Source: a virus (taxonomy: Duplodnaviria; Heunggongvirae; Uroviricota; Caudoviricetes). From it: a stretch of DNA of 64,000 nucleotides. Below the pieces are notes generated by a model, which had not been told where the DNA came from, did no database searches, and saw only the letters and a list, made by a program, of their open reading frames with translations. How positions within the stretch are numbered: position 1 is the first letter of the stretch; each line of letters opens with the position of its first letter. The stretch lies in the IMG/VR virus record IMGVR_UViG_3300025316_001100; one strand, written 5' to 3'. Positions 1-64,000 of this stretch are shown one piece after another. Position numbers and translations under genes: made by a program.

Positions 1-150
1 GTTTTTTGGGTTTTGACCGTTGTTTGGGCAGGCTTGACCGTATGGACAGGCCACACCAATGGGGCATTGCCATTAATTATTAGTTTGGTTCCAGTGGCAA
101 CCGTTGCCGCTTTAGGTTATCAAACTGTCGGCCTTCCTACTAAGGAATAA
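1..150 (+). CDS. Partial CDS (3' end) of a hydrophobic, probably membrane protein; frame 1 ends TAA at 148-150
   Basis: Open frame from the window edge, translating ...VFWVLTVVWAGLTVWTGHTNGALPLIISLVPVATVAALGYQTVGLPTKE*; followed by a GC hairpin and T-run terminator. Confidence 0.3.
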   Translation, partial: VFWVLTVVWAGLTVWTGHTNGALPLIISLVPVATVAALGYQTVGLPTKE

Positions 151-153
151 GCC

Positions 154-190
154 TTGAAGGCCCGGAAGCGGAGCTTCCGGGCCTTTATGT
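154..190 (+). terminator. Rho-independent terminator (GGCCCGGAAGC-GGAG-CTTCCGGGCC then TTTATGTTT)
   Basis: Perfect 11-bp GC stem followed by a T-rich tract on the plus strand. It lies between the plus partial CDS and the converging minus gene 185..472. Confidence 0.5.
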
Positions 191-472
191 TTCATCTGGC
201 ACATCTATGATCTTGATGTTCCTACCGTCCCAACCGCAAATCATTTCTACAATCTTTTCGGCAGGCAAGACACCTTGAGCAACCAGGGCCTCGGCAATAT
301 TCCCAGCAAATCGCTCTAATCTGGTAATGCGATCTTCAATTCCGGTGCGTCTATCATAACGATCCCCATCATCGTCACGCAATTTACGTTCAACGAAATG
401 GGCGATGTTCTCAGATCGCACCTCATTGCCTCGCCATTCAAATTGTTCTAGTGGATCAACAATTTGCTTCAC
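185..472 (-). CDS. hypothetical protein (95 aa)
   Basis: ORF in the minus-strand gene chain; basic/acidic small protein. Confidence 0.45.
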   Translation of the reverse strand: MKQIVDPLEQFEWRGNEVRSENIAHFVERKLRDDDGDRYDRRTGIEDRITRLERFAGNIAEALVAQGVLPAEKIVEMICGWDGRNIKIIDVPDET

Positions 473-474
473 TG

Positions 475-714
475 TTATTCCTCCGACGTTTTTGCACCAG
501 CAAACAGTTTACCGATACGCTTTTCAGCATAACGATTCGGATCAGAAGATCCATTATCAATACGATTCTTGGGCGTAGTGTATTCACCAAATTCGTCCAG
601 ACACACTACGGTGCCATCCTCGTTCTCCTTGACAACCATGCTCTTGTGAGAGCCAAAACGAGAGGGGTACGGGTACTTCACTGTTGCCGCTACGGGCCTC
701 GATTCCTTTGACAT
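475..714 (-). CDS. hypothetical protein (79 aa)
   Basis: ORF tightly packed with its neighbours (3-nt gap). Confidence 0.4.
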   Translation of the reverse strand: MSKESRPVAATVKYPYPSRFGSHKSMVVKENEDGTVVCLDEFGEYTTPKNRIDNGSSDPNRYAEKRIGKLFAGAKTSEE

Positions 715-737
715 TTTACTCTCTCCTTGTAATTAAA

Positions 738-1298
738 CTATTTCTTGGGCAATGGTGCAAAACACCACTTGGGTTGATAGATGATTTCAATCATCGGTCC
801 CATAACCAAAAGATCACCACCAATAGGGTCTTCCACATTTGGCTTTTCCATGCAACACGCACCAGAAACTTCAACACAGGTTGCATTTTGCAACATCAAT
901 CCATCGCTGGTCACATCTTCAAGAATACCTCGATACTGGTAACGATTGCACAATACTGCAACTTGCTGGCCTGCAAATCTCTTCTTGGCCAATTTCAGCA
1001 TGGCCTGCACTGTGGTATTTGCAGCCGGTTCTTCGTTCGTGATTTGATTTACAAATTCTGGAAGATTCGCTACTGGACCCGCAGACTCAATGCAACAAGC
1101 AGCAATTACCACCTCTCCCTTTACGTCAGATTTAGACCTACTTCCACGTCCATAAGAGCCTCCCACAATATAATCTTCTATGTCGAGGGCAATTCCATCT
1201 GACAACACCTTCAACAGAGTGCCGGTGTAATAAGTATTACTTGCCAGCACTTTGATTTTGTGACCAATACACGCTTTCAGACTATTCAATACGCTCAT
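738..1298 (-). CDS. hypothetical protein (186 aa)
   Basis: ORF with SD AAGGAG 8 nt upstream; sigma70-like promoter at 1322-1350. Confidence 0.55.
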   Translation of the reverse strand: MSVLNSLKACIGHKIKVLASNTYYTGTLLKVLSDGIALDIEDYIVGGSYGRGSRSKSDVKGEVVIAACCIESAGPVANLPEFVNQITNEEPAANTTVQAMLKLAKKRFAGQQVAVLCNRYQYRGILEDVTSDGLMLQNATCVEVSGACCMEKPNVEDPIGGDLLVMGPMIEIIYQPKWCFAPLPKK

Positions 1299-1321
1299 TG
1301 CTTTGAACTCCTTATAAGAAG

Positions 1322-1350
1322 AATATACTACAACTTATGTTACTTGTAAA
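1322..1350 (-). promoter_or_regulatory. sigma70-type promoter TTTACA-N17-TATATT (minus strand)
   Basis: Reverse complement of 1322-1350 reads TTTACAagtaacataagttgtagTATATT; upstream of the gene starting at 1298. Confidence 0.5.
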
Positions 1351-1724
1351 CTAAAACGGGGAATATCGTCACCATTCAATGGTCGCATTTCACGGGCGGC
1401 AGCCGCAAGATCCAGTCCATCCAAAAGCGGAACATCATCTGCCTCACGCTGCCGCAGATGGCTATCGTCCTCTTCCTTATTGATGGTTTCTTCCATCTTA
1501 GTGATGTCCCGAAATAGCATCCTGGCTAATGGTGATCCTTCGCTTTGAAGCTTCAAGTATTCCATCACTTCATCGTAATAAACGAGAAGGGCCATCATTT
1601 TGGCAGAACAATTACACTGATTACCGATTTCCACTTCATAATCTTCATAATTACTGCCAACACCGCCACGACAACCGCCACGGTCTTGATGATCGGTACA
1701 CTGAAGATAATGACCACGCATCAA
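1335..1724 (-). CDS. hypothetical acidic protein (129 aa)
   Basis: ORF in the gene chain. Confidence 0.45.
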   Translation of the reverse strand: MMRGHYLQCTDHQDRGGCRGGVGSNYEDYEVEIGNQCNCSAKMMALLVYYDEVMEYLKLQSEGSPLARMLFRDITKMEETINKEEDDSHLRQREADDVPLLDGLDLAAAAREMRPLNGDDIPRFSLQVT

Positions 1725-1991
1725 TCAATCTCCTAAACAGTTGGTGTTTGTATAATAGACATTCAACGGTGCTTCCGGGTGTCGAACAAACACTTTTGGG
1801 GTCAAATGTCGAACCTTACGATTGTCCACTATTCTCTTGCTGCCGTCTGGCAATACGATCCTGCTCTTACAAACCCCATCTGGTTCGTGAATCGCAGTTA
1901 CGCACTTCACCTGGACCCACTTGCCTTCGGCCTTAATATAACCGAAGACGGGATCTTTCAATTCAATAGTAAGATACATTGTATCTGCCAT
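1725..1991 (-). CDS. hypothetical protein (88 aa)
   Basis: ORF; protein-like composition. Confidence 0.5.
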   Translation of the reverse strand: MADTMYLTIELKDPVFGYIKAEGKWVQVKCVTAIHEPDGVCKSRIVLPDGSKRIVDNRKVRHLTPKVFVRHPEAPLNVYYTNTNCLGD

Positions 1992-2187
1992 TATCCATGC
2001 TCCGACCAGGGTGGTTTTCCACGTTGGACTCTTGATTGTATTCCTGATATTCTTTTCGAGCTAGAAGTGCATCTAGCATCCTTCCACGTACTGCATACTC
2101 CATATCCGACTTTATGGTGTGACCGCCTAACATGATCGCCAATACCACGGGGAGTACACACAAGCATTCGCATCATCTTCATGCTAT

Positions 2188-2216
2188 ATTATAGCCCAGA
2201 ATATGATCGTTGTAAA
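2188..2216 (-). promoter_or_regulatory. sigma70-type promoter TTTACA-N17-TATAAT (minus)
   Basis: Reverse complement gives TTTACAacgatcatattctgggcTATAAT. The downstream gene assignment is ambiguous because two overlapping ORFs (1963-2163 and 1991-2182) lie in different frames. Confidence 0.4.
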
Positions 2217-2268
2217 CAAAGCCTTGCCCGCCACGGTGGCGGGCAAGGCAGGGGCGAGAACATTGCAT

Positions 2269-2472
2269 TTATGAAAATTGTAATGTCATCGCAATGGCAA
2301 TTTTACGTTCAAAAACCATGCCACAAAATGCCGTCCACTTGGTCTTATGAGCAAAATCCATTATGATTTGCAACTCTTGAACATCTTCGACCTTGGCATC
2401 ATAATACTTAGCCAATGAAACCACATTAGCTTTTGCCTTAGCGTCTTGAAATTCAGCAGCAATCTTGAGCAT
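2269..2472 (-). CDS. hypothetical protein (67 aa)
   Basis: ORF. Confidence 0.35.
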   Translation of the reverse strand: MLKIAAEFQDAKAKANVVSLAKYYDAKVEDVQELQIIMDFAHKTKWTAFCGMVFERKIAIAMTLQFS

Positions 2473-2474
2473 GA

Positions 2475-2732
2475 TTACTTTCGACCAATGGCCTCGGCCG
2501 TAATGCGAGTAGCCTGCTTGCGATTAAAACCAGCTTTTCGCAATTCATGATAAGTCAGTCTCGCCATACGTGCTGTAGCTTTTGCCACACGTTCGCCAAG
2601 TCCGCTTTCCACAAGATATTCAGATACTTGTGCGGTGACCTCTAGCGAAGATCGCATTTGGCCAACCATTTCTTCCAGTTCTTCTTGTTCGTCTTCTTTC
2701 GACATGATCTTCTTTCTATTTAGGTGTCCCAA
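2475..2732 (-). CDS. hypothetical protein (85 aa), acidic N-terminus and basic C-terminus
   Basis: ORF. Confidence 0.45.
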   Translation of the reverse strand: MGHLNRKKIMSKEDEQEELEEMVGQMRSSLEVTAQVSEYLVESGLGERVAKATARMARLTYHELRKAGFNRKQATRITAEAIGRK

Positions 2733-3094
2733 CTTGTGCCCAAACTGGCTAATTCTTCTTTAGTCCATTCTGGTTCCGCTTCTAGTTTCCAAAGATAACA
2801 TCCTTGACTGGCACCTTTGGTGTTGGCATGACGCCAACCATACCAATAAGCTGTAGCGACCTGATTGATCGTGTTACGCAACTCATCGGACATTTCTGGC
2901 AAACCCTTGCTATCCATGCCTGACATTCCAAACACGCCAGAACTCACATTGATTGCAAATTTACCCACACGAACAAGCTGATCTTGGTGCGCAAAGCTAT
3001 TGTCTTTTGTAAAGACATGTACAGTGGCCACACCGACCAATTCATTCTTTTCGTTTGGATCTTTTTCCCACTTAATGTCAACTCTTGTATGCAT
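2720..3094 (-). CDS. hypothetical protein (124 aa)
   Basis: ORF. Confidence 0.5.
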   Translation of the reverse strand: MHTRVDIKWEKDPNEKNELVGVATVHVFTKDNSFAHQDQLVRVGKFAINVSSGVFGMSGMDSKGLPEMSDELRNTINQVATAYWYGWRHANTKGASQGCYLWKLEAEPEWTKEELASLGTSWDT

Positions 3095-3095
3095 T

Positions 3096-3334
3096 TTAAT
3101 CTATGTTTCTATTGAGAGCTTTTGTAATGATCTTGGAATCTTCCTCGCCACGGGAGGCTACGCCCAATGAGACGCTCTTGCCATAGCAATAAGCAACTAT
3201 TTTACCATCTTCTGGAACTAAGTCAACCGTCCCTGCTCCTAGCACATTTCCTCTGGACATCTGTGCGTGTTCTAAAATGGGATCAAACATCATGAATATG
3301 TTGCAACAAGAGACTTCTGTCACGATGTATTTCA
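3096..3334 (-). CDS. hypothetical protein (about 79 aa, MKYIVTEVSCC...), re-started relative to track ORF 3096..3542
   Basis: The N-terminal 70 aa of the track ORF is low-complexity. An ATGA stop/start overlap with the upstream 68-aa ORF and GGAGGA 9 nt upstream support an internal start. Confidence 0.35.
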
Positions 3335-3538
3335 TGTGATCGAACATAATTCCAAGTCCTCCACATTCCAACTGTAGAAGCCATTCACTAGCTTGTCTAA
3401 TCTGACACCGCCCAGTATGTCGGCGTAAATAAAAACAACAGTCCTGATCTGCCCCTGGCACTTTATTTGTTGATTCAGTAAAGTACCCGACTTCCACATT
3501 TGCATTAGCTTGTTCATGCCGCTTCCTTCCAGTGCCAC
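3332..3538 (-). CDS. hypothetical protein (68 aa)
   Basis: Alternative frame to 3096..3542; RBS GGAAGGAAG; ends in an ATGA overlap with the next gene. Confidence 0.35.
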   Translation of the reverse strand: MALEGSGMNKLMQMWKSGTLLNQQIKCQGQIRTVVFIYADILGGVRLDKLVNGFYSWNVEDLELCSIT

Positions 3539-3676
3539 ACACGTGGCGTTTTCTCAGCGTTGTGCGACTTCAATTCACGATGCTGGCACTGTTCGGGTTC
3601 ATATCCCCGCTTCTTGTTCCGCTTGTTATTACGGTCCAACGAGGACCGCTTATATTGCTTACCGCTCTTACCCATG

Positions 3677-3704
3677 ATTATACTACCGTTTCTCCTTTTG
3701 TAAA
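3677..3704 (-). promoter_or_regulatory. sigma70-type promoter TTTACA-N16-(GTAG)TATAAT (minus)
   Basis: Reverse complement gives TTTACAaaaggagaaacggtagTATAAT; a leader of about 130 nt precedes the 3538 start. Confidence 0.5.
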
Positions 3705-4198
3705 GCTTTCCTCCATCCAGGCGGATGAGGAGTTATATCCACCCGGTTGAACGCCGGATGATATTTCAATTCATAATCACGTGGGTTTTGTACCCGCATG
3801 ACACTCATAGTGACATATGCAATAAAATGCTTTTTGAACTTTGCCCACGTAACAATCTTGCCACGTTCAAATCGTTGAAATTGAAAGGCTTGTTCTTCGG
3901 GAAAATCTGCACTAAACATTTTATTGCTAAGAATCTTCAATCCCTTGAATGTAATTTCAGCGTCCAATTGAACGAATCCATCGCACATCAATCGAAATCG
4001 TTTCATTTCTTTGGGCGGCGGATCACCCGGCCTGCCGCACATTGGAGCAAAAGTTTCCGGGTTACGCTGGTACGCATCGTGATTGACTACATCACATCTG
4101 ATAATCAACCAGCTTTTAAGACCGATCTTATTCAGATCTTCAATCTTTTGTTCGATGGTCTTCATTTCAACTCTTTCCATAGAAAGCCACAAAGCCAA
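3683..4198 (-). CDS. hypothetical protein (171 aa)
   Basis: ORF; the start may lie at an internal Met because the annotated start overlaps the promoter at 3677-3704. Confidence 0.45.
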   Translation of the reverse strand: MALWLSMERVEMKTIEQKIEDLNKIGLKSWLIIRCDVVNHDAYQRNPETFAPMCGRPGDPPPKEMKRFRLMCDGFVQLDAEITFKGLKILSNKMFSADFPEEQAFQFQRFERGKIVTWAKFKKHFIAYVTMSVMRVQNPRDYELKYHPAFNRVDITPHPPGWRKALQKEKR

Positions 4199-4385
4199 GA
4201 ACTATTTTTTCCAGAGCCAAGAGCTTCAAATCGTCTGTATTTGCTGGACACGAAAACTCCCAGGCTCCATCGACCCAAGTCATTGTCACTGGCAATTTAG
4301 TTCTACGCAAAGCACTTTGCACCTTAGTCATTGGCCCAGTGCTATGGTATCGTAAAATCAATTGTCTTACTGATTGACTCATTAC
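4167..4385 (-). CDS. hypothetical protein (about 72 aa, start at the internal Met MSQSV)
   Basis: Track ORF 4167..4424 is trimmed so the overlap with the upstream gene becomes an ATGA junction. Confidence 0.35.
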   Translation of the reverse strand, partial: VMSQSVRQLILRYHSTGPMTKVQSALRRTKLPVTMTWVDGAWEFSCPANTDDLKLLALEKIVLGFVAFYGKS

Positions 4386-4579
4386 AAAATCTCGACTTCG
4401 ACGCTCGGCTTGATATAAGCCCATTTGGTAAGACCGCCATCATTACGAGCGATCCTAATTCGCTTACGGTCACCGTCAACATGGACATCACTCCAAGTGA
4501 CACGGCCTTTCAGCAAACGAAAACCCTTGCGATATTGCAGCTTGGGCAAATCCAAAAGCTGATGAACTCTAACTCTCAT
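4382..4579 (-). CDS. hypothetical basic protein (66 aa, MRVRVHQLLDLPKLQYRKGF...)
   Basis: C-terminal part of track ORF 4382..4696; RBS GAAGGAG directly upstream of ATGAGAGTT. Confidence 0.4.
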   Translation of the reverse strand: MRVRVHQLLDLPKLQYRKGFRLLKGRVTWSDVHVDGDRKRIRIARNDGGLTKWAYIKPSVEVEIL

Positions 4580-4580
4580 T

Positions 4581-4748
4581 TCATGCTCCTTCTTCACTAA
4601 AGATAATGATTTTGTTTTCACTGACTTCGATCTCACTGACGGTCGAACCACCAGCCGTTCCCACACTGGAAGCGTCAGTATAGACAACGATCTCAACTTC
4701 CAGTTCTGGATGTTTCAATAGTTCGGCAGCCAAGTCTTTGGCTTTCAT
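4581..4748 (-). CDS. small acidic protein (55 aa, MKAKDLAAELLKHPELEVEIVVYTD...), not in the ORF track
   Basis: Clean ORF in another frame; TAATG overlap with the upstream micro-ORF. Confidence 0.4.
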   Translation of the reverse strand: MKAKDLAAELLKHPELEVEIVVYTDASSVGTAGGSTVSEIEVSENKIIIFSEEGA

Positions 4749-4913
4749 TATTGTTGCTCCGCTGAAATTGAAAACCGGGTTTCTGTTCTGGGGTCAACCA
4801 CACTATCAGGCCCCAATATACGCCAATACTCTATTCGGCCAGTACGGGGATTTATCAAAGAAACCGTTACTTCGGCTTCTTGATTGTGTTCCTGCAATTG
4901 CTCGATCAAACGA
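4749..4913 (-). CDS. small protein (54 aa, MRNDRLIEQLQEHNQEAEV...), not in the ORF track
   Basis: ORF read manually from the minus strand; stop overlaps the next start. Confidence 0.3.
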
Positions 4914-4925
4914 TCATTTCTCATT

Positions 4926-5264
4926 TCAACAGCCCTTCATTTGCACACCAAGTAGATCGGCAAGTTCTTGCTTAAATTCCTTCTTGCCATCGTGCAGACC
5001 ATCGCCATAAGCACAACCGATCATTTCATCAACATGGGTGACAGAATGATTGTGTTGCCAACCATCCGACGTATCGTGGCCACCAAAGTCGTAGGCGGGT
5101 TTGCCATCGGTACACGTGCCAGCTATCTTACGAATGTTGAAGACGTAACCATGTATTCGCATTTCCCATAATTGACCAACAATAATCTCCTGGCAACCAA
5201 AGGCTTTCAAAACCTTGGGAGTGATACGAATACCGGGAATGGAATCATCTGTTCTGGGTTTCAT
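4926..5264 (-). CDS. hypothetical protein (112 aa), His/Asp-rich, possible metal-binding hydrolase fold
   Basis: ORF; GGHDTSDGWQHNHSVTHVD segment. Confidence 0.45.
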   Translation of the reverse strand: MKPRTDDSIPGIRITPKVLKAFGCQEIIVGQLWEMRIHGYVFNIRKIAGTCTDGKPAYDFGGHDTSDGWQHNHSVTHVDEMIGCAYGDGLHDGKKEFKQELADLLGVQMKGC

Positions 5265-5562
5265 TTTGTTCTTTCACCAATTGTTCAACAATCTTTTGTG
5301 CTTGCAAGAGCATGTACAAAGCCGGATAGTTCTCATCGCCCGGTTGAGCACTCATAAGGTGTTCACTACGATAGACGGTAATCAATGCCACATCTGGAGC
5401 ATCAGGATGTCGATAATAATACTCCCTGCTGCCACCAAGGGAAATAGACTGTTCTTTATCGTGATTTTCATGAATACCAAATCCCCTCCACGGACCAATT
5501 CGCTCGGGCTTATCCATCGAATTGATGAAGGCACAAGGCACAAATGTTACTTTCTCGTCCAT
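5245..5562 (-). CDS. hypothetical protein (105 aa)
   Basis: ORF. Confidence 0.45.
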   Translation of the reverse strand: MDEKVTFVPCAFINSMDKPERIGPWRGFGIHENHDKEQSISLGGSREYYYRHPDAPDVALITVYRSEHLMSAQPGDENYPALYMLLQAQKIVEQLVKEQNETQNR

Positions 5563-5564
5563 AT

Positions 5565-5816
5565 TTAACCCTTCTTAGTTGCAATGTGTCGCACCATATC
5601 TTCCTTACGGTACGCAGTTTGACCCCAGGCTTGATGGTGAGTATTGGTTTCCCACCCATTTTCATACCGCAACCACCACGTTCCGCCTGAACGGAATAGG
5701 ATAGCCATCATGGGCCGCATCGGCGGCTCCTTGGTATAAAGTTCGTAAAGTCCAACAGGTGTTAATGTTTTCATTGTGTTATCGGTAGTACCGTAAACCA
5801 TCATCTTTGGCAACAA
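5565..5816 (-). CDS. hypothetical protein (83 aa)
   Basis: ORF. Confidence 0.4.
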   Translation of the reverse strand: MLPKMMVYGTTDNTMKTLTPVGLYELYTKEPPMRPMMAILFRSGGTWWLRYENGWETNTHHQAWGQTAYRKEDMVRHIATKKG

Positions 5817-5992
5817 ACCATCTCTTTAGAAAACGAGTGCCCGGTTTACAACACTCCTCAATCGAAAATTCTCGATAATGAATTGCTCCATAACCGAAGT
5901 TGACTTCACTTTGCGTGGGAGGCCGATGGTACGTGACTGTCACCACATCTTCTCTTACTGGTAATGGCATGATTATTGTCCTATCTGATTTC

Positions 5993-6012
5993 TCTTATAC
6001 ACCCGGACTGAG
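5993..6012 (-). promoter_or_regulatory. conserved 20-bp intergenic element, copy 1 (minus: CTCAGTCCGGGTGTATAAGA)
   Basis: Exact family member. Its TAA supplies the stop of upstream ORF 5995..6402 (..SPGV*), and an RBS and start follow downstream. Confidence 0.6.
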
Positions 6013-6402
6013 CTTTTGTGCCGGTCGCTTCTTGGCTTTGCGGTCATTAAGTTCTCGTTGTAACCGGATAACTTCCTTATTCAACTGAATGATTTCATTT
6101 TGTCTTGACGAAAGGCACGCTTGAAAATGATCGCTACTCACATAATCAATGTCATTCCGCACATCACCCAACATCTTGAATTTCTTGATGGTGGCAGGGT
6201 CTCGACCACTCCTTTTCACAGCCTCTCGCAACGTATCTTCACCCATATCTTTGGTAACATAATATTCGACTTTAATCGGTTTCATAAACCGCTTATCGGT
6301 CAAACAACCACCCAAAAGAAACATCATAGGAACCTGATTCCTACGCTTTTTTCTTGCCTTCCACTGTCGGGCTGTAGTGCATCGAACTTTCCAAAGATAC
6401 AT
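5995..6402 (-). CDS. hypothetical protein (135 aa), coiled-coil C-terminus
   Basis: ORF ending inside the 20-bp element. Confidence 0.5.
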   Translation of the reverse strand: MYLWKVRCTTARQWKARKKRRNQVPMMFLLGGCLTDKRFMKPIKVEYYVTKDMGEDTLREAVKRSGRDPATIKKFKMLGDVRNDIDYVSSDHFQACLSSRQNEIIQLNKEVIRLQRELNDRKAKKRPAQKLSPGV

Positions 6403-6838
6403 CGTAATTTCCTTTCGATTAAATAAAAACGGACACTTGGGGGTGGTATTTCATTATTGGCGTCATTTGGTGTTATCCACTAACTACGATGCTTGCAAGT
6501 CGTCGCAGATCATCTATAACCCCATCGGCCTCCCACCTATACTACACGCCAAGGATTTATCACTCATGCGCATGGCGTCCGTCTTGTTTCAAAAAAGTAA
6601 TGGTAGGCGTACAGTTACGTCAAAGGCAGGGGTTAAACTGGCAATTACACCCTATGGGTCTTACCCACTTTGTTCAGTTCCCAATCGTGCTTCTTCGTAT
6701 GTGCCATAGCCGCCAGTGAGGTTTAGGCTTTCCAAAGTTGCTGTGATAGACGGTTCAATACCGTCCTCTTCCATTCTGGGAACGTGGCCACTCATTAAAG
6801 CTGACTTTCTAGGCCCACTACCTACCACTACTTAATTC

Positions 6839-7525
6839 TTAATTTTCACTTACTTCCTTGCCGCCAGTAATTTCATTTACTAGCCGCACACAAGCCAATG
6901 CATGGGCCAAAGTCACACCGCCCGGCAAGATCACGCTGGGCAGATTCTTGTTGGCTTCGGCCTCGGCTTGCTCCAAAAGTTCTACCGCCTGCTTAATCCT
7001 CACCTTACCCGACTTGACCAATGCAGGACTGCCATTCCTAGCACCTTCATCTTCTTGCATGATGCCTTGAATAGTAGCCAAAGCTGCACCAAAACGCACA
7101 ATGTCTGCTGCACGTTCGCTAGGGGTGGTGATTCGCACTTCGCAGTTTTCATCGCACTGCTCAGGCAAAGTAACACGGAAACAAGACTTTCGGGTATCAA
7201 TACCTTGACGCCGGGCACCACACTGGGGGCACGTCTTCACATACTCTTCTTCCTCAACCCACTTACCCTGCTTGCTCCATTCGGCATCAGGATGCTCCCA
7301 ATGTCCTTTCACCCATTTACGACCACATTGGTGACAAGTAGCACGGGGTTTGCCACCCGTAGCTTTCTCGCCCACCACATCGGCAGAAACAGATACCGCA
7401 CAATCGGACTTCGTACCATTGTCGGTATTCACTCGACACCAACCACCATTGGTATTTTGCCGACCGCCGACACTGACTTGACGATTATCGTTACCTGCCG
7501 TAATATAAACATTCATTCGAGCCAT
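6839..7525 (-). CDS. hypothetical protein (228 aa) with CxxC Zn-ribbon motifs
   Basis: ORF; CHQCG...CPQCG pairs. Confidence 0.55.
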   Translation of the reverse strand: MARMNVYITAGNDNRQVSVGGRQNTNGGWCRVNTDNGTKSDCAVSVSADVVGEKATGGKPRATCHQCGRKWVKGHWEHPDAEWSKQGKWVEEEEYVKTCPQCGARRQGIDTRKSCFRVTLPEQCDENCEVRITTPSERAADIVRFGAALATIQGIMQEDEGARNGSPALVKSGKVRIKQAVELLEQAEAEANKNLPSVILPGGVTLAHALACVRLVNEITGGKEVSEN

Positions 7526-7537
7526 GAATAATCCCTT

Positions 7538-7675
7538 TCATTTAATACAAAAACTGTAAGCAACAGCCACCCAAGCTGCCACTGCTCCTGACACAGAAAT
7601 AGCACAAGCTACCGTAGCCCCGAAGATGGTCCAATCGAATTGATTGCCGATATAAAACCAACTCAGCTTTAGCAT
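7538..7675 (-). CDS. small membrane protein (45 aa, MLKLSWFYIGNQFDWTIFGATVACAISVSGAVAAWVAVAYSFCIK), not in the ORF track
   Basis: 20-bp element, then AGGAG, then ATG 6 nt later; one predicted TM helix. Confidence 0.4.
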   Translation of the reverse strand: MLKLSWFYIGNQFDWTIFGATVACAISVSGAVAAWVAVAYSFCIK

Positions 7676-7685
7676 GACTTGCTCC

Positions 7686-7706
7686 TTGTTATACACCTGG
7701 ACTCAC
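7686..7706 (-). promoter_or_regulatory. conserved 20-bp element, copy 2 (minus: TGAGTCCAGGTGTATAACA)
   Basis: Directly followed by AGGAGcaagtcATG. Confidence 0.6.
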
Positions 7707-7916
7707 GAATCGCAACTGCCATTCAGCATCCCTCTGACCAGCCTGAAACAAGGCCCAATCGTCAGGATACAGACCAATATCATCAAACTTTGCCAAGGTT
7801 TCCTCGCACACCTGCTTTACCTTGGCCCAATCTTTCTTGTTCCTAGCTCTGGTCAAGGCAGACTTGCCAGCCCTGAACGCTTTGGTACAAGTGTCATATT
7901 GAACTTGTGTAGGCAC
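7689..7916 (-). CDS. hypothetical protein (75 aa)
   Basis: ORF ending ..SPGV* inside the element. Confidence 0.45.
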   Translation of the reverse strand: MPTQVQYDTCTKAFRAGKSALTRARNKKDWAKVKQVCEETLAKFDDIGLYPDDWALFQAGQRDAEWQLRFVSPGV

Positions 7917-8344
7917 TATTTACTCCTATGCTTTCGTATCAACTCCACGGCACTCTCTGGATCAATTTCTTCCATGCCCTGAAATCGATCTTCAATCAAT
8001 CGATTGTCTTTCATAGGCACCCACACTTCCGAAGTGTAATTGTATGGGGTACACTCTCCAACCATCCTGCCGCCAACTTCGACAAAACTGATCGAAAAAT
8101 TAACGCCACCCTTAGTTCCGTCATAGTATTCGCTTTCGCAAATTGTAAACGAAACATCAATGTCGTGATCTTCAAACTCTTCAGGATTACCGAAGTGAAC
8201 ACCAAAACTCCATTGGTGCTGATCGCCGCACATGTCTGCCGGTGCATCAACCACGAATCCAGCATCCCTTAAAGCACCCGCTGTTTTCTTTAGGATAGAC
8301 ATGATCCTAGCTTCATACTTTTTCTTGATCTGTTCAGCAGTCAT
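7916..8344 (-). CDS. hypothetical protein (142 aa)
   Basis: ORF; SD AAGGAG after the element at 8364-8383. Confidence 0.55.
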   Translation of the reverse strand: MTAEQIKKKYEARIMSILKKTAGALRDAGFVVDAPADMCGDQHQWSFGVHFGNPEEFEDHDIDVSFTICESEYYDGTKGGVNFSISFVEVGGRMVGECTPYNYTSEVWVPMKDNRLIEDRFQGMEEIDPESAVELIRKHRSK

Positions 8345-8363
8345 TTCAAATCTCCTTGCCTTG

Positions 8364-8383
8364 TGTTATACACCCGGACTCAG
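8364..8383 (-). promoter_or_regulatory. conserved 20-bp element, copy 3 (minus: CTGAGTCCGGGTGTATAACA)
   Basis: Its TGA is the stop of upstream ORF 8380..8613; SD AAGGAG follows. Confidence 0.6.
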
Positions 8384-8613
8384 CGTTGTTCCACATCCCG
8401 AAGTTTTAGCACCTTAATTGTCACCTGATCGGGGGGCACCTTAGTGCCACGCTCGGCATTGTGAACTGCCAGTCCGACGACCATGTTTTCTCGGACTTTT
8501 TTCTCTACAGCCTCTATCGCTGCATCCTGATCGTCTGCCTCCACAAAGGTAGATTGATGAGCCGCTTCGGCCCAGGCAGGACATTCAAGTGCCACACGTG
8601 CCCAATACAACAT
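8380..8613 (-). CDS. hypothetical protein (77 aa)
   Basis: ORF. Confidence 0.45.
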   Translation of the reverse strand: MLYWARVALECPAWAEAAHQSTFVEADDQDAAIEAVEKKVRENMVVGLAVHNAERGTKVPPDQVTIKVLKLRDVEQR

Positions 8614-8981
8614 TAAACAAATGTCCTTTGCAAAACGTCAATGGCCTCTTCAAGTTGATGCCGAATAAGTGACTTGTCGGCATTACGCTCGGCAGCATAT
8701 TGCTTTAGGACTTGTTTTGCAATATCCAAGGCAAAGCAATGAACCCACGGCCCATTAATTTCTTCGACTTCACTCAATACCGGACTGATGTGAATTTTCA
8801 ATTCACGGTGCAAGCCACTGGTTTTACCGTATGTATGCCAAAATCCAGCCGGTCCACCCGGTTTAGACCCGGTGGGAACCTCCAACTTGACTTCCAATTT
8901 AGAATCTAATGTACCAAGAACCTCATTTGCCTTGCTGCTAACAGCACGGCAGAATTCCTTAATAGTTCTTTTCTTTTCCAT
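8613..8981 (-). CDS. hypothetical protein (122 aa)
   Basis: ORF. Confidence 0.5.
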   Translation of the reverse strand: MEKKRTIKEFCRAVSSKANEVLGTLDSKLEVKLEVPTGSKPGGPAGFWHTYGKTSGLHRELKIHISPVLSEVEEINGPWVHCFALDIAKQVLKQYAAERNADKSLIRHQLEEAIDVLQRTFV

Positions 8982-9175
8982 TACGATGCCCTTCTACCAA
9001 GACGCAATTCCACACCAGCATCCTTTGCTAGTTTGCCTAGAGTGGGACGACTAACCTTAGTTCCCTCCCCTGCCAAAACTGCCTGGGCTCCCATCGTGCC
9101 ATGCTTTCGCACCAAGGCCACAATATGACGGGCCAAACGACCCTTATACACAACTGGACGACCTCGTTCTGCCAT
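8981..9175 (-). CDS. hypothetical basic protein (64 aa)
   Basis: ORF; SD AAGGAG; promoter at 9196-9224. Confidence 0.5.
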   Translation of the reverse strand: MAERGRPVVYKGRLARHIVALVRKHGTMGAQAVLAGEGTKVSRPTLGKLAKDAGVELRLGRRAS

Positions 9176-9195
9176 GATTCACTCCTTTGCAAAAA

Positions 9196-9224
9196 TTATA
9201 CTACGCTATCGGCTAATTGTAAAC
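9196..9224 (-). promoter_or_regulatory. sigma70-type promoter TTTACA-N17-(GTAG)TATAAT (minus)
   Basis: Reverse complement gives TTTACAattagccgatagcgtagTATAAT. Confidence 0.6.
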
Positions 9225-9233
9225 TAAGTCCAT

Positions 9234-9413
9234 TTAATCTAAAGGATCTTCTTCGTGAAGTGCAGAATCCAAGTCATTATCACGAATACGTGAATGATAC
9301 CACTTTCGCATCCCTTGCCATCGCTCAGAAGAAACACCCCACATTATTTTATCGGGAGTCTTTTCAGGATTGGCCTGATGCTTAATGTAACTTAGAAACA
9401 CAAATAGTCTCAT
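9234..9413 (-). CDS. possible small protein (59 aa, MRLFVFLSYIKHQANPEK...), not in the track
   Basis: Manual minus-strand ORF in an otherwise empty 500-bp interval; no clear SD. Confidence 0.25.
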   Translation of the reverse strand: MRLFVFLSYIKHQANPEKTPDKIMWGVSSERWQGMRKWYHSRIRDNDLDSALHEEDPLD

Positions 9414-9747
9414 TGATTAAAAATCCATAGAAACTACCACAAGTTGCGTCCATCGTGTAAAAGACACATTGCCCAACCAAGCCTGCGATAAGGACCACTG
9501 CCTGCCTATTGAATAAGATTCTTGCCCATGATTAAAGGGTACGGTTGTGGGAATTAAAATCATTTTCATTTAATTGACACCTGATCGTTATTGACCATCG
9601 CACACGACATGAACCTATTCAAAGATCCCAACATGGAAATCGCTCGTTCGTTTTTTCGACTACCAAATTGATGATTGGTACTTAACGACTTTATCTTCGT
9701 GCGCCCTATAGACCGGCCATCAAGGCATATTACTTTGAAAATGCGTT

Positions 9748-9999
9748 TCATGTACTGATTTGAAATCCCATATCGATCATTTCTTCCAAGGTCGTAATGC
9801 GAATCTTATCCTCTGGAATAGCAGCAATGATCTTGGCATTTTCCCAATGTTCCCCAAGTTGCATACGACGACACAACTGTGCAGTACAAAATACTTGGAA
9901 GTGAGGGAATTCGTTTGCATCAAAATTATCAGGATCGGCCGGAACCTTCATGCCCGCCTTCTCTGCTGCCGAAACCAACATGCCTGGAAATGCCATCAT
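9748..9999 (-). CDS. hypothetical protein (83 aa)
   Basis: ORF; RBS GGAGATAG. Confidence 0.5.
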   Translation of the reverse strand: MMAFPGMLVSAAEKAGMKVPADPDNFDANEFPHFQVFCTAQLCRRMQLGEHWENAKIIAAIPEDKIRITTLEEMIDMGFQIST

Positions 10000-10019
10000 G
10001 ATTTTCTATCTCCGTTTTT

Positions 10020-10063
10020 TGTTTGTAAAAACACTCGCCCGGCGAATGCCGGGCGAGTGTCCA
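10020..10063 (-). terminator. Rho-independent terminator on the minus strand (CACTCGCCCGGC-ATTC-GCCGGGCGAGTG then TTTTTACAAACAAAAAA)
   Basis: Perfect 12-bp GC stem with a T-run on the minus strand. Confidence 0.5.
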
Positions 10064-10182
10064 GCAGTGGTCAACTTTTACCACCACCATTTTATAAGGG
10101 TCATACGTCGTACTCACGTATCCCGCCGTGATAAGGAAAACCTAGTTAGGGTTTAACTCCCTACAGACCTTTCGATCTCCGG

Positions 10183-10476
10183 TCACGGTGCCGGTGTTTT
10201 CTTGGCCTTTTTTACAACAGCCAATAAATGTGTTGAAATTACTTTGTTCCGATTCTTGAGCCACTTATCAGGAGTGTCTAATTCAACGATTCGATTATGT
10301 GTCTTAGATCGCCAATCCCAATGGTCTTGCAAAATACGCAATACCTTAGCCGCTTCTTGCTTGCCACGGAAGTGTTTATAGCCACGCTTGTAACGAGTGC
10401 GACCGCATGGCGCACAAGGATGCTTGGCAGCAATGGCACTATTCTTAAAACGTACTAAATCACCAACTTCAATCAT
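10183..10476 (-). CDS. hypothetical basic protein (97 aa)
   Basis: ORF. Confidence 0.5.
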   Translation of the reverse strand: MIEVGDLVRFKNSAIAAKHPCAPCGRTRYKRGYKHFRGKQEAAKVLRILQDHWDWRSKTHNRIVELDTPDKWLKNRNKVISTHLLAVVKKAKKTPAP

Positions 10477-10673
10477 TGTTGTACCCGTTCAAAATCCCAA
10501 TCTACTTCCTTTTCAAACCTACGAAGTGGCTGTACAAAATCAGGAACATCCGCAGCGTCAGTGACTAGTTCATAACCCACCTGTCCAGACTCAAATTCTG
10601 TAACGGATTTAATCGTAAACACAGTTCCCATAACTTTGTGTTCCAGTTGTTCACCAACTTGATACTTGGTCAT
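10473..10673 (-). CDS. hypothetical protein (66 aa)
   Basis: ORF; ATGA coupling. Confidence 0.45.
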   Translation of the reverse strand: MTKYQVGEQLEHKVMGTVFTIKSVTEFESGQVGYELVTDAADVPDFVQPLRRFEKEVDWDFERVQQ

Positions 10674-11605
10674 ATTTTTCTAGCCTCATCCATCAGGATC
10701 GTCAAATATTGTTCCAGCTTCTCTTTGTTCCAGGCATGAACACAAACCTTAGTAGCCTTTGGAGCATCGGACTTCCAGCCCTCATCGGCATAATAGGTTG
10801 TATCATCAGCCTTGGCAACCGCAGCAATAGCCGTAGTGTCCAACTGCTTTCCAGATGGGCAAAACACTTCAATGTTATCAACCCGCTTCCTGGGTCCAAC
10901 CACAAACGTACATTCACCAATTATGAATTGATACCAAGGTTCACACTTGGCTCCACAATATTGATTCGTGATTTCAGTCGGATGTCCCAGGCCCAACTTC
11001 TCGAACAAAGGCAAAAAGTAGGCATCATGTCGAACCCTAATGGGATCAATCGGTAACGGCAGCAATTGTGAGGTCGCATTGTCGGCCAATGTCCAACGCT
11101 CTGCGCCACGGCCCGTAAAGTTCCCCAATCGAATCACCAACTCCTTCGGAATTTGGGGTGGCAAAACGGAACATTCAAAACCGATTGGGCATCTATATTC
11201 AGGCTGTTTGTCCATTTCGTAAAACGAATCGGAATACTCGCCTCTCAACTCTTTGGAAAAGGTTGTCACATCCGAATCCAAAGGCAAATCATGCTCGGCA
11301 AACCACTTGTTCTTATGAGCCAACGACATTGCATCCCTAGCCTTTTGGCACTTCTCGCCGTTGGCACGAAATGCAACCAATAGGATTTCATTAATATATC
11401 CCAAATGGTTGTCCAGCTTTGAATATTCCGATGCCGAAGCCATTTGAACAAATGCCTGATTACTACCAGCACATAAATCCAATGCTTTACGACCACAGGA
11501 TGGACATGTGAACCATTGACTGCTCACACTACCACCAAAGCTACCACCACCTGATTCCCAGGCATGGGCACCACAAACACAACTCGGACAATCTTCTGGC
11601 ATCAT
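10670..11605 (-). CDS. hypothetical protein (311 aa), Cys-rich N-terminus
   Basis: Long clean ORF; function not recognised. Confidence 0.6.
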   Translation of the reverse strand: MMPEDCPSCVCGAHAWESGGGSFGGSVSSQWFTCPSCGRKALDLCAGSNQAFVQMASASEYSKLDNHLGYINEILLVAFRANGEKCQKARDAMSLAHKNKWFAEHDLPLDSDVTTFSKELRGEYSDSFYEMDKQPEYRCPIGFECSVLPPQIPKELVIRLGNFTGRGAERWTLADNATSQLLPLPIDPIRVRHDAYFLPLFEKLGLGHPTEITNQYCGAKCEPWYQFIIGECTFVVGPRKRVDNIEVFCPSGKQLDTTAIAAVAKADDTTYYADEGWKSDAPKATKVCVHAWNKEKLEQYLTILMDEARKI

Positions 11606-11606
11606 G

Positions 11607-11819
11607 CTATTGATCTTCCTTTTGATCGAACACGCAATGGCAATCGGTACATCGGAATCGATTTTTGAACATTCGTCCCAAACTTAAAACGTATGGAATA
11701 AATTCCCGTACCGATACTGGTTCAGTATAACGAACCACTCTACCTTTGAAGATGCCCTTGTTATTAGCCCCACACTCTGGACATACTGCATTGTAGATTC
11801 CCGATTGCACAATGCTCAC
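11607..11819 (-). CDS. Zn-ribbon protein (70 aa)
   Basis: CPECG ... CTDCHC motifs. Confidence 0.4.
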   Translation of the reverse strand: MSIVQSGIYNAVCPECGANNKGIFKGRVVRYTEPVSVREFIPYVLSLGRMFKNRFRCTDCHCVFDQKEDQ

Positions 11820-12445
11820 GATTTAACCTTTACTTTTTTCGGCCTTTCGACCGTGGTTTCAATTACATCGCCAGTACGCACTACCGGCACAGACATTCTC
11901 ATGTCACAAGGACGCACTCGCAGTTCCACATTGTCCAAGTCGATCCGGCCCTTGGCCTTGACCGTTTCCTTGATGCACTTGGCAAAGGGGGCAATGCTAT
12001 CGTTCGCACGCTTTTCCCATGCCGTAACACGCTGGGCCTCAGCCTTAACTTCGTCGGCCTTGATCGTGTGACTTTCACCCTTGGCATCAAACCAAGTAAC
12101 GTCATGCACTTCCCGGCCCTCATCGGACGCACGATCCAATTCAACACAAACCGTGGCAGCACGCCGCAAATTATCCTCAAGGAAGCCGGGGCTAGTTGCC
12201 ACGACCCAGGACAAAACTTTGTCCAACTTCACACCCTTGAATCGGTCAGTTTCGTAATCCTCACCGATCTTAACATCCATTGAATATTCGATGACGCCCG
12301 AAACATGGCTCTCGCCAACGGGCAGGGGCAATTCCTCACGAATCTGGTCCGAAAGGCTCTTACCCTTACTTTGGGATGCCAGCACCTTGCCCACAAAGAC
12401 AAGATCCTGTTTCCGATCACCACTGATTTGCTGATTCTTAGCCAT
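11816..12445 (-). CDS. hypothetical protein (209 aa)
   Basis: ORF; SD AAGGAGAA; preceded by the 20-bp element and a sigma70 promoter. Confidence 0.55.
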   Translation of the reverse strand: MAKNQQISGDRKQDLVFVGKVLASQSKGKSLSDQIREELPLPVGESHVSGVIEYSMDVKIGEDYETDRFKGVKLDKVLSWVVATSPGFLEDNLRRAATVCVELDRASDEGREVHDVTWFDAKGESHTIKADEVKAEAQRVTAWEKRANDSIAPFAKCIKETVKAKGRIDLDNVELRVRPCDMRMSVPVVRTGDVIETTVERPKKVKVKS

Positions 12446-12467
12446 TTTTAGTTCTCCTTGCCCCTTC

Positions 12468-12487
12468 TCTTATACACCCGGACTGAC
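12468..12487 (-). promoter_or_regulatory. conserved 20-bp element, copy 4 (minus: GTCAGTCCGGGTGTATAAGA)
   Basis: Lies 18 nt downstream of the promoter -10 at 12506-12511 and upstream of the SD. Confidence 0.6.
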
Positions 12488-12505
12488 CTGTTGTTTCATG
12501 GGGAA

Positions 12506-12534
12506 ATTATACTACAGAATTCGGAATTGTAAAC
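12506..12534 (-). promoter_or_regulatory. sigma70-type promoter TTTACA-N17-(GTAG)TATAAT (minus)
   Basis: Reverse complement gives TTTACAattccgaattctgtagTATAAT. Confidence 0.6.
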
Positions 12535-12779
12535 TAAACCGGCATCCGGCCGTCAACGATCTGTTCTTGAATCAATACATCAGTTACTTCGTAATCTTCA
12601 AGGCAATCTTCACACCAGAAGAAATCGCCATTGTGCAATTCAGTCTTTTCAGATTGCAGAATTATGGTTTCTGGACCGTCAAGCATCCAGAGCTTTATTG
12701 AACCACAGTTCGGGCATTTGAAATTCATCTTCGTTTCCTTTGTCAGGTGGACACATCGGGGGCCATATGGGCGGCACAC
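12534..12779 (-). CDS. Zn-ribbon protein (up to 81 aa; true start probably an internal Met)
   Basis: CPNCGS ... CEDC; overlaps ORF 12679..12909, so the start is uncertain. Confidence 0.35.
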   Translation of the reverse strand: MCRPYGPRCVHLTKETKMNFKCPNCGSIKLWMLDGPETIILQSEKTELHNGDFFWCEDCLEDYEVTDVLIQEQIVDGRMPV

Positions 12780-12905
12780 CCTCGATTATAATTGGCCCAT
12801 CAATAATGGGCGGATATTGCGGTTGAGGTACAACCTTCTTATGCAATCGGTCTTGCATTGGAATCAAAGCAAAAAACACACACATCAATATTTGCGCAAA
12901 CATTT

Positions 12906-13340
12906 TCAACTCTTCTCCATTTCTTTCAAACGAGTTTTCAAATCTTCCCGCTTCATCTCACCCGGTTCAAACTGCCCAAGACGATGAATCTCGCCTGGGA
13001 ATATTGCAAAACGAGCATGATCGGCAACGTAGTCAATACCAGGAGCCGATTCCTCTAGTGTCTTTTCACACATTGCACCAATCGGTCCAAACCGAGTGAC
13101 AAAATTCCAAAACGATTCATGTTCTCCAAGAACAATAAACGCTTCGCCGGGCTTCAGACCCTTAGAAATCTTTTCCAAATCCTTTTGAGACAAGTCACCC
13201 CAACCTAGCTTCTCGCCAAGTTGATTATACCAACCACCATTATGCGATACGGATGTGCCACGCATTTGACCACAAAATAAACTAAATAGCCCATCTTTAT
13301 GCTCAAATTCATGTCCGTACAAACCCTTAGTTAGTCTCAT
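12906..13340 (-). CDS. hypothetical protein (144 aa)
   Basis: ORF. Confidence 0.55.
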   Translation of the reverse strand: MRLTKGLYGHEFEHKDGLFSLFCGQMRGTSVSHNGGWYNQLGEKLGWGDLSQKDLEKISKGLKPGEAFIVLGEHESFWNFVTRFGPIGAMCEKTLEESAPGIDYVADHARFAIFPGEIHRLGQFEPGEMKREDLKTRLKEMEKS

Positions 13341-13572
13341 TTCGTTCTCCCTTCAATTTCTCTACCAATTTGGCAACACGCCACGCTGATCCTTCTAAAG
13401 AATCCATACCTGGACCGCCGTCGATACCAGTAATAAAATTGCCACGCTGTTTGACTTCTAAAATTTGAAGCAAATAGCTAATTGCCTTTCGTTCTCGATC
13501 AGCGTTTTCAATCGGACCCATCCTAGTTTCGATAAACAATGGGCCAAAATTTGGTTTTTCGTCTACATTCAT
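13327..13572 (-). CDS. hypothetical protein (81 aa)
   Basis: ORF. Confidence 0.45.
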   Translation of the reverse strand: MNVDEKPNFGPLFIETRMGPIENADRERKAISYLLQILEVKQRGNFITGIDGGPGMDSLEGSAWRVAKLVEKLKGERNETN

Positions 13573-13766
13573 TTCTTACCCTTTTCCAAAGTCTTAGCTG
13601 TGTCGTGTGCCCGTAATCGCTCTACAATAGTTTGAAGACCGTCCACGGCAATGTTGAGCTTACGAAGATCATGCTTGCCTGTAGCTTCGTCAGCCCCTTC
13701 GGCCAGCAAATTAGCCTCAAACCAAATAGCATCCAACTCTTCTTCATTCAAAAGTTTCGGTTTCAT
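13569..13766 (-). CDS. hypothetical protein (65 aa)
   Basis: ORF; ATGA coupling. Confidence 0.4.
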   Translation of the reverse strand: MKPKLLNEEELDAIWFEANLLAEGADEATGKHDLRKLNIAVDGLQTIVERLRAHDTAKTLEKGKK

Positions 13767-13975
13767 TTGTTTTCCTTAAATTCTAAGGACACGCCTTCAC
13801 GTTTGGTAAAGTCACGAATAGTATCCAAGCAAGGACTGCTAAAGAAACAATCGGCCCAATGCTTTACAGTTCCTTCAAACATGTAAGATTCTCCACTGCC
13901 CAAACAAATAACAATCTGCTCGGCCTCAAGAGCCTCTTCTAGTTCCCAGTCTTCCATTTGTTCGATTGGTTTCAT
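13763..13975 (-). CDS. hypothetical acidic protein (about 70 aa, start at the internal Met MKPIEQ)
   Basis: Trimmed from track ORF 13763..14041 to remove a 70-nt overlap with the upstream gene. Confidence 0.4.
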   Translation of the reverse strand: MKPIEQMEDWELEEALEAEQIVICLGSGESYMFEGTVKHWADCFFSSPCLDTIRDFTKREGVSLEFKENK

Positions 13976-14181
13976 GCTGGCTCCTTGATAATACACATGT
14001 CCATTACGACTTCCCAACCAACACGCCAACGCTGGCCACACTCATTGCATTGGTACTCATCATAATTGACATGCTCTTCTGTTCTACCTACGTTCTCAGT
14101 GTGACAACCCGGCCTTGGACAACAATTAGGTCCAATGATTTGAGCTAAGGCAGATGCCTCATTCAAACTGGTCTTACTCAT
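13972..14181 (-). CDS. Zn-ribbon protein (69 aa)
   Basis: CCPRPGCH ... CNECG motifs. Confidence 0.4.
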   Translation of the reverse strand: MSKTSLNEASALAQIIGPNCCPRPGCHTENVGRTEEHVNYDEYQCNECGQRWRVGWEVVMDMCIIKEPA

Positions 14182-14729
14182 TTCGTTTCCCCCGTCAAGG
14201 TCGCCTTAACCTGGGCCAATGTTTCAACCACATTATCTAATGTGTTTTGAGCATTCGCTCGCTCTTCCTCCAAGGAAGAAATATCAACTTCAATGCCGAA
14301 GTCCCGAATGAATTGCCGGGCAATTTCGTCACTATCGAAATTCAAAGACATGTCGCCATCGCTCCAATGCAAATCGACAACACCATCCTGATATTCTTCG
14401 CCACGCCGATTCTTCATCTTGTGAAAAACCAAGTAATCAGTGGAGTGATAATCGGGCCGCAGCAAATCCCGCAATTCGGGGAAATCTTCCCAATTGCCAA
14501 GACAAATCAATCCAAATGTAGACGCACCACCATGACGACCGGCACCCTGATGAAGATACAAACGCCAAGGCTTCTTCGTCAATAGCTTCTCCCCCTTGAC
14601 AATCTCATTTGTCAACTCAACAGTTAGGGAGTCCAAAGGGTCCATCTGCTGATGCAGTGCATCAATTTGGCTTCGTAAAGCCTCACGCTCATCGGTAGCT
14701 ATTTTTAGCAGGTTTCTTAATTCGCTCAT
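14178..14729 (-). CDS. hypothetical protein (183 aa), coiled-coil N-terminus
   Basis: ORF. Confidence 0.55.
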   Translation of the reverse strand: MSELRNLLKIATDEREALRSQIDALHQQMDPLDSLTVELTNEIVKGEKLLTKKPWRLYLHQGAGRHGGASTFGLICLGNWEDFPELRDLLRPDYHSTDYLVFHKMKNRRGEEYQDGVVDLHWSDGDMSLNFDSDEIARQFIRDFGIEVDISSLEEERANAQNTLDNVVETLAQVKATLTGETK

Positions 14730-14935
14730 TTTCTTCTCCCACTCGATTGCAGTCCACGCAATGTTGCGTTCATGGACTTGATGACTTTCTTCTCACAAGC
14801 CGGGCAACGCTTCTCCATAAACACTGGAAAGCCTCCAAAAATCAATTGCTTCCGGCTTGGCTCTGTAGATAACTTGGGATGGGTCTGCCTACACATACTG
14901 CAAATAGGTTCGCCCTGTTCATTATATTCGATCAT
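14726..14935 (-). CDS. Zn-ribbon protein (about 69 aa, start MIEYNEQ)
   Basis: CSMC ... CPAC; good RBS AAAGGAAAATCATG at the internal Met, whereas the track start at 14968 has no SD. Confidence 0.4.
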   Translation of the reverse strand: MIEYNEQGEPICSMCRQTHPKLSTEPSRKQLIFGGFPVFMEKRCPACEKKVIKSMNATLRGLQSSGRRK

Positions 14936-15232
14936 GATTTTCCTTTGAAAAAGAATCGCAACAGTCATTCATGACAACCAATTTGGTCGCACCTATTTAT
15001 GAGCTAACTAGGCTACTGGTGCTGTTACTGCCTGACCATACACCTGTTGCGATTCAAGGAGGCCCTCCCCGCCATAGGCGGGGAGGGCCTAAGTCCACCT
15101 TCTTTTTGTTTCAAAATACCGGATGCCGTTCCACGCCGAACGGCTTGTTCACACAGGTCATGACACTGGTGTGGCCCACTTCGGATTAGCCTCACGGCTT
15201 CCAACTTCTCGTAACTGCACATCCGGTATTCT

Positions 15233-15250
15233 CTTATACACCTGCACTCA
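15233..15250 (-). promoter_or_regulatory. conserved 20-bp element, variant copy 5 (minus: CTGAGTGCAGGTGTATAAGAG)
   Basis: Variant with GTGCAGG instead of GTCCGGG; lies in a 430-bp gene-free region. Confidence 0.45.
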
Positions 15251-15261
15251 GGGTATTAAAT

Positions 15262-15377
15262 TGCAGATAGTGGAATCGAACCACTTTTCTCCCCCATATG
15301 GCGGGGGCGAGTTAGAGTATCCTAATTCTAGCTCCCAAAGAGACTTTAAGGATGCCCACCACATTTCTCTAATCTGC
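15262..15377 (-). ncRNA. tRNA-like structured element (TpsiC arm AGTGG-TTCGATT-CCACT and a CCCCC-GCCATAT-GGGGG hairpin carrying CAT), closed by a GCAGAT/ATCTGC acceptor-like stem. No canonical 72-90 nt cloverleaf could be completed by hand
   Basis: The minus strand reads ...GCAGATTAGAGAAATGTGGTGGGC...CGCCCCCGCCATATGGGGGAGAAAAGTGGTTCGATTCCACTATCTGCA. It is flanked by two copies of the 20-bp element. Confidence 0.3.
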
Positions 15378-15383
15378 TACATG

Positions 15384-15404
15384 GTGTTATACACCGGGAC
15401 TCAC
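15384..15404 (-). promoter_or_regulatory. conserved 20-bp element, copy 6 (minus: GTGAGTCCCGGTGTATAACAC)
   Basis: Its TGA is the stop of ORF 15401..15784. Confidence 0.55.
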
Positions 15405-15784
15405 TTTGGCAACAGCCCTTCACGTTCCAGAACAGCACGGGCAACAGTGATTTCTGCTTGCCGACGACGTTCAGCCATAGCTTGCTCTTCTGTCTCTCGT
15501 TCTTTCTGTTCACGCTCGATTTCACTTTGGATATAGGTGTCCCAATTCTCTTTCGGCCCAAGCAGAACTGCTACAGGCACATTAATCCAACCCTCTTCTT
15601 CAGCACCATAAGCACCATGCCAATGCCACTTAATGGAAACAGATGTTTCATCCATCTGTACCTCACTAAAATGCTGAGCAGCAAAGTTTCTGTTCAAAAA
15701 CCGATATTGTAGAGCATAATGCTCGGCCACAGTATCGATCTCAGCTTTTTGTTTAACTAGGGCTTGATATGTTTGAATGTTCAT
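15401..15784 (-). CDS. hypothetical protein (127 aa)
   Basis: ORF. Confidence 0.55.
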   Translation of the reverse strand: MNIQTYQALVKQKAEIDTVAEHYALQYRFLNRNFAAQHFSEVQMDETSVSIKWHWHGAYGAEEEGWINVPVAVLLGPKENWDTYIQSEIEREQKERETEEQAMAERRRQAEITVARAVLEREGLLPK

Positions 15785-16020
15785 GCTGACGCTTTCAATA
15801 TTGCATTAAGGCCATCGAGCCGCTTCTGTTGTTTAATAACGATCATGCCTCGCATGTCATCCCAACAGAATAAACCATTTGTACTAATCGGTAACATTTT
15901 ACTTTCGCCCTTGAAAGTATAACAACCAAAGACACCTTCATGGTTCCATCGTTCTACAAGAACGAAATAGGAAATGTTTAGTCCAGATGATTCAAATTTA
16001 ATCCAATCGCCGGGTTTCAT
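15781..16020 (-). CDS. hypothetical protein (79 aa)
   Basis: ORF; ATGA coupling. Confidence 0.5.
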   Translation of the reverse strand: MKPGDWIKFESSGLNISYFVLVERWNHEGVFGCYTFKGESKMLPISTNGLFCWDDMRGMIVIKQQKRLDGLNAILKASA

Positions 16021-16314
16021 TTTATTCTTTCTTTTGTTAAATCTCGCCTATGCAGGACTTGCACCCACACTGCAAACTAGGATACAGCAACATACCGAAG
16101 TATTCCCTATCGTGAGTAGCTAATTAGCCTAATTTGCGTTTCCTAAGCCATTTCCCTTGGCTTTATGACCACTATTTCAAGGGCGGTTTCTAGGCGTCAT
16201 TTTTCTTAAATGTAATCAACTACCCCTTCGAAAGACTAGCTTTTCCGGCTACTGGTGAGCCGCACCCTACGATTTTCACGTTTATGGGCCACGGGGCAGT
16301 TAATCACTGATTCG

Positions 16315-16581
16315 TCAGACCTCTCCGGTGACAGATCGAACAAATGCCTTGGAATCGAAGCTATCGTGTGTATAACGCAACTTCTCGGCAAAAGATTGGG
16401 CAAGCTGTCGCTTCAACATCTTACCCAGGACAGTCAGGTTTCGCTCACGACCACTAGGATCGCTGGGGGTTCGCCCTGCATCCACCTTGTTTTGAACCGC
16501 TTCGTTGTCGAAAAACGCATCGACGCTTTCGTTGATAGCATCAGCAATAAGAATGTGGTGCTTTTTACTCATATCGGCCAC
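16315..16581 (-). CDS. hypothetical protein (88 aa; GTG start 6 nt after AAAGGAGAA)
   Basis: ORF; promoter at 16647-16674. Confidence 0.45.
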   Translation of the reverse strand: MADMSKKHHILIADAINESVDAFFDNEAVQNKVDAGRTPSDPSGRERNLTVLGKMLKRQLAQSFAEKLRYTHDSFDSKAFVRSVTGEV

Positions 16582-16646
16582 AATGTTCTCCTTTCAAAAG
16601 AGGGTTAGTGTTTCGATATTGGTGGGACGTTCGTCCCTGTTACTGA

Positions 16647-16674
16647 ATTATACTACGCTTTCAGAGTTTGTAAA
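16647..16674 (-). promoter_or_regulatory. sigma70-type promoter TTTACA-N16-(GTAG)TATAAT (minus)
   Basis: Reverse complement gives TTTACAaactctgaaagcgtagTATAAT. Confidence 0.55.
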
Positions 16675-16679
16675 GCACC

Positions 16680-17267
16680 TCAATTATCCTCTGCCCCATT
16701 CTTGATCCATCGGTCAATAGCCTTTTGGACTTTAACCCTTGTGGTAATGACAGGGTTGGTACGTCTAAACCAATTACAAAACTGTAGTAACATCTTTTTA
16801 CTGGTGTAATCGGGACTCAAAGCAATCCCCACAGCTACCACGTTCGCCACAGGCAACCACTTTTCTCGCAACGATACTTTCGCCCAACCACAATAATCCA
16901 AAGAATATTTGCGATATGCTAGAGCAAAAGGATTGCATAATCCATGACATGTTCCAGCACCATGTTCATAGCATCGCTGTCTATTGGGACAAGACCAAAC
17001 AAATTTCTTTTTGTGTGATCCTCGCACATGATTACCCCAAGTGCCATCATTCAATTCAGGTTTGCATCCATGATCTAAATCCGCTAGATCCGAATGAAAA
17101 TCTACATTGACCAATGTATCAAAATGATTTTGATTCACATGAGGCAACAATTCTTCGTGACTAATCACCAATCGTTTCGGTGCAGAAATCCGCATTACTT
17201 TTTCAAAATACTTCTGAGGAAACTCCCCTTCCCAGAAGTCTAAATCAATTGATAAATAAATACGCAT
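16680..17267 (-). CDS. hypothetical protein (195 aa), His/Cys-rich
   Basis: ORF. Confidence 0.55.
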   Translation of the reverse strand: MRIYLSIDLDFWEGEFPQKYFEKVMRISAPKRLVISHEELLPHVNQNHFDTLVNVDFHSDLADLDHGCKPELNDGTWGNHVRGSHKKKFVWSCPNRQRCYEHGAGTCHGLCNPFALAYRKYSLDYCGWAKVSLREKWLPVANVVAVGIALSPDYTSKKMLLQFCNWFRRTNPVITTRVKVQKAIDRWIKNGAEDN

Positions 17268-17280
17268 GATTTACAAACCA

Positions 17281-17445
17281 TTAATCTATGTCGGTTAGCG
17301 CACAAATACGGGCACAGTACAATTGATCTTGCAATTTCTTGATTTCAATTTGAGATCGCTCATATCGTCGGCCCCAAATAAATACCAACCACATCAATAG
17401 TGATTGCAGGATACTAAGACCTAACGCTAATACCAAATATGCCAT
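17281..17445 (-). CDS. small membrane protein (54 aa, MAYLVLALGLSILQSLLMWLVFIWGRRYERSQIEIKKLQDQL...), not in the track
   Basis: ATGA overlap with the stop of 17445..17711; one TM helix. Confidence 0.35.
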   Translation of the reverse strand: MAYLVLALGLSILQSLLMWLVFIWGRRYERSQIEIKKLQDQLYCARICALTDID

Positions 17446-17711
17446 CATCTATTGTCGTCTCGCATTTCATCAATGGTTTTAAGATTCGTAGCCCACAATC
17501 CCCCTTGGAGGAATCCCAGCCAGCGATTGGCCTTGTCCATTTTATCCTCTGCAATAATCTTGGGAATCTCCTGGCACATCCATCGTAAATGTTGGAACCT
17601 TGTTCCACCATCCGATTCTCGCACTGGCGATGCCGACACGTAAAGCAAGGCGTCGTACCGCTCCAATACCTCTAACATTTGTTCTTTATTCATGGATTCC
17701 ATCCGAAACAA
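17445..17711 (-). CDS. hypothetical protein (88 aa)
   Basis: ORF. Confidence 0.45.
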   Translation of the reverse strand: MFRMESMNKEQMLEVLERYDALLYVSASPVRESDGGTRFQHLRWMCQEIPKIIAEDKMDKANRWLGFLQGGLWATNLKTIDEMRDDNR

Positions 17712-17813
17712 AAAGGATCAACCCCCACACAATCAAGCAAATGCCCGGCCCCAAGCACCTTGCCAACAAAAAAAGTACACCAGCACACAATAACAATAAA
17801 CTGTCTTTGTTTA

Positions 17814-18086
17814 TCATCTTTGATGCGACCAAATCATTTCCTTAGCCAATTCCTTTTCTTCTTCATCTTCAATCATTACTTCAGCAAGAACAGAAAGACC
17901 TAACAGCATTTGTTCCTCCGACTCTTCCTCGCTAGGAATATAAGGGAATCTACTGTCTTTCCATTTCTTCCTACCAATACGATATGATTCCCAAATGGTA
18001 GTTTTCTTCCAAGCCTTGGGACGCCAACCATCCGTCCAAGGTTCTTGAAGATTTTTTTGAATTTTAATAGCTGTTCGCAATCTCAT
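17814..18086 (-). CDS. hypothetical protein (90 aa)
   Basis: ORF. Confidence 0.45.
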   Translation of the reverse strand: MRLRTAIKIQKNLQEPWTDGWRPKAWKKTTIWESYRIGRKKWKDSRFPYIPSEEESEEQMLLGLSVLAEVMIEDEEEKELAKEMIWSHQR

Positions 18087-18130
18087 GGCTTGTTCCTGTT
18101 ATAAAGTATCTGTCTCATAACAGAGTGCTA

Positions 18131-18168
18131 AATGAGAAAAAAGCCTCACCCGGCTTGCCGGGTGAGGC
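18131..18168 (-). terminator. Rho-independent terminator (minus: GCCTCACCCGGC-AAGC-CGGGTGAGGC then TTTTTTCTCATTT)
   Basis: Perfect GC stem plus T-run, immediately downstream of the 18182 gene end. Confidence 0.6.
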
Positions 18169-18181
18169 TATGCCTTGACTA

Positions 18182-19267
18182 CTAAACCGCAGCCAATTCG
18201 GCACCTAATGCATCGTCATCGGTAACTTCATCTTGATCTTCATAAAGATCATCATTTTGGGCATCTACGCCAGTTACGCAATTATTAAGATGACAGATGA
18301 TTGTATCAAACTCTTCTCCGTTCCGATCATATTGACGGGATGCAAAAGATCGCAAGGCCGCAGGGCTGTAATGCAGTCCAATTTCATGACCTTGTTTAAT
18401 CGTCTTTTCCATCCAAGCACAAACCGCATCGGCATCGGTACTGTTCAACTTGGGAGCATCGCCTGCCGGGGCAAGAATCAAACGATTCCCACAGCCGCAC
18501 TTTTGAAACGCTCTTGATGCCTCAATGTCAACATAGCTAGGCAGATCGAATCGATCCTTTTTAGCCGTTTCAATTTCCTCTACTGGGGGAAACTCATGTT
18601 GGCAAGAAGGGCAAACCTCTACGGTTCGGCCTACGATGATTTTGCATCCAGGGCATTCTTTTCGCCCACGACCACTCTTATCGTAGACCTCCACCTTTTT
18701 GACAAACTCTTCACTACCGCAAGCACAATGCTTGTGAACAGCCGCCATGAATTGGCTGCACTTGGCACACTGCTTTCGGCCAGGACCAGCTTCGCTATAT
18801 GTCTGGACAGCCTTGGGGGCCTTTGGTTCAACTACTCTCTTAACGAATTCAGTAGAACCACAAGCACACTTTAACAATACGCTGGCAATATACTTGTGAC
18901 AGCCCGCACACTGCTTACGACCCTTGCCCGGCTCCTCATGAAGCTGGATCGGCTTGGGGCCTAGCTGAATCGCTTTCTTAATGAATTCTGTAGACCCACA
19001 AATGCAAGCCTTCAAAATTGCACCCACATACTTGTGGCACTTGCCACACTCTTTTCGGCCTTGGCCCGGCGTGTCATAAGTGTTGATGATTTTCAGCTTT
19101 GGGGCTTTGGGTTCCTTGGGAAGCTTTGGGGCCTTGGGAGCCTTCACTACCTTTGGTGGCCTAGTCCCTCCACCCTTTACGGGGAATTGATAGCCACAGT
19201 AGCACTCCTGAAGACGAACTCCGCACGGTGTACCACATTCCTTGCAAATTTTCTTTCCAACTGGCAT
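18182..19267 (-). CDS. Multi-zinc-ribbon repeat protein (361 aa): four or more tandem units G(R/K)GRK(E/Q)CxxCxxx(10)CxCGSxEFVKK, with a KAPKxPK-rich linker
   Basis: Internal protein repeats are visible directly in the translation; function unknown. Confidence 0.6.
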   Translation of the reverse strand: MPVGKKICKECGTPCGVRLQECYCGYQFPVKGGGTRPPKVVKAPKAPKLPKEPKAPKLKIINTYDTPGQGRKECGKCHKYVGAILKACICGSTEFIKKAIQLGPKPIQLHEEPGKGRKQCAGCHKYIASVLLKCACGSTEFVKRVVEPKAPKAVQTYSEAGPGRKQCAKCSQFMAAVHKHCACGSEEFVKKVEVYDKSGRGRKECPGCKIIVGRTVEVCPSCQHEFPPVEEIETAKKDRFDLPSYVDIEASRAFQKCGCGNRLILAPAGDAPKLNSTDADAVCAWMEKTIKQGHEIGLHYSPAALRSFASRQYDRNGEEFDTIICHLNNCVTGVDAQNDDLYEDQDEVTDDDALGAELAAV

Positions 19268-19306
19268 GTTAAAATTCCTTGTGTAAATGGTGCCTTGAAT
19301 ACTCTC

Positions 19307-19326
19307 TCTTATACACCTGGACTGAC
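19307..19326 (-). promoter_or_regulatory. conserved 20-bp element, copy 7 (minus: GTCAGTCCAGGTGTATAAGA)
   Basis: Its TAA is the stop of ORF 19309..19698 (..VSPGV*). Confidence 0.55.
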
Positions 19327-19698
19327 TTGTTTAGCAAGGTCAGTTTCTTGAGCCAATTGTCGGCCCAGCACCAGCAACCCCTCTCTAGCGGCAAAATATT
19401 CGCCAATCTTAGTCTGGCATTCTGGATGATTTTTACCGATTCGACTAGACACCCAACAACTAGCACAACCAGAGTCCATCATGGCATTAACATATCGCCG
19501 GAACTCCAATGGATACTCGACAGCTAAGCCGATTGACAAAAGTAGCTCCTCTTCGGCATCATGAATTTCTTTCATCAGTTGGGCACAATGATCGGACATT
19601 GCCGTAGAAGGGTCTTTCAACATTTTTTGAGGATTATCCTCAGCAGCATCATGGGCCTTGCTCCACTTAACGATGGTTTCTTTCAAAAAATCATTCAT
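19309..19698 (-). CDS. hypothetical protein (129 aa)
   Basis: ORF. Confidence 0.5.
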   Translation of the reverse strand: MNDFLKETIVKWSKAHDAAEDNPQKMLKDPSTAMSDHCAQLMKEIHDAEEELLLSIGLAVEYPLEFRRYVNAMMDSGCASCWVSSRIGKNHPECQTKIGEYFAAREGLLVLGRQLAQETDLAKQVSPGV

Positions 19699-19886
19699 TT
19701 CATTTCTCTCCCAAGAGCAATACCCTCGGCAAACAGTTTTGCTTTAGGATAGGTGAAAGTTGTTTTGAATGGCCGTGAAGGGTCACCAAAAACAAAACAT
19801 GTAACGCCCATTTCCTTGTAAGCTACAACCGGCAGACCAGAAAGGTCTTGCAGAGTTTTAATTCGATCTGGCAGTATTTCTTTCAT
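19695..19886 (-). CDS. hypothetical protein (63 aa)
   Basis: ORF; ATGA coupling. Confidence 0.45.
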   Translation of the reverse strand: MKEILPDRIKTLQDLSGLPVVAYKEMGVTCFVFGDPSRPFKTTFTYPKAKLFAEGIALGREMK

Positions 19887-19896
19887 CAGTACCCTC

Positions 19897-19933
19897 TATA
19901 AAAAGACCCTGCCCGGCCTTTGGCCGGGCAGGG
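19897..19933 (-). terminator. Rho-independent terminator (minus: CCCTGCCCGGCC-AAAG-GCCGGGCAGGG then TCTTTTTATAG)
   Basis: Perfect stem plus T-run, 15 nt upstream of the 19886 start and downstream of two promoters. Confidence 0.55.
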
Positions 19934-20016
19934 TTGTCCAAGGATACTGGATGCAACTCAATTTTAACCGGGGAGCCTCATTTTGAGACGAAGTGATCCG
20001 GTGCTGCACCCAATAT

Positions 20017-20044
20017 ATTATAGCGTAGCTGGACGCAAATTCAA
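20017..20044 (-). promoter_or_regulatory. sigma70-type promoter TTGAAT-N16-TATAAT (minus)
   Basis: Reverse complement gives TTGAATttgcgtccagctacgcTATAAT. Confidence 0.45.
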
Positions 20045-20085
20045 GTCCCATCTACGCAAATTCTATCATTCTGGCCTTCAGAATG

Positions 20086-20114
20086 ATTATACTACAAATG
20101 GGGTTTCTTGTAAA
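20086..20114 (-). promoter_or_regulatory. sigma70-type promoter TTTACA-N17-(GTAG)TATAAT (minus)
   Basis: Reverse complement gives TTTACAagaaaccccatttgtagTATAAT; no ORF lies before the terminator at 19897-19933. Confidence 0.55.
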
Positions 20115-20123
20115 GATGACCAA

Positions 20124-20330
20124 TTAAGTGTCGATTCCGCCTAAAAGTCGCTCGTCATCGTCATCTTCGACATTGATTTCAAGGTTCAGGGCATCGATCA
20201 TACATTCCAGATCAGACGCCAACTCCTCTAGTGACTCAACAGTTTTGAATTTGCTCACCGACCTGTCACCCATCACCTTATCAATGGCACTCTTGGCATC
20301 CTGCTTTAATTGTTCGTGCTGATTCATCAT
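20124..20330 (-). CDS. hypothetical acidic protein (68 aa)
   Basis: ORF. Confidence 0.4.
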   Translation of the reverse strand: MMNQHEQLKQDAKSAIDKVMGDRSVSKFKTVESLEELASDLECMIDALNLEINVEDDDDERLLGGIDT

Positions 20331-20596
20331 GTCTCCAATTCTGAATCTATATGACCTCGCCTATTTCCATCAATCATGAGTCCATCCGGATTAAAAATAC
20401 ACCCATGAATGACTTCCCAACCTGGAAGTTCGGATTCGGCCCAATCGCAAGCATAGCTAAATGGCATCCGCTTAGGCAATTTATAGGTCATATAACTACC
20501 CGTACTTTCACGCTCCATCCTCACATATTCAACTGCCTGTTTCATTTTCTTTCTCCAATTCAAGAATACCTTTGCCGAAAGGAACATCCTTTTCAT
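20327..20596 (-). CDS. hypothetical protein (89 aa)
   Basis: ORF. Confidence 0.45.
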   Translation of the reverse strand: MKRMFLSAKVFLNWRKKMKQAVEYVRMERESTGSYMTYKLPKRMPFSYACDWAESELPGWEVIHGCIFNPDGLMIDGNRRGHIDSELET

Positions 20597-20669
20597 TCAA
20601 AGGTTCGCAATCACTTGCCAGCACTTGGTGAATTACCCCTCCCACAAGGGGAGGGGCTTCCAATCTAAC

Positions 20670-21893
20670 TTAACTGCTTGTCAATGCGACAAGACTTACA
20701 TTAGAACTCAATTGGCTATCCCCTGCATTCCGCAGGTTCATCATTCTTAAACCTTCGTTTAAGATATTCTTACTCGCATTGTAATCTCTATCGTGAGGCG
20801 TAAAACAATTAAAACAAGTCCAATGGCGTTCTTCCCCTAAATCACGATATCTCCATCCACATTCACTACACAATTGGGAAGATGGAAACCATCGGTCTAT
20901 TTTAATTATTTGTCTTCCATACCACTTTGCTTTATACATCAACTTTTGAACAAATGACGAGAAACAACAATCATTTAATTGGCGATGAAGTAATTTTTCT
21001 CTCCATCGCTTCTCTTTCCTTTTTTCTGGGTCTTTGTTTTTCAGCATTGATTTTACACTTAAATCTTCAATAACTATGACTTGGTTCTCATCAATTATTT
21101 TTTTAGATGTTTTGTGTAAGAAATCTTCACGAACATTACTTTGCTTTACTTTCAACTTATTTAACGCTAATTTACTTTTGTTTCTACGATTGCTTCCTTT
21201 AACTTTTCTGCTAACGGAACGAGCAAGGAAGCGTTCTCTTGACTTATATTTTGTAGTAGCAGGACGAGGATTAGCGAACCTTTCATCCTCACTACTTACA
21301 ATATATTGAACATTAAGGTCTAAACCTACAACTTTAATTACTTTGGGTAATTCTTCTATTTCTTTGACACAAGTAATAGAAACAAAGTATTGATTGGCTT
21401 TGTTTTTGCTAATTGTGGCAAACTCAATTTCACCTTCTAATGGTCGGTGAAGGATGATTGGGATGCCTTCAAGGAACTTCGGTATGACTAATTTATCATC
21501 AATCACTTTAACATTTTGTGGCACACGGAATGACTGCTTGCCGTGTCTTTTCTTAAATCGTGGGAAACCACACTTACCTTTGAATTTGCCTTGTTTCTTT
21601 AACTTACATTTTTCAAAGAAATTATCAAAGCCATTCTGTAATTGGCGTGCTGCGTATTGAAGTGATTGACTACCGACTTCCTTCAACCATTCGTATATTT
21701 GTTTCAATTCAGGAATACTTGTGGCGTTGTCATAATAATTTAATGACTTATGTTCTTCACCTTTATGAGCATCAATGCGAGAACGGAGAAACTGATTATA
21801 CAAAAACCTTACGCAACCAAAGTGTTTGGCTAAAAGTATTTGTTGTTGCTCCGTTGGATACAACCTATATTTATAGGTAAATTGATGCTTCAT
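20670..21893 (-). CDS. tnpB: TnpB/OrfB transposase-associated RNA-guided nuclease family protein (407 aa)
   Basis: N-terminal YKYRLYPTEQQQILLAKHFGCVRFLYNQFL (the OrfB helix-turn-helix signature); C-terminal CSECG...WTCFNCF...DRDYNASKNI (Zn-finger plus the RuvC-III motif). Confidence 0.8.
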   Translation of the reverse strand: MKHQFTYKYRLYPTEQQQILLAKHFGCVRFLYNQFLRSRIDAHKGEEHKSLNYYDNATSIPELKQIYEWLKEVGSQSLQYAARQLQNGFDNFFEKCKLKKQGKFKGKCGFPRFKKRHGKQSFRVPQNVKVIDDKLVIPKFLEGIPIILHRPLEGEIEFATISKNKANQYFVSITCVKEIEELPKVIKVVGLDLNVQYIVSSEDERFANPRPATTKYKSRERFLARSVSRKVKGSNRRNKSKLALNKLKVKQSNVREDFLHKTSKKIIDENQVIVIEDLSVKSMLKNKDPEKRKEKRWREKLLHRQLNDCCFSSFVQKLMYKAKWYGRQIIKIDRWFPSSQLCSECGWRYRDLGEERHWTCFNCFTPHDRDYNASKNILNEGLRMMNLRNAGDSQLSSNVSLVALTSS

Positions 21894-22135
21894 TTGTTGG
21901 GTTTTGTCGCCTTTTTAATTGGATAAACTTGTTCTAACGCCTCTCTTATGAGGTCTGAAAGCGTTAAGTTTTCATTTCTTTCAAGAGACAATTTGTGAGA
22001 CATTTGAGTTAAATGTTCTGCTTGTTCATCTTCAAAATTGACACATATCTTTTTCATACTACAATTATATAGTAATCTAATTATATTTTTCAACACTAAT
22101 TCCAAATTATTTTCACTTATTTTAGTGGCGGGCAT
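21890..22135 (-). CDS. hypothetical protein (81 aa) inside the IS region
   Basis: ORF overlapping the tnpB start by 4 nt; no recognisable TnpA (Y1 or serine) motifs. Confidence 0.3.
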   Translation of the reverse strand: MPATKISENNLELVLKNIIRLLYNCSMKKICVNFEDEQAEHLTQMSHKLSLERNENLTLSDLIREALEQVYPIKKATKPNK

Positions 22136-22407
22136 TCATCCCCTACCACAAGGGTTTGACCTAGTTCGCATTTTCACTCGCTCCGCTCGTTCAACGCTCA
22201 CAGGTCAAACATTTCTGCGAAATGTAGAGGTTTTCTGCCCGCACGACCTATAAAGCATTGGCTTGCCGTCCTTTACTCCTCCAAACCAAATATCACAATG
22301 GCCACGAAACACGCCACCACACGTATCGTTACGGATGATGCAGGCCAATGCGCCATTCGACGGCTTATATCGCACAAAATCACGAATTGTTTGCATTTGA
22401 TTTTCTC

Positions 22408-22653
22408 CTAAAAACTCAACTCACATTGAAGAAGCTTACCTTTTTCATCATGGAAAACATTTGTTGCCATTAAAGAAATTGACAAGCCTCTATGGAATGT
22501 AATTTGATAACAGGACGATCCATCTGTCTCCCATTCAGTTTCGGCATCGTATTCATCAATAGGAATGCCATAAGGCCGAAATAAATCTCTAGCCTGAACA
22601 ACCAACTGTTCGCTGATTTCTCGTTTTTCTTGATCGTCTTGGTTAATCACCAT
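22408..22653 (-). CDS. hypothetical acidic protein (81 aa)
   Basis: ORF. Confidence 0.45.
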
Positions 22654-23389
22654 TGTCTAATCCGCTTTCAATAAACCTAGTGACTTCAGTCAAAACTTGC
22701 CGATGTTTAGTGTTGTCAAAGTCTTTTAATTTGACAATAGCAGCCTCCCGTAAACGCACCAATCGAGCATTTTCGACTTCGATTGCTGTCATTTCCGGCA
22801 CCGTTAAATCAATAGGTGTCAAGGTCGCAGGATTAGACTCGCCGGGCCGGGCACTATATGCTGGGCTTTCAACAATGTTGCCGTAGTGTGGAGTAAAAGT
22901 ATCTCCCAACTGCATCATTTTAGGGAAATAAGAATGATAAATATGACCATCATTTTGACGCCGTGACAAATCATGACTCGACCACTTGCCTATCATAGCA
23001 ATAGGTTTCAACACATTGCCCTGACGACCCTCTTTATCTTCTCCGTAAACAACTTCACAACGAACAAAGTTTTCAAAACCATTATTGTAATGAAGAATCT
23101 GACCGACCTTTAGATTGGCATAAAAAGAATCTTGAACGCTCATGGACTGCTCGAACATCCGTTCCATGCCGACCGATGCAAGAATTTCTTTGGACGTAAA
23201 CACCTTACGGGTTCCGGCCCAATCACTATCGATTTCTGTGCCGTCTTGCAACTTGAATTTCTCATTAACGATTGCACACATCCATACTCCGCTACCCTTG
23301 GACAGCTTTACCTCCCATAGGGGATTACTATCGGCATAGTGATACCGAAAACGCATACCCTTACTAACTCGCTTACTAACAGTCTTCAT
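22643..23389 (-). CDS. hypothetical protein (248 aa)
   Basis: ORF. Confidence 0.55.
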   Translation of the reverse strand: MKTVSKRVSKGMRFRYHYADSNPLWEVKLSKGSGVWMCAIVNEKFKLQDGTEIDSDWAGTRKVFTSKEILASVGMERMFEQSMSVQDSFYANLKVGQILHYNNGFENFVRCEVVYGEDKEGRQGNVLKPIAMIGKWSSHDLSRRQNDGHIYHSYFPKMMQLGDTFTPHYGNIVESPAYSARPGESNPATLTPIDLTVPEMTAIEVENARLVRLREAAIVKLKDFDNTKHRQVLTEVTRFIESGLDNGD

Positions 23390-23410
23390 ATTATTGGTCC
23401 TTTCATCTTC

Positions 23411-23430
23411 CTCTTATACACCTGGACTCA
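23411..23430 (-). promoter_or_regulatory. conserved 20-bp element, copy 8 (minus: GTGAGTCCAGGTGTATAAGA)
   Basis: Followed by GGAAGATGAAAGGACCAATAATATG; its TAA is the stop of 23414..23647. Confidence 0.55.
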
Positions 23431-23647
23431 CGGCATTAAGTTGCCTAACAGCAGAAGCACTCCAACGACCAATATCGCCAACCTCGTTCCAACCACATGT
23501 ATCATCTGGATCATTTTGAGACAAACGTACAATTCGATCACTTCCTCTAGCACCAACCAAGACCCCTTTAACCTCACGCTTACATCCTGGTCCCTCAGTG
23601 CGAGTTAGACTTCCACGTTCAATTATAACTGGTGTACCGAATTTCAT
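23414..23647 (-). CDS. hypothetical protein (77 aa)
   Basis: ORF ending ..VSPGV*. Confidence 0.4.
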   Translation of the reverse strand: MKFGTPVIIERGSLTRTEGPGCKREVKGVLVGARGSDRIVRLSQNDPDDTCGWNEVGDIGRWSASAVRQLNAVSPGV

Positions 23648-23783
23648 ATTTATCTCCTATAATAAAAGTGGCAGCCTCCGGTCTACTACCCTCGACGCCC
23701 TTACGGACGAACCGGAGGCCCTTATCAACACCATTCTGGCAAACCAGTGGTGGGGTGAGGCTCACACGGCCACTATTTCAATC

Positions 23784-24119
23784 TTACCCGCATTTTTGCT
23801 TACGCACCTTATTCGCTGTCTTTACTTCACCTAGACGTTCCAGTTCAAAACAAAGCGTGGTAATGGCAACTTTATAATGAATAATTTCATTCATAATCTG
23901 CTTGACTCTAGGATTGATGGTGAACTGTTCCACCTTGCGTGCTAACGCCTTAGCAGATCTTGGCGTTCGATCCATCTTCAAAAAGACTTCTACCAAATCC
24001 ATGTCGCCACATTCACCACGGGCAATCTTACCGGCCGTACAATAGCCACAACAAGTATTGTGGTCCAATCGATAAGCCAAATGACCCTTTTGATCTTCAT
24101 TCAATTCAGAGATTTTCAT
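23784..24119 (-). CDS. hypothetical protein (111 aa), Cys-rich
   Basis: ORF. Confidence 0.5.
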   Translation of the reverse strand: MKISELNEDQKGHLAYRLDHNTCCGYCTAGKIARGECGDMDLVEVFLKMDRTPRSAKALARKVEQFTINPRVKQIMNEIIHYKVAITTLCFELERLGEVKTANKVRKQKCG

Positions 24120-24400
24120 CCTGCCGCCCTCGCTAATCTCATGTGTTTAATCTTCTCAATATCTACTACGATTTCATGCATGAGAGCAACAGCCTTACTA
24201 GCAATGTGATACGCTCCTGGCTCTTCTTCTTTCATATCCTGCAAATAATTGATGATTACTGCCACCGAAGCATCAATTGAACTGGTTTCTGGCGCAGTAC
24301 CAATGAGCCGCTTACGTTTCGCTTTAGGAGGCACAACCGCCACAGGCGGTTGTGCCTCTTGTGGCGGAAGTGACGGAATTTCAAACATCAAATCGTCCAT
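24116..24400 (-). CDS. hypothetical protein (94 aa)
   Basis: ORF; ATGA coupling. Confidence 0.5.
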   Translation of the reverse strand: MDDLMFEIPSLPPQEAQPPVAVVPPKAKRKRLIGTAPETSSIDASVAVIINYLQDMKEEEPGAYHIASKAVALMHEIVVDIEKIKHMRLARAAG

Positions 24401-25278
24401 TATTCATCACTCCAACGATTTTGTCTCTGTTCACGAAAGGTTCGCAATTGGTAAAGCTGATCTTCCATTGCCTTCATTAATTCCGTCATGGCAGGATCAA
24501 GATCATTGACTTCATATTTACGATCCACCAACACTCTAGCAACCCTTTTACCCAGTTCGGCATTAAGACACGCACACACATCGCCGTGACCCATATATTT
24601 CACATCGAACTTGGGCCGTTCTACTTCTGGACACTCATCACTTGAACGCTTTGCCCGTTTCTTAATTGCTTTAGTGGGATTTTGCAATCTGCACACTAGG
24701 GCGTCCAAACTCTCTTCAAAAGGATGCCCATTCTTATTTCTTTGAGAAACTACAGTTGCCAACGCACTACAAAATCGTTCATTAGCAATAATGTATAAAC
24801 GACCATAAAATGATCGAATGTCGTACAACATATCAGATACTTTATCCTGTTCTTGTCGCAACGCATAAAGCACTTCTTCTGATTGTTGAAGCAAATTGAA
24901 CAGTGGCGGTTCAAAATAACCGTTTTCTTCTTGTCGATCTTCCAGAACTGACATGATACGTCTAGTCAAATCTGTCGTCATGCCAATTACTGCATAGCGA
25001 ATGAAAACAGGCTGAACATCGAATTCTTCTGTTGCAACATCCGTTCGACGTTTCTTGCCAATAGATTCAATGTCACTCAGCTTATCGGCCAGCAAATCCA
25101 ATTCATCTTCAATCGGACCAGAAAGTCTCTTACGTTGATCCAAAGCTTTTGCAAACAGTTCACAGAAATTTTGATTTGCCAGCAAAAAAGCACGATTGTT
25201 AAATGGCCGGATATTAAATACCGGCTTGCGCTCAGTGGGCTGAATTTGTTCCATCATAGGTGTATCCCCTCTGACCAA
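24400..25278 (-). CDS. hypothetical protein (292 aa)
   Basis: ORF. Confidence 0.55.
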   Translation of the reverse strand: MVRGDTPMMEQIQPTERKPVFNIRPFNNRAFLLANQNFCELFAKALDQRKRLSGPIEDELDLLADKLSDIESIGKKRRTDVATEEFDVQPVFIRYAVIGMTTDLTRRIMSVLEDRQEENGYFEPPLFNLLQQSEEVLYALRQEQDKVSDMLYDIRSFYGRLYIIANERFCSALATVVSQRNKNGHPFEESLDALVCRLQNPTKAIKKRAKRSSDECPEVERPKFDVKYMGHGDVCACLNAELGKRVARVLVDRKYEVNDLDPAMTELMKAMEDQLYQLRTFREQRQNRWSDE

Positions 25279-25642
25279 TTTTTACCTTCGGTTTAATCTT
25301 CCAAAAACCACGAATGGCCTCTGGTGTGGTGTCCCAATCCCTGATGTAATGTAAAAATGCCTGTTTCCATTCTTCTGGCAATATACTCCACTCAACACGC
25401 TTCATTCCCCATTGCTGCAAATATCCATCCGAAACAGATGTGCCGCAAAGTGACGGATTGGAACTGGAATAAACATTAGCAATTGCATCCCAGTTTCCCG
25501 CTCCGCTTCTACCATTTTCCACCAGGACCATTACATATGATCCCTCACGTTCACGGTATAAACGACACTCTTCTTTTGATCTAGGCCAACCCATTATTAT
25601 TGCACCTTTTTGATTTGATTGCAGGTGGGCCAATTCGAGCAA
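25232..25642 (-). CDS. hypothetical protein (136 aa)
   Basis: ORF. Confidence 0.5.
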   Translation of the reverse strand: MLELAHLQSNQKGAIIMGWPRSKEECRLYREREGSYVMVLVENGRSGAGNWDAIANVYSSSNPSLCGTSVSDGYLQQWGMKRVEWSILPEEWKQAFLHYIRDWDTTPEAIRGFWKIKPKVKIGQRGYTYDGTNSAH

Positions 25643-26046
25643 CCGAAAAAATCTCCGTATGGACCCTTACGCTTCACCATAGGGACTCCACACTTGGGAC
25701 ATGTATGCTCTGGCAAGTTCTCTTCCCATGAATTCAATCGGTTTTGAAGATTATTCTTCCACCCGCCAACTCGGTGAACTCTTTTTGATCCACCTAGTTT
25801 TATAATTTTGCCATCCGGCAGTCTTACAAACAAATTAATTCTGATTGCATCCTCACCCACAGCACGGGATTCGCCACTTGGCCAAATACCCGTGTAAACC
25901 CTAAGACTCAATATTAGACCTTCATGGTCAACTCGCTTGCCATAAACAAGCTCAGTCGTTCCAGGTAAAGGAAGTGCCTTAAATCCCTGGGGAACAAGGA
26001 ACGCTTCCATATCTTCTTTTGAAATGTTTGTATACGTAGCAGCCAT
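25597..26046 (-). CDS. Protein with a C-terminal topoisomerase-type C4 zinc ribbon (149 aa)
   Basis: CPKCGVPMVKRKGPYGDFFGCSNWPTCN matches the zf-C4 topoisomerase DNA-binding ribbon pattern. Confidence 0.55.
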   Translation of the reverse strand: MAATYTNISKEDMEAFLVPQGFKALPLPGTTELVYGKRVDHEGLILSLRVYTGIWPSGESRAVGEDAIRINLFVRLPDGKIIKLGGSKRVHRVGGWKNNLQNRLNSWEENLPEHTCPKCGVPMVKRKGPYGDFFGCSNWPTCNQIKKVQ

Positions 26047-26070
26047 GATATTTCCTTCTTGATATAAAAG

Positions 26071-26099
26071 ATTATACTACGAAATAAAGCTTTGTAAAC
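26071..26099 (-). promoter_or_regulatory. sigma70-type promoter TTTACA-N17-(GTAG)TATAAT (minus)
   Basis: Reverse complement gives TTTACAaagctttatttcgtagTATAAT. Confidence 0.6.
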
Positions 26100-26281
26100 T
26101 AACTTTTTTCGTAGGGCACAGATGTAACATCCTTAATTGCAATATCTAGCCCTTCAATATTTAGAAGTACAAAATCTCCATCTTGGGGCTGGGGATCTTG
26201 GCCGTGTGAACATGTGGTACGCACAACGCCATTATAGGTTCTACCAGCCAACGTCCAGCTAATCTTCCCACCTACGTTCAT
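26099..26281 (-). CDS. hypothetical protein (60 aa)
   Basis: ORF. Confidence 0.35.
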   Translation of the reverse strand: MNVGGKISWTLAGRTYNGVVRTTCSHGQDPQPQDGDFVLLNIEGLDIAIKDVTSVPYEKS

Positions 26282-26462
26282 TTGAATATTTCCTTTAGAA
26301 TCATGAACATTAGACCAACACAGATAGCAACACCGCCAATCATTACGATACCTGTAATGGCATATACGATTAGCCCAATTAAAAACGTGGGATTCATCAC
26401 CAAAATCAAAACCAAGATGATGCCTGCTATTCCCACTAACACCTTACCTTCTTCTCCCACGA

Positions 26463-26723
26463 TTATCCCTTTCCTGAAAAGACACATATTGCTGCAACGA
26501 TCAATACGATAACCATAATGACTTGCATGAAACACGTGCCAAGAAACAAACTGATTATCCATTCAAACGGGCCTAGCAAAAAGACCAAGACTAATACAAC
26601 AGCCAAGATCATTAGAACTGCATTAGCCTCTCCGCTTGCAGCACCCTTACGCTTATTCTTCATGTTAATAGTCCTCTCGATCATAACGATCCATAGGATC
26701 GTATTCAGGACCGTCGTTGTCAC
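26463..26723 (-). CDS. small membrane protein (86 aa, 2 TM helices)
   Basis: Hydrophobic ORF. The adjacent track ORF 26278..26562 (also TM) overlaps it by 100 nt and probably starts at an internal Met. Confidence 0.45.
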   Translation of the reverse strand: MTTTVLNTILWIVMIERTINMKNKRKGAASGEANAVLMILAVVLVLVFLLGPFEWIISLFLGTCFMQVIMVIVLIVAAICVFSGKG

Positions 26724-27027
26724 AGTAATCGGGATCGCCCTCGACAGCCGTGGCAGTCAATGTCAGGATGTTGCCCTTCAATTCACGATCCCATGTCACG
26801 GACAAAATGCCATTCGGCAAATCAATGTCCAATTCGCTCACGAAATCGTCAGCACATTCGTTGTACCAACCAATCTCTTCATCGGTCAATTCAATCTGAA
26901 CTTCTCCATCCAAACCAGCTAAAAAATCGTAGCTAGGCAGAGGCCCAGCCCCAGCATTGGATGGGTAGTCCCCAGGATCATCCCAACGATCCATTTCAAC
27001 TTCCAACGTATTCTTAATCGTCTTCAT
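26665..27027 (-). CDS. hypothetical highly acidic protein (120 aa)
   Basis: ORF. Confidence 0.45.
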   Translation of the reverse strand: MKTIKNTLEVEMDRWDDPGDYPSNAGAGPLPSYDFLAGLDGEVQIELTDEEIGWYNECADDFVSELDIDLPNGILSVTWDRELKGNILTLTATAVEGDPDYCDNDGPEYDPMDRYDREDY

Positions 27028-28223
27028 TACAACCCTTTCATAATAGCATCTAGGTGTGCCACACGCATGGCATTTTCCACCTTAATACCAGATTCGTAAG
27101 TATTGTTATTCGGGGATTCAATCTTAAAGACCTTGCCTTCAAAAGGTTCTACTCGTACATAATGTTCACACCATGTATCACAAGTAGTACGAGCTAAGAC
27201 CTCTACAATTTCACCACCTTCTATTTTTTCTTCAACACCATCCAAATAATGGACGGTTGCTGTATTGCCACGGGTGCCCAGCACCAAGGCACGACATACA
27301 AACGTCTTCTTGTCCACTACAACGATGTCACCGATCTTAACAGCCAACCAAGGCTTCTTTTGTTTCGGTGGGGCTTCCCACTGTTTGACTCCAAAAGCCT
27401 TACAAATTTCATCTTCACTCAACATCGCCACCTGTTTATCACCCGGCTTGACCACCACTTCATGGAACGTCAAAGGATACTGAGCATACGGGTTGCCATT
27501 GACTGAATAATTCGTTTTCAAAATAACATGGGTACGAAATCCAGTCTTGTCGGGGAAAGTGATAAAAATATCGCCTTCAAAAGCACCGACACTAAATTGC
27601 CCCTTCTTCAATTCGCAAACATATTCTCCCTTAGCAACCAAAATGTCTACGACTTTACCAATAGTCTTACGAATGAAGTTTTGCACGGCATTCTCAACTA
27701 CCTCCAAAACTTCAGCCTTGATCTTGGCCTTGCCATTCTTCAACCAATTTACTTTGAAGTCTGGCCGATTTTCATCACTAATCCATTTAGTGTTCGTGTC
27801 CCGTGCCTTTTCTTGCTCAAAATACGGCAAGTCTTTCAAAGACATCAATTCAACCGGATGATTGGTATACTGGGAAATCCAGTGCAAGGCTTCACGGGCA
27901 TCGCCTTTTAACTTTCGTAGATAATCACCCGCATTGTAATACTTTTTCTTTTCAGGCATTTCAGCCAATCGCTTGGCCTCACTACGAATTAAAGTAGCCG
28001 CACCCTCACAAATCAACTGATTCGGCTTTCGATTGTCCAAGAACTTCTGAATTGCCTCAATCCGACGCTCGTACAAATAATCCTCATACGACTTCCGATG
28101 ATGGACACACAATTCTTCGATTGCTGCCTTAACGCCAGCCACAACATTAGCATGTTGGTCAACATACTGCTGTCGCAACTGCTCTTTTGTTAAGATGGGC
28201 TGTTCAGGTAATTTGATGGGCAT
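27027..28223 (-). CDS. hypothetical protein (398 aa)
   Basis: Long clean ORF with the 20-bp element and a promoter upstream. Confidence 0.6.
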   Translation of the reverse strand: MPIKLPEQPILTKEQLRQQYVDQHANVVAGVKAAIEELCVHHRKSYEDYLYERRIEAIQKFLDNRKPNQLICEGAATLIRSEAKRLAEMPEKKKYYNAGDYLRKLKGDAREALHWISQYTNHPVELMSLKDLPYFEQEKARDTNTKWISDENRPDFKVNWLKNGKAKIKAEVLEVVENAVQNFIRKTIGKVVDILVAKGEYVCELKKGQFSVGAFEGDIFITFPDKTGFRTHVILKTNYSVNGNPYAQYPLTFHEVVVKPGDKQVAMLSEDEICKAFGVKQWEAPPKQKKPWLAVKIGDIVVVDKKTFVCRALVLGTRGNTATVHYLDGVEEKIEGGEIVEVLARTTCDTWCEHYVRVEPFEGKVFKIESPNNNTYESGIKVENAMRVAHLDAIMKGL

Positions 28224-28260
28224 GATATTTGTCTCTTGTATAATGCAACTAAGTCCGCAG

Positions 28261-28281
28261 TGTGTTATACACCCGGACTCA
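28261..28281 (-). promoter_or_regulatory. conserved 20-bp element, copy 9 (minus: CTGAGTCCGGGTGTATAACAC)
   Basis: Lies 24 nt downstream of the promoter -10 and upstream of the 28223 start. Confidence 0.6.
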
Positions 28282-28305
28282 GTTTGATTTCATCTTCGCT
28301 ATAAA

Positions 28306-28334
28306 ATTATACGCTGGGGCCTGCCCCTTGTAAA
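28306..28334 (-). promoter_or_regulatory. sigma70-type promoter TTTACA-N17-TATAAT (minus)
   Basis: Reverse complement gives TTTACAaggggcaggccccagcgTATAAT. Confidence 0.55.
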
Positions 28335-28850
28335 CTAGCGGGGGTTCTCTTGCAAGAACTTTTCCACCAATTCCAAGATCAGCTTTCCCTCATCTACCTT
28401 CCGTTTTTTGGCAAGAGCCTTAAACTCCTCCAATGTCGCTTTATCCGTAAACGGAATAGCAAGTACAGCGGGATCGGCCTTCTTCGGCTTGGGATTACTC
28501 ACTTTGGGGGTGGAAGGCACGGCCTGCCATGCCTGATCGCTTTGATTGATCGCCTTGGGTTGATTGTGATCGTAATAACGAACGCCATGATTCTTCTTGG
28601 CCTTTTCGTCATTCAGTTCCTTGAGAATCTTTTTGTCCACAATCACACAAAATACATTGCCAGCCGGGCGATCATATTCATCCGGTGTTTCACCACTGGT
28701 GTTGCGTTTCTTTTCCTGCGCCCAATAAGCAACAATATATGCTTTGGCATCTTCGGGAGTTAGATGTAAACTATAGCCATCAGGGCGACTTCCCCAACCA
28801 CGTTCACTTTCTTCCCACTGTTGACACCAAGCGATTAACTGAGCGGCCAT
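28335..28850 (-). CDS. hypothetical protein (171 aa)
   Basis: ORF. Confidence 0.55.
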   Translation of the reverse strand: MAAQLIAWCQQWEESERGWGSRPDGYSLHLTPEDAKAYIVAYWAQEKKRNTSGETPDEYDRPAGNVFCVIVDKKILKELNDEKAKKNHGVRYYDHNQPKAINQSDQAWQAVPSTPKVSNPKPKKADPAVLAIPFTDKATLEEFKALAKKRKVDEGKLILELVEKFLQENPR

Positions 28851-29061
28851 TTTTATTTCCTTTCTTAACGGTTCGCATATCCACGCCTGCTTGGGATAAT
28901 AAAAAGAATCGTAGTATTTCCGATTCTTTCAAATGATCCTTCCAAAAGGCATCGACAATCCATTTCTCCAATTCATCCCGTTCAATCGTTTTGAGCCATG
29001 CTATGAATTCTTGCAACGACTCCGAATGTTCGGTGGGTGTATAATCAACGGAAGACATCAA
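28804..29061 (-). CDS. hypothetical protein (85 aa)
   Basis: ORF. Confidence 0.4.
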   Translation of the reverse strand: MMSSVDYTPTEHSESLQEFIAWLKTIERDELEKWIVDAFWKDHLKESEILRFFLLSQAGVDMRTVKKGNKNGRSVNRLVSTVGRK

Positions 29062-30125
29062 TCAAATCTCCCGCCCTGCGACCAGGACCGCACTTCGGTA
29101 TTGTGATACACTTCATACCACTTGTCGCCAAGAGCTACAGTTTCATGGTCACGGGTCAACTGACTACTCCAAGCACTTCGGTGAAACACTTTGCCTCTGG
29201 CAAAGTGTTTCACTTTTGTTTTGCCTGTGCAAGACCATCCACGACTAAGTTCATGCTTGTTGCTTCGGTCGTCTTGCCGTGGCAAAACCACAACTGCAAC
29301 ATCTTTCAAAAATGCCGTTTTACTAGCATAATCAAACTTAGCAGCCATACCGACATCATCCAGACCGGTTTCGACAAAGAACCATTCGCCTTGTCGTAGC
29401 ACTTGCTTGCCTTCCTTTTCAGCCTTGCATACTTCGGTAGGCTTGAGGCATTCAAAGGCATCTTCAATGCTCTTTGGCTTGCGTGGCAATTCGGACACGA
29501 AATAGGCACCACCATCGAGGGCGCACAAATAGTATTTCTTGTCTCGTTCGATTACAGCCGCACCAAGAATGTGCCAAACGCCATTAACTTTGGCTTCATC
29601 GCCATTCTTATATGGCATAAACATGCCTTGCTTCGGCGGCACAAATTCTTCACGCTTCTTAACAGGATAAATATCCTTGAAGTATTTCTTGGCACGTTTA
29701 TCCCAATAAACAAACTCACGACTATCGGCTCGCCAATAAAGAATGGCTGCCCTTGGATCATCCGATTCATCTGCATTAATCGGCTTACGTTTATCCTTGA
29801 GTGTCAAAGACTCAAAATGAATTCCAGCCGCTTCCAAATTGACCCTTGAAACGGTTGGGCCTTGACACGCCTTTTGTGTGTCAGATTGATGGCCGCTAGT
29901 CGTATTGCTATAGCGGTCGCCATTCTTTACAAACACGGGTTGAATTTCACCCTTATCGTTTTTCACCTCCCCGATACGCTTTGCCAAGGGGAAATGATAA
30001 CCATAACTATAGACGGTATCGCCTTCACAGAAGATCACAGAACGACCATGACTCTTCCACGATACGGCTCCACCTTGCCGAGAATTCGGTTTCTGTGCAA
30101 CAAAATTTTTGAATACGTCTGCCAT
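29058..30125 (-). CDS. hypothetical protein (355 aa)
   Basis: Long clean ORF. Confidence 0.6.
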   Translation of the reverse strand: MADVFKNFVAQKPNSRQGGAVSWKSHGRSVIFCEGDTVYSYGYHFPLAKRIGEVKNDKGEIQPVFVKNGDRYSNTTSGHQSDTQKACQGPTVSRVNLEAAGIHFESLTLKDKRKPINADESDDPRAAILYWRADSREFVYWDKRAKKYFKDIYPVKKREEFVPPKQGMFMPYKNGDEAKVNGVWHILGAAVIERDKKYYLCALDGGAYFVSELPRKPKSIEDAFECLKPTEVCKAEKEGKQVLRQGEWFFVETGLDDVGMAAKFDYASKTAFLKDVAVVVLPRQDDRSNKHELSRGWSCTGKTKVKHFARGKVFHRSAWSSQLTRDHETVALGDKWYEVYHNTEVRSWSQGGRFD

Positions 30126-30189
30126 TGATTTACCTTTCTTGTATTTCCTGTTTCAGCCCACACTGCATTACGCAGCGATTGTTACAAGA

Positions 30190-30218
30190 ATTATACTACA
30201 AAAATATTCCTTGTAAAC
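30190..30218 (-). promoter_or_regulatory. sigma70-type promoter TTTACA-N17-(GTAG)TATAAT (minus)
   Basis: Reverse complement gives TTTACAaggaatatttttgtagTATAAT. Confidence 0.6.
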
Positions 30219-30518
30219 TTAGTTCATCAAATGTGCAGGAGGTTCTCTGGCATCGAAAACCTCGTAACCGATTCTGGCAAATAGAATGATGTTTTTATAA
30301 AACCAATCATCGATTTCGCCTTGTACCAAACGAAGTTGTTTTTTGGTCTTGTCCACAACATAGGTGGTGCAATTGCCAGGGATTCCCCAAACAGCCCCGT
30401 CCTTCATCATATTGATAAGGTTCTCGGCCCATGCAACATCGCTTGGCGAAGGTGTATATTTAATCGCTGGTGGAGTTTTGCCTTGACCCCACGGCATTTC
30501 AGATGGAAAACGACTCAT
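30219..30518 (-). CDS. hypothetical protein (99 aa)
   Basis: ORF. Confidence 0.5.
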   Translation of the reverse strand: MSRFPSEMPWGQGKTPPAIKYTPSPSDVAWAENLINMMKDGAVWGIPGNCTTYVVDKTKKQLRLVQGEIDDWFYKNIILFARIGYEVFDAREPPAHLMN

Positions 30519-30623
30519 TTGCTACTCCTAATGATTGTCAGTTGAAATAAAACATTTGTAATAATGATTGAAAATATTATGCCACTATCCACCAAAAATG
30601 CTTGAACGAACCATATATAAGAT

Positions 30624-31349
30624 ATGGTTAAACACATAATTAAAATAGGCGACAGATTTAACGACCTCACAGTACAAAGCAAATCGCTCGAAAAAAAATA
30701 TCAGTGGGTTTGTAGGTGTGATTGTGGTAATGTTACAACCGTTCCACCAGCGTCACTTTATACAGGAAATACAAAAAGTTGCGGATGCAAACACAACAAA
30801 CTAAAAAAATACTTCATAAATCCAGGTGACAAATTTGGAAGGCTGACAGTCTTGGAAGCTTTGCGTAACAATCAAGTTAAATGCTTATGCGAATGTGGAA
30901 AAACAACGATAGTGAAAAAAGTGGCCCATTTACATCGTGGACATACGAAAAGTTGTGGTTGTCTCAAAGAGGAAATTCTTCATTCATTTACGCTGCCTGA
31001 TGGGCAAGCATCAAAAAATAAAACCTATAGCGTTTACAAATACTCCGCATCGCAAAGAGGTTATATTTTTGAATTAACACAAGAACAATTTGAAACACTG
31101 GCCGTACAACCTTGTTACTATTGCGGTAGGGAATTTACAGCTTCTAAGGGAAGTAATGACATGAATGGCAAATGGAAATGCAATGGCGTTGACAGAGTGG
31201 ACAATACACAAGGATATACGGTAGAAAATTGTGTCACCTGCTGTTTTCTATGTAACTACTGGAAAAGTGATTTATCATTACAAGAGTTTACTGATCATTT
31301 GGAAAGAATAATGGCAAAAAAGACTCAATGGAATAAAAGATGGCATTAA
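30624..31349 (+). CDS. HNH homing endonuclease-like protein (241 aa): two N-terminal Cys-rich repeats plus a C-terminal HNH motif
   Basis: C-terminal NGVDRVDNTQGYTVENCVTCCFLCNYWK (HNH); repeated GD(R/K)F..LTV...C.C(D/E)CG...SCGC modules; lone plus-strand gene among minus-strand genes. Confidence 0.65.
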   Translation: MVKHIIKIGDRFNDLTVQSKSLEKKYQWVCRCDCGNVTTVPPASLYTGNTKSCGCKHNKLKKYFINPGDKFGRLTVLEALRNNQVKCLCECGKTTIVKKVAHLHRGHTKSCGCLKEEILHSFTLPDGQASKNKTYSVYKYSASQRGYIFELTQEQFETLAVQPCYYCGREFTASKGSNDMNGKWKCNGVDRVDNTQGYTVENCVTCCFLCNYWKSDLSLQEFTDHLERIMAKKTQWNKRWH

Positions 31350-31586
31350 ACATCCACCTCTCATGACCAATCTCCATGTTTTGTTTGTACCAACAACATT
31401 AATGCTACTTTGATGCCGTGGCGTTTGCCCCTCCAATAATCTGGCGGCTCACCATCACGCTGAACGTCAGCGTCGTCATGCGTGCTGTCAATCATTCGTT
31501 CAAGATATGCAATCTTACCTCGAAGACACCAACGAATGAATGCCCGAACTGGCATGCCCATTGCGTAAATCAAATTGTATATCCAA

Positions 31587-31943
31587 TCAAGCATATTCTT
31601 CCTCGTACAAATCAGGAAAGGACTCTCGCATTTCTCGATCAAACTCATCAGCTTCGGCATCACATTCATCCACATACTTTTTAATCTCTGCGGATAGTTT
31701 AGCTACATCCTGTCCAGGAAACGGCCAACCTTTAATGTCAAGCCATTCCAAGTGTTCTGGCTCGGCTCCTTCGGCTAACAATCGAGCCTTTGTCTCTGCA
31801 CGGGTAGCGTCAAATTCTCTAGCGCAAATAGCACAAGGAAATTCCCAATAACCATGTTCGTCTAGTCTGCCGCTACCAAAGGTCAATCCGTCATGGATAC
31901 CAGTTGAAGTGCTACACTTGAGATTACCACATGGATGATTCAT
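31587..31943 (-). CDS. hypothetical protein (118 aa)
   Basis: ORF. Confidence 0.45.
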   Translation of the reverse strand: MNHPCGNLKCSTSTGIHDGLTFGSGRLDEHGYWEFPCAICAREFDATRAETKARLLAEGAEPEHLEWLDIKGWPFPGQDVAKLSAEIKKYVDECDAEADEFDREMRESFPDLYEEEYA

Positions 31944-32305
31944 TATTTATCTCCAAAGTTGGGCACTTCCATTTCTGCTCCACAACCAGGAATTGATCCT
32001 GGTGTAAATTCTTTCTTAACAGCCGTGGTCTTTTGTACTTTGCCACATTTCTGACAAGTACGTTGCCATTGGCGAGTATTGGCTGCCGGGACATGAACAT
32101 CTGATACAGTTGTATCCACTCCCAAATACACACCACGACTAAGATCACTAAGCACCGTATATCCCTCACGATAAATGGGCACGTATTCAACGCCGCCCCA
32201 TTCGTGTTGACATGTATGTTCAATTTCCTCCAACTGCTTCCATCTTCGATGCAGTTCGGACTCTAACTTCTTGGCTTCATCACGTATAATATGAGCATCA
32301 GACAT
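31943..32305 (-). CDS. Zn-ribbon protein (120 aa)
   Basis: CQHEWGG...CQKCGK...CGAEM motifs. Confidence 0.5.
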   Translation of the reverse strand: MSDAHIIRDEAKKLESELHRRWKQLEEIEHTCQHEWGGVEYVPIYREGYTVLSDLSRGVYLGVDTTVSDVHVPAANTRQWQRTCQKCGKVQKTTAVKKEFTPGSIPGCGAEMEVPNFGDK

Positions 32306-32984
32306 AACACACCTGATCGTTTGCTTTCAATTCGGGAAAATGGTTAATGAGATTGTCGGCCAGGGCCAACAGTTGTTCTTCTGTGCCGTTCATGCCCTGA
32401 ATACCACCACGGCAATAGTCGGCGGAATCATCAAAGATCGCCGTCAAAGTTTCAAAATGCTTCTTTTGTTTTACCTTGGGCGGCTGGATCGTAATCAACA
32501 CTCTTCCAGCACTGCCCCATATCATCGCATGACAAAACTTGTTGTCGCCAGCATGACCTCTGTCCGATGAATCGTTCCAATATTTCTTCAATTTTGGCAA
32601 CCAAATCGTGGCTTCAAATTCACGGATTTTATCATGAACCTTATCTGTAGTAGCGGAAATCCGCAACCAAATATCACGATAACGTTCGTAAGAACTGCGA
32701 ACCCAAGGAACTAAACGATGCAAGCTATCGCCATTGAATTCCACCAAATGAAGCTTAGCCATTGAAGCTTCTATCATTAGGTTGGTGGTAATCACACCCT
32801 TTTTGATGAAGTCTTGCATATCCTCGTCTTGCCTGCACACCGGGCAGATGACTTCAATAACAACATACTTCTCGCCCTGCTTCTCAAAGCAATCGATACG
32901 GTGTCCACGAAAATTCTCCAATGGAGTTTTACAACGAGTACAGTTGGTCACCGCATCTGCGTTTTCAATAATCGTAGTAGACAT
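32298..32984 (-). CDS. hypothetical protein (228 aa)
   Basis: ORF. Confidence 0.55.
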   Translation of the reverse strand: MSTTIIENADAVTNCTRCKTPLENFRGHRIDCFEKQGEKYVVIEVICPVCRQDEDMQDFIKKGVITTNLMIEASMAKLHLVEFNGDSLHRLVPWVRSSYERYRDIWLRISATTDKVHDKIREFEATIWLPKLKKYWNDSSDRGHAGDNKFCHAMIWGSAGRVLITIQPPKVKQKKHFETLTAIFDDSADYCRGGIQGMNGTEEQLLALADNLINHFPELKANDQVCYV

Positions 32985-33176
32985 TTATCGACCCTTATAA
33001 GTCTTTCTGATCCACAGATCAGGGATGCCAGCAAAAGGATCAGCACGCTCTATAAACTTTTCAATAGCGGCTTCCGCCGATTCTTGAGAAACATGAGGAG
33101 TTCTATTCAATTGATTGAATGACGAAGACTCACCATGACGCTCCTGCATTACAACAAATTCGACAATAAATTTCAT
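32985..33176 (-). CDS. hypothetical protein (63 aa)
   Basis: ORF. Confidence 0.4.
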   Translation of the reverse strand: MKFIVEFVVMQERHGESSSFNQLNRTPHVSQESAEAAIEKFIERADPFAGIPDLWIRKTYKGR

Positions 33177-33193
33177 TTTTCGCTCCGTTCTTT

Positions 33194-33427
33194 CTATTGT
33201 CTATACCCGCATTTTTTACACACCAGAACACCATATTCACAACCATAAGGAACATGGAAAGACGTGTCATCTTCTTTTATGTACTCAAAATCATGATGAG
33301 TACAACAGCCATTATCAATCGATGAATTCGCTTTATTGTGTTGATCGAATGAATGTAATTTAACCGCTATAATTCCAATGATTCCAATAATGATCAATGA
33401 AACAGTGACAATTAAACACATCATCAT
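33194..33427 (-). CDS. small membrane protein with a C-terminal Zn-ribbon (77 aa)
   Basis: N-terminal TM helix; CKKCGY motif. Confidence 0.45.
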   Translation of the reverse strand: MMMCLIVTVSLIIIGIIGIIAVKLHSFDQHNKANSSIDNGCCTHHDFEYIKEDDTSFHVPYGCEYGVLVCKKCGYRQ

Positions 33428-33792
33428 GTACCCGCCTCTTCATAAACCAATTGCATTAATGGCGACCATTGGGGACTATCGCTTTTTCTATTCATCCATT
33501 CTTTAACACTGCCCATACCGTCCCACGGTGGTGGAATGATTTGATTGGGTAACATTGCATCACCACATCGAGGACACTTATGCCGCCACAAACCAAACAT
33601 ATTCTTGTAATAATCCCCCCGATGATTTTCATCCACAATTGGCACATCTGGAATGAGATTCGTAGGAATTAAAAGTCCACAAACACAACAACAAGACAAT
33701 AAATCACCACGCAGTTGTCCAGTTGCATTGCCTAGACAGGTATTGATTTCTCTCGCCGCTTGCAGTTTTTCAGCCTCATCCTGAAATAACAT
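33424..33792 (-). CDS. Cys-rich protein (122 aa)
   Basis: ORF. Confidence 0.5.
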   Translation of the reverse strand: MLFQDEAEKLQAAREINTCLGNATGQLRGDLLSCCCVCGLLIPTNLIPDVPIVDENHRGDYYKNMFGLWRHKCPRCGDAMLPNQIIPPPWDGMGSVKEWMNRKSDSPQWSPLMQLVYEEAGT

Positions 33793-33813
33793 TGTGTTTT
33801 TTACTTTCTGTTT

Positions 33814-34053
33814 TTAGATCCAATTCCTTCTTCTTGAAATCGCACTCTGCCTACGACCACAATAACTACATGTACCAATATAATGCACAGAAATTAAAGT
33901 GTGCATCTGGATCACTTCATTTCGTCGCCATATAGAAAAATTCGCTGCCCATGTTTCTGCAAGCCACACACTTAATTCGGAATGTTCTGGGAATCGACTC
34001 CACCCTCTGTTTCCACGCCCTCCCACTCCGCACATGTAGCGTCTGAATTTCAT
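33814..34053 (-). CDS. hypothetical protein (79 aa), possibly translated from a leaderless mRNA
   Basis: The -10 of the promoter at 34060-34065 places the TSS at or next to the ATG at 34053; no SD. Confidence 0.35.
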   Translation of the reverse strand: MKFRRYMCGVGGRGNRGWSRFPEHSELSVWLAETWAANFSIWRRNEVIQMHTLISVHYIGTCSYCGRRQSAISRRRNWI

Positions 34054-34059
34054 AATGAT

Positions 34060-34087
34060 ATTATACTACAAAAAGAACCAATGTAAA
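34060..34087 (-). promoter_or_regulatory. sigma70-type promoter TTTACA-N16-(GTAG)TATAAT (minus)
   Basis: Reverse complement gives TTTACAttggttctttttgtagTATAAT; the -35 overlaps the T-tract of the upstream terminator. Confidence 0.55.
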
Positions 34088-34121
34088 CAAAACCGCCCGG
34101 CCTTGGCCGGGCGGTTTTTCC
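34083..34121 (-). terminator. Rho-independent terminator (minus: AAACCGCCCGGCC-AAG-GCCGGGCGGTTT then TGTTTACAT)
   Basis: Perfect GC stem plus T-run, after the 34127 gene end. Confidence 0.55.
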
Positions 34122-34126
34122 CAAAG

Positions 34127-34612
34127 TTATGCTCCACAGCACTGATCGAACACAGTGCGTTTTGCTACCTTTTCTGGATAGTGGCGTTCGATTTCTGGCT
34201 TGCTAGAAATGATGATTCCGTTTTCATCAGTTATAACATAAAAGCTGTGCGGGTAGATCGGCTTAAACTTCTCTCCCAGCGTCAAACCCTTGAGATTAGA
34301 CACCTGTACGGCCACATTGACTCGATAATAACGATTTCCACTACGGAAATAATTATCTGGATCAATGTCAATAGCCATAATTCGATCCAAATTATCAGGG
34401 GTGCCCAATTGAGCCTCTACCTGTACCGCAACCTTCTTGGAATAATCCGGTCGCTTAGCATCCGCCTGCAACTCAGGCTTTTGTTCGGGCGTTTCTTTCT
34501 TTGTCTTACTACAAACTCTTCCCATGATTGTTCCTCCATTAAGAATTAAGTGCATGCTCCAACATTCCTTCTGCCGTTTTGCCCAAGGGCCAATAATCAG
34601 CAGGAAGTTCAT
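34127..34612 (-). CDS. hypothetical protein (161 aa)
   Basis: ORF. Confidence 0.5.
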   Translation of the reverse strand: MNFLLIIGPWAKRQKECWSMHLILNGGTIMGRVCSKTKKETPEQKPELQADAKRPDYSKKVAVQVEAQLGTPDNLDRIMAIDIDPDNYFRSGNRYYRVNVAVQVSNLKGLTLGEKFKPIYPHSFYVITDENGIIISSKPEIERHYPEKVAKRTVFDQCCGA

Positions 34613-34731
34613 ACCGACCGCTCACAAGATGAGCTTTATGCGCCGTCCTGACAATCTTATGTCCAGCGACAGCATCCATGTGACGAAACATGACACACAC
34701 ATCCGTCACAGGATCGAAAAAACATTGTGAC

Positions 34732-35154
34732 TTAGTTTGCATCTTCACGTTTTTGTTTCCTTTCATATGCCGTTCGTAATTTCAATATTCCTGTTTGAAT
34801 GGAATGTAATTGTTTCAAATGTTCCTTTTTATCTTTAGGAAACGTCCATTCAGCTTCATCGGTAGCTTCACTGGCTTTGTACAGTTTCACCAGCATTGTC
34901 CACGTTTCATCTAACAACTCTTTGTAGCCCGTGACATCAGGCAACATCTTTCGATAAGGCCGTTGACTCTCAAGGAGAATCAAAGCAACATTGACGGGGC
35001 CAGGGGTATTCCATTGAGATTCATTGAAATTCCCCACTTGCTTTCGCAGCATTTTAACAGCTTTTTCCGCCGCCGTCAATATTGCATTTTCAATTTCTGC
35101 ATCGAGATCGCTGGCTCTGTCAGACCCGACCAAACTCATTTCAAAATAGCCCAT
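34732..35154 (-). CDS. hypothetical protein (140 aa)
   Basis: ORF. Confidence 0.5.
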   Translation of the reverse strand: MGYFEMSLVGSDRASDLDAEIENAILTAAEKAVKMLRKQVGNFNESQWNTPGPVNVALILLESQRPYRKMLPDVTGYKELLDETWTMLVKLYKASEATDEAEWTFPKDKKEHLKQLHSIQTGILKLRTAYERKQKREDAN

Positions 35155-36047
35155 TATCGATCCAGGGCCTTTCCTGCAATAAAGTCTTCGGGACTGACCA
35201 ATTTCACCTTAGCCCTTGTCGGATCGTCGGGATCAGGCTGTGAAACCCTTACGCCTGGGCCTGCTGGCAACGTGCCCATTTTCTGGGACGCATCCCGCAG
35301 ATACGATTCCATTTGACGAGCCGGATCAGGGCCTACCTTTTCCGATTCATCAAACACTTCTTTGTTCAGCTTTTCCATGTCATCTTCGTGGACATAAACG
35401 CTGAAATCCATGTCGAATTGACCAACTGAATCAATCCTGAAAATAAATCGTTCAACACCCTGTTCTTCCAGGGCCTTGCCGATCTTCTTAGGATCATCAG
35501 CCTGACCACCGTACAAACCGTTTTCAAAACCCGACTCCAACAGTTTGTAACCATGTTCAGTCGGATCAATGCCATCAATCGTGATAGCACTTCCGGTATT
35601 GCCTTCAAAAGACTGCAAATAATCTTCTGGATTTTCTTGAACACACTCCACGCATACCGGGCCATCATCGCTATCCCAGTATTGCCGGGTCCAACTGTAG
35701 CTGTCGGCTTGGCAACGCACTAGCTTGCCGCACTGTTCACAGGCAACCCATTCGTCGCTCCATTCCAATTCGACCCCCAACTTCTCAAACAACTTCGCAA
35801 TACGACCTGGGGTATCGTCAATAACCTTTGACTCATTCTTCTCACGATCCCACTCGGTAACCGTATTCCAATTGCCAGTACAGATCACACCACTATCGGG
35901 ATCGCTGTATCCTGGTTCGGCATAGCCTTCGGTATGAACCGTAATTTCATCAATCCGGCTCTCGGCCTGCCACCCCTTGGCCTTTTTCCTGGCAGCTTCA
36001 AGAATGGCAAATACACGCTTCGTAACTTGATTCTTATCTCGCTTCAT
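35154..36047 (-). CDS. hypothetical protein (297 aa)
   Basis: Long clean ORF. Confidence 0.6.
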   Translation of the reverse strand: MKRDKNQVTKRVFAILEAARKKAKGWQAESRIDEITVHTEGYAEPGYSDPDSGVICTGNWNTVTEWDREKNESKVIDDTPGRIAKLFEKLGVELEWSDEWVACEQCGKLVRCQADSYSWTRQYWDSDDGPVCVECVQENPEDYLQSFEGNTGSAITIDGIDPTEHGYKLLESGFENGLYGGQADDPKKIGKALEEQGVERFIFRIDSVGQFDMDFSVYVHEDDMEKLNKEVFDESEKVGPDPARQMESYLRDASQKMGTLPAGPGVRVSQPDPDDPTRAKVKLVSPEDFIAGKALDR

Positions 36048-36555
36048 CTTCTTGTCCCTTTAATTGAGCCGCCCGTTCTAAGGCAGCAGTTTCGGTTTCT
36101 AATACTTGATAGAGAACTTCGGACTTAATACTTTCTACATCGTAATCACTATCCCATTGTTCCCACACCAAACTACTCTTCAGCCAAAATTGTTCGTATT
36201 TACCATCGCCTGTTGGGACTAATTTCAAAATAGTAGTTAGAGGCGCACCATATGTTACATCTGGGTCGCAGCATTCTACAAATAGCGTTTCACCTTGATG
36301 TAATCGATTTCTGATTCTATTAACTTGTGTATCTGCCCGTCTATCAAGTTGCTTCAATGTGCCACGTAACTTACACTCTTGGCAATGCCAAATGCAATCG
36401 TCTTCTGACATGCTAAATCGCCAATGCCACCCGATGTTTTGTTTCATATAAACGATGTCGAGTTGCAAACCGTCTTTTGCCTCACACACAGGGCATTGCC
36501 GGGTGCGACTGTCATCGTTTTGCACGTTTCGCATTAAAGCCCATTCAGGAAACAT
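36034..36555 (-). CDS. hypothetical protein (173 aa) with CxxC pairs
   Basis: ORF. Confidence 0.55.
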   Translation of the reverse strand: MFPEWALMRNVQNDDSRTRQCPVCEAKDGLQLDIVYMKQNIGWHWRFSMSEDDCIWHCQECKLRGTLKQLDRRADTQVNRIRNRLHQGETLFVECCDPDVTYGAPLTTILKLVPTGDGKYEQFWLKSSLVWEQWDSDYDVESIKSEVLYQVLETETAALERAAQLKGQEDEAR

Positions 36556-36573
36556 AGATCACCTATTTTATAT

Positions 36574-36726
36574 GGGTAGGACAACGGAACCCGTCTGCCT
36601 TAGTAGCAGCCTCGCTGGACAGTTACTAGAACTGGTGGGTGCTGCCCCCACGGTAACTACGGCATCGGCCAGCCAATTTCCTAGCCTAGCCTCAGACTCA
36701 ACGAGCTAATTGGCCGTTGCCCTACC
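36574..36726 (-). ncRNA. Candidate structured noncoding RNA (about 150 nt) closed by a 14-bp long-range stem GGGTAGGACAACGG / CCGTTGCCCTACCC
   Basis: 165-nt intergenic interval with no ORF; near-perfect terminal inverted repeat; internal hairpins (GTGGG-GGCAGCA-CCCAC) and a GGCTAGGCTAGG repeat. Confidence 0.25.
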
Positions 36727-37084
36727 CTGCACTTTTACAATTTCGTTCATCTTCACGAAGAAGTCGTAGCCGATCTTTTCGGCATGTGTCGATTGTATCC
36801 GCAATGGCGATCAGAATTTGCTCCATCCCTTCTTGCTGGCCGATTAGCCCAAAGAAGAAATCCGCAAACACACTGTTAATGTACGGTCCCAAATCCTGAT
36901 TGTACGCTTCGTGCCGTTTGCTCAAACTCACTGACGAAGTGTAAAGGCCCCATTGCCTCGCCCATTCCATGACCACGCCTACAGCTTTGACATCGCTTAT
37001 AAAAGCCCGGTCAAGCGTTTTATCGTCCTCGCCGTGCAATTCAAATTGCTGACGAATAACATGTTTGGCTTTTGAACGATCCAT
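36722..37084 (-). CDS. hypothetical protein (120 aa)
   Basis: ORF. Confidence 0.5.
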   Translation of the reverse strand: MDRSKAKHVIRQQFELHGEDDKTLDRAFISDVKAVGVVMEWARQWGLYTSSVSLSKRHEAYNQDLGPYINSVFADFFFGLIGQQEGMEQILIAIADTIDTCRKDRLRLLREDERNCKSAG

Positions 37085-37350
37085 TATAATTGATCCAAAA
37101 TCTCTTGGGTAATTTCCACCCGCCTGTTGTGTCCTACAGTCAATACATCACCAATTTTTACTTCTATCGGTGCCGATAGATCAGTAATCGGGTTGTCATT
37201 CAGCTTAACGATGCCGCCAACAACCAACCGCCGACCCTCAGATTGACTCACTACCATTCCAGCCCTTGCTAGTAGCTTGGCCGGAAGGACGCTCTGTGTT
37301 ATACACCCGGACTCACGAAATTTCTTCTGGTCGAAAAATATTAGATCCAT
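37084..37350 (-). CDS. S4-like RNA-binding domain protein (88 aa)
   Basis: LPAKLLARAGMVVSQSEGRRLVVGGIVKLNDNPIT...IGDVLTV fits the S4 (Hsp15/TyrRS C-terminal) pattern. The 20-bp element sits inside this ORF, in the non-stop frame. Confidence 0.4.
   Translation of the reverse strand: MDLIFFDQKKFRESGCITQSVLPAKLLARAGMVVSQSEGRRLVVGGIVKLNDNPITDLSAPIEVKIGDVLTVGHNRRVEITQEILDQL
37296..37316 (-). promoter_or_regulatory. conserved 20-bp element, copy 10 (minus: GTGAGTCCGGGTGTATAACAC), the only intragenic copy
   Basis: Encodes ..RESGCIT.. within ORF 37084..37350. Confidence 0.5.
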
Positions 37351-37664
37351 TATGCTGCCTCATCTATGTTAAGGGTCACACCCAACCGATCTGCAATCTC
37401 TTGGGCACATAAATTTTCAAAAACTGCTCGAAACTGCATCGCAGGATTATTATTCATGGTTCTTGCCAAGTCCTGCGCCCACTGGGGGACATTTTCTTTG
37501 ATTTTTTGCTTATTTACTCGGCAAAGATAACATGATTCTGGATGTTCGCAGTGGTCCATGTGTCGTAGATCACGACCCAGTATCACTAGCCGATCAGCCA
37601 TTGTCATGGTTTCGCACTGTGACATACTTTCCAAGAACTTCGCAATCATTCCCATTATATTCAT
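37350..37664 (-). CDS. hypothetical protein (104 aa)
   Basis: ORF; RBS GGAGG after the element. Confidence 0.45.
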   Translation of the reverse strand: MNIMGMIAKFLESMSQCETMTMADRLVILGRDLRHMDHCEHPESCYLCRVNKQKIKENVPQWAQDLARTMNNNPAMQFRAVFENLCAQEIADRLGVTLNIDEAA

Positions 37665-37684
37665 GTCATTACCTCCTACACCTT

Positions 37685-37703
37685 CTTATACACCGGAACT
37701 CAG
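37685..37703 (-). promoter_or_regulatory. conserved 20-bp element, variant copy 11 (minus: CTGAGTTCCGGTGTATAAGA)
   Basis: Its TGA is the stop of the upstream ORF; followed by AGGTGTAGGAGGtaatgacATG. Confidence 0.5.
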
Positions 37704-37996
37704 GGTTCATCACCCTCGTCGTCCTCTGCCAAGCGATGTTCCACAAAAGAATCCAAGTGTAGGCCCTCATAAATATCGGCTACACTCATAGTTTTGCCAT
37801 TTGGCATCTTGATCTGCTCCTGCCAAATAGATTCATCCTCCATCACAACCGCTTCCGTCGCTCGTTCAATTACCTGTTGAGCAATTGGAATAAACGAATC
37901 ATGAATCGGAGGGTAATGATTTGCTGTCAAGTGCCAATGAAGAGCCTGTTCTTCGTTGGTAAAATTCAACATATCGTCAATACCTAAACGTCCCAT
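37700..37996 (-). CDS. hypothetical acidic protein (98 aa)
   Basis: ORF. Confidence 0.45.
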   Translation of the reverse strand: MGRLGIDDMLNFTNEEQALHWHLTANHYPPIHDSFIPIAQQVIERATEAVVMEDESIWQEQIKMPNGKTMSVADIYEGLHLDSFVEHRLAEDDEGDEP

Positions 37997-37997
37997 C

Positions 37998-38258
37998 TTA
38001 CTTACCTTTCTTTATTATAAACTGATCTTGCCACCACTCACATGTACCGCTGTGCATTTTATCATCATTCAAAAAACTATATCGTTCGGAATGTCCGTCG
38101 CTTATTGCATGATGAAGAGTAAATGAAGCCGATTCGAAACGATGGTTTTTCCACATATTCTTTTGAGAAAATACCGCAGAACCAAACAAAGTGAATATTT
38201 TCATCATTCTGTTCCAGGTGCAATTCGCATATGAATGTTCATTCTTGGAGCAGGCCAC
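37998..38258 (-). CDS. hypothetical protein (86 aa)
   Basis: ORF. Confidence 0.4.
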   Translation of the reverse strand: MACSKNEHSYANCTWNRMMKIFTLFGSAVFSQKNMWKNHRFESASFTLHHAISDGHSERYSFLNDDKMHSGTCEWWQDQFIIKKGK

Positions 38259-38581
38259 TGCCTCGCATCTCGGGGTACAATTTTATAACCGGCGTTTATC
38301 GCCGCTATTAACATATCCCTTATCGGTTCCGTTAAGCCACGCTCCAAATAAACGTCTATGTCATTAGTGGTTGTGGGCGAAACATATTGATCGTGTGACG
38401 TAACCAAAACTGCTTTGCCCGGCCCTGCCTTTGGATGTTCATCAGTCACAAATCCAAAAGCCATATTTGCCAAATCTAAACCACGCAATAAACTACCCTT
38501 CGTCCAAGCTGCATTCAATCTCATAGTTGTCACCATTGTTTCTCGGCAGTGCCGTAGCAATACTATTGCGATTACGGTCAT
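38204..38581 (-). CDS. hypothetical protein (125 aa)
   Basis: ORF. Confidence 0.45.
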   Translation of the reverse strand: MTVIAIVLLRHCRETMVTTMRLNAAWTKGSLLRGLDLANMAFGFVTDEHPKAGPGKAVLVTSHDQYVSPTTTNDIDVYLERGLTEPIRDMLIAAINAGYKIVPRDARQWPAPRMNIHMRIAPGTE

Positions 38582-38825
38582 ACACGAAACGAATTATAAT
38601 CATCTTGTCAACTCTTGCCGGATCGTCCGTGTCCACCTTTTTAATTCGATATAGGGCATCATAAACTGCTACCCTATTCGATGTCCTTTCAATCAATACT
38701 GCGCCACCACTATGAACCGCACAGCGTAAGTGATCGTCAATATGCTGTTTGTATTTAATCCCATAGCGTTCCCATAACCGACGAGCAGTATGAACTTGTT
38801 GTCCTTTCCGTTTTCCTTTGGCCAT
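38493..38825 (-). CDS. hypothetical basic protein (110 aa)
   Basis: ORF; overlaps the next gene in another frame. Confidence 0.45.
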   Translation of the reverse strand: MAKGKRKGQQVHTARRLWERYGIKYKQHIDDHLRCAVHSGGAVLIERTSNRVAVYDALYRIKKVDTDDPARVDKMIIIRFVYDRNRNSIATALPRNNGDNYEIECSLDEG

Positions 38826-38828
38826 GAT

Positions 38829-39053
38829 TCATTCATTGCCTCCGAACTTCTTAACTTCTTCCTGTTGCTTTATTACCGGCCATTCTACGCCTAACTCCGA
38901 CAAAATCTCTCGGGCATCACGGGTACGATTTAGCCAATCAGTAAACTGCTTAATAGGACTTGTATTGGGCATGCCTCTGGAACCGGCTGGAAGATAATGC
39001 TTTTCCGTTACCAACCGATTTCCCAATTCCATTAAAACCGCTTTGAGATTCAT
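38829..39053 (-). CDS. hypothetical protein (74 aa)
   Basis: ORF. Confidence 0.45.
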   Translation of the reverse strand: MNLKAVLMELGNRLVTEKHYLPAGSRGMPNTSPIKQFTDWLNRTRDAREILSELGVEWPVIKQQEEVKKFGGNE

Positions 39054-39124
39054 GTTTTATTCCTTATGTGGACAAATGGCCGTGCCCGCAGAGCGGGCAC
39101 GGCCTGTTACTTGCCTTCCAAAGA

Positions 39125-39153
39125 ATTATACTACACACCAGGGCAATTGTAAA
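39125..39153 (-). promoter_or_regulatory. sigma70-type promoter TTTACA-N17-(GTAG)TATAAT (minus)
   Basis: Reverse complement gives TTTACAattgccctggtgtgtagTATAAT. The 5' leader contains the GC hairpin GGCCGTGCCCGC-TCTG-CGGGCACGGCC at 39082-39108. Confidence 0.55.
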
Positions 39154-39154
39154 A

Positions 39155-39415
39155 TTACTTCTTTGCCTTAGCATATCCCTTCTTGATGACGTTGCCAAGA
39201 TAGGGGCCATCGTAGTTTGTATACGGCCCCCTGATCGGCTTCCGGTAGTTGATCGGATCATCATCGGTGCAAGGTTCAACCCACACTTCCATCTTCTTGC
39301 CACGATAACTCTTCCTCAAAGTAGCCGCTCGCTGATTAGCCGCCTTGAGGCTATCGTGAGTAGAATCAAGATTGCCATGATTCCGACTCTTGCCCTTTAA
39401 TACTTTGTGTCGCAT
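39155..39415 (-). CDS. hypothetical basic protein (86 aa)
   Basis: ORF. Confidence 0.45.
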   Translation of the reverse strand: MRHKVLKGKSRNHGNLDSTHDSLKAANQRAATLRKSYRGKKMEVWVEPCTDDDPINYRKPIRGPYTNYDGPYLGNVIKKGYAKAKK

Positions 39416-39416
39416 G

Positions 39417-39731
39417 TTAATTCTCCTTGTAATTCTTTACAATCACTTCGTCACTTACTTTGTACGCTAGGACTGCTTTTTGTTTATAATGCTTGGCCGT
39501 AAAATCCATGATTTGTTCAATTTGTTCACGGGTGCAAGACACCCTTACTGGAATTGTACTATCGATATACAAAGTCCCTTCGGGAGAAATCCATTCGCCC
39601 TTAATAGTTGGTGGATGAATTGTCAAGCCGCCACATATATCTCTCACCTTTGCATCAAATACACGGTGATGTCTAGTGCGTACCGGTCTGCCATTATTCC
39701 ACTTTCTTGGAACAAGTATTTCCCACAGCAC
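39417..39731 (-). CDS. hypothetical protein (104 aa)
   Basis: ORF. Confidence 0.5.
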   Translation of the reverse strand: MLWEILVPRKWNNGRPVRTRHHRVFDAKVRDICGGLTIHPPTIKGEWISPEGTLYIDSTIPVRVSCTREQIEQIMDFTAKHYKQKAVLAYKVSDEVIVKNYKEN

Positions 39732-39857
39732 GATTCTTTTGTCCTTCCTTATTGGGCTGTTTCACCGCCCGAATATCTTTCAATAGTTGCTGCCAACCTT
39801 CTTCGGTTTGGTTATTCATATAGCGACTTACAATTTCATATCGTTGCAAAATCATAT

Positions 39858-40127
39858 TCATTGGTCTTCATCCTCATCGTCATCTGGATCGTGACAAATC
39901 CACGCATCTCGGCCAGAGGCATTGTCTTCATGACGAATCAACGCACCGATCGTTTCATCGCAAGCACCAGCGTAACGGCTGTCCAATTGCTCTGAATCTT
40001 CTACCACACCCAATTCTGCGGGCAAGGTAAACTCTCGTCGCAATCCCTCCGCTACATGTTCTGTATTTACGTCTTCGGGCACTTCCACCTTTACCCGAAA
40101 CAAAAAATCAATGTAATGCTGACTCAT
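39858..40127 (-). CDS. hypothetical acidic protein (89 aa)
   Basis: ORF. Confidence 0.45.
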   Translation of the reverse strand: MSQHYIDFLFRVKVEVPEDVNTEHVAEGLRREFTLPAELGVVEDSEQLDSRYAGACDETIGALIRHEDNASGRDAWICHDPDDDEDEDQ

Positions 40128-40136
40128 AGTTATGCC

Positions 40137-40328
40137 TTATCCTTCGTAGGCAGAAATACCCAAAAGCCCCACCGGAGGCCCAGCGTTTTCTGCTTCAATA
40201 ATCACTTTGGTTTTGTCGGTGAATGTAATAGTGACACAATTGATGGCATGAGTATCCACCTTCGCAATCGTCTTGCCCTTAAAAGTCTCCATATCGACTT
40301 CCTTAGGATCTTTCGTTCTCTTACTCAT
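40137..40328 (-). CDS. hypothetical protein (63 aa)
   Basis: ORF. Confidence 0.4.
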   Translation of the reverse strand: MSKRTKDPKEVDMETFKGKTIAKVDTHAINCVTITFTDKTKVIIEAENAGPPVGLLGISAYEG

Positions 40329-40531
40329 TGTCTCCCTTTCCGTAAATTACATGACCCTACCCAATCTAGTATTCTTTCTCGAAGCCATGTTGTGAACCTT
40401 CCAACTCATACAACACGACCAGCCCGTATGCAAACAAATAGAACGCTTCATTGTCGCATCCATCACAAAACATCTGGACTGACATCTGCGATTTCTACTA
40501 TGGCTTCTCGACCAATTTCTATCAAACAATC

Positions 40532-41092
40532 TCACAGCTTCAAAACCTCGCCTTTGTGGATTCGACACATGTATTCCAAGATATTCTCAACGTAATAATC
40601 TCGGTCCTGGCCCTCTTCGTATTCCGTCTTAGCACCGGGCAGCTTACATTCGTAGGCTTCTCTTTGACCAAATACTTCTGCAAATCCGCCAAGACTATAG
40701 CCGGTTTGCATATAATATTTCATCAATTCTTCGGCCGTAAAAAGACCATCATAAAAGTCGGTCCACAAATTATTCATGTCCAGGCTGGCACGAATAGACG
40801 TACAATGTCGGCCATATCCGAATTTGCCCTCGGCATGATTTACCGCAGATGATGGCGTATAAACCGGACAGAATTCTTCAATCAAATTGGTCAGCCGATT
40901 CGGTCGCCATCGCCAAGTGTCCCCCATTTCCACAATTTCGTGATTGAAGATTTCAGCAAGATCAGCCATGTCATTATAATGACCACTCGCCCGCACTTCA
41001 TCCAACGGTATCACCCGCTTAATATCCAGCGGCTTCCGCAACTCCTTACGAATGGGCTCCTGCCTCTCTTGCTCCTCTTGTAGACTATTCAT
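40532..41092 (-). CDS. hypothetical protein (186 aa)
   Basis: ORF. Confidence 0.55.
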   Translation of the reverse strand: MNSLQEEQERQEPIRKELRKPLDIKRVIPLDEVRASGHYNDMADLAEIFNHEIVEMGDTWRWRPNRLTNLIEEFCPVYTPSSAVNHAEGKFGYGRHCTSIRASLDMNNLWTDFYDGLFTAEELMKYYMQTGYSLGGFAEVFGQREAYECKLPGAKTEYEEGQDRDYYVENILEYMCRIHKGEVLKL

Positions 41093-41148
41093 TTTATCCC
41101 TTTCATGTTGCCAAACATAACAAATTTGTTATATTTGGCTACCTGTAA

Positions 41149-41526
41149 TCAATCTTCGTCCGGTTCTTCACTGTGAAGTCCCTGCTTAATCAAAGCCTCG
41201 ACACGCTCTTGCAACCAAACACGGGCATCTGGCTCGGAATCAAATCGCTGCTTAACAGCCTTCCACATCCATTGACCATCTTCGCTTTCAAACATCAGAT
41301 GAACACCCCACTTATGGTCTTTGGTATTCCAACACGGCGCACCAATATAACCTACCGACATCTTGTTTAATTTGATGTCGGTATCTGGGTACGGATGTCC
41401 CACGCCCATCAAACCGGTTTGTGCTTTTTGTTTCTTGAATGTAAATTTTGGTTTTTTCATATTTTCACCATCTCTGTAGAACGAATTGTTTTGCAAAAAG
41501 CAACAATGTGAATGCATTGCTCGCAA
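41149..41526 (-). CDS. hypothetical protein (125 aa)
   Basis: ORF. Confidence 0.5.
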   Translation of the reverse strand: MRAMHSHCCFLQNNSFYRDGENMKKPKFTFKKQKAQTGLMGVGHPYPDTDIKLNKMSVGYIGAPCWNTKDHKWGVHLMFESEDGQWMWKAVKQRFDSEPDARVWLQERVEALIKQGLHSEEPDED

Positions 41527-41705
41527 TCCACTCGTTCTTCAGTCGGCTCCCCCACACCCCACTCTTTGTCCCCAGCGTAATCTTGTCCGCATAAGGTAGA
41601 AGAGCAAGTCAGTCCATCAAAATGGACCTCGCAATGACCATCAGTAAAGGGTATTTTAATCTTGGTCGCCATATTGGATAATAGCAGCCTGACCGGCAAA
41701 GCCGG

Positions 41706-42926
41706 TCAGGCTGCCTTCACTTCAAAATCATCGGGATCATAATTACCGAAATCCAGGGCTGGAATGTCGATCTTCACCGCATCTTCGCCCAGATTCGGAA
41801 TACCCCGCTTGTTCAACTCATCAATACCCGCCATCGTCAGCGAGTAGCCCTGACTGGTCACTGCAACCAATGCAGGTTCATTCTCCGTAGCTGTCAGCAA
41901 TGGTGGCATCAGGTAATGAATCAATTCTTCCTCTTTGCAACCTGCATAAAGGATCAATCGACTACGTGGGATTGCTCCCTGTTGGCCCAATGCCGCCAAT
42001 ACCGTAATTCGCTGTCGGGTCATGCCATACGGATCAATGTCATTGTCACGGGCCACAGCCGCCGCAACCTGTTCCCAGGATACTGCGCCCTTATGGCTCT
42101 GAAGTTCGTACTCGGCCCGCATGTCAACAGCAAACGCCAGGGCTTCACGTGGAACCCGCCAGCAATACTTTGCTACCAACTTGCAAACGCTCATATCCCA
42201 ATCGGGATTTGCACGACGCACGATCTCTGCAATTTCATCCCGGCCATACAGATTCAAATAAATCTTTCGGAACCGGGTATCAAAAGCATCAAACAATAGA
42301 CCACGATCCGTGGTCGCAATAATCCAGCAAACCCTACGGCAATCGGCAGTCCAACCATCGCCCAAAGACAGCATACCGTCTTTCGGTTCGGTTGCCTTCA
42401 ACAATGCCTGCACAACCGGATTCGGCAAAGCATGTACTTCGTCAATCAATGCCACGGTTGGCGGAATGACAAAGACCCTATTCTCATCTGGGTTTAATCG
42501 CAAGGTGATGGGATCACCACCACTTTGTTCATAAGCCACACGATCAAGAACATCGGCAAATGCTTCAACAATATCCAGAGCATTTTGAACTGCCTTCGGC
42601 TGAATCTCAACATAAGGCAACAAAGTCGTCTGGCCGAACAATCGTGCCAGAGTCGTCTTACCCGCCGATGAACCACCGATCAAAGAAAACTGCTGATCGC
42701 CACCAGCATGGTTTTCACGGCCCCACATTTGGTACGCCGCCCGGCTCAATCGCCGCTTCGCCTTGTCGTTGCCCACAAACTTGGACAACGGGCAATCGGG
42801 ATTCTGATGGCTAGTCTTCCACTGACGCTGCTCGACCGACAAGCCAGTATTGAACAACAACTGGTTCTGTGGGCCGGGCTCTCGCACCAGCAAAGGACTC
42901 AAGATTGTTTTGTTACCTTTACGCAT
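41706..42926 (-). CDS. RuvB-like AAA+ ATPase (406 aa)
   Basis: Walker A GGSSAGKTTLARLF; Walker B VALIDEVHAL; sensor and arginine region IIATTDRGLL..FDTRFRK; C-terminal winged-helix segment resembling the RuvB domain III pattern. Confidence 0.55.
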   Translation of the reverse strand: MRKGNKTILSPLLVREPGPQNQLLFNTGLSVEQRQWKTSHQNPDCPLSKFVGNDKAKRRLSRAAYQMWGRENHAGGDQQFSLIGGSSAGKTTLARLFGQTTLLPYVEIQPKAVQNALDIVEAFADVLDRVAYEQSGGDPITLRLNPDENRVFVIPPTVALIDEVHALPNPVVQALLKATEPKDGMLSLGDGWTADCRRVCWIIATTDRGLLFDAFDTRFRKIYLNLYGRDEIAEIVRRANPDWDMSVCKLVAKYCWRVPREALAFAVDMRAEYELQSHKGAVSWEQVAAAVARDNDIDPYGMTRQRITVLAALGQQGAIPRSRLILYAGCKEEELIHYLMPPLLTATENEPALVAVTSQGYSLTMAGIDELNKRGIPNLGEDAVKIDIPALDFGNYDPDDFEVKAA

Positions 42927-42977
42927 TTTTCACACCTTATAGTAAAAGCCCACCCGGCACACGCCGGGTGGGCTCTC

Positions 42978-42999
42978 TGTGTTATACACCCGGACTCAG
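42978..42999 (-). promoter_or_regulatory. conserved 20-bp element, copy 12 (minus: CTGAGTCCGGGTGTATAACACA)
   Basis: Lies 4 nt downstream of a GTAGTATAAT -10 box at 43004-43013 and upstream of the RuvB-like gene. Confidence 0.55.
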
Positions 43000-43008
43000 G
43001 GTATTATA

Positions 43009-44043
43009 CTACGCAGAAGCCCTTTTGGGACGTTGTGCTTCGTAAGTTTTCTGAATCTTGGCAATCGCACTGTTGAACGCCAACCGGGTGAATCGCCGGG
43101 AATACGGCTTACCAGTATTGGGATTGATGTTGGCAGCCGCCACTGCTGTTTGCCAACCTTTTTCCCAATGCTCACCAAGCAATTCCTTGTTCGGCTGTTG
43201 GAAAGCCATCAGTACAGCATTTTCAAACGGGGTAAGAACCGTTTCTCGAATCGCACGACGTTGATCGTGATCTAGCAATTCAGGCACCGGCCGCAACTCA
43301 TCGGAAAACAACGTCTCAAATACGGCTGAATCTCCATCCACTGCACTTCCTTCATGCTTGGATGACATGCTTGTGGCATGATACGTTTCGGTCAACGTAG
43401 CTTGCACAATCGCACATTCATTTTCGTTGAATCCCAAGTATGCCGTCACTTCATCAAAGGTGGCAGGCCGATTAAAATCAGCACGGCCCTCTTCGTAAAG
43501 CATATGCAATTTACGAGCCTCATTTGACCAGGGGGACAACGGATTGGCCTTATTGACCGCACCCGCCAACTTCCTACGAACGCAATGGTACAAATAGGTC
43601 ATAAAAGCAATGTTGGTATCGGTGTAATAGTACATCGCATTGATGGCACCGATGATGCCTTCATCGTAATAATCTTGAAACGACAAGATCATTTCGGGAT
43701 GAGCCGACGCATACCGATAAGCCAATTTTTCAATGCAACGGGTATAACCACATAGAATCTCCATACGAATATCGGTTACCGCCTGAATCTTTTCCAGGGA
43801 CTTGGCATCCAACTTAATACCACGAATAGAACTCACTACGCCCTTCTTCATGGCATCAACCAGTTCGTCACGAAAGTCCGCTCGGCTGTAAGACTTACGC
43901 TTGATGTCAGCAATTTCTACAACCTGATCGTACATCTGCTTTAGGGCCTTATTACCCCGACGCATAACCTTCGCCAACTGATCCTTCCGTTCCTTAGACA
44001 AGGGCATATACGGAAGGGTTTCGTGATCGGCTACAATTCGCAT
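43009..44043 (-). CDS. sigma-70 family RNA polymerase sigma factor-like protein (344 aa)
   Basis: Region 2-like FQDYYDEGIIGAINAMYYYTDTNIAFMTYLYHCVRRKLAGAV (compare DLIQEG.IGL.KAV.KFD...FSTYA.WWIRQ); region 4-like LDHDQRRAIRETVLTPFENAVLMAF ... FTRLAFNSAIAKIQK. Confidence 0.55.
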   Translation of the reverse strand: MRIVADHETLPYMPLSKERKDQLAKVMRRGNKALKQMYDQVVEIADIKRKSYSRADFRDELVDAMKKGVVSSIRGIKLDAKSLEKIQAVTDIRMEILCGYTRCIEKLAYRYASAHPEMILSFQDYYDEGIIGAINAMYYYTDTNIAFMTYLYHCVRRKLAGAVNKANPLSPWSNEARKLHMLYEEGRADFNRPATFDEVTAYLGFNENECAIVQATLTETYHATSMSSKHEGSAVDGDSAVFETLFSDELRPVPELLDHDQRRAIRETVLTPFENAVLMAFQQPNKELLGEHWEKGWQTAVAAANINPNTGKPYSRRFTRLAFNSAIAKIQKTYEAQRPKRASA

Positions 44044-44097
44044 GATTCAAAATCTTTCTGATAAAATGGGTAACTTGTTATTTGCGTTTCCGCCTCA

Positions 44098-44117
44098 TGT
44101 TATACACCTGGACTCAC
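44098..44117 (-). promoter_or_regulatory. conserved 20-bp element, copy 13 (minus: GTGAGTCCAGGTGTATAACA)
   Basis: Upstream of the sigma-like gene; its TAA is the stop of 44100..44402. Confidence 0.55.
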
Positions 44118-44402
44118 TTGATTTTTCACCTCTTTCGCCCGAAATCGGGCCAAACCCTCAGCAAAAGCCGCTTCGGGAGTGGCACACCAGCCGCAAATGC
44201 CGGTGTTATACCAAGAACCGTTCTCAGTACCGGGCATGATACTCTTTGGCCCCTTGCTGTCAAGACCATTCCACCACGTCGGACCATTGCTCCAATCCAG
44301 AACACAGTAAAAATAGGGGGTTCTGATAGTGGAGTCGTTCCAATCCACGTTTTCGGGATCATCATCAGGGACTAAGTGAACTTCAATTTTAGGATTTTGC
44401 AT
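44100..44402 (-). CDS. hypothetical protein (100 aa)
   Basis: ORF ending ..QVSPGV*. Confidence 0.45.
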   Translation of the reverse strand: MQNPKIEVHLVPDDDPENVDWNDSTIRTPYFYCVLDWSNGPTWWNGLDSKGPKSIMPGTENGSWYNTGICGWCATPEAAFAEGLARFRAKEVKNQVSPGV

Positions 44403-44430
44403 TTTTTACTTTCATTATGAGTCTGCTCCA

Positions 44431-44450
44431 TCTTATACACCTGGACTCAC
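44431..44450 (-). promoter_or_regulatory. conserved 20-bp element, copy 14 (minus: GTGAGTCCAGGTGTATAAGA)
   Basis: Followed by TGGAGCAGACTCATAATGAAAGTAAAAAATG. Confidence 0.55.
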
Positions 44451-44456
44451 TTGATT

Positions 44457-44492
44457 TCTCTGTTGCCACAAGAATTCTTGTGGCAACAGAGA
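44457..44492. repeat. Perfect 36-bp palindrome TCTCTGTTGCCACAAG-AATT-CTTGTGGCAACAGAGA (contains GAATTC)
   Basis: 16-bp perfect stem with a 4-nt loop, between the terminator hairpin and the 20-bp element. Confidence 0.6.
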
Positions 44493-44523
44493 AATCAGCC
44501 CCCACGGCCGGGTGGCCGTGGGG
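44486..44523 (-). terminator. Rho-independent terminator (minus: CCCCCACGGCC-ACCC-GGCCGTGGGGG then CTGATTTCTCTG)
   Basis: Perfect GC stem directly after the 44540 gene end. Confidence 0.5.
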
Positions 44524-44539
44524 GCTATCATCCAGCGGT

Positions 44540-45004
44540 TTACTCAAACTGTTGGCACCAATACGGAGTGCCTTCTGGCGAAACGTAGCCAGCAATACCG
44601 ATTTTACGATAACCGGGATTGAGAATGTTGGCTCTATGACCAGACGAATTCATCCACTGGACCATTACACCATCTACAGTAGATGATCCCATTGCGATGT
44701 TTTCCGCACCATCGACTGAATGAACCATTTGTCGATTATTGGCCATCCAACCGCAATGGCGGCGAGCCCGCATATGCACAATGGGGTCCAAAATCAACGC
44801 TGCCAAACCGTATCGTTGCCGTTCGGCATTGACTTGATTAAGCAACTGGGTTTCAGTCGTATACACAGGGGCTTTGTCCACAACTGCGTTTTGAGACGCC
44901 GCCGTAGAACCCGTAGAGTTGCTATAACCCCTACGGCCCCGTGCATGAGCAACTGAACAAACACACAGACACAACACAGCACACACGATTGTTCTCAGCT
45001 TCAT
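44540..45004 (-). CDS. Secreted CAP/SCP (YkwD-like) domain protein with an N-terminal signal peptide (154 aa)
   Basis: MKLRTIVCAVLCLCVCSVAHA signal peptide; then LNQVNAERQRYGL..L......A..HC.WM......HS..GAENIA.....V..W..S.GHRANIL.P.Y...G.A......G.YW.Q.F matches the CAP pattern. Confidence 0.55.
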   Translation of the reverse strand: MKLRTIVCAVLCLCVCSVAHARGRRGYSNSTGSTAASQNAVVDKAPVYTTETQLLNQVNAERQRYGLAALILDPIVHMRARRHCGWMANNRQMVHSVDGAENIAMGSSTVDGVMVQWMNSSGHRANILNPGYRKIGIAGYVSPEGTPYWCQQFE

Positions 45005-45062
45005 TGGATTCTCCTTGTACTGAGACTATCAATAGATAACCAAACCATCCAAAAGGTTCGGT

Positions 45063-45272
45063 TCAAACGCTTGCTTTAGACAATTCTCGCCAACGGTCCA
45101 GGTGGGTAAACGCAGCGATGATAGTAAGAATATCATCCTTAGAACGAATTCCCCACAAGGCTGCTGCGCATTCACGATCAGCGACCGGCAGCTTATCAAT
45201 ACTTTCCAAGTATTCTTGGTAATTTTCAGCCGGATGCTGTTTTCGCCACTCGTACAGATGGTCACGAATCAT
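45063..45272 (-). CDS. hypothetical protein (about 70 aa, start at the internal Met MIRDHLYEW...)
   Basis: Trimmed from track ORF 45063..45353 to remove the overlap with 45262..45477. Confidence 0.35.
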   Translation of the reverse strand: MIRDHLYEWRKQHPAENYQEYLESIDKLPVADRECAAALWGIRSKDDILTIIAAFTHLDRWRELSKASV

Positions 45273-45477
45273 TTTCGTCCTCCAAATTTTCGAAACTGTT
45301 GTCGTTATCGTAAAAACGGTATTTCCTGCCCCTAAATGAAAACACCCGACCATTCAATTTACGTTGATACGTCATAGCTCCAACACTACCATCGATAACC
45401 AATCGAGCATAGATTTCTACAACGTCACTAGCAAGTCGTTTCACGCTAATGATTTGATGGGGTCTGGTAAATGGCAT
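45262..45477 (-). CDS. hypothetical protein (71 aa)
   Basis: ORF. Confidence 0.4.
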   Translation of the reverse strand: MPFTRPHQIISVKRLASDVVEIYARLVIDGSVGAMTYQRKLNGRVFSFRGRKYRFYDNDNSFENLEDENDS

Positions 45478-45806
45478 TAGATTACAATCATCTTATGATA
45501 AGCTGGATCGTTGGGATCATTAACTCGACGGAAATATTCTTCCGATTCAGTTAATTTACCTTCCAACCAATAACAGGGAACGGTAATAACGGCAAATAGG
45601 GTTCGGTTTTCAAATCGACCAACGACGTATTTACGACGAATGTTTACACCGTCAGCACCACAGGTTGCCCGCCAAGCCGTTGCAAGATTGACCGCTGCGT
45701 TCAAATCAAATTCAGCTTCAAGGACGAAGGCTTCAAATAAATGCCAATCTTCGGCCCGACCACCGGACGATTCAGAAACAACGTGAACAATATCTCGATA
45801 TTCCAT
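45477..45806 (-). CDS. hypothetical protein (109 aa)
   Basis: ORF; RBS GGAGGAATTTTTATG after element copy 15. Confidence 0.5.
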   Translation of the reverse strand: MEYRDIVHVVSESSGGRAEDWHLFEAFVLEAEFDLNAAVNLATAWRATCGADGVNIRRKYVVGRFENRTLFAVITVPCYWLEGKLTESEEYFRRVNDPNDPAYHKMIVI

Positions 45807-45825
45807 AAAAATTCCTCCGGGGCAG

Positions 45826-45844
45826 CTTATACACCCGCACTGGA
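45826..45844 (-). promoter_or_regulatory. conserved 20-bp element, variant copy 15 (minus: CCAGTGCGGGTGTATAAGC)
   Basis: Variant; precedes the RBS of 45477..45806 and lies directly downstream of the iteron block. Confidence 0.45.
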
Positions 45845-45882
45845 TGTATTAATCAAAGCGTATTTGACCTATATTCCCCAAC

Positions 45883-45953
45883 TTCATAGATTCTCGTAAA
45901 CCCATAGATTTTCCCAAACCCATAGATTTTCACAAACTCATAGATTCTGAATG
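45883..45953. repeat. Four tandem 18-bp direct repeats (iteron-like), core (C/A)NCATAGATT(T/C)T(C/G)NNAAA
   Basis: acttCATAGATTCTCgtaaa / cCCATAGATTTTCccaaa / cCCATAGATTTTCacaaa / ctCATAGATTCTGaatg, read directly from the sequence. Confidence 0.65.
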
Positions 45954-46151
45954 ATTGGGCAATGGTGAATCTTGTGCTCTTGGCATTGGCCAACATCGTG
46001 TATCCCAACCTGCTAGCCACCCAAGGCAATCGAATAGCCAATCTAAAAATACGCAAAGATATTGAAATAGATTTCGCAATAACAGACAGGGAAGTGTCGC
46101 TGCATACAAAATAATCAAAATTGGCACGGCAATCATTTGAATAATAATCAT
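45930..46151 (-). CDS. small membrane protein (73 aa)
   Basis: Hydrophobic ORF; its C-terminus overlaps the iteron block. Confidence 0.35.
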   Translation of the reverse strand: MIIIQMIAVPILIILYAATLPCLLLRNLFQYLCVFLDWLFDCLGWLAGWDTRCWPMPRAQDSPLPNHSESMSL

Positions 46152-46570
46152 TTTGTTATACCAACAGCCACTCTACCGGCTGGTTTGTCATCACTTGTTA
46201 CCTGATGAATACAGTAACCGCACTTGCGGCCCTTATATGTCCACGCCCCTACATTCAAAGCTCCCAATTTATCTTCAGATACAAAAAACCAACCAATATA
46301 TCTGTGTCGATGTTTCTCACGACATTCCAGCACAATGAAATTGCCAAGACAAGTTCCCACTGGAATATATTGCACCCCCACATGATCTGGAGACCAAATC
46401 TTGAGAGCATCCAGATATTCTTGCAACACATCACTCATATCATGAATCCAGATTTTCCCAATCTTTCTTGGAAGAATTTTCTGGGCTGCCGCCTTCTTGG
46501 CAAATTTCTTATGCATTTTTTTCACAAAATCATCGGCGGCTTGCAACGCTTCTTTTTCAAGTTTACTCAT
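46148..46570 (-). CDS. hypothetical protein (140 aa)
   Basis: ORF. Confidence 0.5.
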   Translation of the reverse strand: MSKLEKEALQAADDFVKKMHKKFAKKAAAQKILPRKIGKIWIHDMSDVLQEYLDALKIWSPDHVGVQYIPVGTCLGNFIVLECREKHRHRYIGWFFVSEDKLGALNVGAWTYKGRKCGYCIHQVTSDDKPAGRVAVGITK

Positions 46571-46863
46571 TATTCAGCCCGTACCTTTTCATAGATTTCA
46601 CGTTCTTCATCGTCTGCAAACTTAGTACGAATAATACCTGCTGTTTTTTCAAGTTGAAACATATGACGAGTTCGAATCGTTTCCGATTCATAATCCGTCC
46701 ACTCTGCATGGCAGGCCCTACAATTACGAACAGGCACCAAAACAAATGTCATGTCGCATTTGGGATAGAAAAACGGTTCACTTTCTTGTGTAGTGAATAC
46801 ATCTTCGCAACCGCAATTAGGACACGTAAAATCTATCCCACAGTGAGGACACAAATTACTCAT
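46570..46863 (-). CDS. Zn-ribbon protein (97 aa)
   Basis: CPHCG..CPNCGC ... CRAC motifs. Confidence 0.5.
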   Translation of the reverse strand: MSNLCPHCGIDFTCPNCGCEDVFTTQESEPFFYPKCDMTFVLVPVRNCRACHAEWTDYESETIRTRHMFQLEKTAGIIRTKFADDEEREIYEKVRAE

Positions 46864-46910
46864 TGTCGCCTTCCTGAAATTCCAACTGAAACCCTTAGAC
46901 TCAATAGGGT

Positions 46911-46939
46911 ATTGTACTACTAAACGACACTCTTGTAAA
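46911..46939 (-). promoter_or_regulatory. sigma70-type promoter TTTACA-N17-(GTAG)TACAAT (minus)
   Basis: Reverse complement gives TTTACAagagtgtcgtttagtagTACAAT. Confidence 0.5.
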
Positions 46940-46991
46940 GAGATCGACCAACACTACATATATGAAGATTCTTGGTAAAATACACAAGCTA

Positions 46992-47037
46992 GGATATATC
47001 CTACCGATATGCGGTCTGGGATATATCCTACCGATAT
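46992..47037 (+). promoter_or_regulatory. Two copies of the 19-bp operator-like repeat GGATATATCCTACCGATAT (each with the palindrome GGATATATCC), 27 bp apart, immediately upstream of the plus-strand gene 47050
   Basis: Exact direct repeat at 46992-47010 and 47019-47037; lies in a divergent promoter region. Confidence 0.55.
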
Positions 47038-47049
47038 AGAGAGGGAAAC

Positions 47050-47736
47050 ATGGAACGAGTTAGTGTAATCGAAGGAGATATCCCAGTGCTAATCGTGGCA
47101 CCTCATGGCTGCCAACAAGATGACTTCAACACTGCCTATATTGCCGAAACCGTTGCCACTGACCTTTCAGCCTATGCTGTTATTAATCGTGGATGGGAAA
47201 AATCTGATAAGGTAGATTGCTTTAAGGATAAAGCCAATTGCAATAATGTTCCACACTGTCATGAATATGTGGTAAAAGATGAATTCCTAATGCCCATTAT
47301 GCGATACGTTGTCCAAATTTCAAAATTCAGTCGCTTTACCTACATCTTTTATATTCATGGAATGAAAGATGATATTAAAAAGCAATTCCCTGATCTCCAA
47401 ATCATCATCGGTTGTGGTAAGGGTAAGTTTCAATCATTCCCCAGTTGTGATGAATGCCGTAAAGACGCCTTTGTTTCATTTTTAATTAACAAAGGTGTTA
47501 AAGCTTACGAAGGCGTTGATGGCCAATATGCTGGTAAAGATCCTAATAACATGAATCAATTATACCGAAAATGGTATCCTAATTCTGATGTTCATAGTAT
47601 GCAGTTAGAAATTGTGAGAAGTTGCCGCACACCAAAGTGTGCGGCAACTTCTATGGCTACCAACATTTCTAGAGCGATTAGTGATTTAGTAGCAATCAGC
47701 GATCATGGTTTTAGCCGAATTATTGTAAGTCCATAG
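47050..47736 (+). CDS. hypothetical protein (228 aa), plus strand; possible amidohydrolase-like fold
   Basis: Clean ORF with RBS AGAGAGGGAAAC; IVAPHGCQQDD and HG.KDD segments suggest a metal-dependent hydrolase, but this is unconfirmed. Confidence 0.5.
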   Translation: MERVSVIEGDIPVLIVAPHGCQQDDFNTAYIAETVATDLSAYAVINRGWEKSDKVDCFKDKANCNNVPHCHEYVVKDEFLMPIMRYVVQISKFSRFTYIFYIHGMKDDIKKQFPDLQIIIGCGKGKFQSFPSCDECRKDAFVSFLINKGVKAYEGVDGQYAGKDPNNMNQLYRKWYPNSDVHSMQLEIVRSCRTPKCAATSMATNISRAISDLVAISDHGFSRIIVSP

Positions 47737-48259
47737 GAACATTCCCAAGAATCTGCTTCTGTTCATCAGTTAAACGAATTCTAGTGGGAATTTTATCTAC
47801 AGACCAATTACTTTGAATATAAACCACTTCTGCATTAGGAGCAATTTGTTGCAAACTTGCAAAGTTGTTGTTGTTCAACACTCCCAAAACCCACACCCGA
47901 TGTTCTAGTTCTTTAGTTTTTGCCACGATCCCATTAACAGTGTTTGTTAACATTTCCGAACCTTGATCTGGTCTAAGATCTAACTTCACTGGTTGCTGTT
48001 CCATCGGAGCAGTATCCAGTTGCTCCATTTGTTGTACTTGCGACTCTGGCACTACATTTTTATTAGTATGATACTGTAACGCCAAATAAATAAACGCTCC
48101 TAATGCCACAATCGCTATCAATAGAAACATTGTAGCTAAAACTTCGTGAGCCACTTGTGGCTTAACAACAGCCGGAATCGGCTGAGGCGATGGCAACGGA
48201 GCCGGATCTGTTGCCGCCATCTGCCTCTTTAATTCTTCTACCCATTTTGATTTGGACAT
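47720..48259 (-). CDS. membrane-anchored protein (179 aa), one TM helix
   Basis: ORF; RBS GGAGGAATTATG; hydrophobic stretch LATMFLLIAIVALGAFIYLAL. Confidence 0.55.
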   Translation of the reverse strand: MSKSKWVEELKRQMAATDPAPLPSPQPIPAVVKPQVAHEVLATMFLLIAIVALGAFIYLALQYHTNKNVVPESQVQQMEQLDTAPMEQQPVKLDLRPDQGSEMLTNTVNGIVAKTKELEHRVWVLGVLNNNNFASLQQIAPNAEVVYIQSNWSVDKIPTRIRLTDEQKQILGNVPMDLQ

Positions 48260-48467
48260 AATTCCTCCAACGGTTATACTAATAGAATAGTTAAAATCTT
48301 AAAAATTATTTCACATAAAAAATGCAGAATATGTTACCTCCCTACAAAAACTCTACCACCCATTCGTTAAGAAATGTTTTGTTGTTAAAACAAAAAATCC
48401 CAAACAGCCCGATGAATATTTTAGCAGCCTACGATTTTTCTCCAATGCATGCCCAATCTTTACAGAA

Positions 48468-49001
48468 ATGCGAAAAAAATGGTACAAAGAACCTTTTGTT
48501 CGCAGAAGCAAAAAAATAGTCCCATCTGATTTAATTTTAACATGGAGAATCGCTGCATTGTGGGCCTGCGATGATGGTACTAATAATCATAAAATACGCA
48601 CGTTTAGATTGTCCACTAATTGTTTTTCTGAAACTGATGTTTGTTTTCTCATTACTAGATTAGATAATGACCTTGGTGTAAAAGCACGCATGAATATGGA
48701 ACGTAATCAACCAACAATTACCATGTGCGGAGCAAATGCTGAAAAATTTATAGATGGCATCAAACGCTACATACCGTGGTCTTGCCTGCAATACAAATTA
48801 AAGTGGCGTCCGAGTCTTAACCCAAACACTTCTGGCATTATTGGCGTAAGTAAGGTTGGTAGATATTGGCAAGCTCATATTATGATAAATGGAATTAAAA
48901 AATTCCAACACTTTAATACAAAAGAAGAAGCAATTCTAATACGAAAGGAATGGGAAAATGATAAATTATTGGTTAGAGAAAGACAAAGCAGAACAAGCTA
49001 A
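48468..49001 (+). CDS. Putative homing endonuclease with a LAGLIDADG-like motif and a C-terminal AP2 DNA-binding domain (177 aa)
   Basis: IAALWACDDGTNN (LAGLIDADG-like); C-terminal GIIGVSKVGRYWQAHIMINGIKKFQHFNTKEEAILIRKEWE matches the phage AP2 domain pattern; plus strand against a minus-strand background. Confidence 0.45.
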   Translation: MRKKWYKEPFVRRSKKIVPSDLILTWRIAALWACDDGTNNHKIRTFRLSTNCFSETDVCFLITRLDNDLGVKARMNMERNQPTITMCGANAEKFIDGIKRYIPWSCLQYKLKWRPSLNPNTSGIIGVSKVGRYWQAHIMINGIKKFQHFNTKEEAILIRKEWENDKLLVRERQSRTS

Positions 49002-49227
49002 AGCAGTCCACTCATTTACAATCACCACAGGTGCAAACCACTATTGTGGGTGTGGAAATGTAACCTATACTTGCGGTGTGGGAACATATCATTGTGGCAA
49101 TATTATAATGAATGTACTTCCTTCTTGCGTGCCTTGTGGAAGCGGTTCAGTTTATTGTGGCAACGTGCCTGTTTATGGCAATTGTAGCTTTACATATTCT
49201 GAAAACGTTTGTAGCATTACCTGTTAA
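48958..49227 (+). CDS. small Cys/Gly-rich protein (89 aa)
   Basis: ORF followed by a bidirectional terminator; repeated CG(N/S)V motifs; uncertain. Confidence 0.3.
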   Translation: MINYWLEKDKAEQAKAVHSFTITTGANHYCGCGNVTYTCGVGTYHCGNIIMNVLPSCVPCGSGSVYCGNVPVYGNCSFTYSENVCSITC

Positions 49228-49237
49228 TTAAATAAAC

Positions 49238-49270
49238 AAACCCACCCGGCCAAAGGCCGGGTGGGTTTTA
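49238..49270. terminator. Bidirectional Rho-independent terminator (ACCCACCCGGCC-AAA-GGCCGGGTGGGT, T-runs on both sides)
   Basis: Perfect GC stem between the converging plus gene (end 49227) and minus gene (end 49297). Confidence 0.6.
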
Positions 49271-49296
49271 ACGATCAATGGTGGAGCATTGATCAA

Positions 49297-50178
49297 TTAG
49301 TTTGCAGGAACACCAACGGTTTCCTTTTTGACTTCGGTCGGACCAAGAGCCTTTTCGACCGGAACAAAAGTAATTTGTCCAACTTCACCGTTGCTATTGC
49401 CAAGAGCAGATTGAGAAATGCCCGCCAGTCGGTCAAACTCATTACTCGCATTAGTATCTAATGCATACTTGAGGAATTCATCTTCCGATTGCTTTGCCTC
49501 GACACCGGCCAATTTCTGGCTGATCTTAGCTTCAGAAGTAATACGCCGACGCATATCCTGCAATCGTTGAAGTGTTTCGCCACTGCGACTTTGACTGATA
49601 CCAGAAATGATATCATTCGCTTCCTTTTCTTGCTTGGCGATTTCAACATCGGCTACAGTTGCGTCCTTCTGTTCTTTGATTTTGCCGAGTTCACGAATCA
49701 TGCCTTGCATGGTCACTTCGTAACCCGTCAACTGTTTGGCCGATTCTTCCAACTCATCGTGAAGACGAGAAGCTTCTGTCTTCTTGCTGCTCAAGGTTGA
49801 AGTGGCATCTTTGAAACCCCCAGAGCAACGCAAATAATCTGCATCCACCTGAATTTCTGCATCGCTCTTACCTTGAGACTTTAGCAATTGTGCTCGCTTT
49901 TGTCCCATTGCCAAAGCACCGGCCATAATCTTTTCCTGCTTGGCAACATCCTGGTCTAGTTCCGCAAGACGATCTTGCTTCTTCAACTGAACAGACATAA
50001 TGCCAGCTACCGCTCGTTTTACTTCTTGGATACGAGTGCGATGTTCGGTTTCCACAGCATCAAACTGTGCCCGAATCGCTGTCGGACTGGACTCCCAAAC
50101 TTGAGACCAGTAATCGAAATTTCCGGTCAGAGTGTAGAGAATCGCACGAATCAATCTACCAAACGCCTTAAACATCAC
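49297..50178 (-). CDS. PspA/IM30 (Vipp1)-like coiled-coil protein (293 aa)
   Basis: The N-terminus MMFKAFGRLIRAILYTLTGNFDYWSQVWESSPTAIRAQFDAVETEHRTRIQEVKRAVAG parallels the PspA N-terminus ([40 protein letters not shown]...). The remainder is long heptad coiled-coil. Confidence 0.4.
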   Translation of the reverse strand: MMFKAFGRLIRAILYTLTGNFDYWSQVWESSPTAIRAQFDAVETEHRTRIQEVKRAVAGIMSVQLKKQDRLAELDQDVAKQEKIMAGALAMGQKRAQLLKSQGKSDAEIQVDADYLRCSGGFKDATSTLSSKKTEASRLHDELEESAKQLTGYEVTMQGMIRELGKIKEQKDATVADVEIAKQEKEANDIISGISQSRSGETLQRLQDMRRRITSEAKISQKLAGVEAKQSEDEFLKYALDTNASNEFDRLAGISQSALGNSNGEVGQITFVPVEKALGPTEVKKETVGVPAN

Positions 50179-50202
50179 TCAACTCCTTCTACTTGGTTAA
50201 AC

Positions 50203-51159
50203 CTATTGAGAACCTAAAACTCTATCACACTTTACAGAACTTGTCAATCCTTGATAAAGAGTGAAAAACGCTCCATTGAAAGGAAAATCAAAACACTCAC
50301 CTTCTTGTTTTATTGGAAATAATACCGTACCTCTCTTAATGCAAGCCACCGGCACCAATTCCTTGCTAATACTGTCATAGACAGACATGCCCACCAAAGC
50401 ACCGCCAGGAGTTTTCAAAACATGCAAATCACAATTTGCAATTAACCCCTCAATTTTCACTGCTGAATGTTCTATTCTCGGCACTTCCAATTCTTTTCTG
50501 CGATTGACGATTAAATTCGTTAATGCTCGCTTGCCAATTTTATCTTTATTGGCATCAAACAATTGTCGCAATTCTCTAATTGCATCCAAAGACAAATTAC
50601 ATGATGCTTTTAGATTATTGCAAATTGCACACATGCTCTGATAATTTGAGAATTCATTTCTGCCGCCTATTGATGCTGGACAGATATGATCCTTAGTCAT
50701 CAGCACCAATTCTCCATTTTCTTCTGCATACAGATTGAAATGTGGAGCTTTATCATTTGGGTGCATCTCCAATAGCATTTTTGTTCCTTCAATGCCACAG
50801 GCTGCACAATTACGATTGGCGTGAAAGACAAAGTAACGGTGCGAATTCATTCGTACTAAATATTGTTTCTTACCAGCCGCATATTCTTTTTTTGTATCTG
50901 TGTGGGTAATGAAAGGCAACACTTCTTCTGGAGTAAACTCGCCCAAAACAAGCCTATATGTTTTTTGTTTCCGCTGAGCAATTTGTGAAATTCTAGTTAA
51001 AGTGAATGGCGGAACAAGAATGTTGCCTAGCTGCTCGGCAGCCAACTTCATTAAATCTTGTCCTGCTCCCTCTATCTCAAAATCCCACTCGACGATTGCT
51101 CTCGCCTTATATCGTTTCGTCATGATTGCATTAAGTGTATCAAAAATCCTAAACCCCAC
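50203..51159 (-). CDS. HNH endonuclease-domain protein (318 aa)
   Basis: CAACGIEG....DHICPASIGGRNEFSNYQSMCAICNNLK is an HNH motif. Confidence 0.5.
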   Translation of the reverse strand: MGFRIFDTLNAIMTKRYKARAIVEWDFEIEGAGQDLMKLAAEQLGNILVPPFTLTRISQIAQRKQKTYRLVLGEFTPEEVLPFITHTDTKKEYAAGKKQYLVRMNSHRYFVFHANRNCAACGIEGTKMLLEMHPNDKAPHFNLYAEENGELVLMTKDHICPASIGGRNEFSNYQSMCAICNNLKASCNLSLDAIRELRQLFDANKDKIGKRALTNLIVNRRKELEVPRIEHSAVKIEGLIANCDLHVLKTPGGALVGMSVYDSISKELVPVACIKRGTVLFPIKQEGECFDFPFNGAFFTLYQGLTSSVKCDRVLGSQ

Positions 51160-51530
51160 AACAACAATGGACGCAGAAATAAATTGCCCAGTAATATACC
51201 GCCCCTATAGGCTCTTTTGTTTATATCCTGAGAATCATTTCCTTCTGCAAATCGCTCGAACGTACTACCGAACAATCCTGCAATAACCACTAATCCAATT
51301 GCTACAGTTAAATGAGGCGTAGCGACACCAAACGCTGGAGTAACAAACCACATCCACAATTTTCTTAGCACAAATCCTTTTAACACATAAGCCAAAGCAA
51401 ACACTACCGCTACAAAACATCCCTGCTGTAGTATACTTCCATAATTTGCTTTTACTATTTCGGATACTGGCTGATCCTTACATATTGGGTCCATACATAC
51501 CGCCTTTTTGATATAAGAGTGATGTAACAC
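51120..51530 (-). CDS. integral membrane protein (136 aa, 3-4 TM helices)
   Basis: Hydrophobic ORF. Confidence 0.5.
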   Translation of the reverse strand: MLHHSYIKKAVCMDPICKDQPVSEIVKANYGSILQQGCFVAVVFALAYVLKGFVLRKLWMWFVTPAFGVATPHLTVAIGLVVIAGLFGSTFERFAEGNDSQDINKRAYRGGILLGNLFLRPLLLWGLGFLIHLMQS

Positions 51531-51568
51531 TGATTATATCATAGACGGTAATAATAGCCAAGTAAAAA

Positions 51569-52192
51569 TTACTGTACCATTTTCCACGGTGGCATAAATG
51601 GATAATCAAAAAATCTACCAGTCTCCTGATCAATTGAATTGCGAACATCACGAATGGGACAACCGGGTGGAAAACCCTTTACCGGCCATTCATTCAAAAA
51701 TCCATTAAATGTCACAAGCCAATATTTGCCTCGGAAAAATGCGAATTGATTTGTATAATTCTTCTGCCACCAGGGGTCCACAATATAGCAAGAAGTAGAC
51801 ATAAGCCGTACCCTTTCACCCCAAGGTTGCTCATGACCACTCTCCACTAAAAATCGATAACTGTCCCCCTCTGTGTCGTGACGGAAGGCATCGTGAACAC
51901 CGAAAATAGTAGACCAATCATCACACACATAAAACAATTCGTAGGAGTCATATTCAACTCCTCCCAATTTATTCAACAATACTTTAGCATGAGGATTACG
52001 TGGTCTGCCCGTTTCATCCAACGGGATCGGCACCTCTCGCAATTTGTTTCTTGGATAAGCGATTTCAATATCTAATCGCCATTTTCCTTCAGGACAGGGA
52101 TAGTCCGCACATCGCTCTGCTCTCCATCGTTCCCAATTCTGGTAATGAAGATACATTTTCCCATCCGGTCCTATTGTCTCGAATGGTTGCAT
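51569..52192 (-). CDS. hypothetical protein (207 aa)
   Basis: ORF. Confidence 0.5.
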   Translation of the reverse strand: MQPFETIGPDGKMYLHYQNWERWRAERCADYPCPEGKWRLDIEIAYPRNKLREVPIPLDETGRPRNPHAKVLLNKLGGVEYDSYELFYVCDDWSTIFGVHDAFRHDTEGDSYRFLVESGHEQPWGERVRLMSTSCYIVDPWWQKNYTNQFAFFRGKYWLVTFNGFLNEWPVKGFPPGCPIRDVRNSIDQETGRFFDYPFMPPWKMVQ

Positions 52193-52201
52193 GTTAGGGC
52201 C

Positions 52202-52330
52202 TCATTTATCTTTACGTTTCCACCAACTTGAAATCAATTTGTCCCACACAAAACTCACCGTTGCTCCTAAAATAGCCAGTGTTACTGTTGTAATGACACT
52301 AGCCGTAGTAAGAAAATTACGTTTTTTCAT
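52202..52330 (-). CDS. small membrane protein (42 aa, MKKRNFLTTASVITTVTLAILGATVSFVWDKLISSWWKRKDK), not in the track
   Basis: RBS GGAGCAATTATG; one TM helix. Confidence 0.4.
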   Translation of the reverse strand: MKKRNFLTTASVITTVTLAILGATVSFVWDKLISSWWKRKDK

Positions 52331-52463
52331 AATTGCTCCAAGAAGTTAAAGGCAGCCGCCCGGCCGTGAATGCGATTACTCGCAGGGCCAAGCTGAGTCG
52401 GCGGTTCACCCCCGCACACATTCACAGGGAATTGATTTCACGACCGGACAGTTGCCTCTTTAT

Positions 52464-54068
52464 TTACTTCCCAGACTGCACATTTATCACAGGGGTAATC
52501 CCCTTGAGATCCGTCCAAAGAGTACCAGGGCCAGAATAAATCATCTTCAAATCAATGTCATCTGGCAATCCTGTAGCAAATTGCCACTGCGTATAAGCCG
52601 ATGGATCACCAAAAGCCTTAACGGCCAATTCAAACAACTGTGCCTTGGCTTCCTGCTGCAACCGTTTGGAAGCGTTCTCGGCCTCACCGATAGCGACCAC
52701 CTTTTGAGCTTCGATATCGGCCACCTTCCTATCAACAGCAGCAATCATCTTCTCCGTTTCAGCGGCCGTAGTATCAGCAGTCTTTTGGCCTTCGGCATTG
52801 ACATTGGCAACCAATTTCTTGGTGCCTTCCGTAATTTTTGCCGCTTCCAATTTAACAGTCTGTTCGGCAGCACGCAACTTCATTTCAGTCTTGGCTGTAG
52901 TCGCTTCCTGGGTACGTGTCAAAGCCAATTCGTCGGCAATGTAGCCCTTTTGAATAGGTTCTCGCACGTCCTTCGGAATGTAAATGTGACGCACTAAACC
53001 GTACAATAAACTAATGTTCTTTTCTTTCAACACTTTATTGAAAGATTTATCAACATCCTCTTGGAATTTTTGTCGGCTATCACCCACAAGCAATTCCACG
53101 GCTCCCAATCTCGATCCATTGTTACGACAAATAGATTCGCATTGAGGAATAATCACTTTGCTTTCCACAGCGGCCAAATTACCAAAACGACTGATAATGT
53201 CTGGGCACTGATCAGGCAGCACTCCCCACACAGCACTGAAGTCCATTTGAATCTTGAATCCATCGCTCGAAGGGAATGTAATGCCTGTATTCACTACTGG
53301 CATACATTCTCCGCTGGCGTCAACTAGAACTTGATTCTGCTGGTTGACTTGCTTCTCGGTCGAAATCTCTTTGGCATTATAACCAATAGAAACAATATCG
53401 ATTTGCATCTCACGGGGATTGATCGGATAAAGGCCAGGAGGCAATGTATCCTTTTGAATTCCCGCTTTACGACCAAGAGCAGTGTTGTCTGTCAAATACG
53501 TGACCACGCCAACATAACCAGGGTTTATATGCACCCAACCAGCGTGCTTCATTTGTGGTATTTGTTGAGAGCCAACATTCGTCTCTTCAGTTCTAACGAC
53601 CTTTACTTCGTAACCATACGGATTGATACGATACCGTCCAGGTCCGAATGTACGTCGCAAAATACCCTTTTGTGTAGTGGCCCCAAGATCACCATCAACC
53701 AAAAATTGACCACTAGGCAAATCGTTGCCCAATTTACTGGTAACAATGGCCAATTCACCGGGCTTCACCACAACGTCGTCAACCACTGTTCGTTCCCACC
53801 AAACGGGACAATAAAAATGACGACCAGGGCCGGGCATGTCACACTTTACACCAATCTCACCCTCTTTGGCAAAATTGCCAGCAGCAGCATACTTGTTGCC
53901 CAACGTAAAAAACAACGGTCCCTTATACCGCAACATAAGACTTTGACCGGGTTCAACGTAAACTCGATTAACAGTCCAGTCGAAGAAAAAGTAAGAGCAG
54001 AACAGGGCAATTACGCCCAGGCCCACACTAGCAAGCAAACAACCCTTGGTTTCATCTCTCAAACTCAT
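52464..54068 (-). CDS. SPFH/band-7 (flotillin/HflKC-like) membrane protein, paralog B (534 aa)
   Basis: N-terminal TM helix; internal PG-YPINP repeats; C-terminal Ala/Glu/Gln-rich coiled-coil (AETEKMIAAVDRKVADIEAQKVVAIGEAENASKRLQQEAKAQ). Paralogous to 54084..55628. Confidence 0.5.
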   Translation of the reverse strand: MSLRDETKGCLLASVGLGVIALFCSYFFFDWTVNRVYVEPGQSLMLRYKGPLFFTLGNKYAAAGNFAKEGEIGVKCDMPGPGRHFYCPVWWERTVVDDVVVKPGELAIVTSKLGNDLPSGQFLVDGDLGATTQKGILRRTFGPGRYRINPYGYEVKVVRTEETNVGSQQIPQMKHAGWVHINPGYVGVVTYLTDNTALGRKAGIQKDTLPPGLYPINPREMQIDIVSIGYNAKEISTEKQVNQQNQVLVDASGECMPVVNTGITFPSSDGFKIQMDFSAVWGVLPDQCPDIISRFGNLAAVESKVIIPQCESICRNNGSRLGAVELLVGDSRQKFQEDVDKSFNKVLKEKNISLLYGLVRHIYIPKDVREPIQKGYIADELALTRTQEATTAKTEMKLRAAEQTVKLEAAKITEGTKKLVANVNAEGQKTADTTAAETEKMIAAVDRKVADIEAQKVVAIGEAENASKRLQQEAKAQLFELAVKAFGDPSAYTQWQFATGLPDDIDLKMIYSGPGTLWTDLKGITPVINVQSGK

Positions 54069-54083
54069 GATTAGGTTCCTTTC

Positions 54084-55628
54084 TTAATTCTTAGAGGGTG
54101 TAATAGGAGTGTTCGCCGCTGGAGTCGTAGTCCATTGACGTTTGGAATCAAACGTCCTGAATACATCCATGAGCGGACTATCCTGTGTATTGACCATCAT
54201 GCCCTTAAAGGCTGGGGCCAACTTCTTGTAAAGCGTCCAACGAGCAAATTCATTACCGTTATTTCCAAACGCCGCAATAGATCGCTTCCAACCAGCAGCC
54301 TCGGCTTCATTAGCAAACATAACAACGTCTGCCTTGGCTTTGCCAGTGGCCATAATGGCTGCCGCTTGATCTTTAGCTGCAAGCAATTGTTGCTCGGCAA
54401 CAGCCAATCGTTTTTGGGCTTCAATTACAGCCACTTCCTGCCGTTGCAAAGCTTGTGTAGTTACAGCAACCACAGCTTGGTCAGCAGCAACTTTAGCTTG
54501 CTTCTGCAACACCGTCGCCTTTTGTACGGCCAAATCCTGCTCCGAAGCTTGCTGCGCAATCTCTTTTGTAAATTGCGATTCTTGCTGTAAAGCGATTTGT
54601 CGTCTACGAACCGGATCAGCAATTTGTTCCGGTGGCCGAATGGTTGTAATCAATGCCTGGATCACTTCGATGCCTTGTGCGCCGCAAGTAACCTTCATTG
54701 CCGTTTGAAAATCTTCTTGGAACGTCACACGGGTATCCCCAGTAATAAATTCTTTACCAGAATGGTTTGATCCCTTGAGACGAGTATAAGCACGTGCATT
54801 GGGTAGAATAACTTTGGCAATTACCTCTTCATCCAATGCCTTACCACTACGCTCTTCATTGAAAAGAATGTAGGTAGTCGGTGCAGTCTCGGGCTTCACC
54901 CTAAATTCAATAATACCCTCAAGACTGACCCAAAAACCATCTCTAGTCGGGAAGCCAATATCTTGCAAATTGTATCGTTGACTTCGACAATCAATCAAAC
55001 GAGTTTCTTGCACATACGGATTCAAATAATATGTGCCCGGCTCCAAACAATCAGCTTGTACTCCACGACAATCCTTGGGCGACAAAATTTGATTGGCTTT
55101 TTCAGGCATCGTTGCGGCCAAATTGGTAAGCAACCCCTTATACCCAGCAGGAATACTTACGGGATCATGCAATTCAATCATTTCTGCATAATCATTTCTG
55201 ACAGGCGTAGTGCCTTGAATAAAACCATTGATTGGATATCGTCCAGGTCGCAATACTTCAGGAACAATACCCTTTTGCGTTTCTTTCCATGCAATCAATT
55301 CACCGGCTGCAAGGTCTTCGCCATAAATACGAATGCGAACACCCAACTTGCCTTCGGGAATTTCAACCTGCGGCACCACTTCAGAATCCCAAACATAAGG
55401 ATTGTAGTAATACCGACCTTCAGTAAGTACATCCTTCTGAACACCCTTATAATCTTGAGTGGGGGCAATAATCATGCCCGGCTCCAGATCATTGCCAGTC
55501 TTTTTCATCAGAATGGCCATGTGCTTGGCAGGCACGTCAATCCGCATCTCGGAATACATCCACCAAGGCGTAATCACAACAAACGCTACAAGAATCGCAA
55601 TCCAAATCCAAATCTTTGAGGAGTCCAT
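54084..55628 (-). CDS. SPFH/band-7 (flotillin/HflKC-like) membrane protein, paralog A (514 aa)
   Basis: N-terminal TM helix; SPFH-like core (FPTRDGFWVSLEGIIEFRV...); flotillin-like AQ/AEA coiled-coil (KQAKVAADQAVVAVTTQALQRQEVAVIEAQKRLAVAEQQLLAAKDQAAAI...ANEAEAAGW). Confidence 0.5.
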   Translation of the reverse strand: MDSSKIWIWIAILVAFVVITPWWMYSEMRIDVPAKHMAILMKKTGNDLEPGMIIAPTQDYKGVQKDVLTEGRYYYNPYVWDSEVVPQVEIPEGKLGVRIRIYGEDLAAGELIAWKETQKGIVPEVLRPGRYPINGFIQGTTPVRNDYAEMIELHDPVSIPAGYKGLLTNLAATMPEKANQILSPKDCRGVQADCLEPGTYYLNPYVQETRLIDCRSQRYNLQDIGFPTRDGFWVSLEGIIEFRVKPETAPTTYILFNEERSGKALDEEVIAKVILPNARAYTRLKGSNHSGKEFITGDTRVTFQEDFQTAMKVTCGAQGIEVIQALITTIRPPEQIADPVRRRQIALQQESQFTKEIAQQASEQDLAVQKATVLQKQAKVAADQAVVAVTTQALQRQEVAVIEAQKRLAVAEQQLLAAKDQAAAIMATGKAKADVVMFANEAEAAGWKRSIAAFGNNGNEFARWTLYKKLAPAFKGMMVNTQDSPLMDVFRTFDSKRQWTTTPAANTPITPSKN

Positions 55629-55646
55629 ACAAATTCCTTTCTTGAG

Positions 55647-55937
55647 TTAGTGGGACTCTGGCTGGTCCTGAATTTTCGGCACATTGACATAATCAAGCAC
55701 CGGTTTCTCACAGGCTTCCAGCATTTTTTGAAGAATATCCTTTGTCACATCCAGGCTTTCACCTACAACCGCTTGTGCATGCAAAGAATAACTTTGCACA
55801 TTTTCTTCGGCATCATAATAAACTTCATGAATGCCGAACCATGTTTCATCCTGCCCGCCAACATTCGGCACCCAATCTGGGTTCCGGTCAACGTGCTTCA
55901 TTACTCGATAATTCCAATGCATATGGTACTCTCCCAT
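55647..55937 (-). CDS. hypothetical protein (96 aa)
   Basis: ORF. Confidence 0.45.
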   Translation of the reverse strand: MGEYHMHWNYRVMKHVDRNPDWVPNVGGQDETWFGIHEVYYDAEENVQSYSLHAQAVVGESLDVTKDILQKMLEACEKPVLDYVNVPKIQDQPESH

Positions 55938-55957
55938 ATTAAACCTCTTTCAGCACT

Positions 55958-55987
55958 AATTGTACTACGGTGAACACCGCTTGTAAA
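55958..55987 (-). promoter_or_regulatory. sigma70-type promoter TTTACA-N18-(GTAG)TACAAT (minus)
   Basis: Reverse complement gives TTTACAagcggtgttcaccgtagTACAAT. Confidence 0.45.
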
Positions 55988-55988
55988 A

Positions 55989-56243
55989 CTAGATTTTTTT
56001 ACGATTTTCAAACTTCTCCAATAGTGCTTGCACACGATCAATAAGAAGATCTGGTGTCCCAAAGTCGGGGTGATGACAAAAATGATTAAGAACGTGATCT
56101 ACGGATAGCAACACTTCCATGACCTCGTTTGCCAATTCACCGTTCACACAAGATTCACCAGTACGCAATAATGCGACTTTCTGATACGGACCTTCCATAA
56201 TACGCTCCTTGGGGTAAGCTAGAGAGCATATCAGGTTTCCCAT
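55989..56243 (-). CDS. hypothetical protein (84 aa)
   Basis: ORF. Confidence 0.45.
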   Translation of the reverse strand: MGNLICSLAYPKERIMEGPYQKVALLRTGESCVNGELANEVMEVLLSVDHVLNHFCHHPDFGTPDLLIDRVQALLEKFENRKKI

Positions 56244-56255
56244 CCCAAGTCAATA

Positions 56256-57200
56256 TCACTTGAAAAACTCGGCCTGATCGACAAACTGCATGCTAGCCCG
56301 GAGTGCGCCCGTCTTGTCTGTCGTGGAATCCCCCACGAAAATGCACTCGCTAGGTTGTAATTTCCAATTCCTGATGTGGTGAATGAAAAGTCCAGACTGC
56401 GGCTTACGACAATAGCAAGTCATTGGTGGAATCCGATGAGGACAAAACAGAGTGTCGATTTCCACGCCCAACAATTTACAAGTATGGGCAAACATCGCTT
56501 CTGCTTCGGCATGGGTAAATTCATTTTTGGCAATAGCCGATTGATTCGACGCACCAAGCAAGTGATAACCTTTCTTCTTCCATGCTTTGAGAACAGCCGT
56601 TCGATTAGGAAGAATTTCAATCTCGTCCTTGGCAACCGGATATACCTTTGCTCCCTTTGATTTACGAAGCGTGTCATCAAAGTCAAGAATAATTGCCTTA
56701 TTGACAAAATCCTTAGGATATGGACGACGCTCGAAATGATGTTTCTCAATTCGTGCGAATCCTTCTGTCGTCGTCGGTTTTTGAAATTCTTTACGATACT
56801 TGAAAAGCACAGCCACAGGAAACATATTGGGATCGTCTTTTACGGCTTTCAAATCATCCTGCGTGAAGAAGATTTCGCCATAACGATCCCACATGCGATT
56901 CAACGCATTGATCTGTGCGTCTTCAATGCTGGTGTCCATTAATTTACAAACAACAACGGCCTTCCTCTTCGTGGCTTGCTCAATAAATGGCTTACGGCTT
57001 TCAACGGTGGGAAATGTATTGTCAAGGACTACATTCTTGCCATCAGATAAAGCAGCCACCATCTGCGGCACAAGATCGATAACCTTACCGCCTGTAATGT
57101 CTCGACTAAGATGTATATGACCTTGTTTCTTGTAATCCTCGGTAACTGTCGATTTGCCAGAGGCCGGGCATCCACAAATAAGAACAACTTCTTGGGTCAT
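56256..57200 (-). CDS. Polynucleotide 5'-kinase / 3'-phosphatase (T4 PseT/Pnkp-like, 314 aa)
   Basis: N-terminal P-loop LICGCPASGKST (kinase); C-terminal HAD phosphatase motifs ILDFDDTL (DxDxT) and FVGDSTTD. Confidence 0.8.
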   Translation of the reverse strand: MTQEVVLICGCPASGKSTVTEDYKKQGHIHLSRDITGGKVIDLVPQMVAALSDGKNVVLDNTFPTVESRKPFIEQATKRKAVVVCKLMDTSIEDAQINALNRMWDRYGEIFFTQDDLKAVKDDPNMFPVAVLFKYRKEFQKPTTTEGFARIEKHHFERRPYPKDFVNKAIILDFDDTLRKSKGAKVYPVAKDEIEILPNRTAVLKAWKKKGYHLLGASNQSAIAKNEFTHAEAEAMFAHTCKLLGVEIDTLFCPHRIPPMTCYCRKPQSGLFIHHIRNWKLQPSECIFVGDSTTDKTGALRASMQFVDQAEFFK

Positions 57201-57213
57201 AATGATCTTTCTT

Positions 57214-58347
57214 TTAACCAGGAATGTAAGCAGTCTGCATGGTCAATATATTGCCAGGACTGTCTTTGGCGTTAAGTAAATAAGACGTAGGATCAAGCAA
57301 ATAATCCCATTTGGGAGCATCTAATTTCCAAGAATGAGAAGCCGATGTTCTTTCCCGTTCGTACAACTCCACATGGAGCATCGCACGGGAATGGCCGGGA
57401 ACGTCGGGACGTTCCCGGCCTTCTTTCACAACTGGTGTTACCGTGCCAATAAAATCACCAGCCCGCACAATATCGCCGGGTTTCCATTTTTCATAAACTT
57501 GGATTTCGCCATAACACACAATTCCACTGGGGCCTTCGACTAAAACGCAATCCGTATCGTTCCACCAAGGCGAATTATCCTGCGGTCCTGTAAACATTTC
57601 CTTGCCAACCACTCGGCCATCTTCCACCGCTTGTACAAAAGTGCCTTGGGCACAATAAAGATCCACACCAGTATGATGGGAGTGTTTACGTGCAAATCCA
57701 AAAGCCCCTGGATGATAACCACAAGGAATGCCTGGGCAGTTGGTCAATGGAAATCTCCATCGCAAACAATCTTTTGTTTGCTGTACGATGTCACTAATGT
57801 TGGCCATCGCACCATTACCTTCATCGTTGCAAGCCAGCATCTTAGTTTGTGGATCGACTCGTTTCCAACCCATGCCAAACAAAGTACGCATATTTTTTTG
57901 CGTAATCTCGTTTTGAAGCATCATGGTATTCATAGCCGGTGCATAAATGATCGGCCGTGTATAATCCCATGCTGCAACCGTGCTAGTTAAAATATTATCC
58001 GCCAATCCATTGGAAACCATACCCAACGTATTGTATGTGATTGGTGCAATGACCAATACCCCTGCCCATTTTCTTAGACCGATGTGAACTACCGGATCAC
58101 CCTTCTTCTGCCAAACCTTCGTGCCATGCGGCGTAGTCCATTCATTAAAATCAGTGAATACTTGAATATCTTTGTGCCCAGCAATATATGCCTGTGCATT
58201 TTCGTCGTGAAAGATGTCATTTTCAAAAAAATAACGACCCTTGTCGGTAGTGACAACTCTTACGTTGCCAAGCTCCCGAAGGGTAACCGCTAATTTTTTA
58301 GTAAGTGTCGCTGCAACACTACCGGTAACACCAAGTAAAATATTCAT
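57214..58347 (-). CDS. HFCD-family flavoprotein (phosphopantothenoylcysteine decarboxylase CoaC-like) fused to a C-terminal degenerate M23/LytM peptidase-like domain (377 aa)
   Basis: N-terminus MNILLGVTGSVAA..., VLVIAPITYNTLGMVSNGLADNILTS..PAMNTMM...ACNDEGNGAM (CoaC/Dfp N-domain pattern). C-terminus HHTGVDLY..GTFVQAVEDGRVV...GDFIG..AMLHVELYE...DPTSYLL (M23 fold, HxH degenerated to MLH). Confidence 0.65.
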   Translation of the reverse strand: MNILLGVTGSVAATLTKKLAVTLRELGNVRVVTTDKGRYFFENDIFHDENAQAYIAGHKDIQVFTDFNEWTTPHGTKVWQKKGDPVVHIGLRKWAGVLVIAPITYNTLGMVSNGLADNILTSTVAAWDYTRPIIYAPAMNTMMLQNEITQKNMRTLFGMGWKRVDPQTKMLACNDEGNGAMANISDIVQQTKDCLRWRFPLTNCPGIPCGYHPGAFGFARKHSHHTGVDLYCAQGTFVQAVEDGRVVGKEMFTGPQDNSPWWNDTDCVLVEGPSGIVCYGEIQVYEKWKPGDIVRAGDFIGTVTPVVKEGRERPDVPGHSRAMLHVELYERERTSASHSWKLDAPKWDYLLDPTSYLLNAKDSPGNILTMQTAYIPG

Positions 58348-58614
58348 GATCTACTCATTCTTTCCCCATGTGCCCACCGAGACATACACTGATTAACTCG
58401 CCAAGCACCACACCACGGTCGATGCCAATGAGATTCACGGGTATTACTAAAACAAATAGTCCACGGGTAAATGACCATCATTTTTTTGTTCTCGTTTCTT
58501 GTTTCCACCTGGACATATAACTGCCAAATCGCCAACAACCGGGCCATCTGCGATGCCAAAAAGCTTCACGTCCATTACAAGCGAATGATAGTGTGACAGG
58601 CCATGCTTTGCGAA

Positions 58615-59400
58615 TCATTTCAAGCTTTCTCGATGTCTTAATCCAGCAGCCGCTCCCGTAACTACCACTTTTGCTAAAAAATTTGGATCACTTATTTGCT
58701 GGTGATAAACTTGTGGCTCATTAGGACATGCGGCACAACCGAATACATCATCTTTCTCATCGGCATACACCAACGTCAAACAATGCGCATTGTTTTTCAT
58801 ATCCCTTAAATCGTTTGCAACAATCATATCGCAATGATTGCTACGAATACTATGTTGAGCCGCTTCAATCAATTGTTCATCTGTAGAGTCCACCAACAGT
58901 TTGAATCCGACCAAATATGTTCGTGGATACCACGATTTAACTTGGCTAATGATCTTAGGCAAAGCTACCAAAGGAATGTTCATTTCAGCTACACTCGACC
59001 GCATCTTGCCCTCTACGATAGCTGCTGCACCATAGTCCGATACAGCCGCCGCAAGAATTACAATATCTGGCCTGCCGCCCATTACTGCTGCCTTTAACTG
59101 TATGTGATAATCATCAAAGGTGCGATATTCAAATTCCCAATAAGACGTGTGATGGGCTGCATACAATTCATAAATTTCACCTGTCCGCTGCATGGCTACT
59201 GCAAGGCTCTCACGATCAAAATTTACCCTAGTAGAAAATGGAGACTTTGAATCTTTGGCCTTTAGAAATGTTACCTTGTGCCCGGCCTTCAATGCTTCGG
59301 TCGCAATCTTAGCACCAAATGTTCCACTGCTCATGTTCGTAATATCACGGACACGATCAATTGAAATTTTTGTCCCACCAGATGTAATTAAAATGTTCAT
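58615..59400 (-). CDS. coaB: Phosphopantothenate-cysteine ligase (CoaB domain, 261 aa)
   Basis: ILITSGGTKISIDRVRDITNMSSGTFGAKIATEALKAGHKVTFL matches the Dfp C-domain motif ([34 protein letters not shown].VTLV). Confidence 0.7.
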   Translation of the reverse strand: MNILITSGGTKISIDRVRDITNMSSGTFGAKIATEALKAGHKVTFLKAKDSKSPFSTRVNFDRESLAVAMQRTGEIYELYAAHHTSYWEFEYRTFDDYHIQLKAAVMGGRPDIVILAAAVSDYGAAAIVEGKMRSSVAEMNIPLVALPKIISQVKSWYPRTYLVGFKLLVDSTDEQLIEAAQHSIRSNHCDMIVANDLRDMKNNAHCLTLVYADEKDDVFGCAACPNEPQVYHQQISDPNFLAKVVVTGAAAGLRHRESLK

Positions 59401-59621
59401 TGTTGGCTCTCCGTTCTACCTCGACCAAAAGCTTGACACATGGGTGATCTTGATGATATAGATCGCCTATGAATTACATCAATTCCAATTACTTTAGAAG
59501 AATAATATGACGCATCTGAACAACCGCCTATAATGATCCATCTTCTATAAGTTTTCATGAAATCATCAGCCCAGCCAAATGAATAACCGGTAATGAATCC
59601 ACGATTTACTGAAAAAATCAC
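59397..59621 (-). CDS. hypothetical protein (74 aa)
   Basis: ORF preceded by a copy of the 37-bp direct repeat. Confidence 0.35.
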   Translation of the reverse strand: MIFSVNRGFITGYSFGWADDFMKTYRRWIIIGGCSDASYYSSKVIGIDVIHRRSISSRSPMCQAFGRGRTESQQ

Positions 59622-59649
59622 GCCACATGACCTCGTTCGTAAAATCTAT
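59613..59649. repeat. 37-bp direct repeat, copy 1 (AAAAATCACGCCACATGACCTCGTTCGTAAAATCTAT)
   Basis: Identical to 59878-59914 except for one base; located at a gene 5' region. Confidence 0.6.
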
Positions 59650-59864
59650 TAATTCAAGTGAACTTCACCACGTCCTTTTGTTTCACAAACCACTTTTGTC
59701 ACTCCGTCAACTTCTGTTTTAACAATCCTTACTGGATTGCTTGGATAGTGTGAATCCATGCAGTCTACATAACCCTGACAATAAATTTTGTTTTTACACT
59801 CCGTAAATGATATTTTTACCCATCCAAGTCCAGGATGATTCATTTCAACATGAAACATAGTCAT
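59649..59864 (-). CDS. hypothetical protein (71 aa)
   Basis: ORF preceded by repeat copy 2. Confidence 0.35.
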   Translation of the reverse strand: MTMFHVEMNHPGLGWVKISFTECKNKIYCQGYVDCMDSHYPSNPVRIVKTEVDGVTKVVCETKGRGEVHLN

Positions 59865-59877
59865 TTAGACCTCTTGC

Positions 59878-59914
59878 TAAAAATCACGCCACACGACCTC
59901 GTTCGTAAAATCTA
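59878..59914. repeat. 37-bp direct repeat, copy 2
   Basis: See copy 1. Confidence 0.6.
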
Positions 59915-60165
59915 TATGATTGCACCACTTGAGTCCATATAGATTGCATCGTCATATCCGACCTTCCAAGATGGAATCCTAATCTCCAACACGAATTAGA
60001 CATTAAATAATGTATAGTCATGTCAGGATTGAATATAATACCTGCTGTAGATGCTCCCTCTCTACGATTCTCTGACCAGCAAGCAGAGTTCGGATACCTA
60101 TTGGATGCCAAAAACATGACTACGGCTCTATAACCATTTGGGTTCCAACGCCACAATGCGGACAC
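59884..60165 (-). CDS. hypothetical protein (93 aa)
   Basis: ORF. Confidence 0.35.
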   Translation of the reverse strand: MSALWRWNPNGYRAVVMFLASNRYPNSACWSENRREGASTAGIIFNPDMTIHYLMSNSCWRLGFHLGRSDMTMQSIWTQVVQSYRFYERGRVA

Positions 60166-60306
60166 GGGCCATGAAACTTCAAAACATCGTAAGCACCACT
60201 AATAGAATCAAAATTGATCCAACCACTTTGCCTATGACAACAAAAATTACATTGCGTTACAAGCTTGCTACATCCAAAAATGTGTCGCATTATCCAGTTA
60301 GTCATT

Positions 60307-61347
60307 TTAGATTCCAAAAACATCGCAAAATTCCTCTGCGATATCTAGGATCTCTTCTTTACGATCCAGACCATCGATCAAATGTTGGGGGAAGATACTC
60401 ATGCCATTTACAGCACCAAGCATCGCACCCACAATTGCTCCATTGGTATCGGCATCGCCACCCACGCTAACTGTATCATACAAAGTCTCAATGCCATGCG
60501 GGTTACGCAAAAACATCATATAGGTCAAAGGCATATTCCAATAGCAGCAAAATCGCTGACCACCTTCGCCCATAAACTCTTCAACGATCCTGGGAATATT
60601 ATACTCTCGATACGCTTCTAGTAAAGCAAATCGCTGAGTAATATCATCAGTTTCGGGATCGGTGTTCAACCGACCTTCGGCACACCATTGCTTACCACGT
60701 AGGCCCGCACGTTTGATGGTAGCAGCAAATGCATCTGAATCAAACGGATCAGCAGCAAGACAATAAAATGCCGCCATAACTTGAGCAAATGCTGAACACA
60801 ATGACATTTCAGTGTAGTGCGTCATGAAATTCAAATTCTTGACAAACTGAAATGCTTCCAGAGCAATCTTGTCACGTTCAACCGGTTCTGGATTGTTGCC
60901 TTTAATCAATTGATAAAGAACAGCCGATACCGGACTAATCTTCATGGGCAAACCATTACCCTTGCCCCGGCCTTCATTCTTCAATCCACTCTTTGACCAA
61001 TGCACGCCATTAGCCAAACTACGGATAGCTTCTCTGGTTGTTCCACCCCAAGCCTTTGAATTTTCTTTGAGAGCTTCGATATGCGTTTCAGCCTGGGCGT
61101 CCATATCAAAGCTTTTGGCTTTAATCAGGCCCTTGGCGACAGCCAATGTCAATTGAGTGTCATCTGATGTACAACCGGCTTTCACGCCATTATGCCACTT
61201 ATGTCCAGTAGGATCTTGATATGTTGTAATGCGACCGTACTTTTCTTTTATTTGATCCGCAGACCAACATTCTACCGGCAATCCAAGACTGTCGCCAACA
61301 GCCGTTCCAATAAAAACAGCTTTTACTCTATCACGCATTGATACCAT
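60307..61347 (-). CDS. ADP-ribosylglycohydrolase family protein (346 aa)
   Basis: N-terminus FIGTAVGDSLGLPVE (G..GDALG.P.E motif); C-terminus VSVGGDADTNGAIVGAMLGAVNG (GGDTDT...G.L.GA motif). Confidence 0.75.
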   Translation of the reverse strand: MVSMRDRVKAVFIGTAVGDSLGLPVECWSADQIKEKYGRITTYQDPTGHKWHNGVKAGCTSDDTQLTLAVAKGLIKAKSFDMDAQAETHIEALKENSKAWGGTTREAIRSLANGVHWSKSGLKNEGRGKGNGLPMKISPVSAVLYQLIKGNNPEPVERDKIALEAFQFVKNLNFMTHYTEMSLCSAFAQVMAAFYCLAADPFDSDAFAATIKRAGLRGKQWCAEGRLNTDPETDDITQRFALLEAYREYNIPRIVEEFMGEGGQRFCCYWNMPLTYMMFLRNPHGIETLYDTVSVGGDADTNGAIVGAMLGAVNGMSIFPQHLIDGLDRKEEILDIAEEFCDVFGI

Positions 61348-62218
61348 GATTTATCTCCAATAACGTTTGATAAGCCTTGAGTTTTCTCGCCAAACAAACA
61401 GTGGCGTTTTTATATAAAAAATTACACACTGTATTGATTTGCCTATTACCATGCACCCTAAGAGTAAAGTTGTTGTTCTTTCTGCGTTTGTGCCGCTTGT
61501 TGATTTCGTAACGCACTCCCAGTGTGTCGAAATGACTTCCTATTGCCAGCAACATTTCCTTGGTGGATACTATAGAAAAACATGCTGCACGACTCTTGCG
61601 TTGTTTACGCTTATAGAATGTTAAAGATCCATCTCCGTCAAAGTACCCACGAATAAAATGATGGTGTAAACACTGCGGTATTTCTGGAAATTTCAAAACA
61701 AACGTCTTGCGTGGCACACACCCCAACTTTTCCAAATCAGCACACAGCTTCTTACTCACCACATAAATTGCCACCCTATTCTGAGTATTTTTCTTCTTGG
61801 ATTTATATTCCTTTACATTCACGTGTCCGCACAACAACCAACCCGATATTATTTCGAGTATATCTCTGTCCTGTTTGGCCAATGAGACTTCCAGCCGTCT
61901 ACCGCTATTACATCCATCGGCAAACAAAAATCCCAAACAATACGCCTTCTCTTCCGAGTCAATTGATTCAAAAAACGTGTCGCATACCGGAAATTTTCTA
62001 CGTGTCACCTCTTGCGGTATCACTTCTAGGCCCAATCGCCTAAATCCATGCCGCAAAGCATAAATAGATACCTTACGTGTTTTAGCAAAACGTGACAATG
62101 GCCACGTTTTCAAACCCATATAATCTTCATAAAGACTATGGATTTTTTCATCTGAGTACATTTTTGCAGTCATGCTATTATATAGTAGCGTGACTGCAAA
62201 AATTATCTGCGTATACAC
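61331..62218 (-). CDS. LAGLIDADG-family homing endonuclease (two-motif, 295 aa)
   Basis: AYCLGFLFADGC (motif 1) and FIRGYFDGDGSL (motif 2); overlaps the ARH gene start by 17 nt. Confidence 0.75.
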   Translation of the reverse strand: MYTQIIFAVTLLYNSMTAKMYSDEKIHSLYEDYMGLKTWPLSRFAKTRKVSIYALRHGFRRLGLEVIPQEVTRRKFPVCDTFFESIDSEEKAYCLGFLFADGCNSGRRLEVSLAKQDRDILEIISGWLLCGHVNVKEYKSKKKNTQNRVAIYVVSKKLCADLEKLGCVPRKTFVLKFPEIPQCLHHHFIRGYFDGDGSLTFYKRKQRKSRAACFSIVSTKEMLLAIGSHFDTLGVRYEINKRHKRRKNNNFTLRVHGNRQINTVCNFLYKNATVCLARKLKAYQTLLEINHGINA

Positions 62219-62555
62219 CGCACTATTATTTTGCGGTTTTTTCTCCTAGCGTCCACCACGGTTGTACCAACCCATAGCGGCTTTTTTACTTTTGAAACTT
62301 CCAGTACAGTGATTACGGCTATATCGAAGCCACCATTTCCTTTTGTAATTAAAAAAGTCCACTCCGTTTTTGAATGGAAGTAAACGACCTTCAATCACAA
62401 TGAGTTTAGTGGGGTTTTTTCCAGGCCACCAAACTTTACTTTTGACAATTGTATCTTTTGTGACCACGATTATCCCAATTCGCTAGCAATAGCTTCTAAT
62501 TCCATTAGACTCCATAATTTTTACTGGATTCTAGAACCGAATTTACACGATACAC

Positions 62556-62930
62556 TCACTTCTCCAACTCCTTCGCCAGCTTCAAAATGATTTTACGATC
62601 TTCCTCGGAAAAACGAGAAAGTTGTTTCGCAGCATGTAACAACTCACGGGCATCCTTTCGATCCACAACTTGCTTACGCAATTTAGATGGATCTTTCGGT
62701 CCCTTCCAACGATCCGAAGTAAAATCGTAACACTGTTTACGAACAACTCTTGTTTCTTGAATGGTCACTTGAACGATTCCACACTCAGCTACACAAGGCT
62801 GAAATCTTTCAAGATCTTTCTTAGAAGGATAAACACGTACACCACCACTAGCCGTACCAGTTTCCTCCTCCCAATCAATCAAATCCATGTAACCAGCAAT
62901 GGTCGTATTAGTTTTTTTAGTTTTTGCCAT
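62556..62930 (-). CDS. hypothetical protein (124 aa)
   Basis: ORF. Confidence 0.5.
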   Translation of the reverse strand: MAKTKKTNTTIAGYMDLIDWEEETGTASGGVRVYPSKKDLERFQPCVAECGIVQVTIQETRVVRKQCYDFTSDRWKGPKDPSKLRKQVVDRKDARELLHAAKQLSRFSEEDRKIILKLAKELEK

Positions 62931-63786
62931 GTGCTATATCTTTCTCCGCAAAGACAACAGTGTCGTTAAGATCAACAGGAATGGGATTACCATGCAAACC
63001 AAAATGCACAACATATTTCCCAGGCAACAAACGAGTGGCCAACACACCCGCTTCCTTTTGAACAAAATTACCTTCATCATCTGCTACGTAAATGTCCGTC
63101 ATCATTTCATTAGCAGTTACCACCAACCGATGATACGATTCCTTCTGCTTGAACATAGCCCAACATCGTTCCCACAAGAACAAAATAGGCCATGCCTTTG
63201 CTGAAATGTACGCATCCTTAAATTCACCCTGCCGTCTACTTAAATCACGCACCTGGGCCGGTGAAAGAATCAACGTTTCGATATCTTCATGAGTCTCTTG
63301 ATTGATATCGCTTAAATCGCCAGTTGCTACCGTGAATAAAATCTGTACTGATTCGTCGGACAAACCAGATGAAGAAAAAAGAACTGGACTAATAATTTCA
63401 AAACCATTAGACTTCAAGCCAGTTTCTTCAAACAACTCTCGCTCCGCAGTTTCCTCAACCGTTTCATTCGCATCTACAATGCCTGCGGGAAAAGCGTATT
63501 CATAACCGCCCAGCGGCACTCGCATTTCTTTGAGAACCACCAAATGTATTTCGTCACCCACTGCAATGCCCGGTACGATTATAGCGGCATCCGGCACCAA
63601 ATGTTCCTGTTGCTGTGGACCTCCACCTACCGCTTTAGACAAAAGGGGTCGTGACCTTCTGGAAGCAAAAGTCCACGTCCCCTTTTTACCATTTTGTTCA
63701 AAATTTGCTCGCCACAAATTAAGGAACCGGTCGGGTGGTGTATTCACACAATCGAGGCTTGTAAATTTGACCGTTTTCATCATCAT
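62917..63786 (-). CDS. Nudix hydrolase (ADP-ribose pyrophosphatase-like, 289 aa)
   Basis: The Nudix box GGYEYAFPAGIVDANETVEETAERELFEETGL matches Gx5Ex7REUxEExGU. Confidence 0.7.
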   Translation of the reverse strand: MMMKTVKFTSLDCVNTPPDRFLNLWRANFEQNGKKGTWTFASRRSRPLLSKAVGGGPQQQEHLVPDAAIIVPGIAVGDEIHLVVLKEMRVPLGGYEYAFPAGIVDANETVEETAERELFEETGLKSNGFEIISPVLFSSSGLSDESVQILFTVATGDLSDINQETHEDIETLILSPAQVRDLSRRQGEFKDAYISAKAWPILFLWERCWAMFKQKESYHRLVVTANEMMTDIYVADDEGNFVQKEAGVLATRLLPGKYVVHFGLHGNPIPVDLNDTVVFAEKDIAHGKN

Positions 63787-64000
63787 CCTCCTCGTCGTAT
63801 TCTATTCCTAATCCCTCTAATAAAACGGTCGTTAAAAAAAGTGAATCTTCTTCACCATCAGTAACGACCGTAACAAGAGAAGACAACCTTGTATTATTGG
63901 TGTTTACCCAATTTTCAACAGCATAACTCGCTGCTTTCAATGCCGAAACTTGTTCTACCCCCACTGTCAAATCACCACATTCCACTGCGTAATTTATCAT
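63719..64000 (-). CDS. hypothetical acidic protein, partial (N-terminus beyond the window)
   Basis: ORF running off the window end. Confidence 0.4.
   Translation of the reverse strand: MINYAVECGDLTVGVEQVSALKAASYAVENWVNTNNTRLSSLVTVVTDGEEDSLFLTTVLLEGLGIEYDEEDDDENGQIYKPRLCEYTTRPVP

Follow-up and report, generated by a model that had tools for sequence, protein, structure and literature searches.

The 1,622 bp at positions 20628–22249 (minus strand) of the analysed viral DNA, a stretch of 64,000 nucleotides referred to here as the window, very probably represent a non-autonomous IS200/IS605 insertion sequence of the order LE - promoter - arc - tnpB - omega-RNA - RE, which entered a short gene of a huge phage directly 3′ of TTTAT by Y1-transposase "peel-and-paste" and without duplication. 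The original prediction of an IS200/IS605-family TnpB element in phage DNA is thus supported.

Results and Discussion

The ends of the element were set exactly by sibling contigs with an empty site. In one of these (L032), window positions 23663 to 22250 correspond to contig positions 38–1451 and window positions 20627 to 20358 to contig positions 1452–1721, both flanks being contiguous. A second empty allele was found in L033, and homology to other copies of the element breaks off at the identical bases. The limits proposed earlier (20600–22230) were about 30 nt or less away from the true ends. Siblings identical across the island, with no empty-site allele, had been named as evidence against an insertion; the search revealed two contigs without it. 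Comparison of the filled and empty alleles, which stem from different samples and differ by 5–8% in their flanks, showed no target-site duplication. The empty allele was recovered solely by a protein search with the gene repaired in silico. No match to the exact empty-site DNA pattern was found in IMG/VR, the neighbouring 248-aa protein as query gave no sibling loci in IMG/VR and the JGI metagenomes, and megablast of 19000–24000 against 50,697 phage records returned zero matches.

Directly 5′ of LE lies the motif TTTAT (22250–22254, minus strand), which serves as Leu-Tyr codons of the phage gene and is also present in both empty alleles. The insertion point is directly 3′ of this motif, and TTTAT adjoins LE in five of five independent insertions (window, L001, L003, L043, L044). 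The same pentanucleotide is the TAM of the experimentally tested ISGst2 TnpB2 (bioRxiv 10.1101/2023.03.14.532601). Target motif, disruption of the phage gene and arc gene had all been missed by the original prediction.

The insertion divides a phage gene of 81 aa, the two parts of which are in frame once the element is removed. Codons 1–49 are located at 22250–22396 (minus strand) in a reading frame that now enters LE and stops at 22205 after 63 aa; codons 50–81 and the stop codon follow at 20529–20627 (minus strand), in a frame matching the 5′ part after excision. With the element excised in silico, the gene shares 98% identity over 100% of the length with P0121, an intact protein of 81 aa. 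P0122 corresponds to the truncated form of 63 aa, and sibling phages retain the uninterrupted gene. An insert within a coding gene and in frame might be spliced from the mRNA, leaving the phage gene functional, and clostridia are known to harbour IStrons that derive from IS605 and carry TnpB and Arc (10.1101/2023.11.20.567912). We regard such splicing as extremely unlikely here: a search of 19500–23500 against Rfam at E≤1 matched neither a group I intron nor an omega-RNA nor any other family, and the non-coding part of LE, about 190 nt, could not accommodate a group I ribozyme.

The insert also stands out by its composition. With a GC content of 35.9% versus 44.1% in the rest of the window it is the lowest-GC 1.6 kb (z = -3.55 against 37 non-overlapping windows of 1622 bp). 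Sliding windows that are equally low amount to 0.5% and all overlap the insert or a second island at about 47–49 kb. The AT-rich island noticed at the outset is therefore real.

As to the surrounding DNA, indirect evidence assigns the window to an uncultivated huge phage. PHROG hits, many ORFans, several classical homing endonucleases (HNH, LAGLIDADG) and a 374-kb contig of the same cluster point in this direction, and the window shows synteny to further phage-like contigs. A bacterial chromosome or prophage with a host insertion sequence, which had been raised as an alternative origin, is very improbable. IS605-family elements are mostly chromosomal, and no virion structural gene was found in the window. 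Against such an origin, nearly all genes are ORFans on a single strand with phage-type hits, an AAA protein shares 45% identity with a counterpart from a 595-kb uncultured phage, and the window showed neither a tRNA nor a housekeeping gene. Moreover, close copies of the element sit in IMG/VR viral contigs, and the search of 185,579 GTDB species genomes revealed no close TnpB copy. The best matches there reach 38% and belong to distant TnpBs (Kurthia, Waterburya), so no host can be inferred.

The intact tnpB gene (20670–21893, minus strand) encodes 407 aa. Matches to the Pfam domains HTH_OrfB_IS605, OrfB_IS605 and Cas12f1-like_TNB (PF12323, PF01385, PF07282), each above the cut-off, together with an alignment of residues 7–384 to ISDra2 TnpB (8BF8/8EXA, E 2.2e-54), bear out the predicted TnpB with a RuvC fold. 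The RuvC triad D192/E276/D370 is aligned with D191, E278 and D361 of ISDra2, and the zinc ribbon is present with both CxxC pairs (C342, C345, C360, C363). At the sequence level, TnpB is shown to be under purifying selection by a dN/dS of 0.12–0.15 versus six other copies. The presence of TnpB in a phage was correctly recognized, but to call it unusual was too strong, since 417 of 50,697 phage records contain homologs; TnpB has been described as frequently phage-encoded (PMC12607003). A 406-aa reading frame at 41706–42926 was considered as a second TnpB and rejected, as it encodes an AAA/clamp-loader-like protein.

Upstream of tnpB, a conserved small reading frame (21890–22057, minus strand) encodes a ribbon-helix-helix-like protein of 55 aa (MKKICVNF...), here termed Arc. 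Its stop codon overlaps the tnpB start by 4 nt (ATGA), so that both genes are translationally coupled. Every full copy retains the small frame and its overlap; the frame exists as two sequence variants and occurs in relatives whose TnpB is 63–65% identical as well. Since the homologs (n = 16) mostly measure 54–57 aa, the internal start was chosen. A reading of 81 aa from 22135 was rejected for the same reason and because its N-terminal extension lacks conservation in variant B. In Pfam, the variant of the window gives RHH_3 with E 0.01, below the cut-off, and variant B at the same position in the family passes for RHH_1 with 20.7 bits versus a cut-off of 20.5. The AF2 model (pLDDT 83) has an extended N-terminus and two helices (strand-helix-helix). 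With Arc as query, PDB profile and Foldseek searches gave the RHH proteins CopG and NikR as best matches, both non-significant. With this conserved second gene inside its boundaries the element is of the arc-tnpB type and does not belong to the IS1341 group, to which it had been assigned as TnpB-only.

A promoter scan located a sigma-70-like promoter at 22064–22093 (minus strand) with TTGAAA, an 18-nt spacer and TATAAT, matching 11 of 12 consensus positions. Its -10 element ends only 7 nt ahead of the arc ATG, which suggests that the arc-tnpB mRNA may be leaderless. The spacer contains a palindrome (22074–22087) that we infer to be a candidate Arc operator. In other IS605 elements, Arc binds to the promoter of its own element and represses it (bioRxiv 10.64898/2026.09.24.754181).

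At the other end, RNAalifold covariation and a covariance model define an omega-RNA scaffold of 116 nt (20628–20743, minus strand). It overlaps the final 74 nt of tnpB, the coding sequence of which ends at 20670 including the stop codon, and its 3′ end coincides with RE (..GGTAATTCAC). Across 10 copies, RNAalifold found 30 pairs with compensatory changes in 18 of them; 96% of cells pair compared to 29–51% with slid partners, and the observed values were reached in none of 500 shuffles. The fold of the window sequence has a z of -4.82. The covariance model R1 gave a single match in the window (136 bits) and none at the empty-site loci. Conservation drops sharply exactly at RE. As far as can be judged from these alignments, a conserved omega-RNA thus overlaps the 3′ end of tnpB, ends at RE and would take its guide from the flank.

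Within the scaffold, a GC hairpin (20636–20656, minus strand) is formed by the arms 20636–20643 and 20649–20656. The perfect 8-bp stem CCCCTCCC/GGGAGGGG is 100% complementary with a loop of 5 nt, begins 13 nt past the stop codon and leaves 8 nt to RE; compensatory changes maintain it in L037–L039. The perfect GC hairpin 3′ of tnpB that had been predicted does exist, at these positions and not at 20627–20647, and its assignment to omega-RNA or right end is supported. It forms the terminal helix of the omega-RNA and, in single-stranded DNA, is probably the RE hairpin recognized by TnpA. The subterminal inverted repeat anticipated on the left side was likewise found. The LE structures (22147–22225, minus strand) comprise a 7-bp hairpin at 22209–22225, separated by 24 nt from the LE terminus, as well as a long-range inverted repeat, less tight than the hairpin, with arms 22147–22162 and 22202–22217 (16 nt, 81%, core of 9 bp). 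Both are kept with two-sided changes in L001 and L003 according to alignments read by eye. LE and RE are thus unlike each other, with subterminal hairpins at both.

The 20 nt flanking RE, CAAGTGCTGGCAAGTGATTG (20608–20627, minus strand), would form the guide, whose length is putative. They are identical to the sequence after TTTAT in both empty alleles, occur just once in the window even when three mismatches are allowed, and are different in all other copies of the element. An exact match, beside the TAM, between the guide and the empty allele in a sibling lineage could indicate a weapon of benefit to the phage: TnpB would cut sibling phages without the insertion (marker exclusion) and act as a competition factor more than as a selfish transposon. 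This possibility is discussed in a review (PMC13565253), and the HNH and LAGLIDADG homing endonucleases in the window suggest that such conflicts are frequent in this phage. We nevertheless consider it unlikely. The match between guide and flank follows automatically from insertion and is no evidence of selected targeting, and the many unrelated insertion sites, together with mini-derivatives, fit selfish spread.

The original prediction also held that TnpA is absent from the element. This was confirmed, and no Y1_Tnp match was obtained among the 92 window reading frames of 100–220 aa. An autonomous relative with arc, tnpA and tnpB and the same RE as the window element was found in L040; its Y1 transposase is supported by Pfam (E 3e-35), PDB 2EC2 (E 1e-30) and ISDra2 TnpA 2XM3 (E 1e-21). 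With TnpA missing here and present there, the window copy is non-autonomous. At least 15 insertion sites with different flanks and the existence of derivatives reduced to the omega-RNA show, as read from the contigs, that the family has been mobile recently. Scans of IMG/VR with the exact RE and LE motifs gave only two contigs, both already known.

Decayed copies occur as well, with a frameshifted tnpB in L003 and internal deletions in L044 and L045. Together with the lack of a TnpA among the window reading frames of 100–220 aa and the evident dispensability of the interrupted gene, they might speak for an inert passenger that is intact only through recent insertion, silent and inactive in the phage and bound to decay. 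Such a fate is improbable, given that the family-wide dN/dS and the omega-RNA covariation indicate selection for function. All catalytic residues, a strong promoter and the orientation of the phage operon are retained, and independent metagenome contigs contain the window copy with 100% identity.

For a functional insertion sequence, we infer the activity from published IS605 biology (Meers et al., 10.1101/2023.03.14.532601; Moon et al., 10.64898/2026.09.24.754181; review PMC13565253). Transcription would start from the promoter of the element, and the phage operon, which has the same orientation, would contribute by read-through. TnpB would load the omega-RNA and cut any site with TTTAT followed by CAAGTGCTGG..., be it the joint that excision leaves in the donor or, at co-infection, the uninterrupted allele of a sibling phage. 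A filled copy would then be used for recombinational repair, by which the element is restored or spread. Arc would repress the promoter, and moves to new TTTAT sites would need TnpA in trans from an autonomous family member. Homing between co-infecting filled and empty phages is plausible. Tentatively, it may further be proposed that the arc-tnpA-tnpB/arc-tnpB family is essentially resident in huge phages, and that RNA-guided homing into empty alleles at co-infection is the main route by which copies without tnpA spread. All contigs in which the family was found are viral or metagenomic, and none of the 185,579 GTDB species genomes contained it. If true, this would constitute an RNA-guided gene drive that occurs naturally in viruses, and the omega-RNA-only mini-elements would use TnpB in trans.

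Comparison by features places the element close to the non-autonomous ISGst2-type elements of Geobacillus stearothermophilus (Meers et al. 2023). There, too, the omega-RNA overlaps tnpB at RE in the absence of tnpA, the TAM is TTTAT, the guide is the RE flank, a related TnpA mobilises in trans and omega-RNA-only PATE derivatives occur. In contrast to these, the window element has arc and resides in huge-phage and other viral contigs instead of a bacterial chromosome. A small, here RHH-like, gene beside tnpB within the insertion sequence is shared with the Arc-containing IS605 elements (Zedaveinyte et al. 2024; Moon et al. 2026 preprint), to which Arc is likened by position. As here, these exist in arc+tnpB-only and arc+tnpA+tnpB forms and have a strong promoter in the adjacent intergenic DNA. 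In many of them arc-tnpA and tnpB are divergent, whereas in the present family arc, tnpA where present, and tnpB are co-directional and ATGA-coupled. ISDra2 of Deinococcus radiodurans has the D-E-D triad, the zinc ribbon and the insertion chemistry 3′ of a pentanucleotide in common, but differs by its TAM (TTGAT instead of TTTAT), the lack of arc and a clearly diverged TnpB protein. In archaeal RHH/MazE-TnpB modules (Altae-Tran et al. 2023), the position directly upstream of tnpB, taken by arc in the present element, is occupied by a small RHH gene. These modules have a rearranged catalytic site, are immobile and were proposed to be toxin-antitoxin-like, in contrast to the canonical site and mobile element described here.

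TnpB in phages, Arc in IS605, the TTTAT TAM as well as trans-mobilised and mini derivatives are already published, and with all components described the element itself is ordinary. Its value lies in resolution and setting, namely a huge-phage lineage known with and without the element and a guide that matches the empty allele perfectly. For experimental use, it offers a compact TnpB/omega-RNA pair, as yet without a name, with defined TAM, scaffold and candidate repressor. With the filled and empty alleles, nature provides a substrate on which "non-restorative" transposon homing between co-infecting phages could be tested; according to a 2026 review, such homing is still theoretical in phages. 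Homing endonucleases of T4-like phages (Seg, Mob, I-TevI) are similarly present or absent between related phages, with the nuclease directed at the allele that lacks it and spread expected through recombinational repair at co-infection. In contrast to these, the target is recognized here by RNA pairing and TAM, not by the protein, and new sites can be reached given TnpA.

Results and Discussion

The ends of the element were confirmed by comparison with its close copies and with an empty allele. Four IMG/VR contigs and several ENA/JGI contigs, whose flanks are unrelated, carry copies with 82–97% protein identity; homology always ends on the right with ...GGGAGGGGTAATTCAC (window 20628) and on the left directly after TTTAT (22250-22254). 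With the in silico removal of 20628-22249 two ORF pieces fuse in frame to an 81-aa protein. A protein search revealed its intact homolog P0121 (98% identity, full length) as well as the truncated 63-aa form P0122, in a cluster that contains a 373,808-bp contig. The P0121-encoding contigs L032 and L033 share synteny and 87–98% identity with the window, and at L032 1451|1452 the window bases 22250 and 20627 are neighbours. This sets the insert at exactly 1,622 bp, without target duplication and preceded by TTTAT, the latter two features being the signature of IS200/IS605 elements. The comparison with siblings lacking the insertion, proposed in the original prediction, thus provided an empty site in both contigs and the exact ends. 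The filled allele is also found in the 83.8-kb JGI contig L034, with 100% identity to window 17000-25000. Besides the element itself, two indels separate L032 from the window: the sibling carries an additional 268-aa gene on the opposite strand without Pfam match (L032 2406-3212, window 19241-19305) and is devoid of about 190 bp containing the window's 68-aa ORF 20124-20330 (L032 1721-1775, window 20114-20358).

With a GC content of 35.9% compared to 44.1% in the remaining window (z = -3.55), the exact insert is the lowest-GC 1.6-kb stretch of the 64 kb, in agreement with the AT-rich island initially described. The GC hairpin predicted 3' of tnpB exists in the right end (RE), at 20636-20656 (-), about 9 nt away from its predicted position. 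The left-side inverted repeat is present as well, with arms at 22147-22162/22202-22217 (-) in the left end (LE), which also holds a tighter hairpin at 22209-22225 (-).

The uninterrupted 407-aa tnpB ORF (20670-21893, -) contains all three IS605 OrfB/TnpB Pfam domains, each above cut-off, and residues 7-384 align with the ISDra2 TnpB structure (8BF8/8EXA; E 2.2e-54). The RuvC residues D192, E276 and D370 are in place in this alignment, and the zinc ribbon has its four cysteines (C342, C345, C360 and C363). Together with the exact ends, this substantiates the assignment as a TnpB element. Selection on the gene is seen in dN/dS values of 0.12–0.15 between copies. No close TnpB copy was found in 185,579 GTDB species genomes (best 38%).

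The assumption of a TnpB-only element proved wrong. In every full copy an arc ORF is kept inside the element, in two sequence variants, and it is also found in relatives with 63–65% identical TnpB, where precomputed Pfam data list a weak RHH_1 match. Its stop codon overlaps the tnpB start codon (ATGA). Since the 16 close Arc homologs mostly comprise 54–57 aa, the start was assigned to MKKICVNF at 22057 (-); for the same reason a start at 22135 was rejected. Variant B of Arc exceeds the Pfam RHH_1 cut-off, and the window variant matches RHH_3 only at E 0.01. Its AlphaFold model (pLDDT 83) exhibits an extended N-terminus and two helices, as expected for a ribbon-helix-helix monomer; in PDB searches CopG and NikR ranked first, neither significantly. 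A sigma-70-like promoter, TTGAAA-18-TATAAT (22093-22064, -; 11/12), stops 7 nt short of the arc ATG; its spacer includes a palindrome. As a 2026 preprint shows, such Arc proteins, encoded in IS605 elements, bind the promoter of their own element and repress it; both arc+tnpB and arc+tnpA+tnpB forms are mentioned there (10.64898/2026.09.24.754181). By analogy, the window Arc would repress its own promoter likewise. Inside the arc start, a strong antisense sigma-70-like promoter, TTGACA-16-TACAAT (22038-22065, +; 11/12), faces the arc promoter and is directed outward through LE. It may act as an antisense regulator, or be what is left of the bidirectional promoter known from arc-tnpA/tnpB elements.

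The omega-RNA was aligned from ten copies, including the relatives with 63–65% identical TnpB. Conservation runs up to RE and is absent past it. RNAalifold predicted six helices; compensatory double changes occur in 18 of their 30 pairs. Pairing occurs in 96% of cells compared to 29–51% with slid 3' partners, none of 500 shuffles matched the observed pairing values, and the fold of the window RNA has z = -4.82. A covariance model of 13 copies gave a single window match (20628-20743, 136 bits) and none at the empty-site loci; no corresponding family is found in Rfam. The 20 nt past RE, CAAGTGCTGGCAAGTGATTG, are the sequence immediately after TTTAT in the empty allele, and this guide has no further occurrence within the window.

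As predicted, TnpA is missing: no Y1 transposase was found in the element or among the 92 window ORFs of 100–220 aa. A relative with identical RE, L040 186-2007 (Ga0114919_10103777), is autonomous and encodes co-directional arc (64 aa), Y1 tnpA (133 aa) and tnpB (405 aa); its transposase matches Pfam Y1_Tnp (E 3e-35), PDB 2EC2 (E 1e-30) and ISDra2 TnpA (E 1e-21). Thus, the window copy is a tnpA-less derivative, and its mobilisation in trans would be possible. A scan of metagenomes for the RE motif revealed nine further loci, giving at least 15 different RE flanks in total, and each of the five independent LE junctions has TTTAT. Internal deletions are seen in the copies L044 and L045. In the 172-kb contig Ga0118677_10000093, a TnpB-less mini-element of about 550 bp (L043 8999-9548) retains LE and promoter; its omega-RNA is also full-length (93 bits), with another guide at its end. 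Full-length omega-RNA matches at L042 2063-2178 (135 bits) and L048 12-126 (87 bits) are probably further TnpB-less copies; all three would need TnpB in trans. At the window's own insertion point, with identical phage flank (739/739 nt), L036 740-1014 (corresponding to window 22249-21975) and an ENA contig (ERZ1426847) share the first ~120 nt of LE, followed by another, L040-like promoter/arc module (MATAINIKL...). Either family members have exchanged modules at this one site, or the shared LE has led to a chimeric assembly.

According to the published IS605 cycle (10.1101/2023.03.14.532601; PMC13565253), TnpA from a family member would excise the element and insert it 3' of TTTAT. TnpB and omega-RNA would then cleave TTTAT+guide sites, that is, the donor joint or the empty allele of a sibling phage, and a filled copy would act as recombination partner, by which the element is restored or spread. 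Arc would dampen expression of the element, which may also be expressed by read-through from the phage operon because of their co-orientation. The TTTAT TAM is shared with ISGst2 TnpB2; it was published together with non-autonomous tnpB elements and omega-RNA-only PATEs (10.1101/2023.03.14.532601). The Arc of IS605 elements has been published as well (10.64898/2026.09.24.754181), and the rarity in phages originally supposed was overstated, as TnpB is frequent in phages (PMC12607003), including huge phages. The element is an unnamed new representative, every kind of component of which is already described. Of modest value, the natural filled/empty pair with its perfectly matching guide makes phage-to-phage transposon homing testable.

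The window consists nearly exclusively of ORFans on the minus strand, with weak PHROG matches (clamp loader, sigma factor), several HNH and LAGLIDADG endonucleases and no tRNA. One AAA protein shows 45% identity to a gene of the 595-kb uncultured phage LR756511.1, which, together with the 374-kb cluster contig, points towards a huge phage as source.

Thirteen copies of a conserved motif, which reads TTATACACCYGGACTCA on the + strand and TGAGTCCRGGTGTATAA on the coding strand, occur in the window, e.g. 19306-19330, 23411-23435, 28262-28286, 42979-43003 and 44097-44121 (+). The first two were checked, and each precedes a minus-strand gene by a few tens of nt; the motif looks like a phage-specific promoter. 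A sigma-factor-like protein is encoded at 43009-44043. GTTTACA-N17-TATAAT, a near-consensus sigma-70 promoter, is present in four copies (12506-12534, 26071-26099, 30190-30218 and 34060-34088; coding strand -), possibly for early transcription by the host polymerase. A second low-GC island (47044-49331) with genes on the + strand, among them a LAGLIDADG_2 homing endonuclease ORF (48468-49001), is probably another mobile insertion. Additional endonuclease genes lie at 50203-51159 (HNH) and 61331-62218 (LAGLIDADG). A 361-aa protein (18182-19267, -) contains at least four tandem CxxC...CxCG zinc-ribbon-like units, e.g. GRKECGKCHKYVGAILKACICGSTEF, and matches UPF0547 only below threshold. Two adjacent SPFH/Band-7 paralogs of 534 and 514 aa (52464-55628 and 57214-59400, -) are adjoined by a flavoprotein+M23-peptidase fusion (57214-58347) and a DFP (CoaB-like) gene, a metabolic cluster unusual in phage.

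Follow-up and report, generated by a model that had tools for sequence, protein, structure and literature searches.

A sigma-70-family factor and a RuvB-like AAA+ ATPase encoded as a conserved gene pair in uncultured huge phages

Genes and features at the locus

Two neighbouring genes on the minus strand form the core of this locus, which lies within a 64-kb window (the whole stretch of phage DNA that was analysed). The sigma gene (43009-44043) encodes a protein of 344 aa, and the AAA+ gene located downstream (41706-42926) encodes a protein of 406 aa, and these ORFs are the same as those reported in an earlier note on this DNA. Directly upstream of the sigma gene and on the same strand is a 100-aa ORF (44100-44402) whose function is unassigned, and one related lineage (L176) has an equivalent ORF of 103 aa at this position, with its own copy of the 20-bp element described below. 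Approximately 190 nt upstream of the sigma ATG is a minus-strand candidate for a host-type promoter (44236-44263; TTGACA-16-TATCAT) that matches 11 of 12 consensus positions and might provide a first, sigma-independent round of expression.

Two predicted hairpins on the minus strand flank the AAA+ gene. A GC-rich hairpin followed by UUUU (42947-42974; -32.9 kcal/mol, z -6.1) is located between an element copy and the AAA+ start codon, and could serve as a terminator for sigma transcripts, as a 5' stem-loop of the AAA+ mRNA, or as both. A 14-bp hairpin (41684-41714) overlaps the AAA+ stop codon and is likely to be a terminator. In the window, the terminator-like hairpin and the separate element copy uncouple the sigma and AAA+ genes. 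Searches with Rfam and ARAGORN returned nothing in the window, PADLOC gave no match for either protein, and the region has no nucleotide match among GenBank phages. The window was likewise not recovered by exact-match searches of IMG/VR and the JGI metagenomes.

The product of the sigma gene is a divergent, full-length sigma-70-family factor. From a sigma1.2-like N-terminus it continues through region 2, a probable region 3 and region 4.1 to a region 4.2 helix-turn-helix with an inserted INPNTGKPYSR turn, and it ends in RASA. Searched alone, the window protein passed no Pfam threshold; it matched the SigH structure 3mzy across region 2 (E 1.9e-6) and the PHROG 351 family, annotated 'sigma factor' (E 3.3e-6). 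A profile of its family (A3), when compared with the PDB, matched primary, RpoS, SigB and FliA sigmas over regions 2 to 4.1, with SigA, RpoD, RpoS and FliA among the sigmas matched at E values down to 1.9e-17. Furthermore, PF04542 (Sigma70_r2) is matched by 71 of the 105 family members, with a best E of 5e-13. The assignment to the sigma-70 family with regions 2 and 4, as made originally from the letters alone, is therefore upheld by the profile matches.

Conservation within the family is uneven along the protein. In region 2, D124 and F147 are near-invariant, and E128, T149 and Y150 are kept among closer relatives. The alignments of the family profile to PDB sigmas are continuous across region 3, and PF04539 is matched by only 1 of 105 members. 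For region 4.1, the family profile aligns 'LTxFERAVL' with 'LSPRERDVL' of SigA. The 4.2 helix-turn-helix gives no Pfam score, is modelled as helices (pLDDT 82-88), and in the L026 orthologue carries a canonical 'GVTRQRAHQI' at the site of the INPxTGKPYSR turn. Given this canonical sequence and the helices of the model, we conclude that region 4 is divergent, with an inserted turn. The structure model as a whole is weak (pLDDT 62), having been predicted from a six-sequence alignment before the large family was known, and its Foldseek matches are all sigma chains with low TM scores. As judged from these alignments, the protein keeps the core-binding D..E of region 2.2 and the F.TY of region 2.3, and further along it has region 4.1 and a 4.2 helix-turn-helix in modified form, with a probable region 3 in between.

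The family is separate, large and previously unnamed, comprising 645 clusters at 50% identity. A word-indexed protein search with the family alignment recovered 6 proteins only, and a degenerate DNA pattern for INPxTGKxYSR found mostly an unrelated family of ~177-aa proteins from phages of 33-43 kb. The C-terminus of the family is conserved as [AV]-A (Ala-Ala or Val-Ala), with a terminal Ala present in 90 of 105 members versus 8 of 126 ORFs in the window. This ending suggests rapid turnover by a ClpXP-type protease, in which case the action of the sigma factor would be transient.

The second protein is a RuvB-like AAA+ ATPase consisting of a large ATPase domain, a lid and a winged helix, to which are added a ~45-aa N-terminal extension and a ~25-aa beta-hairpin insert (residues 128-155) ahead of Walker B. 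Its Walker A sequence is GGSSAGKT and its Walker B sequence is LIDEVH. Among 92 homologues, the sensor-1 TT, R218 at the arginine-finger position and the PRE of sensor 2 are invariant or nearly so, and the invariant columns include K90, T91, E163, T205, T206, R218 and R260. All of the catalytic motifs are conserved. The AF2 model (pLDDT 94) has as its best PDB matches RuvB proteins over all three domains, including 1in6 (E 1.3e-17, TM 0.79 on the target, 339 columns), and a profile of the family (A2) matches RuvB at 1.2e-18 from Walker B through the winged helix. Fold and motifs therefore agree with the RuvB-like character that had been read from the sequence. The protein is nevertheless not a RuvB orthologue, because its scores fall far below the cut-offs of the curated equivalogs (NF000868, 45.9 bits versus 282; TIGR00635, 31.5 versus 299). 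With PF05496 (RuvB_N), it reaches 16 bits versus 27.

Two other identities that the earlier note had offered for the ATPase do not fit its motifs and fold. A sigma-54 activator is rejected given that the sequence has no GAFTGA, that no sigma-54-activator family was matched in Pfam at E values up to 1, and that the partner is a sigma-70-type factor. A clamp loader is likewise rejected, as E. coli clamp-loader chains give TM scores of only 0.38-0.43 in Foldseek, where RuvB reaches 0.79, and the C-terminal winged-helix domain is of the RuvB type and aligns to RuvB domain III; the PHROG 'clamp loader' matches span the AAA+ core alone (residues 47-265). An unfoldase was judged unlikely, since a pore-loop motif is not apparent. 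No full-length structural relative was found in BFVD, and the AAA+ family occurs almost only in huge-phage contigs. A protein identical to the window ATPase is reported from longer contigs, of up to 373 kb.

A 20-bp element shared by the two genes

The consensus found ahead of each gene is T[GC]AGTCCRGGTGTATAA[CG]A. When GAGTCCAGGTGTATAA is searched with up to three mismatches, the window has 15 copies, all on the minus (coding) strand, where 0.32 are expected; none of 100 shuffles reached 15, and a weight-matrix scan of the window found no copies on the plus strand. The copies are intergenic in 14 of 15 cases (coding density is 87%), 12 of the 15 end 11-56 nt ahead of a start codon, and 8 supply the stop codon of the upstream ORF. 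The core of the element is TATAA, which resembles a -10 box; the element extends upstream of this core without a gap, and a conserved -35 is absent.

Three copies, all in the minus-strand orientation, are clustered around the gene pair. The copy upstream of sigma (TGAGTCCAGGTGTATAACA, 44098-44116) includes a match at 44115-44100 that ends 56 nt before the sigma ATG, and the 100-aa ORF uses the TAA of this copy as its stop codon. The copy between the two genes (TGAGTCCGGGTGTATAACA, 42980-42998) starts 11 nt past the sigma stop codon, and its match at 42997-42982 ends 55 nt before the AAA+ ATG. The third (44431-44449) precedes the 100-aa ORF by 30 nt. The earlier observation that each gene is preceded by the element is therefore true of both genes in the window, but it does not extend to relatives with 67% and 54% identical sigma factors, in which the AAA+ gene directly follows sigma without a copy of its own.

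Upstream of sigma, the element is kept in the lineages L179 (89% identical sigma), L176 (67%) and L002 (54%). A more distant lineage with a near-identical sigma region 2.3-3.0 (L005) keeps the core GTGTATAA, for which a targeted search found three copies, on the coding strand only and each with GAAC 15-16 nt upstream. A direct-repeat search revealed no promoter motif common to the distant loci L001, L005 and L039.

Conservation of the gene pair

In uncultured huge phages, the sigma gene and the AAA+ gene that comes after it form an old, conserved and usually operonic pair. Among 39 AAA+ loci, a sigma gene is located directly upstream and on the same strand in 19, down to AAA+ identities of ~30%, and the gaps between the two genes are often shorter than 100 nt, or the genes overlap. 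The genes that flank the pair at these loci are not conserved. When viewed from the sigma side, most of the sampled loci carry an AAA+ gene downstream (P0127, P0200, P0245, P0237, P0002, P0004 and P0005). Only one GenBank phage record, a 595-kb uncultured phage genome assembly (LR756511.1), matches either protein, and it carries the pair.

The pair is not universal. One clade of 14 AAA+ loci and two copies from bacterial MAGs have no sigma gene within 6 kb, and the AAA+ gene is missing from the surroundings of at least two sigma loci (P0272 and L178); therefore, the adjacency is not obligatory. In the AAA+ tree, the sigma-less copies correspond to one clade, a Planctomycetes MAG pair and a distant outgroup, and every deep branch is sigma-linked. 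Across the 39 AAA+ loci, examined with flanks of 6-10 kb, no RuvA-like or RuvC-like gene is a conserved neighbour. The pairing had been flagged as an unfamiliar one, and indeed the literature searched offered no description of a phage sigma paired with a RuvB-like protein; it is not, however, a one-off, but a widely conserved module of huge phages.

Candidate functions and comparison with known systems

We consider it probable, with modest confidence, that the sigma factor binds the host core RNA polymerase and directs it to promoters of the class defined by the 20-bp consensus. That the element is read by this sigma factor had been proposed in the earlier note, and the idea is indirectly supported by the presence of the element before the sigma gene in three related lineages, the TATAA core and the core kept in L005. 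Autoregulated alternative sigmas usually show such an element ahead of their own gene, and most likely this factor both autoregulates and drives the element promoters. The promoter class would then include the sigma gene's own promoter, resulting in positive autoregulation, and expression could be started by read-through or from the host-type promoter candidate at 44263-44236.

A competing view, which we regard as unlikely, is that the element is not the promoter of this sigma, but is read by another polymerase or factor encoded elsewhere, or acts as an RNA-level or gene-boundary signal, with the sigma factor serving a promoter class that is not visible in the window. The reader could be an RNA polymerase of the phage's own, or a modified form of the host holoenzyme, with its gene located beyond the window. 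Contiguous conservation over 18-20 nt without a -35, as seen here, resembles promoters for single-subunit phage polymerases, one copy of the element is located immediately before a terminator-like hairpin, 8 of 15 copies provide stop codons for upstream ORFs, and a sigma gene placed behind the element that it reads faces a start-up problem. However, autoregulated alternative sigmas are common, none of the ORFs in the 64-kb window, which reach 534 aa at most, is a polymerase gene, conservation of the element tracks conservation of the sigma factor through L179, L176, L002 and L005, and the L005 core has its GAAC at the distance of a -35.

For the ATPase, we infer one of two roles: a DNA motor coupled to transcription, or a recombination motor that works independently. 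We judge that it most likely participates in the same step as the sigma factor, as a transcription accessory, because the two genes have remained neighbours, usually within one operon, while their surroundings were shuffled; this assignment from gene linkage is a tentative one. The protein would be a DNA-encircling, ATP-driven accessory of sigma-directed transcription that tracks or remodels DNA or the polymerase complex. The T4 clamp with its loader, and the sigma-54 activators, would be parallels in logic but not in ancestry. Taken as a whole, a conserved module in which the sigma factor reads the element and the ATPase is its transcription partner is a plausible explanation that we put forward with some reservation.

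Homology to RuvB by default points to DNA branch migration, and it is possible, although we do not favour it, that the two proteins function independently. The sigma factor would redirect host RNA polymerase, the ATPase would be a motor for recombination-dependent replication, branch migration or another DNA transaction, and the two genes would be linked only by membership in the same temporal class. The closest solved structures to the ATPase are all Holliday-junction motors, one entire AAA+ clade lacks an adjacent sigma, the AAA+ gene of the window lineage has its own element copy and hairpins on both sides, and a gene for a single-stranded DNA-binding ArdC-N/MPTase protein follows the AAA+ gene in about 11 loci (10 plus L174), which suggests a DNA-handling context. 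Set against these points, the surroundings of the AAA+ gene at the 39 loci show no conserved gene for RuvA, RuvC or any other recombination protein, and sigma remains adjacent even across the deepest splits of the family, where every other neighbour differs. In addition, the scores are far under the RuvB equivalog cut-offs, and the stretch of the AAA+ family profile that aligns with the Arg-rich RTPRGR wing of Thermotoga RuvB reads TSKGY. We consider it very unlikely that the ATPase controls the sigma factor itself, as a remodeller, loader or anti-sigma-like factor governing core binding or turnover, possibly via the C-terminal Ala tail. Sigma genes are commonly followed by genes for their own regulators, the [AV]-A ending is conserved, and the next-best PDB matches of the AAA+ profile after RuvB are ClpX and HslU, for the N-terminal ATPase part only; but the full three-domain match is RuvB, the GYVG pore loop typical of ClpX is not apparent in a segment that by eye looks RuvB-like, and the Ala tail is more simply explained as a degron for host ClpXP.

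We know of no sigma-70-family factor that has been shown to need an AAA+ partner, and we consider it improbable that the present one depends on a dedicated RuvB-like hexameric ATPase that loads on phage DNA and helps to open the -35-less TATAA promoters, or that acts as a mobile activator tethered to sigma. If such dependence exists, it would represent a third, independently evolved form of ATP-coupled transcription initiation in bacteria, alongside the sigma-54/activator and T4 clamp systems, and one that is widespread in uncultured huge phages. These phages are known almost only from metagenomes, and their control of the host transcription machinery is largely unexplored; the current analysis defines a large unnamed sigma family, a candidate cognate promoter and a conserved ATPase partner, which may represent a new type of partner in phage-directed transcription. 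Should the ATPase be a transcription cofactor, sigma-54 would no longer be seen as the sole sigma type that requires an AAA+ engine; should it instead drive recombination, it would be a RuvB-type motor of phages with neither RuvA nor RuvC encoded next to it.

Phage-encoded sigma-70-family factors include SPO1 gp28 and phiEco32 gp36. In addition, 'RpoD-like' sigmas have been noted in group 2 jumbo phages (PMC7824862) and sigma-70 genes in huge phages (PMC7162821). Like these, the window protein is a phage sigma with regions 2 and 4 that would retarget the host core polymerase to a phage-specific promoter motif. Its family differs in the sigma1.2-like N-terminus, the INPxTGKPYSR insertion in region 4.2, the Ala-Ala or Val-Ala C-terminus and the downstream gene for a RuvB-like ATPase, and it stands separate from them, with its hundreds of clusters and a single match among GenBank phage records.

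Bacterial RuvB (TIGR00635, NF000868), the Holliday-junction branch-migration motor, shares with the window ATPase its three domains, Walker A and B, sensor-1, arginine-finger and sensor-2 motifs, the pre-sensor-1 hairpin and a RuvB-specific third domain. Identity is only ~20%, however, and the phage protein has the extra N-terminal segment of ~45 aa and an insert of 25 aa ahead of Walker B, its family does not conserve the basic wing motif, and no RuvA or RuvC gene is nearby.

Late transcription in T4 uses the gp55 sigma, gp33 and the gp45 sliding clamp, which is loaded by the gp44/62 AAA+ loader. The present system is similar in pairing a phage sigma with a putative ATP-dependent DNA-tracking machine, with the functional coupling proposed here by inference, and in having a TATAA-type -10 promoter without a -35. 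It differs in that the sigma factor is full length rather than minimal like gp55, the ATPase is RuvB-like rather than a clamp loader (TM 0.4), and no clamp or gp33 gene was seen. Relative to sigma-54 and its AAA+ enhancer-binding activators, the window sigma is of the sigma-70 type, and the ATPase has no GAFTGA, matches no sigma-54-activator family and is closest in fold to RuvB, but the two systems are alike in the genetic association of a sigma factor with a hexameric AAA+ ATPase.

The 344-aa sigma factor and its genomic setting

The 64-kb window is filled with small genes that lie nearly all on the minus strand, with a coding density of approximately 87%. Among them are the genes for the sigma factor (43009-44043, minus strand, 344 aa) and for an ATPase (41706-42926, minus strand, 406 aa), which are separated by an 82-nt gap holding one copy of a repeated element followed by a strong GC hairpin and a short U-run (-32.9 kcal/mol, z-score -6.1). 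Another hairpin overlaps the ATPase stop codon. Other genes of the window encode TnpB, HNH, SPFH, PNK and ADP-ribosylglycohydrolase proteins, and none is a virion gene. A nucleotide search of the sigma-ATPase region against GenBank phages returned no match, and the sole GenBank phage record with a protein match, a 595-kb uncultured phage genome assembly (LR756511.1), carries both genes in the same order. Given this match, the location of ATPase relatives overwhelmingly on IMG/VR contigs of 100-570 kb, and a report of a protein identical to the window ATPase on a contig as long as 373 kb, the window most likely belongs to a huge phage and covers a non-structural part of its genome.

Several other minus-strand genes of the window deserve mention, including a TnpB/IS605 OrfB gene (20670-21893; TnpB genes are also found near sigma in loci L167 and L176), two adjoining paralogues of approximately 520 aa with SPFH/Band-7 domains (52464-55628), and a fusion gene that joins a flavoprotein domain to an M23 peptidase (57214-58347). 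A polynucleotide kinase/phosphatase gene is located at 56256-57200, and RNA ligase genes recur a few kilobases from the gene pair in related loci (L022:4943-5950, L174:4080-4793, also L009, L033 and L035/36).

The 344-aa gene is a bona fide member of the sigma-70 family, as the earlier note had proposed from its region 2 and region 4 signatures. The window protein alone falls below every Pfam threshold; its matches are to PHROG 351 (‘sigma factor’) and, at E = 1.9e-6, to a SigH structure over region 2. An exhaustive profile search gathered 645 clusters at 50% identity with E-values up to 1e-3 (177 of them up to 1e-30), nearly all of 300-360 aa and matching end to end. Pfam Sigma70_r2 is matched by 71 of the 105 aligned members, and the family profile aligns without a break from region 2.1 to region 4.1 with primary sigma factors in the PDB (E = 1.9e-17), and also with RpoS, SigB, FliA and SigF. 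Some of these alignments begin at profile positions 14-23, corresponding to sigma1.2 and the non-conserved region of Thermus and E. coli sigma A. The near-invariant D124, together with E128, which is kept in closer relatives, has the D..E spacing of the ‘DLIQEG’ core-binding motif, and F147 and T149 (near-invariant) and Y150 (kept in the closest set) fit the ‘FSTYA’ motif of region 2.3. The AlphaFold model is weak (pLDDT 62) due to a shallow alignment, and its best Foldseek matches are all sigma chains in holoenzyme structures.

The C-terminal part reads GWQxxVA-(x)3-INPxTGKPYSR-xAxxxALxRxxxKI. Because an orthologue (L026) carries the canonical ‘GVTRQRAHQI’ where the INPxTGKPYSR turn stands, we assign this part as the helix-turn-helix of region 4.2, its turn being enlarged. 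The same unusual helix-turn-helix motif (...IAKRYINPxTGKPYTR...) occurs in a family of approximately 177-aa proteins (loci L040-L152, e.g. L044:1365-1901) on IMG/VR phage contigs of 33-43 kb.

Alanine is the last residue in 90 of the 105 members of the sigma family alignment (53 end in AA and 25 in VA; the window C-terminus is encoded at 43009-43020), compared with 8 of the 126 ORFs in the window. Such a tail is found in only about 20% of ATPase family members, although the window ATPase ends in KAA. ClpXP recognizes C-terminal degrons of ssrA-tagged and CtrA-type substrates, which the sigma tail resembles; by this analogy it would give a short-lived factor. Alternatively, the tail may be a docking site for a partner.

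The repeated element and its candidate reader

With up to three mismatches allowed, GAGTCCAGGTGTATAA occurs 15 times in the window, always on the coding strand, compared with 0.32 copies expected, and a weight matrix built from the element sites detected no plus-strand copies. Conservation covers T[GC]AGTCCRGGTGTATAA[CG]A, in which nine bases (GGTGTATAA) never vary; no -35 sequence is conserved upstream. All copies but one are intergenic, 12 end 11-56 nt short of a start codon, and in eight the stop codon of the upstream ORF lies within the element, either as a terminal TAA (five) or as a TGA at its start (three); examples are at 44100-44115, 23414-23429 and 8366-8381. The element is thus confined to one strand, sits at gene boundaries and has a core resembling a -10 sequence. 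Host sigma-70 promoters have the canonical hexamer TATAAT, and because the element core TATAA[CG] lacks the terminal T, the element resembles a promoter specific to the phage more than a standard host promoter.

Three minus-strand copies are clustered, preceding a 100-aa ORF (44448), the sigma gene (44115) and the ATPase gene (42997). Upstream of the copy at 44448, and 3 nt from its 16-mer core, is a perfect 46-nt palindrome that is unique in the window (44452-44497). It comes directly after a terminator-like hairpin (44497-44526) and might serve as an operator or as another terminator. Elsewhere, between the copies at 15402 and 15249, a minus-strand non-coding stretch of approximately 135 nt (15250-15380) contains a perfect tRNA T-arm (GTGGTTCGATTCCAC) together with a hairpin resembling that of an anticodon and a closing stem of acceptor type. 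Neither ARAGORN nor Rfam gave a match in this stretch, and the z-score of its fold is only -1.5; it may encode a tRNA-like RNA that is degenerate or carries an insert.

We lean towards the view that sigma autoregulates its own gene and drives the element promoters. Alternative sigma factors under autoregulation classically have a conserved motif in front of their own gene, and the element precedes the sigma gene in relatives whose sigma identity is 89% (L179), 67% (L176) and 54% (L002). In the more distant L005, sigma region 2.3-3.0 is almost unchanged (YLYHCVRRRM...NPLSPWSN), and its 13-kb locus has three GTGTATAA cores on the coding strand (L005:1051, 2261 and 8637) and none on the other. 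Each has GAAC 15-16 nt upstream, a putative bipartite promoter-like motif, where in the window element the core is extended without a break by GAGTCCRG. The motif is missing from relatives whose region 2.4/3.0 differs, which also supports the link indirectly, as does the lack of a polymerase gene in the window. Two points stand against it: the window covers only part of the genome, and a sigma gene placed behind the promoter that its product reads must first be switched on by other means. A host-type sequence close to consensus, TTGACA-16-TATCAT (44263-44236, approximately 190 nt upstream), could provide this first expression, judging from its consensus match only.

The earlier note had placed the element before each gene of the pair. 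This holds in the window, but the ATPase genes of L176 and L002 have no copy of their own and follow sigma by 24 and approximately 120 nt, respectively. The operon is therefore ancestral, and the separate ATPase copy in the window and L179 was added to it recently.

Conservation and proposed role of the RuvB-like partner

Searching IMG/VR with the ATPase alignment, and adding loci found via individual proteins, yielded 39 loci. In 19 of these, a sigma gene is immediately upstream on the same strand, at ATPase identities from 65% down to 30%; the genes mostly overlap or lie less than 110 nt apart, and in a few loci one gene is inserted. In a neighbour-joining tree, ATPases without sigma form three groups, namely a 14-locus clade, two Planctomycetes MAG copies (one adjoining an integrase) and a very distant outgroup pair, and all other branches, including the deepest, are sigma-linked. 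Most parsimoniously, the two genes were paired in the ancestor and have parted about twice. Genes upstream of the sigma-less ATPases vary (RNA ligase, GNAT, a DUF or nothing recognisable), with no cryptic sigma among them. Approached from sigma-family representatives, the ATPase gene is downstream in seven cases (P0127, P0200, P0245, P0237, P0002, P0004 and P0005) but not in P0272 and L178, two further contigs being too short to tell. The gene pair has thus been conserved over the long term. All-against-all ORF clustering found no other broadly conserved neighbour except an ArdC-N/MPTase-PolyVal gene (ssDNA-binding domain and metallopeptidase, anti-restriction type), which lies one or two genes past the ATPase in approximately 11 sigma-linked loci (L001:12545-13369, L174:7668-8330 and about nine others) and is absent from the window.

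The 406-aa product is a RuvB-like AAA+ protein with an intact active site. Among 92 homologues there is little or no variation in Walker A (G84, G89, K90, T91), Walker B (D162, E163), the sensor-1 TT (205/206), R218 at the arginine-finger position and the PRE motif of sensor 2 (259-261). The model is confident (pLDDT 94, pTM 0.91), and RuvB accounts for all of its first 44 PDB matches, over approximately 340 columns (E = 1e-17, TM 0.79 on the target) that span the ATPase, lid and winged-helix domains. The earlier note's RuvB-like assignment is thereby borne out, and the two alternatives it had raised lose ground: E. coli clamp-loader chains come next with a TM of only about 0.4, and a sigma54-activator-like protein is disfavoured by the lack of a GAFTGA motif and of any Pfam match to activator families.

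That sigma and the ATPase serve a common process is a tentative proposal from gene order and conservation, and the ATPase might, with lower likelihood, be an ATP-driven cofactor of sigma-70-type initiation. The main alternative, almost as likely as a common process, is that the protein works independently as a motor for DNA recombination or replication and that co-regulation has kept the two genes close. A sigma-specific remodeller appears improbable, because the full fold match is RuvB and no counterpart of the ClpX pore-loop motif GYVG is apparent by eye; ClpX and HslU match the family profile at approximately 2e-6, over the N-terminal ATPase part only.

Comparison with known systems

The ATPase is RuvB-like but is not RuvB. 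The family profile matches RuvB from Walker B to the RuvB-specific third domain (E = 1.2e-18), and the two share three domains, yet scores fall far short of the NCBIfam RuvB equivalog cut-offs (46 bits versus 282, and 32 versus 299). It carries an additional N-terminal segment of approximately 45 residues and a beta-hairpin insert of approximately 25 residues before Walker B, and where Thermotoga RuvB has the arginine-rich RTPRGR wing, the profile alignment places ...TSKGY.... PADLOC gave no match, and BFVD held no full-length structural relative. Sigma genes of phages and huge phages are known in general (PMC7824862, PMC7162821), and full-text searches found no paper on a phage sigma paired with a RuvB-like ATPase. 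The 221-kDa ‘RuvB helicase-like’ virion protein gp202 of PaBG is listed as structural and is far bigger than the 406-aa ATPase. For these reasons, we regard the sigma family as new, and its conserved partner likewise.

Follow-up and report, generated by a model that had tools for sequence, protein, structure and literature searches.

A lineage-specific array of four abutting 18-bp repeats, possibly protein-binding, beside a putative phage-specific promoter in an uncultured freshwater phage

A 64,000-nt stretch of DNA from an uncultured freshwater phage (IMG/VR record IMGVR_UViG_3300025316_001100; here called the window) contains four tandem 18-bp repeats in an intergenic spacer, which raises the question of what these repeats do, if anything. 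A sequence-only reading of the locus had compared them to the iterons of a replication origin or to a binding array for a phage regulator, and had placed them at the boundary between two genomic modules.

The four repeats are indeed present, with unit starts on the + strand at 45885, 45903, 45921 and 45939 and the sequences, in order, CATAGATTCTCGTAAACC, CATAGATTTTCCCAAACC, CATAGATTTTCACAAACT and CATAGATTCTGAATGATT (Table 1). TRF called 45885–45948 with a period of 18, 3.6 copies, 86% matches and a score of 86, the highest in the window (runner-up, 58). As a control, 200 dinucleotide-preserving shuffles of the window were generated and the best TRF score was taken from each, giving a mean of 46 and a maximum of 71; because none of the 200 reached 86, the repeat is real and non-random. 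A core of 8–10 bp, CATAGATT(Y)T, is invariant in all four units and is separated by variable 8-bp spacers. The invariant columns are 1–8, 10 and 16, and variation occurs only within columns 9 and 11–18. The fourth unit shares just the 10-bp core (its first 10 bp) with the others. By our own count the core-versus-spacer pattern is borderline (P ~0.02–0.05, corrected for register choice and with unit 4 included), and the core-conservation statistic is not significant once the spacer of unit 4 is counted as flank. The units diverge from each other by ~14%, those at the edges are more degenerate than the central ones and dyad symmetry within the unit is weak (10/14). On the promoter side, a further degenerate stretch may be a fifth unit, a weak candidate from our own alignment that is not significant alone. 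The spacing had also been described as helically phased, which is wrong: 18 bp corresponds to ~1.7 helical turns, so the units are out of helical phase.

Table 1. Features in and around the repeat array, in window coordinates.
Feature	Coordinates	Strand	Description and basis
Tandem array	45885–45956	none	Four head-to-tail 18-bp units; TRF and shuffles
Possible decayed fifth unit, ACCTATATTCCCCAACTT	45867–45884		Promoter side of the array; ~10/18 matches, one gap, core mutated
P15, element copy 15, CCAGTGCGGGTGTATAAG	45826–45843 (core 45827–45841)	−	First copy in the direction of transcription
Sigma-70-like promoter, TTTACA-N13-GTAGTACAAT	46911–46939	−	Drives p97 and p140
Shine–Dalgarno sequence GGAGG	45814–45818	−	7 nt before the p109 ATG (45806)
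p140	46148–46570	−	Gene upstream of the spacer; in the variable cassette
p73 ORF	45930–46151	−	73 aa; called by gene callers in several assemblies; codon usage not coding-like
p109	45477–45806	−	First gene after P15; no known domain; coding score 0.42
p71	45262–45477	−	Small, basic; no known domain
p69	45063–45272	−	Small; no known domain; helical by our own reading
p154, CAP/SCP-domain protein	44540–45004	−	Pfam PF00188, E = 9.8e-12; last gene of the unit
Intrinsic-terminator-like hairpin	44496–44527	−	14 pairs, 11 of them G–C, then a T-rich tail; closes the P15 unit

Arrays of this kind are rare. The window has just this one and no full-length dispersed copy of the 18-bp unit elsewhere. In 109 kb of related or promoter-sharing DNA (TRF score ≥ 50), the few other arrays were shorter or weaker, save two ~60–74-bp duplications that carry the promoter element described below; the sole three-copy, 17-bp array in those 109 kb is operator-like. 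A scan of IMG/VR for CATAGATT three times at 18-bp spacing returned 18 loci, all of them unrelated coding or low-complexity repeats and mostly from giant-virus bins, and a stricter two-unit pattern had zero matches in JGI metagenome contigs and zero in GTDB genomes. When the array region was compared by blastn with phage and plasmid records, only chance matches were obtained (E ≥ 2). All contigs spanning the array (at least seven samples, two strains) have it in identical form with four copies, and since its units differ by ~14% yet their number is constant across contigs, it is not a fresh or unstable slippage product. At the RNA level, the fold z-score was −0.37 and the array had no Rfam match. 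No terminator, sigma-70 promoter or stable RNA structure that could point to a different role was present inside the array.

The core heptamer ATAGATT also occurs on the + strand at 45409, 46067 and 46591, all within 700 bp of the array. With these, 4% of the window contains three of the seven non-array + strand copies, a weak indication from a count made post hoc; the three lie inside p71, the p73 ORF and the 3′ end of p97, and those in p71 and p97 come from E-I-Y codons. Derivation of the unit from the 3′ end of p97 (EIYEKV; AAAATTTATGAAAAAGTTTGGG in relatives) was considered and rejected, as blastn-short gave E = 25 among many chance matches and tblastn also found nothing.

Nearly all genes of the window are on the minus strand. 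Read in that sense, the order is the sigma-70-like promoter at 46939, p97, p140, a 341-bp spacer (45807–46147) that holds the array, the promoter copy P15, p109, p71, p69, the CAP gene and a terminator. P15 thus heads a self-contained moron-like unit, consisting of p109, p71, p69 and the CAP protein p154, that is ended by a strong terminator. The p154 protein is apparently secreted, as we read an N-terminal signal peptide in its sequence. Nearly all proteins of the window are without a Pfam or PHROGs family; p97 has zinc-ribbon matches below threshold, and no DNA-binding domain was detected in the cassette proteins with Pfam, PHROGs or PDB. AF2 models of p140 (pLDDT 43) and p109 (pLDDT 47), each built from a three-sequence alignment, were unusable.

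P15 belongs to a repeated 20-bp element, T(G/C)AGTCCNGGTGTATAA(G/C)A in the minus sense, of which 15 copies occur between 5995 and 45843, all on one strand. Copies with an adjacent gene start lie ~8–35 nt before the ATG, usually after a Shine–Dalgarno sequence, and this position and strand suggest that the element is a phage-specific promoter. P15 is the poorest match to the consensus, scoring 17.9 bits with a leave-one-out PWM versus 25.3–33.2 bits for the other 14 copies. The array ends ~41 bp upstream of P15 in the minus sense, with its cores at roughly −65 to −125 from the inferred P15 start, and no copy of the element with two or fewer mismatches occurs from 45842 to 64000. The array therefore does lie, as had been stated, directly upstream of element copy 15 and just before the region from which the element disappears.

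A candidate partner of the element is encoded in the window. The 344-aa protein at 43009–44043 is sigma-70-like (PHROG sigma family, 3e-6; PDB sigma-H region 2, 1.9e-6), and its homologues match Pfam Sigma70_r2. The element is present where this sigma is at least 54% identical (L037, L040, L041 and a second strain) and absent where it is just 25–29% identical (LR756511 and L043). In 596 Gb of GTDB bacterial and archaeal genomes the motif is essentially absent, with three single matches, and a literature search on the promoter motif and LR756511 found nothing relevant. The array also has minus-strand sigma-70-like promoters of the form TTTACA-N12/13-GTAGTATAAT on either side. Because no terminator lies between the promoter at 46939 and the array, read-through across the array is likely.

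Two further observations concern these promoters. In 26 kb of the 131-kb contig IMGVR_UViG_3300022555_003222 (L034–L036), AGTCCNGGTGTATAA occurs more than 50 times with two or fewer mismatches, apparently before most genes; this contig has no detectable protein homology to the window, and no sigma homologue was found in it. As a putative promoter, the element is very strongly conserved and common to apparently unrelated phages. Between the sigma and clamp-loader genes (42945–43012), a sigma-70-type −10 (GTAGTATAAT) is directly followed by a copy of the phage promoter, and a strong hairpin with a T-run (GCCCACCCGGCGTGTGCCGGGTGGGCTTTT) starts ~9 nt after that element, so that the segment consists of tandem promoters leading straight into a terminator-like or leader hairpin.

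The distribution of the array was assessed among strains and relatives. The window sequence was found at 100% identity in several ENA, JGI and Logan metagenome assemblies, alongside a second strain that differs by ~0.6% of bases around the array and by up to 2.4% over longer stretches. Six contigs of the second strain carry the array unchanged. This identity is uninformative, since all six belong to one lineage and equally long stretches without SNPs between the strains (475–557 bp) are found elsewhere. Likewise, four assembly contigs (L020, L021 and two ENA contigs) end in or beside the array, which is uninformative because contigs were chosen for a whole p140 or p109, forcing ends in the spacer. 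The two strains also differ by a gene at 48468–49001 (+) that matches LAGLIDADG_2 (Pfam) and an HNH homing-endonuclease family (PHROGs); it is cleanly missing from the second strain (L027–L030; 48282–48957), a presence/absence polymorphism.

GenBank contributes a single relative, the 595-kb uncultured phage LR756511.1, whose clamp loader is 45% and sigma-like protein 25% identical. IMG/VR yielded no match to p109, p140 or the clamp loader as protein queries, nor to the sigma alignment, which in metagenome contigs gave the second strain alone. Among the relatives that were recovered, L025 is the sole one to keep the homologous junction: the 3′ end of p97 and a p140 homologue (63% identity) are followed, after a spacer of ~265 bp, by a well-matching copy of the promoter element. 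The L025 spacer cannot be aligned with that of the window and has no tandem repeat. L037 has p293, p179, p228, p97, p100, the sigma gene (67%) and the clamp-loader gene (76%) in the same order as the window. Between its p97 and p100 are a 42-aa ORF and a 297-aa ParB_N-domain protein (Pfam, 3.9e-7), the first phage-specific promoter comes just after this insert, and TRF found no array.

Comparison of the window (44490–46570) with L037 (4220–5260) and L025 identifies the p97–p100 interval as a swappable cassette slot, which in the window is filled by p140, the spacer with the array, P15, p109, p71, p69 and the CAP gene. The array belongs to a swappable accessory cassette. The module boundary proposed by the sequence-only reading is real and is kept in L037; because L037 keeps it without the array, the early-to-middle boundary is conserved and the array forms no part of this boundary. 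The repeats, whose conservation in relatives had been named as a check, are absent from every related phage recovered beyond the second strain, namely L025, L037, L040, L041, L043 and LR756511.

Taking these data together, we favor, with a probability of roughly 0.4, the reading of the array as four abutting protein-binding sites peculiar to this lineage, an operator or activator acting in cis on P15. The repeat is far beyond chance, all of its invariant columns except one are in positions 1–10, as expected of recognition cores with spacers, and the cores lie within ~150 bp of a promoter. That promoter copy scores 17.9 bits versus 25–33 bits for the others; activator-dependent promoters typically have poor core elements. 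Moreover, three tandem GGATAYAT copies with a period of ~17 abut a promoter copy in L035, on the IMG/VR contig with the same promoter class, which indicates that short arrays upstream of this promoter type recur. Against protein binding count the absence from all six relatives, the lack of a DNA-binding domain in any neighbouring protein by Pfam, PHROGs and PDB, the weak dyad of the unit and the apparent decay of the fifth unit in its core. The regulator-binding array proposed earlier is plausible and unproven: the core is conserved, the spacers vary and the array lies beside the weakest promoter copy, but no cognate DNA-binding protein was identified.

If proteins bind the array, a dimeric or cooperative DNA-binding protein, phage- or host-encoded, would recognize the core AATCTATG (minus sense) in each unit. 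With one unit directly following another every 18 bp (~1.7 turns), bound proteins would be expected to spiral round the helix as a short filament, with successive ones ~257° apart and no same-face contacts. Such a filament could recruit or stabilize RNA polymerase at the poor P15 (activation) or, alternatively, could repress or insulate by blocking read-through transcription that starts at the sigma-70-type promoter at 46939. In this lineage the array would most likely have arisen by slipped-strand duplication and then been kept. A more specific scheme, which we consider rather doubtful, is that the array is a recently evolved enhancer-like operator for a cassette protein of unrecognized fold (p69, p71, p109 or p140) that activates P15. 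The accessory moron unit with its secreted CAP protein would then be conditionally expressed, and regulator and sites would co-travel in a swappable cassette at the conserved p97–p100 recombination slot.

Reiterated operators of known regulators offer a comparison. MetJ met-boxes, the omega heptads of pSM19035 and Arc/Mnt-type operators are abutting 7–8-bp repeats that overlap the promoter; in such operators one dimer binds per repeat, neighbours make cooperative contacts and helical phase is not needed. The array is also abutting and near a promoter, but its units are 18 bp long and lie 41–130 bp upstream. We would class it as a further example of tandem direct repeats placed upstream of a promoter, one whose sequence is new.

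Nearly as likely as the binding array is that the repeats are a functionless minisatellite, that is, an 18-bp segment duplicated by slippage in a fast-evolving non-coding spacer and not yet lost. Such an origin fits the fact that no relative has them, not even at the homologous junction of L025, whose spacer resembles that of the window in the promoter alone, and it fits the dispensability of the cassette, which in L037 is replaced by a ParB_N gene. More degenerate edge units are what decaying arrays show, and the searches turned up neither a binding protein nor a full-length dispersed copy or a partner feature; identity between strains carries no weight here, given the SNP-free stretches of 475–557 bp elsewhere. 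What speaks for function instead is that substitutions avoid the 8–10-bp core and that a unit divergence of 14% implies long persistence in a compact genome with a copy number constant across samples. The rarity of comparable arrays (one in the 64-kb window) and the operator-like nature of the one three-copy, 17-bp array in the related and promoter-sharing DNA argue in the same direction.

The iteron reading, in which an initiator would bind the four repeats of a phage replication origin and melt adjacent DNA, fared much worse and is improbable. It draws on the four direct repeats of iteron-like length (18 bp, within the 17–22 bp range) with a conserved core, a clamp-loader gene 3 kb downstream and a 40-bp stretch of 25% GC ~80 bp away that is among the lowest 1.3% of windows. 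In addition, some phage origins, such as those of T7 and T4, are associated with promoters. The sequence-based tests, however, went against it, among them the two that the earlier reading had set as refuting conditions, the lack of a skew inflection and the absence of the repeats from relatives. Cumulative GC skew, which had been proposed as a check, declines monotonically over the 64 kb with no inflection near 45.9 kb. DnaA-box-like sites number 21, as many as the 21 expected by chance, and the array has none in its vicinity. The repeats are not bordered by an AT tract, since the 100-bp flanks have 34–48% GC versus a window mean of ~44%, and the 25% GC stretch is unexceptional where the window minimum is 12.5%. 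No recognizable initiator-like gene holds or adjoins the array, and no Rep, O or DnaA-like domain was found in the neighbours by Pfam, PHROGs and PDB, a search limited by the neighbours being 'dark' proteins for which the AF2 models of p140 and p109 failed. Relatives that keep the sigma and clamp-loader genes are without the array, and the array region resembles no phage or plasmid record (blastn, E ≥ 2). Plasmid iterons usually have a spacing of roughly two turns, unlike units that abut at 18 bp.

The nearest known counterparts among origins are the lambda-type ori iterons (four O-binding repeats; six in Stx phages), which resemble the array in being direct repeats of ~18–19 bp, four in number, with a conserved core, an A-tract per unit and a phage host. 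In lambda the iterons are embedded in gene O, which encodes the initiator, beside an AT-rich tract, and lambdoid phages conserve them (PMC7466680). Unlike them, the array has no recognizable initiator gene, adjacent AT tract, skew signal or conservation in relatives. It shows no sign of being an origin and is at most a local regulatory site.

Also improbable is a centromere-like (parC-type) or packaging-recognition site coated by a small adaptor, with autoregulation as a by-product. The array forms a continuous repeat block directly upstream of an operon promoter, and type II parC is likewise an unbroken run of tandem repeats that immediately precedes the promoter of its own target operon (PMC5016525). 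The parC sites bound by ParR (continuous in pSK41, split in R1) are similar in having few tandem repeats upstream of the operon promoter, and their abutting units imply a helical protein coat, as do those of the array. The ParB_N protein in the alternative cassette of L037 hints that the slot hosts DNA-handling accessories. Unlike parC, however, the array is followed by no actin-like motor or RHH adaptor; no ParM, ParA or TubZ-type NTPase, RHH adaptor or terminase was found in the unit or the window, and L037 has ParB_N yet no repeat array. The phage looks lytic, with one-directional transcription and no obvious need for partition, and nothing suggests a plasmid-like lifestyle.

Whether the repeats are part of a gene was judged from codon usage. 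The p73 ORF overlaps, with its final codons and TGA stop, the 1.5 repeat units farthest from the promoter. It scores −0.06 per codon, whereas 73-codon chunks of confident genes average 0.36 and never fall below 0.03. The ORF has no homologue in L025, PHROGs or Pfam and is probably a false gene call; its product is hydrophobic by our own reading. The ORF at 45853–46056 (ORF67) exists and holds the peptide that had been quoted for it, but with a score of 0.00 it is not coding-like, in line with the earlier statement that it is merely a translation of the repeats. Neighbouring genes all score 0.22–0.42, no frame in 45850–46151 has a coding-like codon signal and the spacer is probably non-coding. 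A coding repeat or remnant is thus the least likely reading, whether as hexapeptides at the C terminus of p73 (ESMSL*/KSMGLG/KSMGLR/ESMKLG in its frame) that would require read-through of the TGA or as part of ORF 45853–46056: the period is divisible by 3, the frame of p73 is open for 24 codons past its TGA and gene callers report p73 in several assemblies, but both ORFs score below all neighbours, p73 lacks homologues, unit differences are mostly non-synonymous in its frame (as we read them) and other window genes are intact under the standard code.

A better-conserved repeat occurs at another promoter of this phage. The perfect palindrome GGATATATCC is found twice, at 46992–47001 and 47019–47028, with a 27-bp spacing, between the divergent genes p228 and p97 and ~60 nt upstream of the sigma-70-like promoter at 46939. 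In L037, GGATACATCC occurs twice (3769–3778 and 3796–3805) with the 27-bp spacing kept, and the GGATAYATCC motif recurs near promoters of the IMG/VR contig, including three tandem copies at L035 1308–1356. This motif looks like the true conserved operator of the phage group. Both it and the array are short repeats by promoters, but GGATAYATCC is a perfect palindrome that is kept across relatives, whereas the CATAGATT array is non-palindromic and confined to one lineage.

The main value of the analysis so far is negative, in that the array is most probably not an origin and is not a conserved feature of the early-to-middle boundary. The conserved signals of the group lie elsewhere, in the phage-specific promoter, the sigma-70-like promoters and the GGATAYATCC pair, which are better targets than the array. 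Should the array bind a protein, it would point to a paired regulator and operator in a lineage of phages with hardly any annotated proteins, and would provide a handle on how a moron-like unit is wired into transcription driven by a phage sigma factor.

Several other features of the window were recorded. In the region free of the promoter element, two adjacent large SPFH/Band-7 proteins (534 and 514 aa) and a flavoprotein–M23 peptidase fusion are encoded on the minus strand (52464–55628 and 57214–58347), an unusual accessory content for a phage. A 407-aa TnpB/IS605-OrfB-like transposase (20670–21893, minus strand; phrog_506, 2e-107) sits in a stretch of 38% GC within a low-GC island at ~20–23 kb, and at a different position L037 has an OrfB_IS605-type gene whose product is distantly similar (24% identity across part of its length). 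A 37-bp repeat, ATAGATTTTACGAACGAGGTCRTGTGGCGTGATTTTT in the minus sense, occurs at 59613–59649 and 59879–59915 with 97% identity and as a weaker copy at 50170–50206; it has ATAGATTTT in common with the array, in the opposite orientation. Of the two close copies, one starts at a stop codon and the other overlaps the 3′ end of an ORF, and the repeat may be a 3′-end or terminator-like element.
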